Assembly (NCBI GenBank): GCA_049190315.1
Contig: JAIVWD010000004.1
Location: forward strand, 1 to 38,007
Source of the DNA: Deltaproteobacteria bacterium
GTDB taxonomy: Bacteria > Desulfobacterota > Desulfobacteria > Desulfobacterales > ETH-SRB1
Length of the DNA stretch: 38,007 bases
Reading direction: 5' to 3'
Under the pieces are notes generated by a model that was not told the origin of the DNA, searched no databases, and worked only from the letters and a program-made list of their open reading frames with translations. Shown here one piece after another: positions 1 to 38,007 of this stretch. How positions within the stretch are numbered: position 1 is the stretch's first letter; each line of letters begins with the position of its first letter. Both the position numbers and the translations under genes were made by a program.

Positions 1-70
1 GAACCTTAAAGTTCGGTCCCAGTGGAAACTATAATAAAGAAGAAGTTTAGAATAAATAAAAAAACTAATT

Positions 71-89
71 ACAGCGAGTTTCTCGCTGT
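71..89 (-). terminator. Possible intrinsic terminator, read on the minus strand
   Basis: There is a perfect 8-bp stem (acagcgag/ctcgctgt) with a 3-nt loop. On the minus strand a run of 7 T follows it (reverse complement of aaaaaaactaatt at 58-70). No T-run follows on the plus strand. Confidence 0.3.
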
Positions 90-384
90 GAATTCAAGCA
101 TAACTAAAAACTACTCTATCAAAATAAACGAAGTACTATGTCAGTATTCAATATCCTTTGTTAAAGCACTTTAACAATAGAACTGGATACTGACGGTATG
201 GTTCCCGATGTTTTGATAAAGACAGCGTTCCGATGCTTCGGATACTACTGAAACAGAATAATGGAGCGCAACACTGGCAAGACCGACTACTTGCCGAGAG
301 CACCATCTCTTTAAACTGGCGGGGTCGTTTACCTCTTGGCCCCACAAGGTCGCTCAATTCAATTTGAGCGGACGGGCAACGCCA

Positions 385-402
385 AAGGTGAAATTTCACC
401 TT
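385..402. promoter_or_regulatory. Perfect 18-bp palindrome upstream of the excisionase gene; possible operator or recombination-directionality site
   Basis: aaggtgaaatttcacctt is its own reverse complement and lies 57 nt upstream of the ATG at 459. Confidence 0.3.
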
Positions 403-458
403 CTGGAAATGACCAGCACAGGGCGATTGTCATATCAGTTTTTTAGAGGTATGAGAAT

Positions 459-743
459 ATGAATAAAGATTTATTTGAAAATGAATTATTGACACAAAAG
501 GAAGTCGCAGAATATTTTAGAGTTGTGCCTGGAACAGTAAAGAACTGGCGAGACCAAAGGCTATTATCATTTTGGCAAGCACCCGGCTCAACAAGAGTTC
601 TATATTACAGCGGGGAAATTAGAGATTTTAGGGACAGAAATACAATTTCAAAGAAAGGAGGTGATAGAGAAAAGGAAACGGCTAAAATTAAGAGGAAAAA
701 GCCTGATATATCATCCACACCAGACAAACAGTGGAGGATATAA
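459..743 (+). CDS. Excisionase-family / MerR-type helix-turn-helix DNA-binding protein
   Basis: The N-terminus LLTQKEVAEYFRVVPGTVKNWRDQRLL fits the excisionase-type HTH pattern. The C-terminal tail is basic. The gene sits immediately upstream of, and overlaps, the integrase ORF. Confidence 0.65.
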   Translation: MNKDLFENELLTQKEVAEYFRVVPGTVKNWRDQRLLSFWQAPGSTRVLYYSGEIRDFRDRNTISKKGGDREKETAKIKRKKPDISSTPDKQWRI

Positions 744-745
744 TT

Positions 746-1912
746 ATGGCGAAGAACAAAAATCATCATTTAGAAAAACGTGGAGACGTCTGGCATTTAA
801 TAACAATGGTCAGGGGTAAACGCATCAAAAAGGCATTGTCTGGGTCAATAACTGATGCCAGAAGACTTCGGGATAAATACCTTAAAGAAATAAGCCTACT
901 TGGCGACATCCAACGAAATGAGCCTGTAAAAGAGTCCAAATTGTTTGGCGAGGTCGCTCAACAATGGGCTAAAATAATGTCTCAAAAGGTAAAATCTTCA
1001 ACATTGAAGGATTATCGAGGCGCTATGAATTATTACATTCTGCCCAGGTTTGGAAATGTGCCAATCAATGACATTGATTTTCTGGATGTTGAAGAATTCA
1101 GAAGTACTATGAAATGTTCTAATAAAAGGAAAAACAATGTCCTTGTACCAATGCGCTCATTAATGAAGTTCGCCCTAAAAGCAGGATTGATAGACAAAAA
1201 CCCAATGGATTTGGTAGAGAACCTTTCAGTCAGCAAACCGGAAATTTATCCTATGTCTATCGAAAAAGTTCATCGGTTCCTGGATGTTGTCAATCCCCAA
1301 TATAAGAACTTTTTTATAGTGGCTTTTTATAGTGGGATGCGTTTCGGAGAGATGGCAGTTCTAAAATGGAAAAACATTGATTTTAAGTTAGGTGTCATCA
1401 AGGTCAGGGAAACAAGAGTACGGGGAGAAGAAGGTCGCCCCAAGACCGCAGGTTCAATTAGGGACATTAAAATGTTGCCTCCAACGGTTGAAGCGTTTAG
1501 AGACCAGCGGAAAGCCACGATGGGCAAGTCAGATTATGTGTTCCTGAATTTTTATGGTCGCCCACTGCTTCCCAATTCAGTGAGTTTTCATATTTGGAAA
1601 CCGGCATTAAAGAAAGCGGGATTGAAGCCAAGGTCGCTTTACCAGACCAGGCACACCTTCGCTACATTGATGCTGGATGCTGGGGAACTGCCAGGATGGG
1701 TTCAGAAAATGATGGGACACGAGAGCCTGAAAATGATACTGGAACGCTATTATTCCTATATCAAGAACTATCAGCGAGATGACGGTTCTGCGTTTATGGA
1801 TAATGTCTATAATCCGAGTGTAAAAGAGACTGACAAGACGTCAGACAAAGACGAAAAATCTGAAAATTTTACACCAAATTTACACCAAGATGAAAAAAGG
1901 AAATTGGCGTAA
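746..1912 (+). CDS. int: Tyrosine recombinase / phage-type integrase
   Basis: Catalytic signature: SGMRFGE (Arg), RHTFATLML (HxxR), MGHESL (His), ERYYSY (Tyr). A GGAGGA sequence at 733-738 supports the ATG at 746 over the GTG at 731. The gene ends 42 nt from the tmRNA 3' end. Confidence 0.9.
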   Translation: MAKNKNHHLEKRGDVWHLITMVRGKRIKKALSGSITDARRLRDKYLKEISLLGDIQRNEPVKESKLFGEVAQQWAKIMSQKVKSSTLKDYRGAMNYYILPRFGNVPINDIDFLDVEEFRSTMKCSNKRKNNVLVPMRSLMKFALKAGLIDKNPMDLVENLSVSKPEIYPMSIEKVHRFLDVVNPQYKNFFIVAFYSGMRFGEMAVLKWKNIDFKLGVIKVRETRVRGEEGRPKTAGSIRDIKMLPPTVEAFRDQRKATMGKSDYVFLNFYGRPLLPNSVSFHIWKPALKKAGLKPRSLYQTRHTFATLMLDAGELPGWVQKMMGHESLKMILERYYSYIKNYQRDDGSAFMDNVYNPSVKETDKTSDKDEKSENFTPNLHQDEKRKLA

Positions 1913-1954
1913 TTTCCAATCTCCTGTAATCATTAAACAAACAAACGATAATAA

Positions 1955-2305
1955 TGGTGGAGGCGGCGGGAGTCGAACCCGCGTCCGAAAATATTCCACA
2001 CAGGCATCTACATACTTAGCCTGAACTTTAGCTTTCGCCTGTTCAAGTCTCCTCCAGGCCGGATGCTTGAAAGGCTATCCTGTTTAAGTTTCGCTAATCC
2101 TGAAACAGGAAATCAGGAAAAGCTATCCTGCTAATCGTCGCCCTTGCCGGATGCGCAGGAATAATCCGGTAGAACGTTAGCCTAAGCGGCTAAAGCGTAA
2201 TTATAATCATCTGCGATTATATTAGTTCCAACCTTTTTTACGAGCAGGCAGGAGCTCGGTATGCAGCCGGAGCTTCTTTATCTCCGTCGAAGCCATTTCG
2301 CCCCC
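1955..2305 (-). ncRNA. ssrA: tmRNA (SsrA), tag peptide ADDYNYALAA
   Basis: On the minus strand the 5' end is GGGGGCGAAATGGCTTCGACGG and the 3' end is GGGTTCGACTCCCGCCGCCTCCACCA. The acceptor stem has the G3:U pair and there is a T-arm. The tag ORF GCA GAT GAT TAT AAT TAC GCT TTA GCC GCT TAG maps to 2182-2214. Confidence 0.95.
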
Positions 2306-2478
2306 ATAGGGAGGAAATGTTGCAGATATATTGAAAAGAACATTATGAGACCTCTAAAGCATTTTCTAAAGGACTTCATATAATTTAAAATAAGGGATAA
2401 ATGCCTTAATGTCAAGTTCCAAAGGTTGATAAAAAAATTTGTAGTGTCCTGTCATCTATGTAGTGTCGCAAATATAGC

Positions 2479-2580
2479 CGTCATTCCCGCGGAAGCGGGA
2501 ATCCAGAAACACCGAAGTAGTCAGAAATGCTTGTCCTCGACCTGATCGGGGAATGGATTCCCGCCTTCGCGGGAATGACG
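2479..2580. repeat. REP-like inverted pair of hairpins
   Basis: cgtcattcccgcggaagcgggaatcc (2479-2504) is inverted relative to ggattcccgccttcgcgggaatgacg (2555-2580). Each arm is itself a hairpin. Spurious ORFs across it read RFRGNDG / SFPRRRES. Confidence 0.7.
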
Positions 2581-2678
2581 ACTGCCTGATACGATATTTC
2601 ACGCATGACACGACAGTAGAGGTATTAAGACTTTGTGGGGGTTTATTGAACGAAATAAATCTTTTTGCGAATTTAAAG

Positions 2679-3161
2679 TCACCGGTTTTCCTTTTTTTCT
2701 CTGTCCAGTTCCCTTTTTTGATCGCGCCTTCTGATTGTCTCTCTTTTATCATACTTGCGCTTTCCCCTGGCAAGGGCAAGTGTCATTTTCACTTTTCCTT
2801 TTTTAAAATAAATGCTTAAGGGAATCAGAGAGTAACCCATTTCATTTACTTTACCATACAGCTTTTTGATCTCACGCTTGTTCAACAGCAGCTTTCTGGG
2901 CCTTAAAGGCTCATGATTGTTCTCTTGAGCAAAAGGATATGCCCCAATATGCATCTGATAAACAAAAACCTCTCCGTTTTTAATCTTTGCGTATGAATCC
3001 TTAAGATTAACTCTGCCGATTCTGAGGGATTTGACCTCGGTTCCGACAAGAACCATTCCGGCCTCATAAGTATCTTCTATAAAATAATTATATCTGGCCT
3101 TTCTATTTTCTGTAACAATTTTTTTGTGCTCTATCCCCAAATGCCGTCCTCTATCGCGCAT
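2679..3161 (-). CDS. smpB: SsrA-binding protein SmpB
   Basis: Motifs NRKARYNYFIEDTYEAGMVLVGTEVKSLR and LLLNKREIKKL, plus a basic C-terminal tail. The Met28 start (3161) gives 160 aa. The longer ORF-track start would run deep into ptsI. Confidence 0.9.
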   Translation of the reverse strand: MRDRGRHLGIEHKKIVTENRKARYNYFIEDTYEAGMVLVGTEVKSLRIGRVNLKDSYAKIKNGEVFVYQMHIGAYPFAQENNHEPLRPRKLLLNKREIKKLYGKVNEMGYSLIPLSIYFKKGKVKMTLALARGKRKYDKRETIRRRDQKRELDREKKENR

Positions 3162-4920
3162 ACACCTTTTCAGAAAGAATGCTGCCGAATGCTCCTCTAA
3201 CCAGTTTCTCAACTCCTGAGGCTGTGTTCTGTTTAAAAACATCTTTCATGAAGGCCCTGGCGTCTTCAACTTTAAGTGCCCTTATCATACTCTTTACAGC
3301 AGGAATCGACTGAGGGTTCATGCTTAATTCATCTATACCCAGGCCTAAAAGTATAGGCATGTTAATAGGATCGGCAGCCATCTCACCGCACATGAATAGC
3401 TTTATCCCTTTGTCTCTGACGACATCGGCGACATTTTTTATCATGCGTATAATAGCAGGATGAAGCGAATGGTAAAGGTGCGCTACATGTCTGTTTCCTC
3501 TATCTATTGCCAGTGAGTACTGGATAAGATCATTGGTGCCTAAACTGAAGAAATCTACTTCTCCTGCTAAAATATCCGCAATTATCACGGCAGAAGGGAC
3601 TTCGATCATTATCCCTAATTCAACATTTCTATTAAAGAGAGTTCCTTCTTTGTCCAGAGCATCAGCAACTTCATCCAATATTCTTTTTGTCTCAAGGACT
3701 TCCTCATAGCTCGATATCATGGGAATCAAAATCCTGACATTGCCAAAAGCCGCTGCCCTTAATATGGCCCTGAGCTGTGTTCTGAAGACATCAGGATTCT
3801 TCAGACAATACCTTATGGCTCGCAAGCCCAGGGCAGGATTGGCTTCCACGTAATCAGGATTATTACTAAATGCTTTGTCGCCGTTTATGTCGAGAGTGCG
3901 GATAGTTACCGGTTTCGGCGCAATCACCTCGACCACATCCTTGTATTTATCAAAAAGCTCATATTCATTTGGCAAACTAGGGCTGCTCAAATACTGGAAC
4001 TCTGTTCTGTAAAGTCCAATTCCATCTCCGCCGTAATCAATAACTGATACAACTTCTTCAGGAAGCTCGATATTGCCCATAACTTTTAACTGAAACCCAT
4101 CGGCAGTTTCAGCTTGAAGATGGCTGTCACGGGTAATAGCTGCTTTAAGTTCTTCGTATTTGGCGCTACGAACTCCATACTCCAAAAGAGTTTCTTCAGT
4201 GGGATGAATGATTACTGTGCCGACCGTACCATCAATAATAATTAAATCATCATTTTTAATGATATTAGTAGCATTGCCCAGACCCATGACAGCAGGAATC
4301 TCAAGGGTTCGGACTATAATGCTTGTATGAGATGTTTTTCCGCCCCGGTCAGTTACAAATCCCTTTATCCGCTCAAGATTTATCTGGCTTGCCTCTGCCG
4401 GAGAAAGATCGTTGGCGACAAGTATTACCCGTTTATCAATATCAGCAATTTTTTCTGATTCTGCTCCGACTAGATTTCTCATTATGCGGTCAGATACATA
4501 TACTATGTCAGTAGCGCGCTCTTTTAAATATGAGTCAGACATATTTTTAAACATGGATTTTACGTCTGATACTACCTTTTTGAGAGCCCACTCCGCATTT
4601 ACCTTTTCATTTTTAATTGCTTCAATTGTCCTGCCATACAGCATCTTATCTTTAAGCAGGACTTTGTGAGTTTCAAGTATATATGTATGATCGCGCAACT
4701 CATCGGGAGCATTAGTTATAATTGTAAGCAGTTGCTGCTTTGCCTTGTTCACAGCGCTTTTGAAACGTTTTATCTCATCCTGCACATTATCTTCGCTGAT
4801 AAAATACTTCTTTACAACGTCCACGCCTTCTATATCGACCAGATAAGCCTTTCCTATACAAATGCCAGGAGAAGCATTTATTCCGGTTAATATAATCTCT
4901 CTCGAAGCAATATCTGTCAT
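3151..4920 (-). CDS. ptsI: Phosphoenolpyruvate-protein phosphotransferase (PTS enzyme I)
   Basis: 589 aa with GINASPGICIGKAY, GGKTSHTSIIVRTLEIPAV (phospho-His region), GTNDLIQY and MCGEMA. Confidence 0.93.
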   Translation of the reverse strand: MTDIASREIILTGINASPGICIGKAYLVDIEGVDVVKKYFISEDNVQDEIKRFKSAVNKAKQQLLTIITNAPDELRDHTYILETHKVLLKDKMLYGRTIEAIKNEKVNAEWALKKVVSDVKSMFKNMSDSYLKERATDIVYVSDRIMRNLVGAESEKIADIDKRVILVANDLSPAEASQINLERIKGFVTDRGGKTSHTSIIVRTLEIPAVMGLGNATNIIKNDDLIIIDGTVGTVIIHPTEETLLEYGVRSAKYEELKAAITRDSHLQAETADGFQLKVMGNIELPEEVVSVIDYGGDGIGLYRTEFQYLSSPSLPNEYELFDKYKDVVEVIAPKPVTIRTLDINGDKAFSNNPDYVEANPALGLRAIRYCLKNPDVFRTQLRAILRAAAFGNVRILIPMISSYEEVLETKRILDEVADALDKEGTLFNRNVELGIMIEVPSAVIIADILAGEVDFFSLGTNDLIQYSLAIDRGNRHVAHLYHSLHPAIIRMIKNVADVVRDKGIKLFMCGEMAADPINMPILLGLGIDELSMNPQSIPAVKSMIRALKVEDARAFMKDVFKQNTASGVEKLVRGAFGSILSEKVYAR

Positions 4921-4922
4921 AT

Positions 4923-5198
4923 TCAGCTTAATTCTCCAAACCCTGCCTCAAACTGCTTTACAGTATTGTTTAAAATCTCAAGGTCTGATTGATCATCGAT
5001 CTTAAGTGTAATTTTAGACCCTTTTGCGCACTCAAGAGTCAGGATATCAAGGATGCTTGAAGCATCCACCTTTTGTTTGTCTTTAATTATCCAGACGTTA
5101 TAATTTGCTTTCCTGGCGATCTCCGCAATCTTGGCAGCGGACCTCGCATGAAGGCCAAGCTCGTTTATTACAATAACATCACGTGAAAATTCAGTCAC
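4923..5198 (-). CDS. ptsH: Phosphocarrier protein HPr
   Basis: 91 aa with NELGLHARSAAKIA (His15 region) and a KVDASSILDILTL Ser46-like region. It lies directly upstream of ptsI. Confidence 0.88.
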   Translation of the reverse strand: MTEFSRDVIVINELGLHARSAAKIAEIARKANYNVWIIKDKQKVDASSILDILTLECAKGSKITLKIDDQSDLEILNNTVKQFEAGFGELS

Positions 5199-5260
5199 CA
5201 GTCTAATCGAATAATAAGTTTGATTTTTTATCTATAAAAAAACGCTTAATTTTCATCGCT

Positions 5261-5318
5261 CTCTAACCTTGAACCGTGAACCCTTGAACCCGTGAACCGT
5301 GAACCAGAGTAGTTACTC
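5261..5318. repeat. Heptamer-repeat arm (GTGAACC-type) ending in gagtagttact
   Basis: The sequence is ctctaaccttgaaccgtgaacccttgaacccgtgaaccgtgaaccagagtagttactc. The inverted partner is at 5542-5572. Confidence 0.6.
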
Positions 5319-5355
5319 AATTTTTATCAGCCCGCTTATAACTTGTCAAACTTTA

Positions 5356-5516
5356 ACCTAAATTGAGCGATTTTTTACTTGATCTGCACCAATCTCTTGC
5401 GCATCAAGGACTTGCGAAAAGTCTCGACATATCCATTGGTATGCCTACGCTTTTCGCAAACCTTGCTGCATCAAGACCTTGGCACATTTCTTCGCAAAAA
5501 ATCGCTCAACTTAGGT
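5356..5516 (+). mobile_element. MITE-like element, family 1, copy A (161 bp)
   Basis: Terminal inverted repeats (TIRs) are acctaaattgagcgatttttt and aaaaaatcgctcaacttaggt. Near-identical copies lie at 21271-21431 and 23570-23730 (inverted), with a deleted copy at 15779-15873. Confidence 0.8.
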
Positions 5517-5541
5517 TTAATCAGTGATAAATCACAGTAAT

Positions 5542-5572
5542 CGTTCACGGGTTCAGAGGTTCAAGGTTCACC
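5542..5572. repeat. Heptamer-repeat arm (GGTTCAC-type), inverted partner of 5261-5318
   Basis: The sequence is cgttcacgggttcagaggttcaaggttcacc. Confidence 0.55.
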
Positions 5573-5576
5573 GACG

Positions 5577-5736
5577 GGTACCATGGACAAACTTGTTTGT
5601 CCGTGCCCCTTTTCTGCCGAAAAATTTTAAAAAACGCACATGACCTCAATCCTTAATCATTGAAATACCAGACGGTCGTTCTCGCTACTCTCCATTGACG
5701 CATCTTGCACGGACAAACAAGTTTGTCCATGGCACC
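5577..5736. mobile_element. Inverted-repeat element (about 160 bp) with 30-nt arms
   Basis: ggtaccatggacaaacttgtttgtccgtgc (5577-5606) is inverted relative to gcacggacaaacaagtttgtccatggcacc (5707-5736). This is the only copy in the window. Confidence 0.55.
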
Positions 5737-5817
5737 CCCTTAGGCGCAGCCAAGAAACTATGGTAGATCCCTTTCATGGTACGACAGGTAGTAGTTGGAG
5801 TCGGTAGTCCATTACTC

Positions 5818-5854
5818 CCTGAACCATAAACCGTGAACCGTGAACTGTAAACCA
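5818..5854. repeat. Heptamer-repeat arm (GTGAACC-type)
   Basis: ccctgaaccataaaccgtgaaccgtgaactgtaaacc abuts the stop of the aminotransferase gene. Confidence 0.55.
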
Positions 5855-5856
5855 TT

Positions 5857-6990
5857 TTATGAATAGAACTCTTTTATCTTTCCAATTAGATATGCCTGTT
5901 GCTCATATGAAAGTTCAGGATATACGGGAAGGGCTAAAGTGTGTGAGGCAGCGTATTCACCCACAGGAAAATCTCCTTTTCCGTAATTCAGATTTGAAAA
6001 GCAATCCTGGAGATGCATGGGAACAGGATAGTAAATCTCCGTCCCTATGCCTGCATCAGTTAAAAACATTTTAAGATCGTCTCTTTTTTCCTTCAAATTT
6101 ATTACAAACTGATTGTAAATATGCCGGTTTTCCTTTTCAGTCGGAAGATTAACAATATCCTCCAACCCTGCGTCAATAAAAAGTTTTCTATATTTATCCG
6201 CATTTGCCTGCCGCGCCTCAGTCCAGCCGTCAAGATAATTCAGTTTAATGGATACAATGGCTGCCTGAAGTGCATCCAGCCTGAAATTTCCTCCTACTTT
6301 GTTATGATAATATTTTAAATGCGATCCGTGAACTCTCAGCAAGCGCAATTTATCAAAGAACTCATCTGAATTTGTTGTAACAATTCCGCCATCTCCAAAG
6401 GCTCCGAGATTTTTTGAAGGAAAAAAAGAAAAACAGCCGAAATCACCCATTGAGCCGGCACGCTTCCCCTTATATTCCGCACCAATGGCCTGTGCTGCAT
6501 CTTCAATAACAATAAGATTATACTGTGCTGCTATCTCAAGGATAGAATCCATGTCACAACATTGACCATATAGATGGACCGGGATTATTGCTTTTAACTT
6601 ACCCCTTTCTTCTCCCGTCATGCCATCTATTACTCTGGAAATGCTCTCAGGTGAGATATTATAAGTTTCAGGATCAATATCCGCAAAAACAGGAGTTGCT
6701 CCAGTGCGGGCTATTGAACCTGCTGTTGCAAAAAAAGTATAAGTTGAAGTGATAACTTTATCCTCAGGTCCGATATCGGCAGCCATAAGTGAAACAAGAA
6801 GAGCGTCGGTTCCTGAAGACACGCCGACTGCATGTTTTGAAGAGCAATATTCAGCTATCTCTTTTTCCAGGCCTTCGACTCGTGGACCAAGTATAAAATA
6901 CTGGCTCTCAAAAATCTCTTCGGTAACTTTCATGACTTCTTCTTTAATCGTCTGATACTGCAACTTAAGATCCAGTAACGGTACTTTCAT
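5857..6990 (-). CDS. DegT/DnrJ/EryC1/StrS-family PLP-dependent sugar aminotransferase
   Basis: 377 aa with MKVPLLDLKLQY, GPRVEGLEKE and SFFPSKNLGAFGDGG (PLP-lysine motif). Confidence 0.88.
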   Translation of the reverse strand: MKVPLLDLKLQYQTIKEEVMKVTEEIFESQYFILGPRVEGLEKEIAEYCSSKHAVGVSSGTDALLVSLMAADIGPEDKVITSTYTFFATAGSIARTGATPVFADIDPETYNISPESISRVIDGMTGEERGKLKAIIPVHLYGQCCDMDSILEIAAQYNLIVIEDAAQAIGAEYKGKRAGSMGDFGCFSFFPSKNLGAFGDGGIVTTNSDEFFDKLRLLRVHGSHLKYYHNKVGGNFRLDALQAAIVSIKLNYLDGWTEARQANADKYRKLFIDAGLEDIVNLPTEKENRHIYNQFVINLKEKRDDLKMFLTDAGIGTEIYYPVPMHLQDCFSNLNYGKGDFPVGEYAASHTLALPVYPELSYEQQAYLIGKIKEFYS

Positions 6991-7000
6991 ATTATTTTTT

Positions 7001-7037
7001 CCTTCAGCCTTTTTCCTTCAGCCTTCAGCCTTCAGCC
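7001..7037. repeat. CCTTCAG heptamer tandem repeat
   Basis: The sequence is ccttcagcc-tttttccttcagccttcagccttcagcc. It overlaps the last codons and stop of manC. The same motif recurs near 22640 and at 30141-30236. Confidence 0.6.
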
Positions 7038-8390
7038 TTTAACCTTTACTCTAATAATACAAACCGGCTCTTTCTCCGGGTTGTCAATTTTAATTGATTC
7101 ATTGCCGAAAATTATTTTTGACTCTCCCCTGGTTAAAAATTCGGTTTCCATGTTTAATGTGATTTTCACATAGCCTTTAATCACAATCAGGTGTTGTAAA
7201 GCCGGCTTTTCAACTTTAAATTGAAGGTTTGAATCAGGATATATGACAAGTCTTTCAACTTTAATATCATCTTCATGTTCAAGAACAGTCAGGCTGCCCC
7301 AGGAATGGTGAACTTTATTATGCTTCTGATATTCTTTTCTTCCCTTTCCCTTTAGCTGATTAACAATAGATTTTACATCCCTGCTGTTATCAAGATCCGA
7401 AACAAATACGGAATCCGGCGTTTCAACGACAACTATTCCATTTAGATGGTTTGTAGCGATCAGCCTGTCCCGGCCCATTATAAAACAGCCCTTGGTATCC
7501 TTTGCAATAACATCTCCATCAATAACATTATTGTCCCCATCTTTTGGAAGAAAATCATAAAGAGACTTCCATGATCCTATATCGCTCCATCCAAAGTCAG
7601 ATGGCAGAACAACTCCTTTATCCGTATTTTCCATTATGGCATAATCTATAGAAATGTCCGGCAGCCTCTTATATTCATCTACTGTTATTGGGTCTTTTGA
7701 AATAATATCTTCCATTATTTTAAGGAGTTCCGGCTGGTATTTGCGAAACTCTTCAATCATTACAGAACCCATGAAAACAAACATCCCGCTGTTCCAGAAA
7801 AAGTTTCCAGCCTTAACATACTTTTCTGCAGTTTCCGCATCCGGCTTCTCAACAAATCTCTTAAGCGCTAATGCTCCATCAAATATCTCGCCGGCACCTT
7901 CAACATACCCATATCCTGTCTCAGGATAATTGGGTTTAATACCAAAGGTTACAATATAACCCTTGTCGGCAAGACGTATTGCTGAATTTAACTTATTATG
8001 AAAACTCTCTATATCTCTAATTACATGATCAGCAGGAAAAACACACAGTATGGCATCCCGTTTACTTTTTAAAATATTGAGTACTGCAAGCAGAATAGCG
8101 GGCGCTGTATTTCTGCCACACGGTTCACAAATGATTTTTCCTTCAGACCGGACGCCTATCTCAGCCATGTGCCTCGCTGTCTCGTGAAAATGTTCCTTTC
8201 CGCATACAATTCTTATTCGTTCTGTGTCAACCACAGGGCTCAGCCTCTTTATAGTGCTCTGAACAAGAGAATCTTTACCTATAAACTTTACAAGCTGCTT
8301 GGGATAGAGTTCTCTTGATACAGGCCAAAGACGCGTTCCAGCCCCACCTGCTAACAAGACAGCATATACATTTTCCTTCAGGTCAGGCAT
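7032..8390 (-). CDS. manC: Mannose-1-phosphate guanylyltransferase / mannose-6-phosphate isomerase
   Basis: 452 aa with LLAGGAGTRLWPVSRELYPKQ, FPADHVI and GYGYV, plus a C-terminal cupin-like domain. Confidence 0.88.
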   Translation of the reverse strand: MPDLKENVYAVLLAGGAGTRLWPVSRELYPKQLVKFIGKDSLVQSTIKRLSPVVDTERIRIVCGKEHFHETARHMAEIGVRSEGKIICEPCGRNTAPAILLAVLNILKSKRDAILCVFPADHVIRDIESFHNKLNSAIRLADKGYIVTFGIKPNYPETGYGYVEGAGEIFDGALALKRFVEKPDAETAEKYVKAGNFFWNSGMFVFMGSVMIEEFRKYQPELLKIMEDIISKDPITVDEYKRLPDISIDYAIMENTDKGVVLPSDFGWSDIGSWKSLYDFLPKDGDNNVIDGDVIAKDTKGCFIMGRDRLIATNHLNGIVVVETPDSVFVSDLDNSRDVKSIVNQLKGKGRKEYQKHNKVHHSWGSLTVLEHEDDIKVERLVIYPDSNLQFKVEKPALQHLIVIKGYVKITLNMETEFLTRGESKIIFGNESIKIDNPEKEPVCIIRVKVKG

Positions 8391-11300
8391 TTCTATATCT
8401 TCCTTTTTTTCTGTTTTCTTTTTTCTCTTTATATTCAGAGTCGCATATCGTTTCTACGGCATTATAACCAAGAAGCTCATTTACTGCACTGGTCAATGCC
8501 AAACCGGCCTTTAATTTCATTGTATCAGGCAGAGCTATGACTGTATCTGTTTCTTCAGGACTAAATAAATGAATATATGCATTGCATGAACCCGGATATC
8601 TTTTAAGAATATCATTTAATCTTAAAAGCAAATCTTTTCCTGTTTTATTTTTATCCAGATTAAAATGAATACTTGCGGTCCAGGTTTCCTCAGCTTTCTC
8701 AATCGGCACTATGGTATCTGCCAAAATTTTTACAGAATTCTCATCCCTTTTTACCCGTCCCTGTATAATGACAGTGTTATCTTCAACCAGGAGTTCTTGA
8801 ACCGCTGCATAAACTGAAGAAAATATTATGATTTCAACGGTTCTATGCTGATCTTCCAGTGTAACAAAGGCCATTAAATCGCCCTTTTTTGTCTTTATGG
8901 TCTTAATATTAATAATAATGCCGCCGATCCTGACAATTTCACCATCGTTTTTTTCCTTTAAAGAAATTGTATTCGCATTGGTGAATTTATCCAGCAGGTC
9001 ATCGAACTTTGTCAAAGGATGACCGGTTATATAGAAACCAAGAGCTTCCTTTTCAAAAGCTAAAAGCTGTCTTTCATCCCATTCATCCATACTTGACATT
9101 TTAGGAAGATTTATATCTTGCCGGACTCCTCCCATATTGAATAATCCCATCTGGGGGTCTGTTCTCTCCTTCTGAACCCTTTGGCCATAATCAATGGCAT
9201 TTTCCAGAGATGCCGTCATCTGGGAACGATTAGCTCCTGTAGAATCAAAGGCACCACATTTAATAAGGCTTTCAATAACTCTTTTGTTAGCTTTTTTAAG
9301 ATCCACTCGTTCACAAAAATCAAACAGAGAAGAAAATCTTCCCTCTTTTCTATCATCTATTATAACTTCAATAGCTCCTTCCCCAACATTCTTAACAGCA
9401 ACCAGTCCGAACCTGATCTTCGAACCTATCACCGTAAATTCCTTGTCGCTTTCATTTATATCAGGAGGAAGCACTTCTATGCCGTGATGCCGGCATTCGG
9501 CTATATATTTTACTACTCCATCGATTGAGTGAATCTCGCCGGTAAGCAGCGAAGCCATGAACTCAACAGGAAAATGCGCTTTAAGAAAAGCTGTCTGATA
9601 TGCAATAAGGGCATAAGCCGCGCTGTGCGACTTGTTAAATCCGTAACCTCCAAATTTTTCAATTAGATCAAAGAGTGTTTTTGCTTTTTGGGATTGGATG
9701 CCCCGTTCCTTAGCCCCCTTTGTAAAACGCAGCCTTTGCCTGGCCATAATTGCAGGTTTTTTCTTGCCCATGGCTTTTCTTAAATCATCAGCATCAGACA
9801 TGGAATAGTCGGCAACAGATGCCGCAATTCTCATGACCTGTTCCTGATACACAATAACTCCGTAAGTTTCCTTCAGTATAGGCTCAAGCTCGGGCAAAAG
9901 ATATACTACCTCTTTTTTTCCATGTTTTCTTTCTACATAATCATCAATCATCCCGCTTTCCATGGGTCCTGGCCGGTAAAGAGCTACAAGCGCTATAACA
10001 TCATCAAAGCATTCGGGCTTTAACTTCATAAGCAGATCCTTCATACCGGAACTTTCCAACTGGAACACTCCAACGGTATCACCCGAAACAAGAAGCTTGT
10101 ATGTATCAGGATCGGCCAAATTTATATTTGTAAGATCGGGAGGGGTGCCGCCCTGTTTGGCGATAAGAGATAATGTATTTGCAATAACGGTAAGGTTGCG
10201 AAGCCCAAGAAAATCGAATTTTACAAGCCCTATCTTCTCGACACATTTCATATCGAACTGTGTCAGAACTTCTCCTTTTTTACCCTTATACAGCGGCAAA
10301 TATTCCACAAGCGGCTTGTCGGAAACAACGACGCCGGCAGCATGAGTCGATGCATGCCGGGGAAGTCCTTCCAGAACACGGCAGGTATTCAACAAATCGT
10401 TGATTTCCGGTTTTTCTTCTGCAATTGACCTAAGCCTGGGTTCCTGCTTCAGGGCATTATCCAGACTAATATTCAAGACATCCGGCACCATTTTTGCTAT
10501 TGCATCTACTTCACGCAGAGGTATATCCAGAGCACGGCCCACATCGCGTATCACAGCTCTGGTCTTTAGTTTTCCGAACGTAATAATTTGAGCCACATAG
10601 TCAGCGCCGCCATATTTTTTAACAACATACCTGAATATTTCTTCCCGGCCATTTATGCAGAAATCAACATCAATATCAGGCATGCTCTTACGACCGGGAT
10701 TAAGAAAACGCTCAAAAATCAAACCGTGTTCAATTGGATCTAAATCAGTAATTCCAAGAGAATAGGCAACAAGACTGCCGGCTACCGAACCTCTGCCGGG
10801 GCCCACAGGAATATTGTGTTTTTTGGCATACAGGATGAAATCAGCAACAATCAAAAAGTATCCGGGAAAACCCATGGAATTTATAGTTGCAATCTCGCTT
10901 TTTATACGTTCTTTATACTGACTTTCATCAATCTCAGGATTCTTTTCCTTTACGCGCTTTATTTTTTGATTATATCCTTCCCAGGCTTTTTGCTCAAAAA
11001 ACTCCTCGGCAGTCTGTCCTGATGAGGTTTCAAATTTTGGGAAGTGATAAGATTTAAAATCAAACTCAATATTACATCTCTTGGCTATACTGACTGTATT
11101 CTCTAAAGCTCCCGGATAGCTTTTGAAATAATTGTGCATCTCTTCTCTTGATTTGAAATAGAGCTGATCGGTTCCAAATTTGAAGTGATCCGGGTCATAA
11201 ATGGTCTTTCCAGTCTGTACACACAAAAGGATCTCATGAGCACGAGCGTCTTCTTTGTCAAGATAGTGGCAGTCATTGGTAGCAATTAGAGGAATTGAGA

Positions 11301-11901
11301 GCCTTTCACTCATGTCAAGGAGGGCATTGTTCACTTTTTCCTGCATATGAATCCCGTTATTTTGAACCTCAAGGAAAAAGTTGCCCTCACCGAAGATGTC
11401 AAGATAAGTTCGCGCAGCCTCATCAGCCCCATCCAGGCTGTTCTCACTAATAAGCCTTGGAATTTCACCGTGAAGACATGCCGAAAGGCCAATAAGCCCT
11501 TTACTGTGTTCTCTTAATACATTCCTGTCAATGCGGGGCTTATGGTAAAAACCTTTGAATTGAGCAATTGTAGCCAGTTTGCATAAATTACGGTATCCTT
11601 CAGTATTTTCAGCCAGAATGACCAGGTGGGAAAGCCCTTTATTATCCAACACGGTTTTATCAGTAAGGTTGCGAGGTGCAATATAAAATTCGCATCCTAT
11701 TATCGGTTTGACCCCTGCTTTACCGGCCTTCTCAAAAAATTCAAGAACTCCGAACATAGTGCCATGATCGGTAATGGCCACGGAATCCATTCCAAAATCA
11801 ATTGCACGTTTTAAAAGGGCATCAATCCTTATTGCACCGTCTAAAAGGCTGTATTGTGTATGAACATGAAGATGAACGAAAGGGGGAACGGTATGAGTCA
11901 T
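8383..11901 (-). CDS. dnaE: DNA polymerase III alpha subunit
   Basis: 1172 aa. The PHP N-terminus reads FVHLHVHTQYSLLDGA. Other motifs are PGRGSVAGSLVAYSLGITDLDP, DIDVDF and FNKSHSAAYA. An OB fold lies near the C-terminus. Confidence 0.97.
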   Translation of the reverse strand: MTHTVPPFVHLHVHTQYSLLDGAIRIDALLKRAIDFGMDSVAITDHGTMFGVLEFFEKAGKAGVKPIIGCEFYIAPRNLTDKTVLDNKGLSHLVILAENTEGYRNLCKLATIAQFKGFYHKPRIDRNVLREHSKGLIGLSACLHGEIPRLISENSLDGADEAARTYLDIFGEGNFFLEVQNNGIHMQEKVNNALLDMSERLSIPLIATNDCHYLDKEDARAHEILLCVQTGKTIYDPDHFKFGTDQLYFKSREEMHNYFKSYPGALENTVSIAKRCNIEFDFKSYHFPKFETSSGQTAEEFFEQKAWEGYNQKIKRVKEKNPEIDESQYKERIKSEIATINSMGFPGYFLIVADFILYAKKHNIPVGPGRGSVAGSLVAYSLGITDLDPIEHGLIFERFLNPGRKSMPDIDVDFCINGREEIFRYVVKKYGGADYVAQIITFGKLKTRAVIRDVGRALDIPLREVDAIAKMVPDVLNISLDNALKQEPRLRSIAEEKPEINDLLNTCRVLEGLPRHASTHAAGVVVSDKPLVEYLPLYKGKKGEVLTQFDMKCVEKIGLVKFDFLGLRNLTVIANTLSLIAKQGGTPPDLTNINLADPDTYKLLVSGDTVGVFQLESSGMKDLLMKLKPECFDDVIALVALYRPGPMESGMIDDYVERKHGKKEVVYLLPELEPILKETYGVIVYQEQVMRIAASVADYSMSDADDLRKAMGKKKPAIMARQRLRFTKGAKERGIQSQKAKTLFDLIEKFGGYGFNKSHSAAYALIAYQTAFLKAHFPVEFMASLLTGEIHSIDGVVKYIAECRHHGIEVLPPDINESDKEFTVIGSKIRFGLVAVKNVGEGAIEVIIDDRKEGRFSSLFDFCERVDLKKANKRVIESLIKCGAFDSTGANRSQMTASLENAIDYGQRVQKERTDPQMGLFNMGGVRQDINLPKMSSMDEWDERQLLAFEKEALGFYITGHPLTKFDDLLDKFTNANTISLKEKNDGEIVRIGGIIINIKTIKTKKGDLMAFVTLEDQHRTVEIIIFSSVYAAVQELLVEDNTVIIQGRVKRDENSVKILADTIVPIEKAEETWTASIHFNLDKNKTGKDLLLRLNDILKRYPGSCNAYIHLFSPEETDTVIALPDTMKLKAGLALTSAVNELLGYNAVETICDSEYKEKKENRKKGRYRNA

Positions 11902-11956
11902 TTAGTTTTGGTTTCATCCTGTTATTAATTATCACCTTCGTGGAGGTGTTGGCATG

Positions 11957-12156
11957 AAAGTGCCTAAAGTGAGCTAAAATGCCTAAAGTTATGGTACGCC
12001 TTTGGCGTAGCTATAGATTTTCAGGGCTTGGTTATAAGTTCAGATAGAAACAAAGAGAACAAAGTTATATAGTAAAAAAAATAAAATTGGTAGCGCCGAA
12101 GGTGCATTCCTCAACTTTAGGCACTTTAATATACTTTAGCTCACTTTAGGCACTTT
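11957..12156. mobile_element. MITE-like element, family 2, copy 1
   Basis: The TIRs are built from aaagtgcctaaagt units: aaagtgcctaaagtgagctaaaatgcctaaagtt at one end and aactttaggcactttaatatactttagctcactttaggcacttt at the other. The core matches copy 3. The element abuts the guaB stop codon. Confidence 0.8.
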
Positions 12157-13620
12157 TTAGTCAAGACTATAGTTAGGTGCTTCCTTGGTAATTATTACAT
12201 CATGGACATGGCTTTCGCGTAAACCCGCAGCAGTAATCTTAACAAACCTGGCTTTTTCTCTCAATTCTTCAATAGTCTGGCAACCCACATATCCCATACC
12301 TGCCCTCAATCCTCCAACGAGCTGAAAAACATTCGCAGAAAGTGAGCCCTTGTATGGCACGCGCCCGACTATGCCTTCAGGAACCAGCTTGTCATTCTCA
12401 ATTGCTTCACTCTGGTAGTATCTGTCCTTACTTCCCTTTTTCATTGCTTCAATAGATCCCATGCCCCTGTATAACTTGTAGCTGCGGCCCTGGAAAAATA
12501 TTGACTCGCCCGGGCTTTCCTCTATTCCGGCAAAAAGCCCTCCGATCATTACCACATGCGCACCCGCTCCAATAGCTTTTGTAATATCGCCTGAAAATTT
12601 TATACCGCCGTCAGCAATCAAAGGCACACCGGTCTTATTTGATATGGATCTGCAATTCATTATACCTGTAACCTGAGGAATGCCTATACCCGCCACTATA
12701 CGAGTAGTGCATATAGACCCCGGCCCTATTCCGATTTTTACTCCGTCAACCCCGGCTTTAACAAGATCATCGGCACCTTTCGCAGTGCCGACATTACCTG
12801 CAATCAGCTCAATGTCATCGAAATTACTTTTTAAAATTTTTACAGCATCTATAACGTTTTTTGAATGACCGTGAGATGTATCTATTAATATAACATCAGC
12901 ACCTGCTTTTAAAAGCGCTTCTGCACGCTCTTGCATATCAGGACCGACACCAACGGCAGCTCCGACCCTCAGCCTGCCCATGCTATCCTTACAGGCGTTA
13001 GGATATTTTTTTATCTTCTCAATATCCTTTATGGTTATCATGCCTGTAAGTCGTCCATTTTTATCAACCACAAGAAGTTTTTCAATCCTGTGTTTATGAA
13101 GCAGTTTCTTAGAATCTTCCAGGGTGATTCCCTCTGATACCGTAACAAGATTTTCTTTGGTCATTACTTCTGAAACTTTTTTCTCCATATTGGTTTCGAA
13201 TCTCAGATCCCTGTTTGTCACAATGCCGACCAGTTGATCTCCTTTTGTAACAGGAAGTCCGGAAATGCGGTACTCTTCCATAAGCTTAAGCACCTCATGG
13301 ACCGGCTGGTCAGGATGAACCGTAACCGGATCAATAATCATACCGCTTTCCGATTTTTTTACTTTATCTACCTCCAGAACCTGACTTTTTATACTCATGT
13401 TTCGATGTATAAAACCTAATCCCCCCTCTCGCGCCATACCTATAGATGTTCTGGCCTCAGTTACGGTATCCATGGCAGCGCTGACGATAGGGATATTTAA
13501 GGTAAGGTTTTTAGTCAAACGGGTACTGACATTCACATCTTTGGGCAATACATCAGAATAGCCGGGGATCAGTAAAACATCATCAAAAGAATATGCCTCT
13601 TCAGGTGGTATTTTGATCAT
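12157..13620 (-). CDS. guaB: IMP dehydrogenase
   Basis: 487 aa with [11 protein letters not shown], a CBS pair, [11 protein letters not shown] (catalytic Cys loop) and GGLFAG. Confidence 0.96.
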
Positions 13621-13647
13621 AAATTTCTCCAGAAATTATTGTTAATC

Positions 13648-13924
13648 GTATAGGAAATCCCATTTTTTGCCTAATGAATTCGGTACCATAGGACAGGTAG
13701 ATTGTTGAGCGAAAAGTGCCTAAAGTATATTAAAGTGCCTAAAATGCCTAAAGTTAAGGAATTCTACCATTTTATACATGCCTGCCTGCTGGTAGGTGGG
13801 TTTCTAAGCCATCAATCCACAAATTGAGGCACACTCTAAGTGTTGTTGGGTTATCAATTAGCACGCCGAAGGCGTACCACAACTTTAGGCACTTTAATAT
13901 ACTTTAGCTCACTTTAGGCACTTT
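13648..13924. mobile_element. MITE-like element, family 2, copy 2, with a roughly 65-nt left extension and a different core
   Basis: It has the same TIRs as copies 1 and 3 (13713-13924). The core is unrelated and carries a tgttgttgggtt motif. The left extension gtataggaaatcccattttttgcctaatg... is shared with copy 3. Confidence 0.75.
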
Positions 13925-14123
13925 AAATGTTCGCACCAAAAGTACGCCAATTAAATAGGAGTTTAATTGTTATTTTTTTCAAGCAATACCCTATCTTTTA
14001 TTATCTACCATTTATTTGCTTTCTTGACAATGAAATAAAACGCAAATAAATAAGAGCCTGTTTTGAGCATTCGATCTTCATCGCTTCCTAACCTTGAACC
14101 TGAGTAGTTACTATTAAAATATT

Positions 14124-14735
14124 ATGCTGATAGAAATAAACTCCAAAAATCCGCAGACACGACTAATTTGCAGAGTTGTCGAACATCTCAAAAGAGGTGG
14201 TATCATCGCCTATCCGACCGATACCTATTACGGGATAGGTTGCGATATAATGAATAAAAAGGCTATTGAAAAGATATACCAGTTAAAACAGCGCAATAAA
14301 AACAAGCCTTTCAGTTTTATTTGCTCGGGGCTCAAAAACATAAGCCATTATGCAAAAGTTTCAAATTATGCTTACAAAAACATGAAGCGACTTTTGCCGG
14401 GCCCTTATACTTTTATTCTTGAAGGTTCGAAACTTGTTCCTAAAATAATGTTGACCAAACGAAAAACCGCTGGAATTCGTGTGCCTGACAATGCTATTTG
14501 CTTAGCGCTGGTTGAAGAATTAGGCAATCCGATTATTACCACCAGTGCAACGATGCCTGATGGTTCAATCCTTAATGACCCATCACTTATTCATGATTTT
14601 TTTCAATCCAGAATAGATTTTGTAATTGACGGGGGAACGCCTATCCCGGGACAGCCTTCCAGTATAATATCTTTGATAAACGATATGCCTGAAATCATAC
14701 GAAAAGGCTTGGGCGATGTGAGCGCTTTTGAGTAA
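14124..14735 (+). CDS. tsaC: L-threonylcarbamoyladenylate synthase (YrdC/TsaC type)
   Basis: 203 aa with GGIIAYPTDTYYGIGCD, KPFSF, GPYTFIL and RVPD. Confidence 0.85.
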   Translation: MLIEINSKNPQTRLICRVVEHLKRGGIIAYPTDTYYGIGCDIMNKKAIEKIYQLKQRNKNKPFSFICSGLKNISHYAKVSNYAYKNMKRLLPGPYTFILEGSKLVPKIMLTKRKTAGIRVPDNAICLALVEELGNPIITTSATMPDGSILNDPSLIHDFFQSRIDFVIDGGTPIPGQPSSIISLINDMPEIIRKGLGDVSAFE

Positions 14736-14753
14736 AATCTAAATTGAGCGCTT

Positions 14754-15659
14754 TTAATTTTCGCTGCATCCTGCAGGGCTATAAAGATACTTTGCAAACA
14801 AACGTGGATTGATAAAACGGTTTGCAACCTCCCTTAAGGATGAATTCACAAGGTATTTTAAAACAGAAAACTTCTTCTCTGGAGGATAAACTGCCGATAT
14901 CTTCCCTTTTATTCCCCCCATGCGTCCTGCCCATTCTATTGCATCCTCAAGATTTCCAAAACGATCAACAAGGCCTATTTTTTTTGCCTCTTCTCCTGAA
15001 AATATCCGTCCATCAGCAAATTTGTCTACTTTTGACTGCTCTAAGCCTCTTCCTTCGGCAATGGCCTTAATGAATTGTCTATGGATTTGATTCACAAGAT
15101 TACGCAGAATTTCTTCTTCCTTTTCGGTCATCTCTCTGACCGGAGATCCTATATCCTTGTACTCACCGCTTTTGATAACAACGGGAACCAGGCCTATTTT
15201 TTTAAGAAGCTCCTGAAAATTTGAATATCCCATAATGACACCTATGCTGCCGGTTATGGTGCCCGGATTTGCAACAATGCCGTCTGCGCCGGCAGCGATA
15301 TAATAACCTCCGGAAGCAGCCACGCCACCCAGAGAAGCTATAACCTTTTTGCTTTCAGAAGTCTTTCTTATCTCCCTGAAAATTTCCTGTGAAGGCCCCA
15401 CTCCGCCACCGGGCGAATCAATTCTAACAACTATGGCCTTGACGGAATCATCCTCACGGAAGCGCTTAAGATTATGAATTATATCTTTTGAATCCACTAT
15501 AGCGCCGATTATCTCTATAACACCGACTTTTTCTCCAAATTCAAAATCCGCATTTCTTGTACTAAGAATAAAAAGCAGAGATAATCCAATAATTGCAACA
15601 GATGTTACAGATGTAAATATCAGGATAAAAAAAAGATATGGGTGTCTGCGGGAAAACAT
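14754..15659 (-). CDS. sppA: Signal peptide peptidase SppA (36K type)
   Basis: 301 aa with an N-terminal TM segment and the motifs RIDSPGGGV, AASGGYYIAAGAD and GSIGV. Confidence 0.88.
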   Translation of the reverse strand: MFSRRHPYLFFILIFTSVTSVAIIGLSLLFILSTRNADFEFGEKVGVIEIIGAIVDSKDIIHNLKRFREDDSVKAIVVRIDSPGGGVGPSQEIFREIRKTSESKKVIASLGGVAASGGYYIAAGADGIVANPGTITGSIGVIMGYSNFQELLKKIGLVPVVIKSGEYKDIGSPVREMTEKEEEILRNLVNQIHRQFIKAIAEGRGLEQSKVDKFADGRIFSGEEAKKIGLVDRFGNLEDAIEWAGRMGGIKGKISAVYPPEKKFSVLKYLVNSSLREVANRFINPRLFAKYLYSPAGCSEN

Positions 15660-15673
15660 AATATAATTTTAAA

Positions 15674-15934
15674 GTAACCGTTCACGGTTAACAGTTTACA
15701 GTTAACGGCTGATCAAAACATATCAGCCGGAGGCTCCAGTCCTGCCTGCGGCAGGCAAGTATGAGAACTCAAGTTTATACCTAAGTTGAGCAATTTTTTG
15801 CAAAGAAATGTGCCAAGATCTTGATGCGCAAGAAATTGATGCAGGTCGAGTAAAAAACCGCTCAATTTAGGGTTAATATTTCATATGAGGTTAAGGGGTG
15901 TTTACCGTAAACTGTGAACTGTGAACCGTTAACC
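15674..15934. repeat. Heptamer-armed palindromic element enclosing MITE family 1 copy B
   Basis: The arm gtaaccgttcacggttaacagtttacagttaacgg (15674-15708) is inverted relative to ttaccgtaaactgtgaactgtgaaccgttaacc (15902-15934). Confidence 0.65.
15779..15873 (-). mobile_element. MITE family 1, copy B (95-bp internally deleted variant)
   Basis: The termini are the same (acctaagttgagc ... cgctcaatttagggt). The centre is missing, and the junction lies at the internal cttgatgc direct repeat. Confidence 0.7.
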
Positions 15935-15943
15935 ATTATAAAT

Positions 15944-17767
15944 TTAATTCCCGTTCAACTTTTCTTGAAGATTCTCACGCAAGATTTCTCCAAAAGTTGA
16001 AGTTGCAGGCCTCGCGTTGTTTACATATTCGCTTAGCAGGCCCTCCTTATCTTCAACCTCAAGCCGTTTGACTGAAAGGCCTATTCTTCTTTCTTCACTA
16101 TTTATATTCATGACCCTGGCAGTTATAACATCGCCTACATTAAACTTGCCGACCGGGGTTTTTATTTTTTCCTTGCTGATTTCAGATACATGAACGAGGC
16201 CTTCAATTCCTTCTTCAAGTTCAACAAAAATTCCAAAATCGGTAATATTAGTAATTGTGCCTGCTATCTCCTTGCCGACCACATACCGTTCCGCTACAGT
16301 TTTCCAGGGATCGGTTTGCAGTTGTTTGATACCCAGAGAAAATCTTTCATTCTCCTTTTCGATATCAAGAACTATAGCCTGAATCACATCGCCTTTCTTG
16401 TATAACTCAGATGGGTGTTTAATACGCTTTGTCCAGGAAATATCCGATATATGTACAAGGCCGTCTATTCCCTCATCAATACCGATAAAAAGCCCAAAAT
16501 CCGTTATATTCTTGATTTTGCCTTCAATAGTTGTACCGGTTGGATATTTCTCACTGATTACATCCCATGGATTTGGAACGACCTGCTTCATTCCAAGAGA
16601 AATACGCCTGTTTTCCGGTTTAATATCCAGAACAACTGCATCAACCATATCTCCAATAGAAACAACTTTGGAGGGATGGCGAATCTTTCTGGTCCATGAC
16701 ATTTCAGAAACGTGAATCAGGCCTTCGATACCCTCTTCCAGTTCAACAAATGCTCCGTAATCCGTCAGGCTCACAACCTTCCCTGTTATACGTGAACCCA
16801 GTGAATATTTTTCTGCAGCAGCCAGCCAGGGATCCTCGACAAGTTGTTTCATGCCCAAAGATACTCTTTCCCTCTCCATATCAAGGCTGAGAATCTTTAC
16901 GGTTATCTTATCACCAACCGAAAAAAGTTCGGATGGATGTTTAACACGCCCCCATGAAATATCTGTTATATGAAGAAGACCGTCCACACCGCCCAGATCA
17001 ACAAATACACCATATTCGGTAATATTTTTTACTACTCCCTCAACAACCTTGTCTTCATGAATAGCTTCCAGGGTTAAAGCCCTTTTAGCCTCACGCTCCT
17101 GCTCAAGAATGGCCCGCCTTGATAAAACTATATTACTTCGTTTTCTGTTATACTTTAACATTTTGAATTCTAATTTCTTGCCGACCAAATCGTCAAGGTT
17201 GCGAATAGGCCTTAAATCCGCCTGTGAACCAGGTAAAAATGCCTGAACCCCTATATCAACTGAAAAACCGCCTTTTACACGGGTTAAAATAACGCCTTCT
17301 ACTGTTCCATCTTCATCAAAAGTCTTCTTTATTTCTTCCCAAACCTTAACCTTGACTGCCTTTTCCTTGGAGAGGACGACACGCTCTTCATCTTCATCCC
17401 AGAATTCAACCATTACTTCTACATCGTCACCCATGTTGACGTGTATCTCACCCTTTTCATCTTTGAATTCATTAATGCGTATCTGCCCTTCTGATTTGTA
17501 TCCTATATCAACAAGAACATAATCCTTATCAACTGATATTATTCTGCCGATAACAACTTCACCTTCAGCAAAACGCTTGAAGCTTTCTTCATACATATCC
17601 ATCAAATTTTCCATGCCGGCACCGGCATCCTGAACATCTTCCGATGTATCAGCAGCAGCTTTATCTAAATCAACCTCTTCTTCGTTTTGTTGTCCAACCG
17701 CCGCCCCTGACAAATCCTCCTCGCCAGGATGATGTTCGGCTGAATCGTTTTTTAAAGAATTATCCAT
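15944..17767 (-). CDS. rpsA: 30S ribosomal protein S1
   Basis: 607 aa. It has six S1 repeats (GxV.. variants such as ITDFGLFIGIDEGIDGLVHISD), preceded by an acidic N-terminal extension of about 55 aa. Confidence 0.95.
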   Translation of the reverse strand: MDNSLKNDSAEHHPGEEDLSGAAVGQQNEEEVDLDKAAADTSEDVQDAGAGMENLMDMYEESFKRFAEGEVVIGRIISVDKDYVLVDIGYKSEGQIRINEFKDEKGEIHVNMGDDVEVMVEFWDEDEERVVLSKEKAVKVKVWEEIKKTFDEDGTVEGVILTRVKGGFSVDIGVQAFLPGSQADLRPIRNLDDLVGKKLEFKMLKYNRKRSNIVLSRRAILEQEREAKRALTLEAIHEDKVVEGVVKNITEYGVFVDLGGVDGLLHITDISWGRVKHPSELFSVGDKITVKILSLDMERERVSLGMKQLVEDPWLAAAEKYSLGSRITGKVVSLTDYGAFVELEEGIEGLIHVSEMSWTRKIRHPSKVVSIGDMVDAVVLDIKPENRRISLGMKQVVPNPWDVISEKYPTGTTIEGKIKNITDFGLFIGIDEGIDGLVHISDISWTKRIKHPSELYKKGDVIQAIVLDIEKENERFSLGIKQLQTDPWKTVAERYVVGKEIAGTITNITDFGIFVELEEGIEGLVHVSEISKEKIKTPVGKFNVGDVITARVMNINSEERRIGLSVKRLEVEDKEGLLSEYVNNARPATSTFGEILRENLQEKLNGN

Positions 17768-17937
17768 GAAACAAAATACCCCCCTTGACCAATATTATAA
17801 TACTGCTATTTAAAAAATAGCATAACCTTTTTTTTATAACAAACCAACTATCAAAAAACAACGATTAATTTTATTAAATCGTTTTCTATTTACCCATTCA
17901 ACTATTTAGTGCCTGAACGAAAAGCTATTAAATCGAT

Positions 17938-18043
17938 TTGTTGGGTTTCGCCCTGATAAATTAAGTTCTTCCAAATGATTGATTTTTGTAGGTTGGGTTG
18001 AGGCACGAAACCCAACAAAATTGAGGGGCTCAACCCAACCTAC
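17938..18043. repeat. Nested REP-like inverted repeats (ttgttgggtttcg / gtaggttgggttgag type)
   Basis: ttgttgggtttcg (17939-17951) pairs with cgaaacccaacaa (18006-18018). gtaggttgggttgag (17988-18002) pairs with ctcaacccaacctac (18029-18043). Confidence 0.6.
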
Positions 18044-18086
18044 AAGAAATCGAGGTTTTCGTTTTGGCACTACTTATGTATTAAGC

Positions 18087-19181
18087 TCAGGCTGCGCAGA
18101 TTCCGTATAATGGCAGTATGTCACGAATCACGATCAGACGGTGCGCCTGTAATGCATCGTGAAACAGTTTCCAGTCACTGCTCAAAAACGAAGGGTCATA
18201 AGGGAAAATGTCGCTTTTTTTGTCTTTGATCTTTCGTGTCCCTAAGGTCTGATGTTTCCAGGACCCCGTCCCCTTGGCCCGATACTCTAGTTTGACAGAA
18301 GGAAAACTGAAGTAACCATTACGGATGGCACGAAGCCATTTGCGGTGACGATCGTGTCCGTCCTCATCTGTAAAGGAGCTAAACAGATCCGTAATTTTGT
18401 CCCGGTCATTAACCGGCAGACCCGGAACGTTGGCATCGGGATCACCCACACGATAACGCTGCATGGTTTTGCACATTTCATTTGCCGCTTCTGAGAAGTC
18501 TTTGGTATTATCCCGCCTTACGATATTTCCGTGACAGTCCTCGTAGTTCCATTTCAGATAAGGTCTGTCAGGATAGCTCAGCGCAGCGCCATGTCCCAGA
18601 GGCAATGCGTCGCCGACAAACTTCCCGGCTGCTTCATCAAAAGCGTCACCAAAAAAATCTTTGAGCTTTCCAAAAAAACCGGCATCAGGCTGGTCGTTGT
18701 CGTCAAGCGCCCGTATGTTGTTAACATTATGAACAATGCCGGCAAACCCCTGGTGTGCCCATGTATCAGCATACACATGCATGGTGACGCCGAGCCGGTG
18801 AAGTCCATAAAGAGCATGCCGGTCCTCAATACATAATCGAACCATATCCTGTGCCACATAGCTATTGGGTCGGCAGATAATTTTTTCGACAAAGCTCCCT
18901 TCTGGGTTCTCACCGGGCTTTATGCCTCCATTGCCGGGCAAAAAGTGGAATGGTATCCATACGAAATGATTGGCCAGCTTATGAAAATTTCTGTAGTCTA
19001 ACATTTTATGCGCGGAGCTGATATGAGAATACATAGCACCGTTGTCAAATCGGGTGGCGCCGGAGTTGGTAGCATCATCCACATATTGTGAGCAGTAAGC
19101 AATGGTTTCGGCATCTCGATGAGCGAAACCGGCTAACCGTGCGACAGTGTATGTTACGCCATGATGAAAGTCTATCTGCAT
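18087..19181 (-). CDS. Conserved-looking hypothetical protein, His/Asp-rich (possible metal-dependent hydrolase)
   Basis: 364 aa with no signal peptide. Motifs: MQIDFHHGVTY, YCSQYVDD, HFLPG, HVYADTWAHQGFAG and LGHG. It is noticeably more GC-rich than its neighbours by eye. Confidence 0.7.
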   Translation of the reverse strand: MQIDFHHGVTYTVARLAGFAHRDAETIAYCSQYVDDATNSGATRFDNGAMYSHISSAHKMLDYRNFHKLANHFVWIPFHFLPGNGGIKPGENPEGSFVEKIICRPNSYVAQDMVRLCIEDRHALYGLHRLGVTMHVYADTWAHQGFAGIVHNVNNIRALDDNDQPDAGFFGKLKDFFGDAFDEAAGKFVGDALPLGHGAALSYPDRPYLKWNYEDCHGNIVRRDNTKDFSEAANEMCKTMQRYRVGDPDANVPGLPVNDRDKITDLFSSFTDEDGHDRHRKWLRAIRNGYFSFPSVKLEYRAKGTGSWKHQTLGTRKIKDKKSDIFPYDPSFLSSDWKLFHDALQAHRLIVIRDILPLYGICAA

Positions 19182-19235
19182 TTGTTTTTCCTCCTTATTG
19201 TGAAAGGGTTACTTATGCTGAAGTCTATTATTCTG

Positions 19236-19384
19236 CAAAAGTTTTCCAAATGAATTATTGTGCTATAATTTTAATGGGTTAAGCTTAAGATTGAAAATTG
19301 GCTATTGAAAATGAAAATTGGTGGTACGCCTTCGGCGTGCTAATTTAAACAATTACAAGATGTTAAGTCATTTGGGAAACTTTT
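19236..19384. repeat. Small inverted-repeat element containing a family 2 core fragment
   Basis: caaaagttttccaaatga (19236-19253) is inverted relative to tcatttgggaaactttt (19368-19384). Inside lies ggtacgccttcggcgtgcta, as found in the family 2 cores. Confidence 0.5.
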
Positions 19385-19385
19385 A

Positions 19386-21248
19386 TTATTCCGTATCAAA
19401 GAGAATGAAATCTTTTACAGCGTGCCAGTCATCATCCATCAACATAAAGTAACCAAAGTTTTCATATTTGTACAGGGTGTGGTCTGTTCCCGGGTCATAT
19501 GGGATTTTCGGCCTGGTGGAATAGACCAACTGGCCAAGATACAATCCATCGGCTATTCTTACTACTTCGTCGAAACAGAGGTGATCAGGGGGCATAGTAT
19601 GAAATTCAGGCCAGCGATAATTGAACTGGAGGAGCTCCTTTTCCCTGTTTTCCGGGTTAAATGACTTACCGTTTGCGGCGATAAAGTAAAAACTCTTTAC
19701 GTGAATTTCCTTCCTCTTCTCCTCTTCATCCGGATACTCCACGACCATTCCTATCTTATCCAAATGCTCGATAAAAGCGGTAGCGGGAAGAGAGAGGTCA
19801 ATGTCCTTTCTATACGTATTTGCGCCGAGTATGATGGGCTCCACCCCTTCATAGTACCGTGCATTATCTCCGATGTACCTCTTTATATCATCCACCGTGG
19901 TGCTGCTGAAGGTCTTGCCTGACCAGGGAGAAAATGGCCTGATCGCCGGATATAGATCGTTCAGGACACTCCGGTCAAATTTCGTCAAAAAGCCGGCATT
20001 TTTGAAAGACACAACGCCTCCGTGCAAAAAGCCGTTAATGCCGTCGGGCCGTTCACCACACATGAAGATCTTGTGCAGCTCATCAAAATATTCGTCTTTG
20101 AAGGAATCTCCTTTTTGGATGCCCTCATAAATATCCTGGAGATAGTGCAGAATGGTTGGCCGGTCTCCCAGTGCTTCTTGAATGGCTTTGCCCTCCGGGC
20201 ATTCTATGAAGGTAAACGTGGTAAATTTTTCATGCAGATCATCAGCTATCGTATATGTTAAATCAGGAAAGAGTTTGTTCTTTTCATGAAGCCACGTGTC
20301 GTCCATGAGGGCAAAATACCCGAAATTTCTGTACTTATAATCTTTCGCTTGCACTTTTGGACTGTATTTTTCAAAAAGGTGTTTTGGGGCAGTGGCGTAG
20401 TAAAGCTTGCCCAGGTAAAGGCCTTTTGATATTTCTACTATCTCGTCTATAAGAAGCCTGTTGGGAAGGCGGTTCGACAGGCTCTCCCATCGATAGTTCA
20501 GAGCAATGACTTCCTTTTCCGGATGTTCAGGGTTTACTGAAAGAGCTTTCTGAGCAATAAAAAGTCCGCCCTTTGCGTGTATCCATGACCGTTGTCTTCT
20601 TTCGGGCTTTGGAAGACTCTCCATGTCTATGACAGCGGAAAGGAGATAGTTCGAAAGCTTATTTACAATGTTTTTGTTCTCCTTCCTGAAGGAATTTATT
20701 CCAAGATAGGCCGTTTCTTTGCTGTCTTTAAAGCCTTCTGTCAATTCGTCTAATCGCTTCTGATCAATTTTTTTGAAGTTTTTGCCTGCCCAGGGAGATG
20801 TCTTGGAAAACACTCTTCCATAAAGGGCCTGAAGGATGTCAAGCTCTTCTCCGATCCCAAGTTTTCGACGGGCATCTTCAACCACTGTGTAAATATCGAG
20901 CCCTGTTTTGAGACTGATGGTAATACCATGGTGATAGCCGTCCATATCCCCGGGGGTCCTGCCGCAAAGAAAGAGCGTATCCAGTTTTTTTCCTATTTCT
21001 CCATGAGATTTACCCTTGTTCAAAATCTCTGCGTAGTAATGAATAAGTTCTAAAGGGGTTTTTTTGCCCTTCATATCTTCTCTTAATATCTCCTGAAGGA
21101 GCGGGTCTTGCATATTACATGATTCGACAAATGTGAAAGGTCGCGACAGCTCCACAACAGGAGACTCTCCAGCCATCTTATCCGTCTTTTGACCGCAGGC
21201 CGGAAGAAACAACAATGATAACATAATGCATATTGCTTTTATTTTCAT
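19386..21248 (-). CDS. Lipoprotein of unknown function with an internal duplication of about 290 aa
   Basis: Signal peptide plus lipobox: MKIKAICIMLSLLFLPAC. The two halves share CGR(T/E)P.D..G..HG, SPW(A/S)GK.F, NYRW, GLYLG.L.Y and NFGYF.LMDD.W. Confidence 0.8.
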   Translation of the reverse strand: MKIKAICIMLSLLFLPACGQKTDKMAGESPVVELSRPFTFVESCNMQDPLLQEILREDMKGKKTPLELIHYYAEILNKGKSHGEIGKKLDTLFLCGRTPGDMDGYHHGITISLKTGLDIYTVVEDARRKLGIGEELDILQALYGRVFSKTSPWAGKNFKKIDQKRLDELTEGFKDSKETAYLGINSFRKENKNIVNKLSNYLLSAVIDMESLPKPERRQRSWIHAKGGLFIAQKALSVNPEHPEKEVIALNYRWESLSNRLPNRLLIDEIVEISKGLYLGKLYYATAPKHLFEKYSPKVQAKDYKYRNFGYFALMDDTWLHEKNKLFPDLTYTIADDLHEKFTTFTFIECPEGKAIQEALGDRPTILHYLQDIYEGIQKGDSFKDEYFDELHKIFMCGERPDGINGFLHGGVVSFKNAGFLTKFDRSVLNDLYPAIRPFSPWSGKTFSSTTVDDIKRYIGDNARYYEGVEPIILGANTYRKDIDLSLPATAFIEHLDKIGMVVEYPDEEEKRKEIHVKSFYFIAANGKSFNPENREKELLQFNYRWPEFHTMPPDHLCFDEVVRIADGLYLGQLVYSTRPKIPYDPGTDHTLYKYENFGYFMLMDDDWHAVKDFILFDTE

Positions 21249-21270
21249 AACATTACCTCCTGTTTCTTTA

Positions 21271-21431
21271 ACTAAATTGAGCGAATTTTTACTCGACCTG
21301 CACCAATCTCTTGCGCATCAAGGACTTGCGAAAAGTCTCGACATTATCCATTGGTATGCCTACGCTTTTCGCAAACCTTGCTGCATCAAGATCTCGGCAC
21401 ATTTCTTCGCAAAAAATCGCTCAACTTAGGT
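21271..21431 (+). mobile_element. MITE family 1, copy C
   Basis: It is nearly identical to copy A and lies 22 nt upstream of the lipoprotein start codon. Confidence 0.8.
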
Positions 21432-21535
21432 ATAAAAGAGCACTGGAAAATGATCTGCCAATTGGTTCAGGTGAAGTTGAAAGCGCACATCGTTATGTAA
21501 TTCAAGCCAGATTAAAGATAGCAGGTGCATGGTGA
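21431..21535 (+). pseudogene. C-terminal remnant of an IS transposase (ISKra4-like C-terminus)
   Basis: The translation YKRALENDLPIGSGEVESAHRYVIQARLKIAGAW* matches the conserved PIGSG.vES..k.v...RLK..G..W transposase tail as I recall it. Everything upstream is replaced by the MITE. Confidence 0.6.
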
Positions 21536-21617
21536 AAAGAAGATAATGCTCAGAATTTGCTCTCATTGAGGACACTTCGAGAAAATATGACAAAAAAGCG
21601 GCTTGAAAAACTAACAC

Positions 21618-21633
21618 TTTTAATTGCACCCTT
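21618..21633. repeat. 16-bp terminal-inverted-repeat candidate (left copy)
   Basis: ttttaattgcaccctt is the exact reverse complement of 22513-22528. It lies 83 nt after the stop of the transposase remnant. Confidence 0.6.
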
Positions 21634-21647
21634 CCCAAACTGTGTGT

Positions 21648-21712
21648 GCTCCTTTCGTATTTTGGTCACAGAAACAGCACTGTTTCCTTTATTCGAAAGG
21701 AGCATTTTTTTA
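21648..21712 (+). terminator. Stem-loop followed by a T-run
   Basis: gctcctttcg (21648-21657) pairs with cgaaaggagc (21694-21703). An inner hairpin gaaacag-ca-ctgtttc lies between them, and atttttttt follows. Confidence 0.4.
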
Positions 21713-21781
21713 AATATTACATGAGTATGGCTTTTTCTATTCTCTCCGGCATAGCCTGAGGCTTAGCACAGAAGTGAGTTA

Positions 21782-22315
21782 TTATATTTCTTGTTTTACA
21801 AGACCCACTCCATCTGCAGGAAACGTTCCCAGGACCTCTCGCACAACATACATTACAAGAAAAGCATTGGGGGAAACCCAACGGCATGCTCCTTGTCCGT
21901 TTTCATCCACAAATATACCTACTAATCGGACTGAGCCTTCAAACATGCCTGCCTTTTCACGAATAGCCACTTCCAGTGCATCTAGAGTAATTTGTGGTAG
22001 ACCCAAGGGAAATAAATTGAGTTCTTTATGATATACCCACACTTCCTGATATGCTTCAGCAACGGGCACCAAGCCTTTCTTTTGGAAGCTTCGGAATTCC
22101 TTAGCTATCATAGTGTCAGTAAAATCATTCTCTGCAAAGAGACTATCCAAATCAACGCTATCGTCGTGACTAAAACTTTCCTTCTGAAAAAGTTCAAACA
22201 ATATCTGCTTATGGTTCATATTACATAATTCTTCATAAAGATCACCAGCCTGTGCAGGTATAGTGATTGCTGTCATAATACAAACAACCACCGCCAAAAT
22301 CATTTTTTTCTTCAT
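21782..22315 (-). CDS. Secreted hypothetical protein
   Basis: 177 aa with the signal peptide MKKKMILAVVVCIMTAITIPAQA. An AGGAG-like sequence (aaaggagaaa) lies upstream. I recognise no family. Confidence 0.6.
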   Translation of the reverse strand: MKKKMILAVVVCIMTAITIPAQAGDLYEELCNMNHKQILFELFQKESFSHDDSVDLDSLFAENDFTDTMIAKEFRSFQKKGLVPVAEAYQEVWVYHKELNLFPLGLPQITLDALEVAIREKAGMFEGSVRLVGIFVDENGQGACRWVSPNAFLVMYVVREVLGTFPADGVGLVKQEI

Positions 22316-22512
22316 TTTTTTCTCCTTTTGCTGTAAAATTTATCAAAAAATTATATAAAAGATTTCCCCATCTCCCCCTGATTACGTCTTGGACATTTCT
22401 ATAAACACAACCCTTAATCCAGGAAACAGAATGGGGAAAACAAAAGAACTATTTTTTTCCGTATCATGTAAAATAGATCTTGCCAAGCGTAAAATCTGCG
22501 TAAAAATATGAA

Positions 22513-22528
22513 AAGGGTGCAATTAAAA
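22513..22528. repeat. 16-bp terminal-inverted-repeat candidate (right copy)
   Basis: aagggtgcaattaaaa is the exact reverse complement of 21618-21633. Confidence 0.6.
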
Positions 22529-22676
22529 TTGTCAGATTGCGCCAAAGCCTAATACTATATATAACATGTTGATATTTAAGGCATAGTCTTCTATTGCATT
22601 CTATTATATAGAATTCTGGGAGTCTTTTCCCTAAAAGTCTTCAGCCTTCAGCCTAACCAACCTGATTAGTTACCTA

Positions 22677-22928
22677 TTATTTTATCTTTGTTTCCGCAAA
22701 TTTTTGTAAAGCTTTTGGTGCAAAAGCAGCAAGCAAAAATCCAAATGTAATATAAATCCCATTGCTTGCATTACCATCTTTAAGAAGAATTGTTAAAAAC
22801 CCAAAAATTATTGCCGCTATCAAAGCAATAAAACTCATTAATCGCATAGATGAAATATTTCCATTATCTTCTTCAAAAAGTCCAGCTCTTTTTCCTTCGG
22901 TTTCATTTTTTTGAGAATGGTCGGTCAT
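22677..22928 (-). CDS. Small two-TM membrane protein (holin-like topology), function unknown
   Basis: 83 aa with a polar N-terminus, two hydrophobic segments (LMSFIALIAAIIFGFLTILL and IYITFGFLLAAFA) and a basic C-terminus. Confidence 0.5.
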   Translation of the reverse strand: MTDHSQKNETEGKRAGLFEEDNGNISSMRLMSFIALIAAIIFGFLTILLKDGNASNGIYITFGFLLAAFAPKALQKFAETKIK

Positions 22929-22945
22929 GTTTGTATCCCCCTCTT

Positions 22946-23190
22946 GTAACCGTTCACGGTTGTCGGTTCACTGTTCACAGTTTTTTCAATGAACTATGCA
23001 ACGATTGAAGCATTTTGGATATTGATTTCAACTCTTGAATTAATTCTTTCGCATCTAAATCAGAACATATATTAACCTCTCGTGAAATATAAATCTGTGT
23101 TCCCAGCTCCGCAGCCGATCCTTGTGCAATATTTATAAACCTTCTGTTTTTTCAACCGTGAACCGATAACTGTAAACCGTGAACGGTTAC
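22946..23190. repeat. Heptamer-armed palindromic element filling an entire intergenic region
   Basis: The arm gtaaccgttcacggttgtcggttcactgttcacag is inverted relative to caaccgtgaaccgataactgtaaaccgtgaacggttac. The inner start ttttttcaatgaac is shared with the element at 29383-29652. Confidence 0.65.
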
Positions 23191-23191
23191 C

Positions 23192-23566
23192 TTATTTTTT
23201 GATGAATTTGAAAATATATACTCCGCAAATGCTGCCTGCCACATCTGCAAAAAAATCCATTATATCGGCATCTCTGTACGGCACAAAATACTGGTGGACT
23301 TCATCACTCATACCGTAAAGAGATGATGATAATATGCTGAGCATTATCACCATGTTTATATTTTCTTTGAATCGTTGTGTCCTGAATGCCCTGAAAAAGA
23401 GAATTCCAAGGATGGCATAGGCAATAAAATGAAGGAGTTTATCCAAATGAGGCAGAACAGGGATACTCTCATGGGAAGGACAAGAAGACTGAATAAAGAT
23501 CAAAAGACAGTAAAGCACTACAGGAAGCCAGTAATATATAAATTTTTTGCGGCCTGATAACTTCAT
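23192..23566 (-). CDS. VanZ-family membrane protein
   Basis: Motifs LDKLLHFIAYAILG and SDEVHQYFVPYRDADIMDFFADVAGSICG. The start is set at Met42 (MKLSGRKK) because the upstream 41 codons are a translation of the MITE. Confidence 0.8.
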   Translation of the reverse strand: MKLSGRKKFIYYWLPVVLYCLLIFIQSSCPSHESIPVLPHLDKLLHFIAYAILGILFFRAFRTQRFKENINMVIMLSILSSSLYGMSDEVHQYFVPYRDADIMDFFADVAGSICGVYIFKFIKK

Positions 23567-23569
23567 ATT

Positions 23570-23730
23570 ACCTAAGTTGAGCGATTTTTTGCGAAGAAAT
23601 GTGCCAAGATCTTGATGCAGCAAGGTTTGCGAAAAGCGTAGACATACCAATGGATATGTTGAGACTTTTCGCAAGTCCTTGATGCGCAAGAGATTGGTGC
23701 AGGTCGAGTAAAAAATCGCTCAATTTAGGT
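23570..23730 (-). mobile_element. MITE family 1, copy D (inverted orientation)
   Basis: It is full length. It lies exactly between the stop of the 69-aa ORF (23732) and the start of vanZ (23566). Confidence 0.8.
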
Positions 23731-23731
23731 A

Positions 23732-23941
23732 TTACCACCCGGTAGTCGGTCGTCTCTTTCCGAATAATACTTCACATGGCGAATTTTTTGTAACATGTTT
23801 TTTAAGCTTGCTGCACCATAAAGACTGAAAAGTCCGGCAACTGCCGTCCATTGCCTCCAGCTTCGCAAAGTCGGCGTGCTTACACTTCAGATCACACCAT
23901 TTTATTCTGTGGGTTGTAATGCCGGCGTTATCTGTTGTCAT
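23732..23941 (-). CDS. Small Cys-rich hypothetical protein
   Basis: 69 aa with 5 Cys (WCDLKCKH, GSCRT, WCSK, SPCE). Coding status rests only on ORF length and position between repeats. Confidence 0.45.
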   Translation of the reverse strand: MTTDNAGITTHRIKWCDLKCKHADFAKLEAMDGSCRTFQSLWCSKLKKHVTKNSPCEVLFGKRRPTTGW

Positions 23942-23968
23942 ATTTTATCACATAGTGCTAACTTGATA

Positions 23969-24232
23969 GTATGGGAATTTCCATTTTTTGCTTAATAGGT
24001 TCGGCATTATAAGATAGATGAGTAAAAAGTGCCTAAAGTATATTAAAGTGCCTAAAATGCCTAAAGTTGTGGTACGCCTTCGGCGTGCTATAGATTTTCA
24101 GGGTTTGGTTATAAGTTCAGATAGAAACGAAGTGAGCAAAGTTTTATGGTAAAAAAATTAAAATTGGCAGTGCCGAAGGCGCATTCCTTAACTTTAGGCA
24201 CTTTAATATACTTTAGCTCACTTTAGGCACTT
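23969..24232. mobile_element. MITE family 2, copy 3, with left extension
   Basis: The TIRs and core are nearly identical to copy 1. The extension gtatgggaatttccattttttgcttaatag... is shared with copy 2. Confidence 0.8.
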
Positions 24233-24260
24233 ATGTCCGCACCGAAGGTGCGCTAATTTA

Positions 24261-26171
24261 TTACAAAATATCTAATTCCAGCTCCCTGCCCCTTATATTC
24301 GCGAGAACTTTATTTAAAAAATCTTCATGCGTAACTCCAAATCTGACTTTGCCGTCCAGAGTTCTTACTGAAAGAGTGCCGGCTTCTTTTTCTTTCCCTC
24401 CAATTGTAAGGATAAGAGGAATTTTGTTCAACTGGGCATCACGGATTTTTTTGTTAAGGCTTTCAGTTCTGCTGTCAACCTCTGTCCGCAATCCCTGCTC
24501 TTCAAATTCTGTTTTTACGGAATTTGCGTAAGGAACAAGCTCATCATTAATTGCCAGAATAACAACCTGTACCGGAGACAACCATAAAGGAAACTTTCCT
24601 GCAAAGTGTTCAACAAGTATACCGAAAAACCTTTCAATAGAGCCGTAAATTACCCTGTGAATCATAATGGGACGGTGTTTTTCATTATCCTTTCCTATAT
24701 AAGAAAGATCAAATCTTTCAGGCAGAGACATATCAAGCTGCACAGTCCCGCATTGCCATGTGCGGCTGAGCGCATCTTTTATGTGCATATCTATCTTCGG
24801 GCCGTAAAATGCACCATCTCCCTCGTTTATTTTATAGTCCATGCCGTAGGAATCAAGCGCTGCTTTTAAACCATCTGTAGTTAATTCCCACTGCTTATCC
24901 GTTCCTATTGACTTTTCAGGTCTTGTGGAAAGCTCAAGATGAAAACCAAGACCAAAGGTTGAATAAATCCTTTCAACCAGCCTCAGAACTTCAACGATTT
25001 CATCTTCTATCTGTTCTTCGGTCATAAAAATGTGAGCATCATCCTGATGGAAAGCTCTGACCCTGAAAAGGCCGTTCAGCACTCCGCTCAGTTCGTGACG
25101 GTGTACAAGCCCGATCTCAGCGGCACGAACAGGCAAGTCCTTGTATGAATGGGGTCTCATGCCATACAGAAGCATTCCGCCGGGACAGTTCATCGGCTTT
25201 ATTGCGTACTCCACATCATCAATAACAGAGGTGTACATATTCTCCCGATAATTATCCCAGTGCCCGCTCTTTTCCCATAAAGAACGATTAAGCATAATCG
25301 GTGTCTTTGTTTCAACATAGCCTGCTTTTCTGTGTTCCCATCTCCAGTAATCTAAGAGTGCATTCCAGACATTCATTCCCTTTGGGTGGAAAAAAGGCAT
25401 GCCCGGCGCTTCTTCGTGAAAGCTGAAAAGATCGAGAGCCGCACCAATTTTTCTGTGGTTCCTTTTTCTGGCCTCTTCAAGGAAATTCAGATAGGCTTTA
25501 AGCTGTTTCTTGTCAAAAAACGCCGTACCATAAATTCTCTGCAACTGGGCTTTTGTCTGATCAGCACGCCAGTAAGCACCCGAAACTTTCATTAATTTTA
25601 TTGCTTTTATAAATCCGGTATGGGGAAGATGCGGGCCGCGGCATAAATCCGTAAAATCTCCCTGCTCGTAGAAAGATATTGTTCCATCTTCAAGCTCTGA
25701 AATCATTTCGAGTTTGTATGGCTCGTTTTCGTAAAATTGAAGTGCTTCGGATTTTGAAACCATCTTGCGTTTAAAAGGAATTTTTGCCTTTATTATTCGT
25801 TTTATTTCTTCCTCAATTTTAGGAAAATCGTCTTTTGAAATCGGCTCCATATCAATGTCATAGTAAAATCCATCTTCAACAACAGGCCCGATAGTCAGCT
25901 TGGCATCCTTATAAAGATGCGAGATTGCCTGCGCCATGACATGTGCTGCACTGTGGCGAAGTATTACCAGAGCTTCCTTGTCTTTGTTTGTGATAAGGCG
26001 CAGCCGGCAATCATTAATAATTCTTTCACTCAAATCAAGCAGCCTGCCATCAACTTCAACAGCAATTGAATTTCTCGCCAAACCCTCTGAAATACTCCTG
26101 GCTACATCCAGGCCGGTTGGCGCATTCTCAAAACTCTTTATACTTCCATCGGGAAGAGCTATGTTTATCAT
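24261..26171 (-). CDS. thrS: Threonyl-tRNA synthetase
   Basis: 636 aa. It has a TGS N-terminus, the editing-domain motif HSAAHVMAQA, the class II core (RVRAFHQDDAHIF, GTVQLD) and an anticodon-binding C-terminus. Confidence 0.97.
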   Translation of the reverse strand: MINIALPDGSIKSFENAPTGLDVARSISEGLARNSIAVEVDGRLLDLSERIINDCRLRLITNKDKEALVILRHSAAHVMAQAISHLYKDAKLTIGPVVEDGFYYDIDMEPISKDDFPKIEEEIKRIIKAKIPFKRKMVSKSEALQFYENEPYKLEMISELEDGTISFYEQGDFTDLCRGPHLPHTGFIKAIKLMKVSGAYWRADQTKAQLQRIYGTAFFDKKQLKAYLNFLEEARKRNHRKIGAALDLFSFHEEAPGMPFFHPKGMNVWNALLDYWRWEHRKAGYVETKTPIMLNRSLWEKSGHWDNYRENMYTSVIDDVEYAIKPMNCPGGMLLYGMRPHSYKDLPVRAAEIGLVHRHELSGVLNGLFRVRAFHQDDAHIFMTEEQIEDEIVEVLRLVERIYSTFGLGFHLELSTRPEKSIGTDKQWELTTDGLKAALDSYGMDYKINEGDGAFYGPKIDMHIKDALSRTWQCGTVQLDMSLPERFDLSYIGKDNEKHRPIMIHRVIYGSIERFFGILVEHFAGKFPLWLSPVQVVILAINDELVPYANSVKTEFEEQGLRTEVDSRTESLNKKIRDAQLNKIPLILTIGGKEKEAGTLSVRTLDGKVRFGVTHEDFLNKVLANIRGRELELDIL

Positions 26172-26285
26172 TATATTCTCACCAGGGAATAAAATTATAA
26201 GTTGTTTTTATATCTTCTTTTGATTATACCTACCACAGAAAATTTAGGCGAAATGGTCTTGCCGGTCAAGAAAAAAACTTTATTT

Positions 26286-27419
26286 ATGAAAACTAAATAT
26301 ACACTAATAAGCACTAAAACAGATCTTGAAAAAATTACAAGGGATTTAAAAAAGGAAAAGTCCATTGCCTTCGACGTAGAAGCGGACTCAATGTATCATT
26401 TTAAAGAAAAGGTCTGCCTGATCCAGCTTGCTACGAAAAAAAAACATGCTGTAATTGATCCTTTACAGATCCAAGACCTCTCTTCGCTTAAAAGCCTTTT
26501 CTCAAACAACGATATTAAAAAAATTTTTCACGGTGCCGACTTCGATGTACGCAGTCTTTACAGGGATTTCAATATAAAAATAAAAAATCTTTTTGATACC
26601 CAGCTTGCCTGTATGTTTTTAGGAATCAGGGAAACGAGTCTGGATGCGGTACTTAAAAAAAGATTCAACATCAGTCTTAATAAAAAATACAGGAAAAAAG
26701 ACTGGTCCAAAAGACCTCTGCCGGAAGAGATGATAGAATATGCTGTAAAAGACACGACATATCTTATTAAACTTGCAGATATTCTGGATAAAGAACTCAA
26801 AAAAAATGGCCGTACTTCATGGGTTCACGAAGAATGTGAAATTTTAAGCAAAGTAAGACCCGCCTTACTCAATAGCGAACCATTATTTATGAAATTCAAA
26901 GGAGCCGGCAAGCTAAACCCTGAATCTCTTGCTGTCCTTGAAGCACTTCTTCAGTTTCGGTTAAGCGTGGCTGAAAAAAAAGACAAGCCTTTGTTCAAGA
27001 TAATTGGTAATAATTCCCTGATGAAAATTGTTAAGGGAAAGCCTGCTGACTTGAGGCGATTAGAAAAAACAAAAGCATTAAGCCAAAAACAGATTGAAAT
27101 GTATGGCGATGCCATAGTCAGGGCTGTAAACAATTCCCTGATGCTGCCTGCAGCAGACCAGCCTGTTTATCCGCGCAGGAAAGCTCCGGTTTTACCGCCT
27201 GAAGTTCCATTAAGGGCAAAGGCTGTTAAACGCTGGAGAGATTCGAAAGCTAAAGAATTAGGATTAGATCCAGCTATAATCTGCAATAAATCAATTATAA
27301 ACTCAATTGCAATTCAAAACCCAACGCATTTAATAGATCTTTCAAAGATTAAAGAAATGAAAAAATGGCAGAAAAAAGAATTTGGCAGAGATATAGTGGC
27401 TGTATTGAAAGATTGGTAA
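26286..27419 (+). CDS. rnd: Ribonuclease D (DEDD 3'-5' exonuclease + HRDC)
   Basis: Motifs IAFDVEADSMYHF, KIFHGADFDV and YAVKDTTYL, with an HRDC-like C-terminal half. The start is uncertain: the ATG at 26286 is preferred, with 26253 and 26202 as alternatives. Confidence 0.85.
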   Translation: MKTKYTLISTKTDLEKITRDLKKEKSIAFDVEADSMYHFKEKVCLIQLATKKKHAVIDPLQIQDLSSLKSLFSNNDIKKIFHGADFDVRSLYRDFNIKIKNLFDTQLACMFLGIRETSLDAVLKKRFNISLNKKYRKKDWSKRPLPEEMIEYAVKDTTYLIKLADILDKELKKNGRTSWVHEECEILSKVRPALLNSEPLFMKFKGAGKLNPESLAVLEALLQFRLSVAEKKDKPLFKIIGNNSLMKIVKGKPADLRRLEKTKALSQKQIEMYGDAIVRAVNNSLMLPAADQPVYPRRKAPVLPPEVPLRAKAVKRWRDSKAKELGLDPAIICNKSIINSIAIQNPTHLIDLSKIKEMKKWQKKEFGRDIVAVLKDW

Positions 27420-27456
27420 CGGTTCACGGCTAACGGTTACAAAAAGGATAATTGAA

Positions 27457-27669
27457 ATGAAATTCGCAAAGATAACAATTATTATTTCTCTGGTTTTAGC
27501 ATTTTTATTCTTGTGTAATGCAAACCGCGATGTCCAGTGCGCTGAGAATGAAAATCAATGTTTTAAATGCCATACCAGCGCTAAAAATCTTATAAAAATT
27601 ACACGGGAAATAGCTGAAACCAGCCCGTCCAAACCTGCAATTTCTTCTGAAACCTCAGGTGAAGGTTGA
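27457..27669 (+). CDS. Signal peptide + monohaem cytochrome c segment, ending at an in-frame TGA
   Basis: It carries the signal peptide MKFAKITIIISLVLAFLFLCNA and one CFKCH haem motif. It is in the same frame as 27679-28797. Confidence 0.6.
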   Translation: MKFAKITIIISLVLAFLFLCNANRDVQCAENENQCFKCHTSAKNLIKITREIAETSPSKPAISSETSGEG

Positions 27670-27677
27670 GGAGGCTT

Positions 27678-27698
27678 TGTGGAGCCGTTGGCTCCGCA
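27678..27698 (+). promoter_or_regulatory. SECIS-like hairpin downstream of the TGA at 27667-27669
   Basis: UGUGGAGCC-GUU-GGCUCCGCA forms a 9-bp stem with one G:U pair. The apical loop starts with G and begins 18 nt after the UGA (17 nt between the UGA and the loop). Confidence 0.4.
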
Positions 27699-28797
27699 TG
27701 AGAAGGTGTTTGTTGACTCCTCTTTTACAGAAGACGAAAATCATGGTAAAATTGGATGTCATGAATGTCATGGAGGTAACCCCGATGATCCTGACTGGAA
27801 AACAGCGCACAAAGGTGTAATAAAAGATCCTTCATTTCCTGATCCTTCAAACACATGCGGATCATGCCACGATGATATTGCCAGGCATTACAAAAGCAGT
27901 CTCCATATTAATCTGGGGCCATTCAAAAAAATTATCGATAAACGGTCAAGTATTGACGAAATTGTGCATTCAAAAGTCGATGATGCAAGAAAAGCTCATT
28001 GTACTTCCTGCCACAGCAGTTGCGGTCAGTGCCACATCAGCCGTCCTGAATCCGTGGGTGGAGGGCTGTTGGATGCTCATATTTTTCAGAAAAGTCCCCC
28101 AATGAACCTGGTATGCACTGCCTGTCATGGAAGCCGAATAAAAAATGAATATTTTGGTGAAAATAAAGGGATGCCTCCTGATATACACAAAGAAAAATAC
28201 TTTAAATGCAGTAAATGCCACAAGGCAGATGAAATGCATGGTGACGGCAAGGACTATGCGAACCGGTACGAAGTTGAAAACGGTCCTAAGTGTTTGAACT
28301 GCCATGCAAATATTTATGATTCAAAGTCATCAATAAACGCAAAGCAGCACATATTACACAGAGACAGGGTCAGTTGCCAGGTCTGTCATTCAGTAAAGTA
28401 CAAGAATTGTTATGGCTGTCATGTAGGAAAAGACAAACAGGGCATTGAATGTTTTAAAACAAAACGCTCAACCATTGATTTTAAAATAGGTTTTAATTCT
28501 CTTAAAAGCAAAAAAAGGCCCGAAAAGTTTGTTGTCGTACGCCATATCCCTGTAGACCAGGAAACCTTTGCTCATTATGTTGATAACGGCCTTTCCAATT
28601 TTGACAAACTTCCCACATGGAAACCTGCAACTCCTCATAATATCAGGAGGCAGACCCCACAAAATAAAACATGCAATTCATGTCACGGAAATACCAATCT
28701 TTTCCTGCTTGAAAAGGACGTAGAGCCAGCTTATAAAAATGCAAATAAAAACGTTATTGTATCGCCGGAAATGATACCGAAAAAGATAAACAAATAG
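27679..28797 (+). CDS. Decahaem cytochrome c lacking its own signal peptide; probably continuous with 27457-27669
   Basis: Ten CxxCH motifs: CHECH, CGSCH, CTSCH, CGQCH, CTACH, CSKCH, CLNCH, CQVCH, CYGCH and CNSCH. The N-terminus VEPLAPHEKVFVD has no hydrophobic export signal. Confidence 0.85.
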   Translation: MEPLAPHEKVFVDSSFTEDENHGKIGCHECHGGNPDDPDWKTAHKGVIKDPSFPDPSNTCGSCHDDIARHYKSSLHINLGPFKKIIDKRSSIDEIVHSKVDDARKAHCTSCHSSCGQCHISRPESVGGGLLDAHIFQKSPPMNLVCTACHGSRIKNEYFGENKGMPPDIHKEKYFKCSKCHKADEMHGDGKDYANRYEVENGPKCLNCHANIYDSKSSINAKQHILHRDRVSCQVCHSVKYKNCYGCHVGKDKQGIECFKTKRSTIDFKIGFNSLKSKKRPEKFVVVRHIPVDQETFAHYVDNGLSNFDKLPTWKPATPHNIRRQTPQNKTCNSCHGNTNLFLLEKDVEPAYKNANKNVIVSPEMIPKKINK

Positions 28798-28900
28798 AAC
28801 AACAGTTCAGTAAGGCACAAAAACATGTAAAAAGTCGGGCTGTCAATCACTCAACCAATTTCCCACTCGACTACTCAACAAATACCAGAGGAGGAATTTT

Positions 28901-29362
28901 ATGAAAAAATATTCAACGCTTATTATTGCTTTATTATTAGGAGTCAGTCTTATTATAGGTGGTTGTACAACCCCCAAAGTGATGACCACCAAAGATCTAA
29001 CCCCCAAAGTGATGACCGCCAAAGATCTGGTCGCTGAAGCCAACGAACATGTAACCAACGTTCCTGTTTCGGTTGCAAAGGAGTTGCTCGATGAAGGAGG
29101 GTATATTTTCCTTGATGTAAGGACAGCAAAAGAATTTAAAATGGGTCATATACCGGGGGCTGTTCATATTGAGAGAGGATTGCTGGAATTTATGATCAAC
29201 AATCAAGTACCTGATAAAAATGCCCAAATCGTCGTTTACTGCAAGGTGGGAGGGCGCGGATCACTTGCCGCCCATACTCTGATACGTATGGGATATAAAA
29301 ACGTTAAAAATATTGAAGGCGGCTGGGTTCCCTGGGAAAAGGCCGGCTATCCTGTTGAGTAA
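28901..29362 (+). CDS. Rhodanese-domain lipoprotein (sulfurtransferase)
   Basis: Lipobox LIIGGC. The rhodanese core reads FLDVRTAKEFKMGHIPGAVHI, with the active-site loop VVYCKVGGRGS. Confidence 0.85.
   Translation: MKKYSTLIIALLLGVSLIIGGCTTPKVMTTKDLTPKVMTAKDLVAEANEHVTNVPVSVAKELLDEGGYIFLDVRTAKEFKMGHIPGAVHIERGLLEFMINNQVPDKNAQIVVYCKVGGRGSLAAHTLIRMGYKNVKNIEGGWVPWEKAGYPVE
28971..29030 (+). repeat. 30-bp tandem duplication inside the rhodanese linker
   Basis: cccccaaagtgatgaccaccaaagatctaa is followed by cccccaaagtgatgaccgccaaagatctgg (27/30 identical). Together they encode TPKVMTTKDL TPKVMTAKDL. Confidence 0.9.
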
Positions 29363-29382
29363 TTCTCTGCTCTAATTTAATA

Positions 29383-29652
29383 TAACGGTTTACGGTTATC
29401 GGTTTACAGTTCACGGTTTTTTCAATGAACAATACCTCGGAAGGTTGCAAATTGCGTTTTTTTCGGTGAGCAATGAGCATCAAGAGCAAGGCGCGAAGAC
29501 GCGTAATAGTAGGGGCACGATGCATCGTGCCCCTACCATCTGCCTGAGCAACGCAGCTATTGGTGTTTATGTCCAGCGAAAAACCGCAATTTGTGGCCTT
29601 TCGAGATATATACAACGCCTGAAGCATTTTAACTGTTAACCGTGAACTGTTA
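29383..29652. repeat. Heptamer-armed palindromic element enclosing a third MITE-like unit
   Basis: Outer arms: taacggtttacggttatcggtttacagttcacgg and gttaaccgtgaactgttac. Inner TIRs: ggttgcaaattgcg (29443) and cgcaatttgtggcc (29598). At the centre is a perfect 28-nt palindrome, gtaggggcacgatgcatcgtgcccctac (29509-29536). Confidence 0.7.
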
Positions 29653-29889
29653 CTATTGGGGCTTGACCTGACTTTTAAGAAGTTCTTTTAATCCCTCCAG
29701 GGTCCCCTTCCACACTGCATCATCTCCAGCCATTATTGATACTATAATGTTTTTCTCCACACTGACTTCCAGGACTATTTCTTCGTCTCCGGCCTTGAAT
29801 ACAGCTTCACCCCATCTTTCCGCCGGAAGACCTGTTATTTCACAATCGTAATCTGTTCTTATTTCTCCTGTCATTCTTATCTCGCTCAT
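29653..29889 (-). CDS. Small acidic hypothetical protein
   Basis: 78 aa with a strong Shine-Dalgarno (SD) sequence (taggaggagataATG). I recognise no family. Confidence 0.55.
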   Translation of the reverse strand: MSEIRMTGEIRTDYDCEITGLPAERWGEAVFKAGDEEIVLEVSVEKNIIVSIMAGDDAVWKGTLEGLKELLKSQVKPQ

Positions 29890-30140
29890 TATCTCCTCCT
29901 AAATTATCTTCCCATGTAGATTTACCGATACCTCGCGGCCCAAACAAAAAAGCTCTGTTTTGTATCCCTGAAAAAGCGAGTTATTGTTTCCATAATAGAG
30001 CTTGCTTTTGCATTATGTCAAACAAAAGTGTGGGTAGCCCAAAGTAAAATATAACATCATCAAGGTTGCAATCGGAAAAAAACAACTTATATTTTTAGAG
30101 TACTCCATCAAGACACGGAGATACCGACAAGATAAAAAAA

Positions 30141-30236
30141 TAGTAACTACTCAGGTGGATAGGCTGAAGGCTGAAGACTGTTAGGAAAAAGCGCCTTCAG
30201 TCTAAACAGCTTCAGCCTGACTACGTGAGTAGTCAC
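30141..30236. repeat. Hairpin element with GCTGAAG heptamer arms
   Basis: tagtaactactcagg..ggctgaaggctgaagactg is inverted relative to cttcagtctaaacagcttcagcctgactacgtgagtagtcac. It lies directly upstream of the ATG at 30261. Confidence 0.55.
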
Positions 30237-30260
30237 AAAAAATAAAAGGAGATAAAAATA

Positions 30261-30824
30261 ATGACTGACTATTTTGATGTTACTCTTTACAGTGGCGGGC
30301 ATAAGGGAGCCGAGGCCGAGTTCGGAAAGCTTGCTGAGCGCTGGGGGATTCAGGAGGTTAACTTTTCGTTCGAGGGACACAATATCGAACGTACCAGAGG
30401 TGTCCGGGTGCTGAGCCTGGAAGAACTTGACAAGGGGGATGTCAGCATGGAAATAGTCTCTGCCCGCATGGGACGGAATTATTCAAAGGCTGAAAAAATA
30501 CGAAAGGTCATACAGTCTATTTTTCACATGGTCAACAATGGTTACCACGTGATAGCAGTCGGATGGATACAGCCGGATGACACCGTCAAAGGAGGAACCG
30601 GTTGGGGCGTTGAGCTTGCAAAGCTCTTTAACCGTCCACTCAATGTATATGACCAGGAACGCAAAACATGGTTCTCATGGAAGGATAACAAATGGGTTGC
30701 CGAAACGCCCGTTATTATCGACAAAACATTTGTCGGAACAGGAACCCGAAATCTCAGTGACGAAGGCCGCAAAGCAATTCACGAACTTTTCGAAAACTCC
30801 TTTGGACCCGCAAAAGAGAAATGA
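30261..30824 (+). CDS. LOG/SLOG-superfamily-like Rossmann protein (putative nucleotide-binding or nucleotide-processing)
   Basis: 187 aa with an AAGGAG SD sequence. YSGGHKGAEAEFG resembles the LOG GGGxxGxMG motif. KGGTGWGVELAKLFNRPLNVYD resembles PGGxGTxEE followed by KPxxLxN. The assignment rests on motif resemblance only. Confidence 0.4.
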   Translation: MTDYFDVTLYSGGHKGAEAEFGKLAERWGIQEVNFSFEGHNIERTRGVRVLSLEELDKGDVSMEIVSARMGRNYSKAEKIRKVIQSIFHMVNNGYHVIAVGWIQPDDTVKGGTGWGVELAKLFNRPLNVYDQERKTWFSWKDNKWVAETPVIIDKTFVGTGTRNLSDEGRKAIHELFENSFGPAKEK

Positions 30825-30932
30825 TTGATCATATTTTTATGTGTTTTTTTTAAAACAGCTTTATTTGTCCTGGTGCATTGGCTTTTTGTTTCTTTTTGGT
30901 TTTTCCTTTTGCATTGCAGGCTGGCTTTGACT

Positions 30933-32969
30933 TCAGCATGTTGCTCCAAGCGCCTTAAATGCGGCGTCAACAGGATCAGAATAAAAGCTGGTCTGGAATT
31001 TGGCAAAGAGTTCTCCTGGGATAGTCTGAATATCACCAACATTGCTCATGGGTATCAAAATACGTTTGGCGCCTGAATCAAAAGCCACTTGCAAGGTTTC
31101 AGCAAGATTTGCAGTTGGCACAATGTTTCCTCCCAGGCTCATGTCGCCAAGAACGACCATTTGACTTTGTATCGGTTTGCTCATAAGCCCTGAGCACAAT
31201 ACAACAAAGCTACAGAGGGTTAATGCACTTGCAGCGCCGGTATTGTACATTTCCACGATATGGATATGGTAGTCATGATCTCCAACCTTGCTCATCGAAC
31301 TCACTCTTTTTATGTTAGCTTTAAAATAATCGAACGCTATCTTGATCGCCTCTTTAGTCTTGGGATTAACTCCAGAACCGGAAATGGAGAGTTTGCCGTT
31401 TCCTCCGACGACCTGAAGTTCCAGCCTGTAGAGTCCCAAATGTTCACTTGTGCCGAGAGCAACTGTATGCATTGTGCCAGGACTCAGTGGTCCTTCAGGT
31501 ATTAATGAACCGCCTCTCTGTTCAGGAACGCTAACAAACTTTTCTTCGAGTGTCTCATTGTCTATATAACTAAAATGAACATCATAAAATTCCATGCCTC
31601 CGATTTTCTTGAGCTGTTCCTTAACTCGTCTTCGGTTTTCCAGCGCATAGACAAAACAACGTTCCACTGCATCCTTGTCAAATTCACCATGAGGATAAAG
31701 CAATTTTAGTAAACCGGAAACGCTCTTGCGCACTGCAATGACATCTCTCTGGTTCAAGTTGTTTCCGATCTTGAAATACTGATCTATAGCATCAGAAAAG
31801 CTCCTCTTACGCATTTCCCGCAAAAATTCAGCGAGAAAATCGACAATCAATCCATATTGATTCGTCAAAAATTCAGGGCGCATTTTGGGAATTTCCCACC
31901 CTGGAAGATATGCATGCATCCGGTCAAAAAACGCCGAATCAATCATTTCTTCAGGAAACGGTGCAAAGAGATGACCTGTCTTTACAAGAACATCGACGCT
32001 CTGGTTGATATTTCCCACAAAAACCATAGCGGCATTTGCACTGATAACATCACGTCCCCTGGAAAAAGAACCTGATGCCATAAAATCTTTCATTATCTGC
32101 ACGCCATCCTTGTCTTTAAATCTGATTCCAGCTACCTCGTCAAATGCTACCACATCCCATACACCGACCAACCCCACTAGTCGGCTGCTCATATTATAAA
32201 ATAGATTTGCGACAGTAGTCTGGCCACCTGAAACCAGTATCGAGTTTGGACTGATTTCTTTGTAAATGTGACTTTTGCCTGTCCCTCTTGGCCCGAGTTC
32301 GCAAATATTATAATTGTTTTCAACAAAAGGTATTAAACGCGCTATAAGATGCCATTTGACGCGCTCCTCAAAGTTTGTTGGCTCCAAACCGGTTGACCTA
32401 AGAAGAACATCCAGCCACTGGCTTTCGGTAAATGCTCTTCTACCTTCAAAGACTGCTTGCATATCGAGATTAGGCATCTGAATCGGCTTGATTTCGGAGA
32501 TTATAAAAGGAGAACCTTTTGATCCCTCATCATAAAAATATTGCAGGTTAAGAATACACCAGATTCCGCCAACGAGAAGTTTCTCGTACTTTTTGATGGT
32601 TTCGCTCGATATTTCAATGCCCTTGACACCGAGATTAGAGAGCATTGCCTCGTAAACGTCTCTTTTTTCGTTCAACTTGACGGTAACTTTGTCGATGATT
32701 TTATAATTGCCCAGCTCTTTTATTTTTGATTTGATCTTTTCAGCTTCATCCGGTCTGACATAATTTTCGGCCAGGATATTCTTGACTGTATTAAGTCCAT
32801 CCTGAATTACTTCCTCATCATCTACCGCACAATACATTCCAAGGAGATATTCCAGAACGTAAACCGGGACATTTGCTCCTTCCTTAAGCAGTTTTGTCAG
32901 GTCTTTGCGCACAACACGACCAGCAAAGTGAATATTAAGCAAGTTGTCAATGTTTGTATCAGTTTTCAT
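30933..32969 (-). CDS. brxL: BREX system Lon protease-like protein BrxL
   Basis: Motifs: LLNIHFAGRVVRKDLTKLLKEGANVPVYVLEYLLGMYCA, ELGPRGTGKSH (Walker A), VAFDEVAG, NLNQRDVIAVRK, and the Lon-like C-terminus MVVLGDMSLGG..SGAKRILIPM. The start is set at Met28 (32969). Confidence 0.93.
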   Translation of the reverse strand: MKTDTNIDNLLNIHFAGRVVRKDLTKLLKEGANVPVYVLEYLLGMYCAVDDEEVIQDGLNTVKNILAENYVRPDEAEKIKSKIKELGNYKIIDKVTVKLNEKRDVYEAMLSNLGVKGIEISSETIKKYEKLLVGGIWCILNLQYFYDEGSKGSPFIISEIKPIQMPNLDMQAVFEGRRAFTESQWLDVLLRSTGLEPTNFEERVKWHLIARLIPFVENNYNICELGPRGTGKSHIYKEISPNSILVSGGQTTVANLFYNMSSRLVGLVGVWDVVAFDEVAGIRFKDKDGVQIMKDFMASGSFSRGRDVISANAAMVFVGNINQSVDVLVKTGHLFAPFPEEMIDSAFFDRMHAYLPGWEIPKMRPEFLTNQYGLIVDFLAEFLREMRKRSFSDAIDQYFKIGNNLNQRDVIAVRKSVSGLLKLLYPHGEFDKDAVERCFVYALENRRRVKEQLKKIGGMEFYDVHFSYIDNETLEEKFVSVPEQRGGSLIPEGPLSPGTMHTVALGTSEHLGLYRLELQVVGGNGKLSISGSGVNPKTKEAIKIAFDYFKANIKRVSSMSKVGDHDYHIHIVEMYNTGAASALTLCSFVVLCSGLMSKPIQSQMVVLGDMSLGGNIVPTANLAETLQVAFDSGAKRILIPMSNVGDIQTIPGELFAKFQTSFYSDPVDAAFKALGATC

Positions 32970-33058
32970 ATTTTTTACCTTTAGAGCCTGTTTAAAAAAT
33001 GATGAATTGGCTGCAAAAGCGTGAAAATGGTTCAATTCCCTAGTTTTCAAACAGGCTC

Positions 33059-35683
33059 TTAGAAATCGTTTGCAAAGGCTATATCTATTATTGTCGGTAT
33101 TCGATCATATTCGGTGTCATCAATGTTTCGTAATACAAGATAATACTCCTTTTTATTGTCATAGGATCCTGTCTTTAGCGCCAGTTTTACGGATTTTTGG
33201 CGTTCATCCATTGATGAAGACCTGCTGTCAAATGTAACTGTTTCTTCATTGCTTATAAGCTCATTTCCATCACGAAGAGACACCTTCAACGTTATTGGCT
33301 TCATGCGGTCAGACACAGCATCGGTTTGGATAAATTTATAAATTGGTCTATTAGTTACCAGCTTCTTGTATGAACCAAGCAGCGATACGCCAACTTGACG
33401 CACTTCGGATTTTTCCAGATGTTTCCCCTTCATTTCGTATGCTGTAATCACAGGGATTACAATTTCCTGAAGCATAGCGCCACCATGGAAAAATCTTGCC
33501 CCGCCGACAAAATTGAAACGATTCGTGCCTTTAGGCAGCAAAAATTCCATATCTGTATCTGTTTTAGCCGTTATTCTTGTATTGCCGGAGAAGGCTTTAT
33601 CCGATTTGCCTAAATTTCTCCCAAGTATGAATCTTTTATGGGTTTTTACCGCATCTTTTTGATTTGTCTCAAGTTTGCTTTTATCAATGGGTTCAGGAGT
33701 TTTCTCCTGATAAATAAATCCATGATCTGCTGTTATGATAACCCTTGTCCCGTTTAAACTATTTATGATGAATCTAACCAGCGCATACAGGTCATTTATG
33801 GCTTTTCGCACAGCCTCAAATGTATTACTTTCCGATACAGCTTTATCACCGATTGCATCAATCTGATCATGGTAAATATAGATGACTCGATGCGGTTTAA
33901 CAAACTCCCGCCCTTTATCCTTGCTCATGGACATCAGGTTATCTGCTTTGATCGCAGTGCCGCTATATTTTCCTAAAATATCCGCACGTTGATCCAGTGA
34001 TCCGGCCGGTTTTTCATCTATAACAATATCCGCAGTCGGACTGTCTTTGAAGGAAATAGTTTTATGAGGCAACAATGATGCCATTCCCAAAGCCGTGTAT
34101 CCGGGCAGAATGCCTAACATTGGCTCAATCTCGGCTTTCAGACGGTATTTACCATTAATTTTCTGAGCAAGTTCCTCTGCGGCTTCAAAGCGGAAAGCAT
34201 CGCTGACAATAACAAACAGCCGGTTTCTGGAAGACCCTTTCAGTGTCGGGTTAACATATCTATTAAAAAAATCGTACTGGTTGACTACATTTGGAATTTT
34301 CCATTTTTTAAGCAGATTATCAGAATGTTCTGTTTCTAAAAAGTCACCCCATTTCAGTGACAGTTGATCCATATACCAGCCGCTATAGCAGTTCTCAACA
34401 GTCTCTCTAAGCGATTTCAGGACATCCCAGCCCGCCAGATCAGCTTTATCTGCAAGCTCATGAAATTTCCTGTAATGTTGATCAAATAAAAACAGTTCGT
34501 TTGTATATGCTTTAAACATATCTTCAGCCGTGGGGTAACTGAAGCCCGCATCATATTTCTTCCTGAGATCGAACAGTTTGATAGCAGCCTCTAATGCGTG
34601 ATAAGCCGTTTGATAAAGGTTTATCTGAGAATCTTCACTTAAAACAGTGGTTGCCCAGTATCCGTCAAGTCTGATCTTGATCGCCTCCCGTACCTTCTGA
34701 TATTCATTTTCGGAATCGATACCGATTTGATCCCTGAGATCGCTGATAATCCTGCGCTCTACGGACTCAAATGTCATCACCTCAATTAATGACTCAATAT
34801 CATAGGATATCAGCAATTCATCAATTTTCAGCTTTTTGGCAATAAACTTTGAAATAAGATTAAAGTTCTTAAAATGACCGGTGTTGCTGCGCCACTGAGA
34901 CAGAAATACAGATGAATTCATTGCCTGAGAGGAGCTTTGAATTACAAAATGGGAAATAGATGCCGGCAGCTCGGCTTTTAGGCTATTTGAAAGATCGGTC
35001 ACAAACAACCGAAGCAAAAAATCAGTTAAATTCGGAGAATCTTCGTTTATGTACCCAAATGTCTGAGCCAGAAGTCTCCAGAATGAAGGCTTTAATTCAA
35101 GTTTTCCAATTTCTGTCCACAATTTGGAGGGTTTATCAACATCAAACTTGCCATCCCGGCAAAACGAGTCAAATAGTTTCATCAGGATTGAAAATAGCTC
35201 GGGCTGTTCAGCCCTTGTGATGACAGCGAGCATTTTAAGCTCTATATCTTCTTCTCTGTCACCTGGGGTGACCCATTTCTTCAGCCTGTTGAGCCTGTCC
35301 TGACTTCTAAAAAAAGCCTTACGTTTCTTTAAGTATGGGCGTATGCTTTGATTTTCAAGGTTCAGTTCCTTTAGAAGGATAGAAGCTTTATCTGCATGGA
35401 AAGTATAACTGTAAAGCCGTATATCATAAAGCCAGTCATCTTCAGGAGCGGGCTCAGGGTAAGGAGCATAAAGTATATATTTCCCGGTTGTGTCTTCAAG
35501 CTCCAGCCTGATCTTTAAGTCAAGTAAACCGATTTCATTCAAACGTAAAATATTAACGCCATCCATCTCAAGAAAAGGTATTGTCTGCTCAAATTCCTTT
35601 TCGCCATCATACCAGAAGATGATACGCTTGTTTTCTTCATTGAAAATTTTATTCAGGCTGTCTTCGATTTGTTTGATGTCCAT
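33059..35683 (-). CDS. pglZ: BREX phosphatase-like protein PglZ (type A)
   Basis: About 874 aa. The N-terminus has RIIFWYDGEKEF. The alkaline-phosphatase-like core reads LFVIVSDAFRFE ... ITADHGF. It lies immediately upstream of brxL, as in type 1 BREX. The start is set at MDIKQIE (35683). Confidence 0.88.
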   Translation of the reverse strand: MDIKQIEDSLNKIFNEENKRIIFWYDGEKEFEQTIPFLEMDGVNILRLNEIGLLDLKIRLELEDTTGKYILYAPYPEPAPEDDWLYDIRLYSYTFHADKASILLKELNLENQSIRPYLKKRKAFFRSQDRLNRLKKWVTPGDREEDIELKMLAVITRAEQPELFSILMKLFDSFCRDGKFDVDKPSKLWTEIGKLELKPSFWRLLAQTFGYINEDSPNLTDFLLRLFVTDLSNSLKAELPASISHFVIQSSSQAMNSSVFLSQWRSNTGHFKNFNLISKFIAKKLKIDELLISYDIESLIEVMTFESVERRIISDLRDQIGIDSENEYQKVREAIKIRLDGYWATTVLSEDSQINLYQTAYHALEAAIKLFDLRKKYDAGFSYPTAEDMFKAYTNELFLFDQHYRKFHELADKADLAGWDVLKSLRETVENCYSGWYMDQLSLKWGDFLETEHSDNLLKKWKIPNVVNQYDFFNRYVNPTLKGSSRNRLFVIVSDAFRFEAAEELAQKINGKYRLKAEIEPMLGILPGYTALGMASLLPHKTISFKDSPTADIVIDEKPAGSLDQRADILGKYSGTAIKADNLMSMSKDKGREFVKPHRVIYIYHDQIDAIGDKAVSESNTFEAVRKAINDLYALVRFIINSLNGTRVIITADHGFIYQEKTPEPIDKSKLETNQKDAVKTHKRFILGRNLGKSDKAFSGNTRITAKTDTDMEFLLPKGTNRFNFVGGARFFHGGAMLQEIVIPVITAYEMKGKHLEKSEVRQVGVSLLGSYKKLVTNRPIYKFIQTDAVSDRMKPITLKVSLRDGNELISNEETVTFDSRSSSMDERQKSVKLALKTGSYDNKKEYYLVLRNIDDTEYDRIPTIIDIAFANDF

Positions 35684-35709
35684 GAATTGCCTTTGTTGCG
35701 GGGAATATT

Positions 35710-36237
35710 TTATCCCGACCTCTTTACCGGGCATTGTTTCAGTTTTTCATTCCAGGTTTGCTCATTGAATACAAGCGCTTCTTCAACATAATGGTTCTTC
35801 CATGCAGAATTGTCCGGTCCCAACAAACAGCTTGAGCGTTTCAGATCTTCCATTGATCTGAGCAGCAATGCCGGATCAAGGTTTCCAATGGCCAAAAGAA
35901 CGAGATACTTCATAGGCTTGGACGGGAGTTTCTTGCTCAAATGAAGATACAGAAAGCTGTCCTTGATCTTTGGGCCAAGTTCATTTGAAAAAATAGTTTC
36001 ATTATCTATCTTTGCAATGAATTTTTTCAATTCATTTCTTCTGATTTCAGAAGGTATCTTTGAGTTAGACGGGTCTTTCACTTCCACGAACCAAAACTCA
36101 TTATCCCATTCCACTATAAAGTCCACCGCTTTCATGCAGTGGGACAATTTGTGCGTATCCTTATCATCAAACTGATCTGACTTGATCGCAGCAGAAAAAT
36201 CAAATACAAGCTCACCCTCACTTAATACCTTACCCAT
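35710..36237 (-). CDS. Small PD-(D/E)xK-like putative nuclease, partner of the upstream ATPase
   Basis: About 175 aa from MGKVLSEGE. The candidate restriction-endonuclease-fold motif is KAVDFIVEWDNEFWFVEVKD (D...E-V-K). The start overlaps the ATPase stop by 8 nt. The gene ends 26 nt before the pglZ start. Confidence 0.55.
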   Translation of the reverse strand: MGKVLSEGELVFDFSAAIKSDQFDDKDTHKLSHCMKAVDFIVEWDNEFWFVEVKDPSNSKIPSEIRRNELKKFIAKIDNETIFSNELGPKIKDSFLYLHLSKKLPSKPMKYLVLLAIGNLDPALLLRSMEDLKRSSCLLGPDNSAWKNHYVEEALVFNEQTWNEKLKQCPVKRSG

Positions 36238-37234
36238 TGGCACCCCCCATCGCCCGGTCGATTTCAAGATTGTACATTCTTGCAAACTGGTCAGCAATTC
36301 TATTAGGAGATAGACCAGGGTAGGAATCTGATACAGCCAAATTGATTTCCCGGTTCTTGTCCATAAATAATGAATAAAACCGAAGAGAATGGTCCTTGCG
36401 TTGAAGATCAAACTCCTTTAGCAAAGCATAGCTGTGAGTCGCAATGAAGATTTGTACGCCCATTCTTTCCAGTTCCAGAAGAATCATTACAATCAAAGGG
36501 AGCATGGATGGATTAAGGTTAGCCTCTGGTTCGTCCCAGTAAAGGGTCGATCCTTTTTCTATGGATCCGTTTCTGATCAAAAGCCAGAGAAGAGCAAGCT
36601 TGCGCATACCTTCGGCCACAAGGGTAAACTCAATTTCACCAGTTTTGTTTTTTAAAAAGAATACTTCATTTTTTTCCAGAACTTTTCCCCCCATTGCTTT
36701 TTGCAGCGCCTTTAGAATCTTTTCCTTCTCAGAGCTTATGCTTTTAAGCGGTGGCAGGAGCGCCTTGTCGATGATGTCAGCATAAATCTCCTCGAAATGG
36801 ATTTCTCTTTCATTATAAAGCGACCTGAACCCAGGCGCATTGGCGAGCATCTCTTTGACAGGAATATACACCGATTTAGACGGCCGCATGTGCTCTGGTC
36901 CCAATTCCGTATGAAGCCCATTATCTTTGAGGGTACCTGTTAATAGTTCGCCATTTTTGGTAATAGATATCGAAAATTTCTCTTTCGACCCTTTTCCCCG
37001 CCGAACCAGCCGTTTCAATAAAAAACCTTGGGGTAAAAATACTCTCAACAGCTTATTTGCAAATTCCTTAAAAAGTCCCCTTTTGATTCCCGTTGCATGA
37101 AACGAATATAAAAGCTTTAACAAATGGGTTTTCCCCGTTCCGTTTTCCCCAATGAACAGATTAACCCCGGGCACAAAGTCAATTTCCAGCTCATCAAATA
37201 CAGTAAAATTTTTAATTTTAATTTTTTCAATCAT
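36230..37234 (-). CDS. ABC/SMC-like AAA ATPase (AAA_21/AAA_15-like)
   Basis: About 334 aa from MIEKIKIKNFTVFDELEIDF. Walker A is GENGTGKTHLL, a signature-like segment is VAEGMRKLALLW, Walker B is TLYWDEPEANL and the H-loop is IATHS. The start is set at Met23 because the upstream codons translate a REP. Confidence 0.8.
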   Translation of the reverse strand: MIEKIKIKNFTVFDELEIDFVPGVNLFIGENGTGKTHLLKLLYSFHATGIKRGLFKEFANKLLRVFLPQGFLLKRLVRRGKGSKEKFSISITKNGELLTGTLKDNGLHTELGPEHMRPSKSVYIPVKEMLANAPGFRSLYNEREIHFEEIYADIIDKALLPPLKSISSEKEKILKALQKAMGGKVLEKNEVFFLKNKTGEIEFTLVAEGMRKLALLWLLIRNGSIEKGSTLYWDEPEANLNPSMLPLIVMILLELERMGVQIFIATHSYALLKEFDLQRKDHSLRFYSLFMDKNREINLAVSDSYPGLSPNRIADQFARMYNLEIDRAMGGANG

Positions 37235-37250
37235 AATAGATTCCTCTATA

Positions 37251-37367
37251 GTAGGAGGGGTTTTAACCCCGAATATACGGGTGGTTTTAACCCCGACCAT
37301 ATATGGGTGAATTTACATCTGTTGGTGATCTGCCACAATAGGTCGCGGTTGAAACCGCTCCTACATC
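37251..37367. repeat. REP doublet (REPIN-like)
   Basis: gtaggaggggttttaaccccg... is inverted relative to ggtcgcggttgaaaccgctcctac. It is a direct copy of 37913-38005 with a 23-nt internal duplication. Confidence 0.75.
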
Positions 37368-37828
37368 CAAATGGCATCCCACAATGGATAATCATAAATA
37401 TTTTCAACCAACCCGGCCCTTAACGGATTGGCCACAATATATCGAGCGGTCTGGCGGATATCTTCTTCCTTTCGCAGAGCATGATCGTGAAAGGCTTTTT
37501 CCCATACAGAACCGCTACGTTTAACTGTTTGGTTGATCTTATGGGATGATCTACCTTTTAAAAGTTTTATCACCTGAGATAAATCTTCCTTTTCGGTTAA
37601 TCCGAATAGCCAGTGAAGGTGGTCGGGCATCAGCACCCACGCCAGAGAGTTTGCAATGCCATCATATTCCAATCGACGCATTTCCTTTACAACCAGCCGA
37701 CCGACAAACAGATCATTAAAAAAAGGCCGGCGGGCGTTGGTTACCGTGGTCACAAGATATATACGGTTGGGTTGGGACCATCGACCCTTGCGCAATGCTT
37801 TGTGACCCGGCGGTTTGTTTTTTTTCAT
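37361..37828 (-). CDS. REP-associated tyrosine transposase (RAYT, IS200/IS605 Y1 family)
   Basis: HUH motif PDHLHWLF and catalytic Tyr region TARYIVANPLRAG. It is flanked on both sides by REPs. The start is set at MKKNKPPG because the upstream codons (CRSGFNRD) translate a REP. Confidence 0.85.
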   Translation of the reverse strand: MKKNKPPGHKALRKGRWSQPNRIYLVTTVTNARRPFFNDLFVGRLVVKEMRRLEYDGIANSLAWVLMPDHLHWLFGLTEKEDLSQVIKLLKGRSSHKINQTVKRSGSVWEKAFHDHALRKEEDIRQTARYIVANPLRAGLVENIYDYPLWDAIWM

Positions 37829-37860
37829 GTAAACATAACCTGACTCAATTTTATTTCTGC

Positions 37861-37885
37861 CGTCGCGGTTGAAACCGCTCCTACA
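37861..37885. repeat. REP unit
   Basis: cgtcgcggttgaaaccgctcctaca has the same sequence and orientation as 37341-37365 and 37979-38003. Confidence 0.75.
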
Positions 37886-37912
37886 TTCAAATGGCATAGA
37901 TCTATTCTGCCT

Positions 37913-38005
37913 GTAGGAGGGGTTTTAACCCCGACCATATATGGGTGAATTTACATCTGTTGGTGATCTGCTACAATAGGTCGCGGTTGAAACCGCTCCT
38001 ACATT
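37913..38005. repeat. REP doublet (REPIN-like), second copy, cut by the window end
   Basis: gtaggaggggttttaaccccgaccatatatgggtgaatttacatctgttggtgatctgctacaataggtcgcggttgaaaccgctcctacat is nearly identical to 37251-37367. Confidence 0.75.
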
Positions 38006-38007
38006 AT

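What the first reader, a model, noticed from the sequence alone, without database searches (positions are those of the whole stretch)
27457..28797. Single in-frame TGA joins a signal-peptide/monohaem ORF to a signal-less decahaem ORF: candidate selenocysteine-containing 11-haem cytochrome c
Seen in sequence:
- ORFs 27457-27669 and 27679-28797 are in the same frame, separated only by the TGA at 27667-27669 (...ETSGEG-TGA-GGFVEPLAPHEK...).
- The downstream ORF has ten CxxCH motifs but no export signal. The only signal peptide is in the upstream ORF.
- A 9-bp hairpin with a G-first apical loop (27678-27698) starts 9 nt after the TGA. Its loop begins 18 nt after the UGA (17 nt between the UGA and the loop), which is within the range reported for bacterial SECIS elements.

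Established knowledge: c-type haem attachment needs periplasmic export, and sulfate-reducing Desulfobacterota are rich in selenoproteins.

Inference: the two ORFs are read as one polypeptide with Sec at the TGA. Sec could act as a haem ligand or a chalcogen-carrying residue.

Counter-evidence: GAGGAGG at 27668-27674 followed by the GTG at 27679 could instead be an RBS and start codon for a separate gene. There is also no Cys next to the TGA to form a CxxU-type motif.
Basis: partly seen in the sequence, partly recalled or inferred. Interest (0 to 1): 0.72.

Follow-up and report, generated by a model that had tools for sequence, protein, structure and literature searches.

The report
Unannotated selenocysteine 11-haem cytochrome c
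The two ORFs are almost certainly one gene for an exported 11-haem cytochrome c with a selenocysteine at the TGA, the founding example of a widespread selenoprotein family of sulfate-reducing bacteria that public annotation splits into two "hypothetical" genes.

Summary

- **Conserved UGA.** All 80 related genome loci fetched carry the same in-frame stop in the motif GEG-U-GG. It is always TGA, never TAA or TAG. They span Desulfobacterales, Desulfatiglandales, Syntrophobacterales and Desulfovibrionales, and include cultured Desulfosarcina alkanivorans and D. widdelii.
- **Upstream ORF is translated.** The signal-peptide/CxxCH ORF is conserved as protein right up to the stop.
- **SECIS-like hairpin.** It is held by RNA-level selection. 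Synonymous codons are frozen only there, and 4 of 8 pairs show compensatory changes. Homologues at 38-43% identity keep the hairpin with a different stem.
- **Cys homologues.** Distant relatives carry Cys at that column.
- **Sec decoding in relatives.** Six related loci carry a canonical Sec formate dehydrogenase a few kb downstream of the cytochrome gene.

The protein is not a member of MccSep/ExtKL, the one characterised multihaem selenoenzyme. It has 11 haems rather than 5, an N-terminal Sec, no haem-ligating Cys and no detectable sequence match.

A rhodanese gene follows in 75 of 80 loci and is fused to the cytochrome in some homologues. I infer a periplasmic sulfane-sulfur or selenium reductase; this function is not shown.

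GenBank and RefSeq split the gene into two proteins.

The parts
27457..28797 (+). Single selenoprotein gene: precursor of a 446-residue, 11-haem cytochrome c with Sec at residue 71. The stop codon is at 28795-28797.
   Evidence: The reading frame is continuous except for one TGA. tblastn matches in 80 loci span query residues about 1-446 across the stop. The in-frame TGA is conserved in 80 of 80 loci.
27457..27543 (+). Sec-type export signal (MKFAK + ITIIISLVLAFLFL + polar c-region). The cleavage site is approximate.
   Evidence: The 12-residue hydropathy maximum is 3.29, against 0.12 for the N-terminus of the downstream ORF. A comparable hydrophobic N-terminus is present in the homologues. 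The exact cleavage site is inferred, not computed.
27559..27573 (+). Haem-binding motif 1 (CFKCH), on a conserved helix (CxxCHT..R/KKLIxITREI).
   Evidence: C35, C38, H39, T40, L45, I46 and R50 are invariant in 46 non-redundant sequences. In the AlphaFold2 model of a Cys homologue this helix has pLDDT 96.
27667..27669 (+). UGA read as selenocysteine (Sec71), inside the invariant Gly-rich motif G-E-G-U-G-G.
   Evidence: TGA in 77 of 77 motif-matched loci, never TAA or TAG, plus the 4 remaining loci and 3 divergent homologues. Cys sits at this column in stop-free homologues.
27678..27698 (+). SECIS-like hairpin. The conserved 8-bp stem is 27679-27686 paired with 27690-27697. The apical loop GUU is at 27687-27689, with 17 nt between the UGA and the loop.
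   Evidence: Centroid fold. 94.6-95.4% of cells are paired, against 28-54% for shifted registers, and 4 of 8 pairs show double compensatory changes. Codon entropy collapses only here (V75 0.16, L78 0.0 bits, against 1.1-2.2 elsewhere). The architecture matches the SECIS of the neighbouring Sec formate dehydrogenase in relatives.
27670..28794 (+). Decahaem body of the protein (ten CxxCH motifs). The C-terminal third is predicted to be a beta-strand domain.
   Evidence: Pfam hits are Cytochrom_c3_2 (39.8 bits) and Cytochrome_C7 (36.1 bits). The AlphaFold2 model of homologue P0090 has mean pLDDT 89.1 with strands at residues 310-358.
28901..29362 (+). Partner gene: a small rhodanese lipoprotein. 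The lipobox Cys22 codon starts at 28964. The active-site loop C114-KVGGR is at 29240-29257.
   Evidence: Pfam Rhodanese at 83.8 bits. A rhodanese lies directly downstream of the cytochrome in 75 of 80 loci. Rhodanese is fused to the cytochrome in P0130, P0142 and L085.

Best explanation
Positions 27457-28797 are one gene. The ribosome decodes the UGA at 27667-27669 as selenocysteine, directed by the hairpin at 27678-27698, which acts as a bacterial SECIS bound by SelB.

The product has an N-terminal signal peptide, so the whole chain is exported. Eleven c-type haems are then attached in the periplasm. Sec71 sits in an invariant Gly-rich loop (GEG-U-GG), at the end of a variable linker between the haem-1 helix and the decahaem body. 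That linker is modelled with low confidence.

Inferred function: the protein works with the rhodanese lipoprotein encoded immediately downstream. The rhodanese would carry sulfane sulfur (or selenium) as a persulfide. The nucleophilic selenolate would take over the chalcogen, and electrons from the 11-haem chain would reduce the Se-S(Se) adduct to sulfide. This would make it a periplasmic polysulfide/sulfane-sulfur (or selenite) reductase.

In mechanism it would be analogous to the pentahaem selenoenzyme MccSep, but it is evolutionarily independent of it.

What is shown: the recoding signature, the conserved hairpin, the Cys homologues, and the linkage and fusion with rhodanese.

What is inferred: selenium insertion itself, the substrate, the direction of the reaction and the electron donor.
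For: Recoding:
- In-frame TGA at the same column in 80 of 80 species-level loci, never TAA or TAG.
- The same TGA is present in homologues of 38-43% identity.
- The upstream ORF is conserved as protein right up to the stop, with G68, E69 and G70 invariant.

SECIS:
- 94.6% of cells are paired and 4 of 8 pairs show double changes. Shifted-register controls give 32-54%.
- Synonymous codons are frozen only in the stem-loop codons.
- The loop is lost (GUU to ACA) in the Cys form L082.
- Canonical Sec-FdnG genes in relatives have an 8-bp stem with a 3-nt G-first loop at a similar distance from the UGA.

Cys/Sec pair: GEWCGG, GEGCGG, GECCGG, SCGG and GGCGG in stop-free homologues.

Sec decoding in relatives: HQARI-TGA-HS formate dehydrogenase genes lie a few kb downstream of the cytochrome gene in L016, L028, L063, L067, L080 and L081.

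Export logic: only the upstream part has a hydrophobic N-terminus.

Transcription unit: sigma-54 promoters lie upstream of the upstream ORF in 31 of 77 loci, where I estimate about 0.4 by chance. An enhancer-binding protein gene is adjacent in 49 loci.

Function:
- Rhodanese lies downstream in 75 of 80 loci.
- C-terminal (P0130, P0142) and N-terminal (L085) rhodanese fusions exist.
- The MccSep precedent is a Sec-dependent polysulfide and selenite reductase (PMC13510729).
Against: - There is no direct evidence of selenium in the protein.
- The window contains no selA, selB, selC or selD gene and no tRNA-Sec, so the Sec machinery of this organism is assumed from relatives.
- One close homologue has TGG (Trp) at the column with an intact hairpin (L081). 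Other distant homologues have Tyr, His or Leu, or lack the motif. The residue is therefore not indispensable across the wider superfamily.
- Apart from the CxxCH cysteines and Sec71 there is no conserved Cys, so the MccSep Sec/Cys-haem mechanism cannot be copied directly.
- There are 12 conserved extra His for 11 haems. This neither requires nor excludes Sec as a haem ligand.
- The functional assignment rests on gene linkage and analogy only.
Confidence: 0.85

Rival explanations
1. Two separate genes. Translation stops at the UGA, giving a 70-residue exported monohaem peptide. It restarts at the GTG at 27679 from the GAGGAGG Shine-Dalgarno sequence, giving a separate decahaem protein. All public annotation uses this model.
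For: An SD-like GAGG followed by GTG 8-9 nt later is present in the window and in most homologues. Gene callers, GenBank and RefSeq annotate it this way: DSCA_51140 + DSCA_51130, and WP_155306883.1.
Against: - The downstream product has ten CxxCH motifs but no export signal, so it could not be matured.
- The stop is TGA in 80 of 80 loci, and the two parts are always in the same frame at the same column.
- Stop-free homologues are single ORFs with Cys at the column.
- GAGG follows automatically from UGA-GGN.
- In the GSVDLAP subclade the Val codon is GTA, which is not a start codon.
- Synonymous constraint fits a hairpin, not an RBS.
Confidence: 0.03
2. The UGA is read through, but as a standard amino acid (Trp, Cys or Gly by near-cognate tRNA). 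The hairpin acts as a generic read-through stimulator rather than a SECIS.
For: A close homologue encodes Trp (TGG) at the column with the hairpin intact (L081). Selenium incorporation is untested.
Against: - Sec/Cys pairing at a column is the classical selenoprotein signature.
- The hairpin has the geometry of bacterial SECIS elements, and of the Sec-FdnG SECIS in related genomes.
- The hairpin loop is lost when Cys replaces the UGA.
- Those related genomes demonstrably encode Sec proteins.
- Efficient programmed UGA read-through of this kind is not an established mechanism in Desulfobacterota (my own knowledge).
Confidence: 0.05
3. Pseudogene or sequencing error: a once-continuous Cys- or Trp-containing cytochrome gene is broken by a point mutation in this assembly.
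For: A single base separates TGA from TGG and from TGC/TGT. The window is a metagenome-type contig.
Against: The same TGA is present in 80 independent species-level assemblies, including two complete genomes of cultured strains. Both flanks remain under purifying selection.
Confidence: 0.01
4. The gene is one selenoprotein, but Sec71 is not a substrate-attacking nucleophile. It would be the distal axial ligand of one haem (His/Sec ligation), tuning its potential or forming the catalytic haem, as Cys does in TsdA, SoxAX, DsrJ or MccSep haem 2.
For: - Sec71 is the only conserved chalcogen residue outside the CxxCH motifs.
- Across the wider family only about 9 of the extra His are conserved, for 11 haems.
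- His/Cys-ligated haems are typical of sulfur-converting cytochromes (PMC13510729).
Against: - Within the Sec clade, 12 conserved non-motif His are available for 11 haems.
- The Gly-rich flanks and the low model confidence around the residue (pLDDT about 66) suggest a mobile loop rather than a fixed ligand.
- No coordinates were available to measure distances.
Confidence: 0.15

Closest known systems
MccSep / ExtKL (GSU2937-2936) of Geobacter sulfurreducens: multihaem cytochrome c selenoprotein and polysulfide reductase (PMC13510729; NCBIfam NF040886; PDB 9wt8/9wt9)
   Same: - It is a periplasmic multihaem cytochrome c whose gene was long annotated as two ORFs split at an in-frame UGA followed by a SECIS hairpin.
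- Sec sits on a Gly-containing mobile loop.
- Cys-type homologues exist.
- Its genomic neighbourhood includes a rhodanese-like lipoprotein (ExtH, in the ext cluster).
- It occurs in Desulfobacterota.
   Different: - MccSep has 5 haems; this protein has 11.
- MccSep's Sec325 is in a C-terminal Ig-like domain (motif DGUP). Here Sec71 lies between haem 1 and haem 2 (motif GEGUGG).
- MccSep needs a conserved haem-ligating Cys239. Here no conserved non-motif Cys exists.
- No sequence match was found: there is no NF040886 hit at E<=1, and 9wt8/9wt9 are not matched by the protein at E<=10 nor listed among the 60 profile hits shown, although they are in the library.
Tetrathionate-reductase-family octahaem cytochrome c (OTR, TIGR04315; PDB 1sp3). 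A selenoprotein form is listed as 'GenBank annotated' in PMC13188914.
   Same: It is a multihaem cytochrome acting on sulfur compounds. The family profile gives local similarity over the central haem-packing region (E 8e-10, profile 173-306 against OTR 92-236).
   Different: - The TIGR04315 score is 19.1 bits against a cut-off of 375.
- OTR has 8 haems, not 11.
- The N-terminal Sec region does not align.
- No Lys-ligated active-site haem can be identified.
Rhodanese sulfur carriers coupled to periplasmic chalcogen reductases: Sud with polysulfide reductase in Wolinella (my own knowledge), and ExtH in the Geobacter ext selenite/tellurite cluster (PMC5877670; NF040901)
   Same: The partner is a small periplasmic or lipoprotein rhodanese with an intact active-site Cys, encoded next to the redox enzyme it would serve.
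   Different: - The window rhodanese scores only 19.1 bits against the ExtH model, whose cut-off is 200.
- The partner here is a cytochrome, not a molybdoenzyme.
- In this family the two are sometimes fused into one polypeptide.
His/Cys-ligated haem enzymes of sulfur metabolism (TsdA, SoxAX, DsrJ)
   Same: These are c-type cytochromes that use one chalcogen side chain next to or on a haem to make or break S-S bonds.
   Different: - Here the residue is Sec and lies in a Gly-rich loop.
- Ligation to haem is not shown.
- There is no sequence relationship.

Membership tests
Bacterial selenoprotein gene (UGA-Sec recoding) | In-frame UGA with conserved coding sequence on both sides | tested here: met
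   Both flanks are conserved as protein in 80 loci, and G68, E69, G70, G72 and G73 are invariant or nearly so.
Bacterial selenoprotein gene (UGA-Sec recoding) | The interrupting codon is always UGA in orthologues, never UAA or UAG | tested here: met
   TGA in 77 of 77 loci, plus L008, L060, L068 and L078 and L083-L085.
Bacterial selenoprotein gene (UGA-Sec recoding) | SECIS hairpin immediately downstream. Published bacterial SECIS model, recalled from memory: apical loop 16-37 nt after the UGA, with G among the first loop bases. | tested here: met
   - 8-9 bp stem, loop GUU, 17 nt of spacing.
- Covariation and register controls.
- Synonymous-site constraint.
- Similar to the Sec-FdnG hairpins of related genomes.
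- bSECISearch itself was not available, and Rfam has no matching model.
Bacterial selenoprotein gene (UGA-Sec recoding) | Homologues with Cys at the Sec column | tested here: met
   P0090 GEWCGG (TGC); P0167 GEGCGG; P0154 and P0157 GECCGG; P0140 and P0156 SCGG; P0204 and P0259 GGCGG.
Bacterial selenoprotein gene (UGA-Sec recoding) | selA, selB, selC (tRNA-Sec) and selD in the same genome | not testable with these tools
   None is present in the 38-kb window, and the rest of the genome could not be searched. Indirect support: six related loci carry a Sec (TGA) FdnG gene a few kb downstream of the cytochrome gene.
Bacterial selenoprotein gene (UGA-Sec recoding) | Selenium actually incorporated in the protein | not testable with these tools
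   This needs 75Se labelling or mass spectrometry.
MccSep / ExtKL multihaem selenoprotein (NF040886) | Sequence membership (family HMM or similarity to PDB 9wt8) | tested here: not met
   There is no NF040886 hit at E<=1. 9wt8/9wt9 are in the PDB copy. They are not matched by the protein at E<=10 and are not among the 60 profile hits shown.
MccSep / ExtKL multihaem selenoprotein (NF040886) | [quoted passage not shown] | tested here: not met
   This protein has eleven CxxCH motifs and Sec at residue 71 of 446 in GEGUGG. The only conserved Cys are the 22 motif Cys and the Sec column.
Octahaem tetrathionate reductase family (TIGR04315) | HMM score above the curated cut-off | tested here: not met
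   19.1 bits against a cut-off of 375. Only local haem-core similarity to 1sp3 was found.
ExtM / ExtN cytochromes of the Geobacter selenite/tellurite cluster (NF040943, NF040967) | HMM score above the curated cut-off | tested here: not met
   ExtM scores 38 bits against a cut-off of 800. ExtN scores 40.5 bits against 200 for homologue P0090.
Exported multihaem cytochrome c | Multiple CxxCH motifs, an N-terminal export signal, and hits to multihaem Pfam families | tested here: met
   11 CxxCH motifs. Cytochrom_c3_2 scores 39.8 bits (cut-off 25) and Cytochrome_C7 36.1 bits (cut-off 24.8). The N-terminus is hydrophobic.
Rhodanese (PF00581), for the partner gene 28901-29362 | Rhodanese domain with the catalytic Cys loop | tested here: met
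   83.8 bits against a cut-off of 22.2. The active-site loop is C114-KVGGR and the lipobox is IIGGC.

The most novel reading that the evidence does not exclude
Sec71 is the distal axial ligand of one of the eleven haems. That would be a naturally occurring His/selenolate-ligated haem c, which as far as I know has not been reported in nature. Sulfane sulfur delivered by the rhodanese would be inserted and reduced directly at a Se-Fe centre. This would make the family a mechanistically new class of chalcogen-converting haem enzyme rather than a parallel of MccSep.
Probability: 0.15. Interest if true: 0.9.

Novelty: new variant of a known kind. Interest (0 to 1): 0.66.

Why it matters
- **A new selenoprotein family.** It adds a second, evolutionarily independent family of multihaem cytochrome c selenoproteins. 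The first, MccSep, was characterised only in 2026.
- **It is widespread.** There are relatives in 436 of 185,579 species genomes and in 1,853 protein clusters at 90% identity. Among the loci fetched these are mostly Desulfobacterota of the sulfate-reducing orders.
- **Public annotation is wrong.** GenBank, RefSeq, IMG and UniProt split the gene into a 70-aa and a 371-aa protein, even in complete genomes of cultured Desulfosarcina strains. The family is absent from the 2026 catalogue of prokaryotic selenoproteins and from NCBIfam.
- **It suggests a sulfur-selenium link.** The strict linkage and occasional fusion with rhodanese point to an unrecognised selenium-dependent step in periplasmic sulfur (or selenium) cycling.
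- **It is testable now.** Two cultured hosts are available for biochemistry.

Tried and rejected
- **Rfam.** The gathering scan of the window found only the tmRNA. The permissive scan of 27600-27780 gave only chance snoRNA and lncRNA hits. Rfam has no model that fits a bacterial SECIS.
- **Foldseek.** The AlphaFold2 model searched against the PDB gave no match at E<=0.001. Multihaem folds are poorly captured, and that library ends in April 2026, so it may not contain MccSep.
- **Model coordinates.** They are not exposed by the tools, so Sec/Cys-to-haem-motif distances could not be measured.
- **70-aa ORF search.** The homology search with the upstream ORF alone reached only 23 close relatives.
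- **Promoters and terminators in the window.** There is no sigma-54 promoter near the gene; the 18 matches in the window equal the chance expectation, and none lies upstream of 27457. No intrinsic terminator was found in 27000-30300.
- **Family memberships rejected.** Membership in MccSep, OTR and ExtM/ExtN was considered and rejected on the tests listed in the membership table.
- **RNase D.** Linkage with the upstream RNase D gene was rejected. It is present only in the 8 closest relatives.
Full report
**1. Observation**

- ORF 27457-27669 encodes 70 residues and carries a single CxxCH (CFKCH). Its N-terminus is strongly hydrophobic, with a 12-residue Kyte-Doolittle maximum of 3.29.
- ORF 27679-28797 is in the same frame. 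It has ten CxxCH motifs and a hydrophilic N-terminus (0.12).
- The only interruption is the TGA at 27667-27669, giving ...ETSGEG-TGA-GGFVEPLAPHEK...
- The hairpin at 27678-27698 (9 bp, loop GUU) is the centroid structure of the local fold.

In isolation the fold is only mildly unusual: z = -2.24, and 5 of 200 shuffles fold as well. The window alone therefore could not decide the matter.

**2. The TGA is conserved across a large family**

A protein search with the fused sequence returned 1,853 clusters.
- Nearly all of the 120 listed are about 371 aa and start at 'MEPLAPHEK', which means gene calls truncated at the TGA.
- Two are full length (444 aa).

A scan of one genome per species found 436 relatives, of which the 80 best loci were fetched. 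The tblastn matches run across the stop, covering query residues about 1-446.

In 77 loci a motif search found the in-frame stop at the same column, and it is TGA every time. The four loci missed by the motif search also have it, so the count is 80 of 80.

The hosts are MAGs labelled Desulfobacterales, Desulfatiglandales, Syntrophobacterales and Desulfovibrionales, plus the complete genomes of Desulfosarcina alkanivorans PL12 and D. widdelii PP31.

The upstream part is conserved as protein right up to the stop. C35, C38, H39, T40, L45, I46, R50, G68 and G70 are invariant and E69 nearly so (44 of 46) in 46 sequences that share less than 85% identity.

Three homologues at only 38-43% identity (L083, L084, L085) also have TGA in G-x-G-U-G-G.

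This excludes a sequencing error or a pseudogene. It is also very hard to reconcile with two independent genes, which would not keep the same stop codon, frame and column.

**3. The hairpin behaves as a SECIS**

- *Pairing and covariation, close relatives.* Over 54 sequences the 8-bp stem is paired in 95.4% of cells, with A-U to C-G double changes in 7 sequences.
- *Pairing and covariation, divergent homologues added.* The stem sequence changes completely while the spacing and the G-first 3-nt loop stay. The variants are GUGGAGCC/GGCUCCGC, GUGGCGCC/GGCGCUGC, GCGCCUCC/GGAGGUGU and UACCUCC/GGAGGUA.
- *Controls.* In that set, 4 of 8 pairs show double changes and 94.6% of cells are paired, against 32-54% in shifted registers.
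- *Synonymous sites.* Codon entropy at conserved four- and six-fold degenerate codons is 1.1-2.2 bits throughout the gene. It collapses at the stem-loop codons: V75 GTG 0.16, L78 TTG 0.0, P80 0.85, A79 1.08. The Gly codons just before the hairpin vary freely.
- *Loss with Cys.* In the Cys-type homologue L082 (TGC) the loop is lost, GUU to ACA.
- *Positive control.* Sec formate dehydrogenase genes (HQARI-TGA-HS) lying next to the cytochrome in related genomes carry an 8-bp stem with a 3-nt G-first loop, 23 nt after their UGA. The architecture is the same.

**4. Cys homologues, and Sec use in relatives**

Stop-free full-length homologues have Cys at the column: P0090 GEWCGG, P0167 GEGCGG, P0154 and P0157 GECCGG, P0140 and P0156 SCGG, P0204 and P0259 GGCGG, and P0152, P0155 and P0181 DGCA.

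Others have Trp, Tyr, His or Leu, or lack the motif. The residue is therefore characteristic of a large subfamily, not of the whole superfamily.

Six related loci encode a canonical TGA-containing FdnG a few kb downstream of the cytochrome gene, so these lineages decode Sec. The window itself has no sel genes and no tRNA-Sec. For this organism the machinery is inferred.

**5. The RBS/GTG alternative**

'GAGG' after the stop is forced by UGA followed by Gly-Gly codons, whose third bases vary. The GTG is the first stem codon. In the GSVDLAP subclade the Val codon is GTA, which is not a start codon.

A decahaem protein without a signal peptide could not be matured in the periplasm. This rests on established knowledge of Ccm-dependent haem attachment.

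In 31 of 77 loci a near-consensus sigma-54 promoter (TGGCAY-N5-TTGCW) lies upstream of the upstream ORF, where I estimate about 0.4 would be expected by chance. A PAS/sigma-54 enhancer-binding protein gene is adjacent in 49 loci. The transcription unit therefore starts before the signal-peptide part.

**6. What the protein is**

Pfam sees only generic multihaem domains.

No NCBIfam model reaches its cut-off:
- ExtM, 38 bits against 800.
- TIGR04315, 19 bits against 375.
- ExtN, 40 bits against 200 (for homologue P0090).

No solved structure is close by sequence. A family profile gives only local haem-packing similarity to GSU1996, OTR, MccA and others.

An AlphaFold2 model of the Cys homologue P0090 is confident overall (pLDDT 89.1, pTM 0.84).
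- The haem-1 helix is at pLDDT 96.
- The linker and the Sec/Cys loop are less confident (66-79).
- The C-terminal third is a beta-strand domain.

Foldseek against the PDB found nothing.

Apart from the 22 motif cysteines and Sec71 there is no conserved Cys. There are 12 conserved extra His for 11 haems.

**7. Context and likely function**

A 153-aa rhodanese lipoprotein gene (28901-29362) follows the cytochrome. It has a lipobox (IIGGC) and the active-site loop C114-KVGGR.

A rhodanese is directly downstream in 75 of 80 loci. In some homologues it is fused to the cytochrome:
- C-terminal fusions of two rhodanese domains in P0130 (a Sec type, L083) and P0142.
- An N-terminal fusion in L085, in frame with the haem-1 motif and the UGA.

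These fusions also explain the odd IMG label 'thiosulfate/3-mercaptopyruvate sulfurtransferase' on many truncated cytochromes.

The upstream RNase D gene is linked only in the 8 closest relatives and is not part of the module.

The proposed mechanism is therefore inference from linkage, fusion and analogy. The rhodanese presents sulfane sulfur (or selenium). The Sec71 selenolate on its Gly-rich loop attacks it. The haem chain then reduces the Se-S adduct.

Periplasmic formate dehydrogenase or the cytochrome c3 pool are plausible electron donors, since FdnG is adjacent in several loci. I put the recoding at about 0.9 and this specific chemistry at about 0.4.

**8. Comparison with what is known**

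The literature search found one characterised multihaem cytochrome c selenoprotein, MccSep/ExtKL of Geobacter (PMC13510729; first predicted in PMC1914089).
- It has five haems.
- Sec325 sits in a C-terminal Ig-like domain, in a DGUP loop.
- Haem 2 is His/Cys-ligated.
- It has polysulfide and selenite reductase activity.

A 2026 review of prokaryotic selenoproteins lists ExtKL, the GSU2204 family and a GenBank-annotated OTR-family form as the only haem-related families (PMC13188914).

The present protein matches none of these by HMM or by sequence. It differs in haem number, in the position and motif of Sec, and in lacking the partner Cys. MccSep entries are present in the PDB copy but are not matched.

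It therefore works like a known kind of protein, a Sec-containing multihaem cytochrome with a rhodanese partner, but it is an independent family.

GenBank, RefSeq and UniProt annotate it as two proteins:
- DSCA_51140 (70 aa) plus DSCA_51130 (371 aa).
- WP_155306883.1, a 371-aa 'multiheme c-type cytochrome'.

**9. Verdict**

This is a new, widespread and mis-annotated selenoprotein family, and the second type of multihaem selenoprotein.

What remains open:
- Direct proof of selenium in the protein.
- The sel genes of this organism.
- The role of Sec: a mobile nucleophile or a haem ligand.
- The substrate.

Noticed in passing
L081:3001-4335 (CP070657.1, protein P0081): A close homologue has TGG (Trp) instead of TGA at the Sec column, yet keeps the consensus SECIS hairpin (GTGGAGCCGTTGGCTCCGC). 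It lacks the downstream rhodanese; a Sec-type FdnG gene follows instead. This could be a very recent Sec-to-Trp change, a decaying copy or an assembly variant.
   Followed up: partly
L074:6184-6243 (CP070673.1); proteins P0154, P0157, P0137, P0174, P0158: Some lineages have a second chalcogen residue next to the column: U-C in L074; CC in GECCGG and GLCC; CxxC in CDGCGG and CENCSG. This hints that a vicinal Se-S or S-S redox pair has evolved repeatedly at this site.
   Followed up: no
L016, L028, L063, L067, L080, L081 (for example L067 around 12599): Periplasmic FdnG-type formate dehydrogenase genes with the canonical HQARI-TGA-HS selenocysteine lie a few kb downstream of the cytochrome gene. 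They could be the electron source, and they provide a same-genome SECIS for comparison.
   Followed up: partly
Related loci, upstream of the cytochrome gene (for example L071:4303-5658 and L028:5537-5893): A PAS/sigma-54 enhancer-binding protein gene is adjacent in 49 loci. Sigma-54 promoters are present in 31 of 77 loci. A small gene of about 118 aa, which looked NifX-like by eye (not checked against Pfam), lies directly upstream in 21 loci. None of these is present in the window, where RNase D ends 37 nt before the start codon.
   Followed up: partly
window 28970-29032: The linker of the rhodanese lipoprotein contains a tandem duplication of a 10-residue unit (TPKVMTTKDL / TPKVMTAKDL).
   Followed up: no
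window 30933-37300, minus strand: A defence island lies right after the cytochrome-rhodanese pair. It holds BREX genes brxL (30933-33050) and pglZ (33059-35734), followed by a HEC-02 B/A candidate pair (35710-36411 and 36230-37300) that probably sits inside the BREX locus.
   Followed up: partly
window 731-3242: A tyrosine integrase (731-1912, plus strand) lies next to the tmRNA gene (1955-2305, minus strand; tag ADDYNYALAA) and smpB (2679-3242, minus strand). This is the usual layout of an island integrated at ssrA.
   Followed up: no
window 29653-29889 (minus strand) and 30261-30824 (plus strand): Two ORFs, of 78 and 187 aa, lie between the rhodanese gene and the BREX genes. They have no Pfam, NCBIfam or PADLOC match.
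   Followed up: partly
Database annotations of homologues: Many truncated cytochromes carry the IMG name 'thiosulfate/3-mercaptopyruvate sulfurtransferase', apparently transferred from rhodanese-fused relatives. One RefSeq copy is assigned to Breoghania sp., and single MAG copies to Anaerolineales and Spirochaetales. These look like binning or contamination artefacts.
   Followed up: no

What the first reader, a model, noticed from the sequence alone, without database searches (positions are those of the whole stretch)
35710..37234. ATPase + small PD-(D/E)xK-like protein cassette directly upstream of pglZ-brxL: candidate undescribed defence module
What the sequence shows:
- Two co-directional genes sit immediately 5' of pglZ on the same strand.
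- The first is an ABC/SMC-like ATPase of about 334 aa, with GENGTGKT, YWDEPEANL and ATHS.
- The second is a protein of about 175 aa with a D...EVK restriction-endonuclease-like motif (VDFIVEWDNEFWFVEVKD).
- The two overlap by 8 nt, which suggests translational coupling. The second ends 26 nt before the pglZ start.

Established knowledge: the junction between pglX and pglZ in type 1 BREX loci is a known insertion point for extra immunity genes. PARIS AriAB, an ABC ATPase plus a TOPRIM nuclease, is one example in enterobacterial BREX loci.

Inference: this pair has the same sensor-ATPase plus nuclease-effector logic, but the effector is short and non-TOPRIM, non-HNH. I cannot place it in PARIS, Septu, Gabija, Lamassu or OLD by motif.
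Basis: partly seen in the sequence, partly recalled or inferred. Interest (0 to 1): 0.82.

Follow-up and report, generated by a model that had tools for sequence, protein, structure and literature searches.

The report
HEC-02 defence pair embedded in BREX
The two genes are a real ATPase-plus-nuclease anti-phage pair nested inside a BREX defence locus, but they belong to the HEC-02 family, which was described and tested in 2024, so this is a new member of a known system and not an undescribed one.

Summary
On the minus strand, a 334-aa ABC ATPase gene (37234..36230) overlaps a 175-aa gene (36237..35710) by 8 nt, directly upstream of pglZ-brxL. The small protein carries a conserved D39...E52-x-K54 motif.

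Both proteins match existing PADLOC models over their full length: HEC-02A at E=3.8e-116 and HEC-02B at E=3.3e-54. HEC-02 (ABC ATPase plus NERD/PD-(D/E)xK protein) was reported by Payne et al. (bioRxiv 10.1101/2024.01.29.577857). They found it as an "Hma-embedded candidate" and showed that it protects E. coli from phages, with both genes required.

- **Pairing:** a B relative occurs in 317 species genomes. In all 80 loci fetched, an A homologue lies directly upstream on the same strand.
- **Context:** near relatives show brxA-brxB-brxC-pglX-(RAYT)-A-B-pglZ-brxL. Others sit after pglXI in type 3-like BREX loci.
- **Distance from the tested system:** the window's proteins are only 36% (A) and about 28% (B, N-terminal part) identical to the tested Dickeya pair. 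This clade is untested and the mechanism is unknown.
- **Side observation:** the first ~200 codons of A are a recombination mosaic among close relatives.

Interest is low.

The parts
36230..37234 (-). HEC-02A: ABC (Rad50/SMC-head-like) ATPase, 334 aa. Walker A is GENGTGKT, the signature-like motif is AEGMRKL, Walker B is LYWDEPE and the H-loop is ATHS.
   Evidence: PADLOC PDLC04213 HEC-02A, E=3.8e-116, 386 bits, profile positions 1-335 of 337. Pfam AAA_21 and AAA_15. Motif residues are invariant in 40 homologues. AF2 model pLDDT 84; Foldseek top hits are Rad50, PtuA and SMC heads at E about 1e-14, TM 0.5-0.6. 36% identical over 300 aa to the tested Dickeya HEC-02A.
35710..36237 (-). HEC-02B: 175-aa putative PD-(D/E)xK (NERD-like) nuclease effector with the motif D39...E52-V-K54.
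   Evidence: PADLOC PDLC04227 HEC-02B, E=3.3e-54, 181 bits, profile positions 10-178 of 184. E52 and K54 are invariant and D39 is conserved in at least 90% of 36 homologues. AF2 pLDDT 90.8, with D39 at the start of strand 40-43 and E52/K54 in strand 48-54. hhalign to the tested Dickeya HEC-02B gives probability 96%, with the motif aligned. No Pfam hit. Foldseek gives only weak matches, mostly to PD-(D/E)xK nucleases.
36230..36237 (-). 8-nt overlap (ATGGGTAA) between the stop of A and the start of B, a translational-coupling junction.
   Evidence: Sequence read directly. In 77 related loci the A stop and B start overlap by 1-8 nt in 52 and lie 0-7 nt apart in 22.
33059..35683 (-). pglZ (BREX-1 phosphatase, type A), host-system gene directly downstream.
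   Evidence: TIGR02687 E=1.1e-266; PADLOC PglZ 1026 bits.
30933..33050 (-). brxL (Lon-like BREX protein), last gene of the host BREX locus.
   Evidence: TIGR02653 1168 bits; Pfam BrxL_N, BrxL_ATPase and Lon_C.
37361..37897 (-). REP-associated tyrosine transposase (RAYT), also embedded between pglX and HEC-02. It is a neighbour, not part of the system.
   Evidence: NF047646 E=4.2e-45. Present in L081 and L082 but absent in L001 and from the other loci.
37276..37366 (.). 91-nt REP-type unit between RAYT and the start of A. A second copy lies at 37914-38004.
   Evidence: The two copies are 96% identical. The core 23-mer occurs only here in the window, with 0 matches expected by chance.

Best explanation
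The cassette is a member of the HEC-02 anti-phage system. It is a translationally coupled pair: an ABC ATPase (HEC-02A) and a small PD-(D/E)xK/NERD-like nuclease (HEC-02B). It is embedded in the same orientation between pglX and pglZ of a type 1 BREX locus in a Desulfobacteraceae-like chromosome.

Shown here:
- Family membership of both proteins.
- Strict pairing of the two genes.
- Conservation of the ATPase and D...ExK motifs.
- The embedded BREX context.

Taken from the literature: a Dickeya homologue expressed on its own in E. coli lowers the plaquing of several phages by orders of magnitude and needs both genes.

Inferred:
- A and B form a complex in which the ATPase, through its variable inserts, senses a phage cue.
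- ATP binding or hydrolysis then licenses or releases the B nuclease, which cuts nucleic acid and stops the infection, possibly at the cost of the cell.
- The pair acts as a self-sufficient second layer that is co-expressed with BREX. It is not a BREX subunit.
For: - **Model matches.** PADLOC gives full-length, top-ranked hits to HEC-02A (E=3.8e-116) and HEC-02B (E=3.3e-54). The next system types are at least 90 orders weaker (AriA, E=3.4e-22).
- **Published evidence.** Payne et al. 2024 describe HEC-02 as an ABC ATPase plus a NERD protein. It reduced EOP, and both genes were required.
- **Comparison with the tested proteins.** A is 36% identical over 300 aa (E=7e-58). For B, hhalign gives 96% probability, with KAxD...FWxxEVKD aligned.
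- **Pairing.** 80 of 80 loci with a B relative have A directly upstream on the same strand. The junction overlaps or abuts in 74 of 77 loci.
- **Context.** L081 reads brxA-brxB-brxC-pglX-RAYT-A-B-pglZ-brxL. L001 reads pglX-A-B-pglZ-brxL. L054 reads pglXI-A-B-brxH-pglZ-brxA. 14 of 66 upstream neighbours are PglXI, and 9 of 74 downstream neighbours are BrxH/HmaA-type helicases.
- **ATPase fold.** The ABC fold is supported by the model and fold search.
- **Catalytic motifs.** They are invariant in the homologue alignments.
Against: - The window's clade is distant from the only tested representative. B aligns to it over just its N-terminal ~84 columns, so activity is inferred by homology.
- The nuclease fold of B is not confirmed independently. 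There is no Pfam NERD hit even at E<=10. There is no Foldseek hit at E<=1e-3 in PDB or BFVD; the best was N.BspD6I at probability 0.66 and TM 0.39.
- Neither the trigger, the substrate (DNA or RNA) nor complex formation is known for any HEC-02.
- pglX is outside the window, so embedding is inferred from 86-90% identical relatives.
Confidence: 0.88

Rival explanations
1. This is a truly undescribed defence module, distinct from all catalogued systems.
For: Pfam and NCBIfam give no family for B and only generic AAA_21/AAA_15 for A. B has no significant structural neighbour in PDB or BFVD. It is distant from the tested Dickeya pair, at 36% and about 28% identity.
Against: Both proteins match PADLOC HEC-02 models over their full length, at 386 and 181 bits. 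Those models were built from the family published by Payne et al.. The architecture, gene order, sizes and motifs are the same.
Confidence: 0.03
2. The pair is an integral accessory of BREX that works only together with PglX/PglZ/BrxL, for example as a nuclease arm of BREX, and is not an autonomous system.
For: It has the same orientation as the BREX genes, tight spacing and no convincing internal promoter or terminator. It recurs right after the methyltransferase gene in BREX type 1 and type 3-like loci.
Against: Most of the 80 loci show no BREX neighbour. PglZ/BrxL of type 1 was found in only 3 loci, and a PglXI upstream neighbour in 14 of 66. The Dickeya pair, taken from an Hma locus, defends on its own in E. 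coli.
Confidence: 0.06
3. The pair is a toxin-antitoxin or addiction module, or a housekeeping Rad50/RecF-like repair ATPase with a nuclease, unrelated to phage defence.
For: Pfam labels AAA_21 a 'putative AbiEii toxin'. The closest solved folds include Rad50 and SMC heads.
Against: The taxonomic distribution is patchy, covering 317 species across many phyla. The pair is repeatedly embedded in BREX or RM-like loci. A family member has direct plaque-assay evidence. There is no coiled-coil insertion and no Mre11/SbcD partner.
Confidence: 0.02
4. The pair is cargo brought in by the adjacent RAYT/REP element.
For: RAYT and two 91-nt REP units lie directly upstream of A. The same arrangement is seen in L081 and L082.
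Against: L001 has pglX-A-B-pglZ without RAYT. None of the other 79 loci has a close RAYT; there is one weak hit 2 kb away in L065. RAYTs are not known to move cargo genes (own knowledge).
Confidence: 0.01

Closest known systems
HEC-02 (Payne et al. 2024, bioRxiv 10.1101/2024.01.29.577857; tested pair WP_024108366.1 / WP_024108365.1 from Dickeya dianthicola NCPPB 3534)
   Same: It is a two-gene operon, ATPase first. The ABC ATPase is about 335-342 aa and the protein with the D...ExK motif about 170-175 aa. It is embedded co-directionally in a methylation-based defence locus. Both window proteins hit the HEC-02 PADLOC models over their full length.
   Different: The host system here is BREX type 1 rather than Hma. 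A is only 36% identical. B is about 28% identical over the N-terminal 76 residues, and its C-terminal half is not alignable. The organism is an uncultured Desulfobacteraceae-like bacterium. This clade is untested.
PARIS (AriA ABC ATPase + AriB TOPRIM nuclease)
   Same: It uses the same ABC ATPase sensor plus separate nuclease effector logic. It is also found embedded in BREX loci. AriA models give the best non-HEC hits (E=3.4e-22).
   Different: The effector here is not TOPRIM/DUF4435. The AriA hits are partial and about 94 orders of E-value weaker than HEC-02A. No AriB model hits B.
Septu (PtuA ABC ATPase + PtuB HNH nuclease) and retron-associated PtuAB
   Same: PtuA is among the closest solved structures to the A model (8eea, 8sux; E about 2e-14, TM about 0.5). 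It is also an ATPase plus small nuclease pair.
   Different: PtuB is an HNH nuclease, whereas B has a D...ExK motif and no HNH. PtuA PADLOC and NCBIfam hits cover only the Walker A region.
HEC-01 / HEC-03 / HEC-04, Gabija GajA, OLD-family nucleases
   Same: They share the same superfamily of defence ABC ATPases with variable inserts 1 and 2.
   Different: Their partners or fusions are TOPRIM (HEC-01, HEC-04, GajA, OLD) or PIN (HEC-03). Their models score E=1e-10 to 1e-17 against 1e-116 for HEC-02A.
NERD (Pfam PF08378) / PD-(D/E)xK nucleases
   Same: B has a beta-hairpin carrying D39 and E52-x-K54. Payne et al. superpose HEC-02B on a NERD model.
   Different: There is no NERD hit by HMM at E<=10 in any of 36 family members. 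Structural matches to solved PD-(D/E)xK enzymes are weak, with TM at most 0.39.

Membership tests
HEC-02 (PADLOC) | The ATPase component matches an HEC-02A profile. | tested here: met
   PDLC04213, E=3.8e-116, 386 bits, residues 23-352 of the long ORF against profile 1-335 of 337.
HEC-02 (PADLOC) | The small component matches an HEC-02B profile. | tested here: met
   PDLC04227, E=3.3e-54, 181 bits, profile 10-178 of 184. Nine further HEC-02B models also hit.
HEC-02 (PADLOC) | The two genes are adjacent, on the same strand, ATPase first. | tested here: met
   8-nt overlap in the window. 80 of 80 related loci are adjacent and co-directional.
HEC-02 (PADLOC) | Confers phage resistance, with both genes required. 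| not testable with these tools
   Shown only for the Dickeya representative. The window proteins are 36% and about 28% identical to it.
ABC ATPase (Rad50/SMC-like clade) | Walker A, Walker B with a catalytic Glu, an H-loop and a signature-like motif. | tested here: met
   G29, N31, T33, G34, K35, T36; D234-E235; H267; and G209, R211, K212 are invariant in 40 sequences, with E208 nearly invariant.
ABC ATPase (Rad50/SMC-like clade) | ABC head fold. | tested here: met
   AF2 pLDDT 84. 918 PDB hits at E<=1e-3; the top hits are Rad50, PtuA and SMC heads, probability 1.00, TM 0.5-0.6.
PD-(D/E)xK nuclease superfamily | Conserved D...(D/E)xK catalytic motif on a beta-hairpin. | tested here: met
   D39 is conserved in at least 90% of sequences; E52 and K54 are invariant. 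Strands 40-43 and 48-54 carry them in a model with pLDDT 90.8.
PD-(D/E)xK nuclease superfamily | Significant structural similarity to solved or predicted PD-(D/E)xK enzymes. | tested here: inconclusive
   No Foldseek hit at E<=1e-3. The weak hits are enriched in PD-(D/E)xK folds (N.BspD6I at probability 0.66 and TM 0.39, HamA, Hjc, Mus81, endonuclease I, VRR-NUC).
NERD domain (PF08378) | Match to the Pfam NERD profile. | tested here: not met
   No NERD hit at E<=10 for any of 36 family members. The NERD assignment rests on Payne et al.'s structure superposition.
PARIS | AriA-type ATPase together with an AriB TOPRIM/DUF4435 effector. | tested here: not met
   AriA models hit A only partially (E=3.4e-22). 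No AriB model hits B.
Septu | PtuA together with a PtuB HNH nuclease. | tested here: not met
   The PtuA hit (E=2.2e-11) has its best match at the Walker A region. No PtuB or HNH hit for B.
BREX type 1 (host locus) | brxA, brxB, brxC, pglX, pglZ and brxL are all present. | tested here: inconclusive
   pglZ (TIGR02687, 887 bits) and brxL (TIGR02653, 1168 bits) are in the window. The window ends before pglX. The 86-90% identical relative L081 carries the full set.

The most novel reading that the evidence does not exclude
This Desulfobacteraceae clade of HEC-02 may be functionally distinct from the tested Dickeya system. The C-terminal half of B does not align to the tested protein. The N-terminal ~200 codons of A (Walker A, insert 1 and insert 2) are exchanged by recombination among otherwise nearly identical loci. 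This would fit a swappable sensor module that guards BREX, for example one triggered by anti-BREX proteins as PARIS is by Ocr.
Probability: 0.12. Interest if true: 0.5.

Novelty: new member of a known kind. Interest (0 to 1): 0.18.

Why it matters
The practical value is modest.
- It records that HEC-02, discovered through Hma embedding, also occupies the pglX/pglZ hotspot of type 1 BREX and the pglXI/brxH junction of type 3-like BREX in environmental bacteria.
- It shows that the pair is strictly conserved across many phyla.
- The mechanism of HEC-02 (trigger, substrate, role of ATP) is still unknown. Natural variants whose sensor half has been swapped while the rest stays nearly identical could help map specificity determinants.

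As a discovery claim it does not stand, because the system is already catalogued and tested.

Tried and rejected
- **Exact-sequence look-up of B** in the assembly index found nothing. The 97% identical P0001 was used instead.
- **Pfam and NCBIfam on B** gave no family. A lenient Pfam scan of 36 family members gave only single sub-threshold hits (RE_SinI, DUF2726, SduA_C) and no NERD.
- **Profile search of B against PDB sequences** gave only chance-level hits, the best being ferritin at E=0.11.
- **Foldseek of the B model** against PDB and BFVD gave nothing at E<=1e-3.
- **Promoter and terminator scan** around the cassette was no better than shuffled sequence, so nothing can be said about separate transcription.
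- **RAYT as carrier of the cassette** was rejected, because L001 and the other loci lack it.
- **Positive point-mutational selection** as the cause of the variable part of A was rejected. Synonymous sites in codons 1-200 are saturated while codons 201-334 have dS about 0.2, which points to recombination.
- **Literature search for later work on HEC-02** found only the 2024 preprint and papers that use PADLOC annotations.

Full report
**Observation**

The region 35710-37234 holds two minus-strand genes.
- Gene A starts at the ATG at 37234, with AGAGGA 7 nt upstream, and ends at TAA 36232..36230 (334 aa).
- Gene B starts at the ATG at 36237 and ends at TAA 35712..35710 (175 aa). The two overlap by ATGGGTAA, 8 nt.
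- A longer 356-aa reading of A from 37300 runs into a REP repeat and has no support from profiles or homologues.
- Downstream lie pglZ (long ORF from 35734) and brxL (33050..30933). The likely pglZ start is the ATG at 35683, because profiles begin at residues 18-22.

One point needs correcting. pglX is not in the window. The gene directly upstream of A is a REP-associated tyrosine transposase (NF047646, E=4.2e-45).

**What it is**

Pfam sees only generic AAA_21/AAA_15 in A and nothing in B. NCBIfam gives nothing specific. PADLOC-DB gives full-length, top-ranked hits:
- A matches HEC-02A (PDLC04213, E=3.8e-116, 386 bits, profile 1-335 of 337).
- B matches HEC-02B (PDLC04227, E=3.3e-54, 181 bits, profile 10-178 of 184), plus nine other HEC-02B sub-models.
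- The next system types are far weaker: AriA at 3.4e-22, ATPase-Toprim at 1.6e-17, AbiLi, NsnB, GajA and PtuA.

HEC-02 is one of nine "Hma-embedded candidates" in Payne et al. 2024 (bioRxiv 10.1101/2024.01.29.577857). It is an ABC ATPase with a NERD (PD-(D/E)xK) protein. When expressed in E. coli it reduced the plaquing of at least two phages by orders of magnitude, and both genes were required.

The tested pair comes from Dickeya dianthicola (Table S2).
- The window's A is 36% identical to it over 300 aa (E=7e-58).
- B is 28% identical over its first 76 residues.
- The B family profile aligns to it with 96% probability across 84 columns, including KAxD...FWxxEVKD.

**The proteins**

*A.*
- In 40 homologues the invariant residues are Walker A (G29, N31, T33, G34, K35, T36), the signature-like G209, R211, K212 (E208 is nearly invariant), Walker B D234-E235 and H-loop H267.
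- The AF2 model (pLDDT 84) matches Rad50, PtuA and SMC heads at E about 1e-14 and TM 0.5-0.6. This agrees with Payne et al.'s ABC classification.

*B.*
- It has 246 relatives, none with a Pfam domain.
- E7, H33, E52, K54, K90 and D93 are invariant, and D39 is nearly so.
- The AF2 model is confident (pLDDT 90.8). It places D39 at the start of strand 40-43 and E52/K54 in the paired strand 48-54, the usual PD-(D/E)xK hairpin.
- Independent fold confirmation is weak. No Foldseek hit reaches E<=1e-3 in PDB or BFVD. The weak hits are mostly PD-(D/E)xK enzymes (N.BspD6I, HamA, Hjc, Mus81, endonuclease I, VRR-NUC).
- No Pfam NERD hit appears even at E<=10.
- I therefore file B as PD-(D/E)xK-like by motif and topology. 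The NERD label rests on the published superposition only.

**Conservation and context**

- A pattern scan of one genome per species found 317 genomes with a B relative.
- In all 80 fetched loci an A homologue lies directly upstream on the same strand.
- In 52 of 77 loci the genes overlap by 1-8 nt, and in 22 more they lie 0-7 nt apart.
- The closest relatives show the host system. L081 (B 97% identical, DNA 86-90%) reads brxA-brxB-brxC-pglX-RAYT-A-B-pglZ-brxL. L001 reads pglX-A-B-pglZ-brxL without the RAYT.
- Among more distant loci, 14 of 66 upstream neighbours are PglXI and 9 of 74 downstream neighbours are BrxH/HmaA-type helicases.
- L054 (Zavarzinia) reads pglXI-A-B-brxH-pglZ-brxA. L009 sits among type IIG methyltransferase-like genes.
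- Most loci show no such neighbour, so the pair is not tied to BREX.
- The rest of the window is housekeeping (dnaE, guaB, thrS, rpsA, rnd, smpB, cytochromes).

**How it most likely works**

Shown:
- The pair is obligate and translationally coupled.
- The ATPase and D/E/K residues are conserved.

From the literature: a homologue defends on its own and needs both genes.

Inferred:
- A and B form a complex.
- The ATPase senses a phage cue through its variable inserts.
- ATP binding or hydrolysis releases or activates the B nuclease.
- Cleavage of DNA or RNA stops the infection.
- Co-orientation with BREX gives co-expression and a back-up layer.

Trigger, substrate and stoichiometry are unknown for every HEC-02.

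**Rivals**

- *Undescribed system.* Refuted.
- *BREX-dependent accessory.* Unlikely, given the many non-BREX contexts and the stand-alone activity of the Dickeya pair.
- *Toxin-antitoxin or repair module.* Unlikely, given the distribution, the embedding and the plaque data.
- *RAYT cargo.* Unlikely, because RAYT is absent from L001 and from the other loci.

**Side observation**

Among the window, L081 and L001:
- A codons 201-334 and all of B are 90-97% identical, with dS 0.18-0.34.
- A codons 1-200 have saturated synonymous divergence (pS 0.45-1.0). Amino-acid identity falls to 5-60% per 20-residue block within residues 41-120, and to 35-75% within residues 161-200.

This is the signature of recombination that swaps the N-terminal, insert-bearing half of the ATPase, not of point-mutational selection. 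It fits the published idea that the inserts set specificity, but it is not evidence of a new kind of system.

**Verdict**

- This is a new, divergent, untested member of a known and catalogued system.
- Interest is low.

Noticed in passing
window 37361-37897 (-), with repeats at 37276-37366 and 37914-38004: A REP-associated tyrosine transposase sits inside the BREX locus between pglX (outside the window) and HEC-02A. It is flanked by two 91-nt REP-type units that are 96% identical. The 23-nt core GTAGGAGCGGTTTCAACCGCGAC occurs only here in the window. The same insertion is present in L081 and L082 but absent in L001. In L081 a further, inverted copy lies between brxC and pglX.
   Followed up: partly
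window 36635-37234 (A codons 1-200) versus 36230-36634 and 35710-36237: The ATPase gene is a recombination mosaic relative to L081 and L001. Codons 1-200 have saturated synonymous divergence, and amino-acid identity is 5-60% per 20-residue block within residues 41-120 and 35-75% within residues 161-200. Codons 201-334 and all of B have dS about 0.2-0.3 and 90-97% identity.
   Followed up: partly
window 33058-35170 (pglZ): pglZ is also mosaic relative to L081. Positions 34561-33058 are only 65% identical in DNA and 35170-34561 gives no blastn match, while the flanks (HEC-02 and brxL) are 86-89% identical. Against L001 the whole pglZ-brxL stretch is a uniform 83%.
   Followed up: no
PADLOC-DB models PDLC04146 and PDLC04145: Two PADLOC profiles appear to be cross-labelled. 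PDLC04146, named HEC-02B, matches the ATPase (E=5.4e-66, profile 1-301 of 344). PDLC04145, named HEC-02A, matches the small protein (E=2.8e-07).
   Followed up: no
window 731-3242: A tyrosine integrase (731-1912, +) abuts the 3' end of a tmRNA gene (1955-2305, -; tag ADDYNYALAA), with smpB next to it (2679-3242, -). This is the usual layout of an element integrated at ssrA. The element itself would lie to the left of the window.
   Followed up: no
window 30261-30824 (+): A 187-aa ORF convergent on brxL has no Pfam, NCBIfam or PADLOC family. Its only hint is a sub-threshold match to the SLOG/YspA-related family at the N-terminus (E=0.045).
   Followed up: partly
L054:6139-16076 and 13 other loci: In type 3-like BREX loci (pglXI-...-brxH-pglZ-brxA) HEC-02 sits directly after the methyltransferase gene, the same relative position as after pglX in type 1 loci.
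   Followed up: partly
L009:8336-8908 and L009:14328-14900: In Desulfobacterales bacterium HSG2 the HEC-02 pair lies among three large type IIG methyltransferase-like genes and an HKD+Snf2 helicase. Two equally sized 190-aa ORFs recur between them. They were not examined.
   Followed up: no
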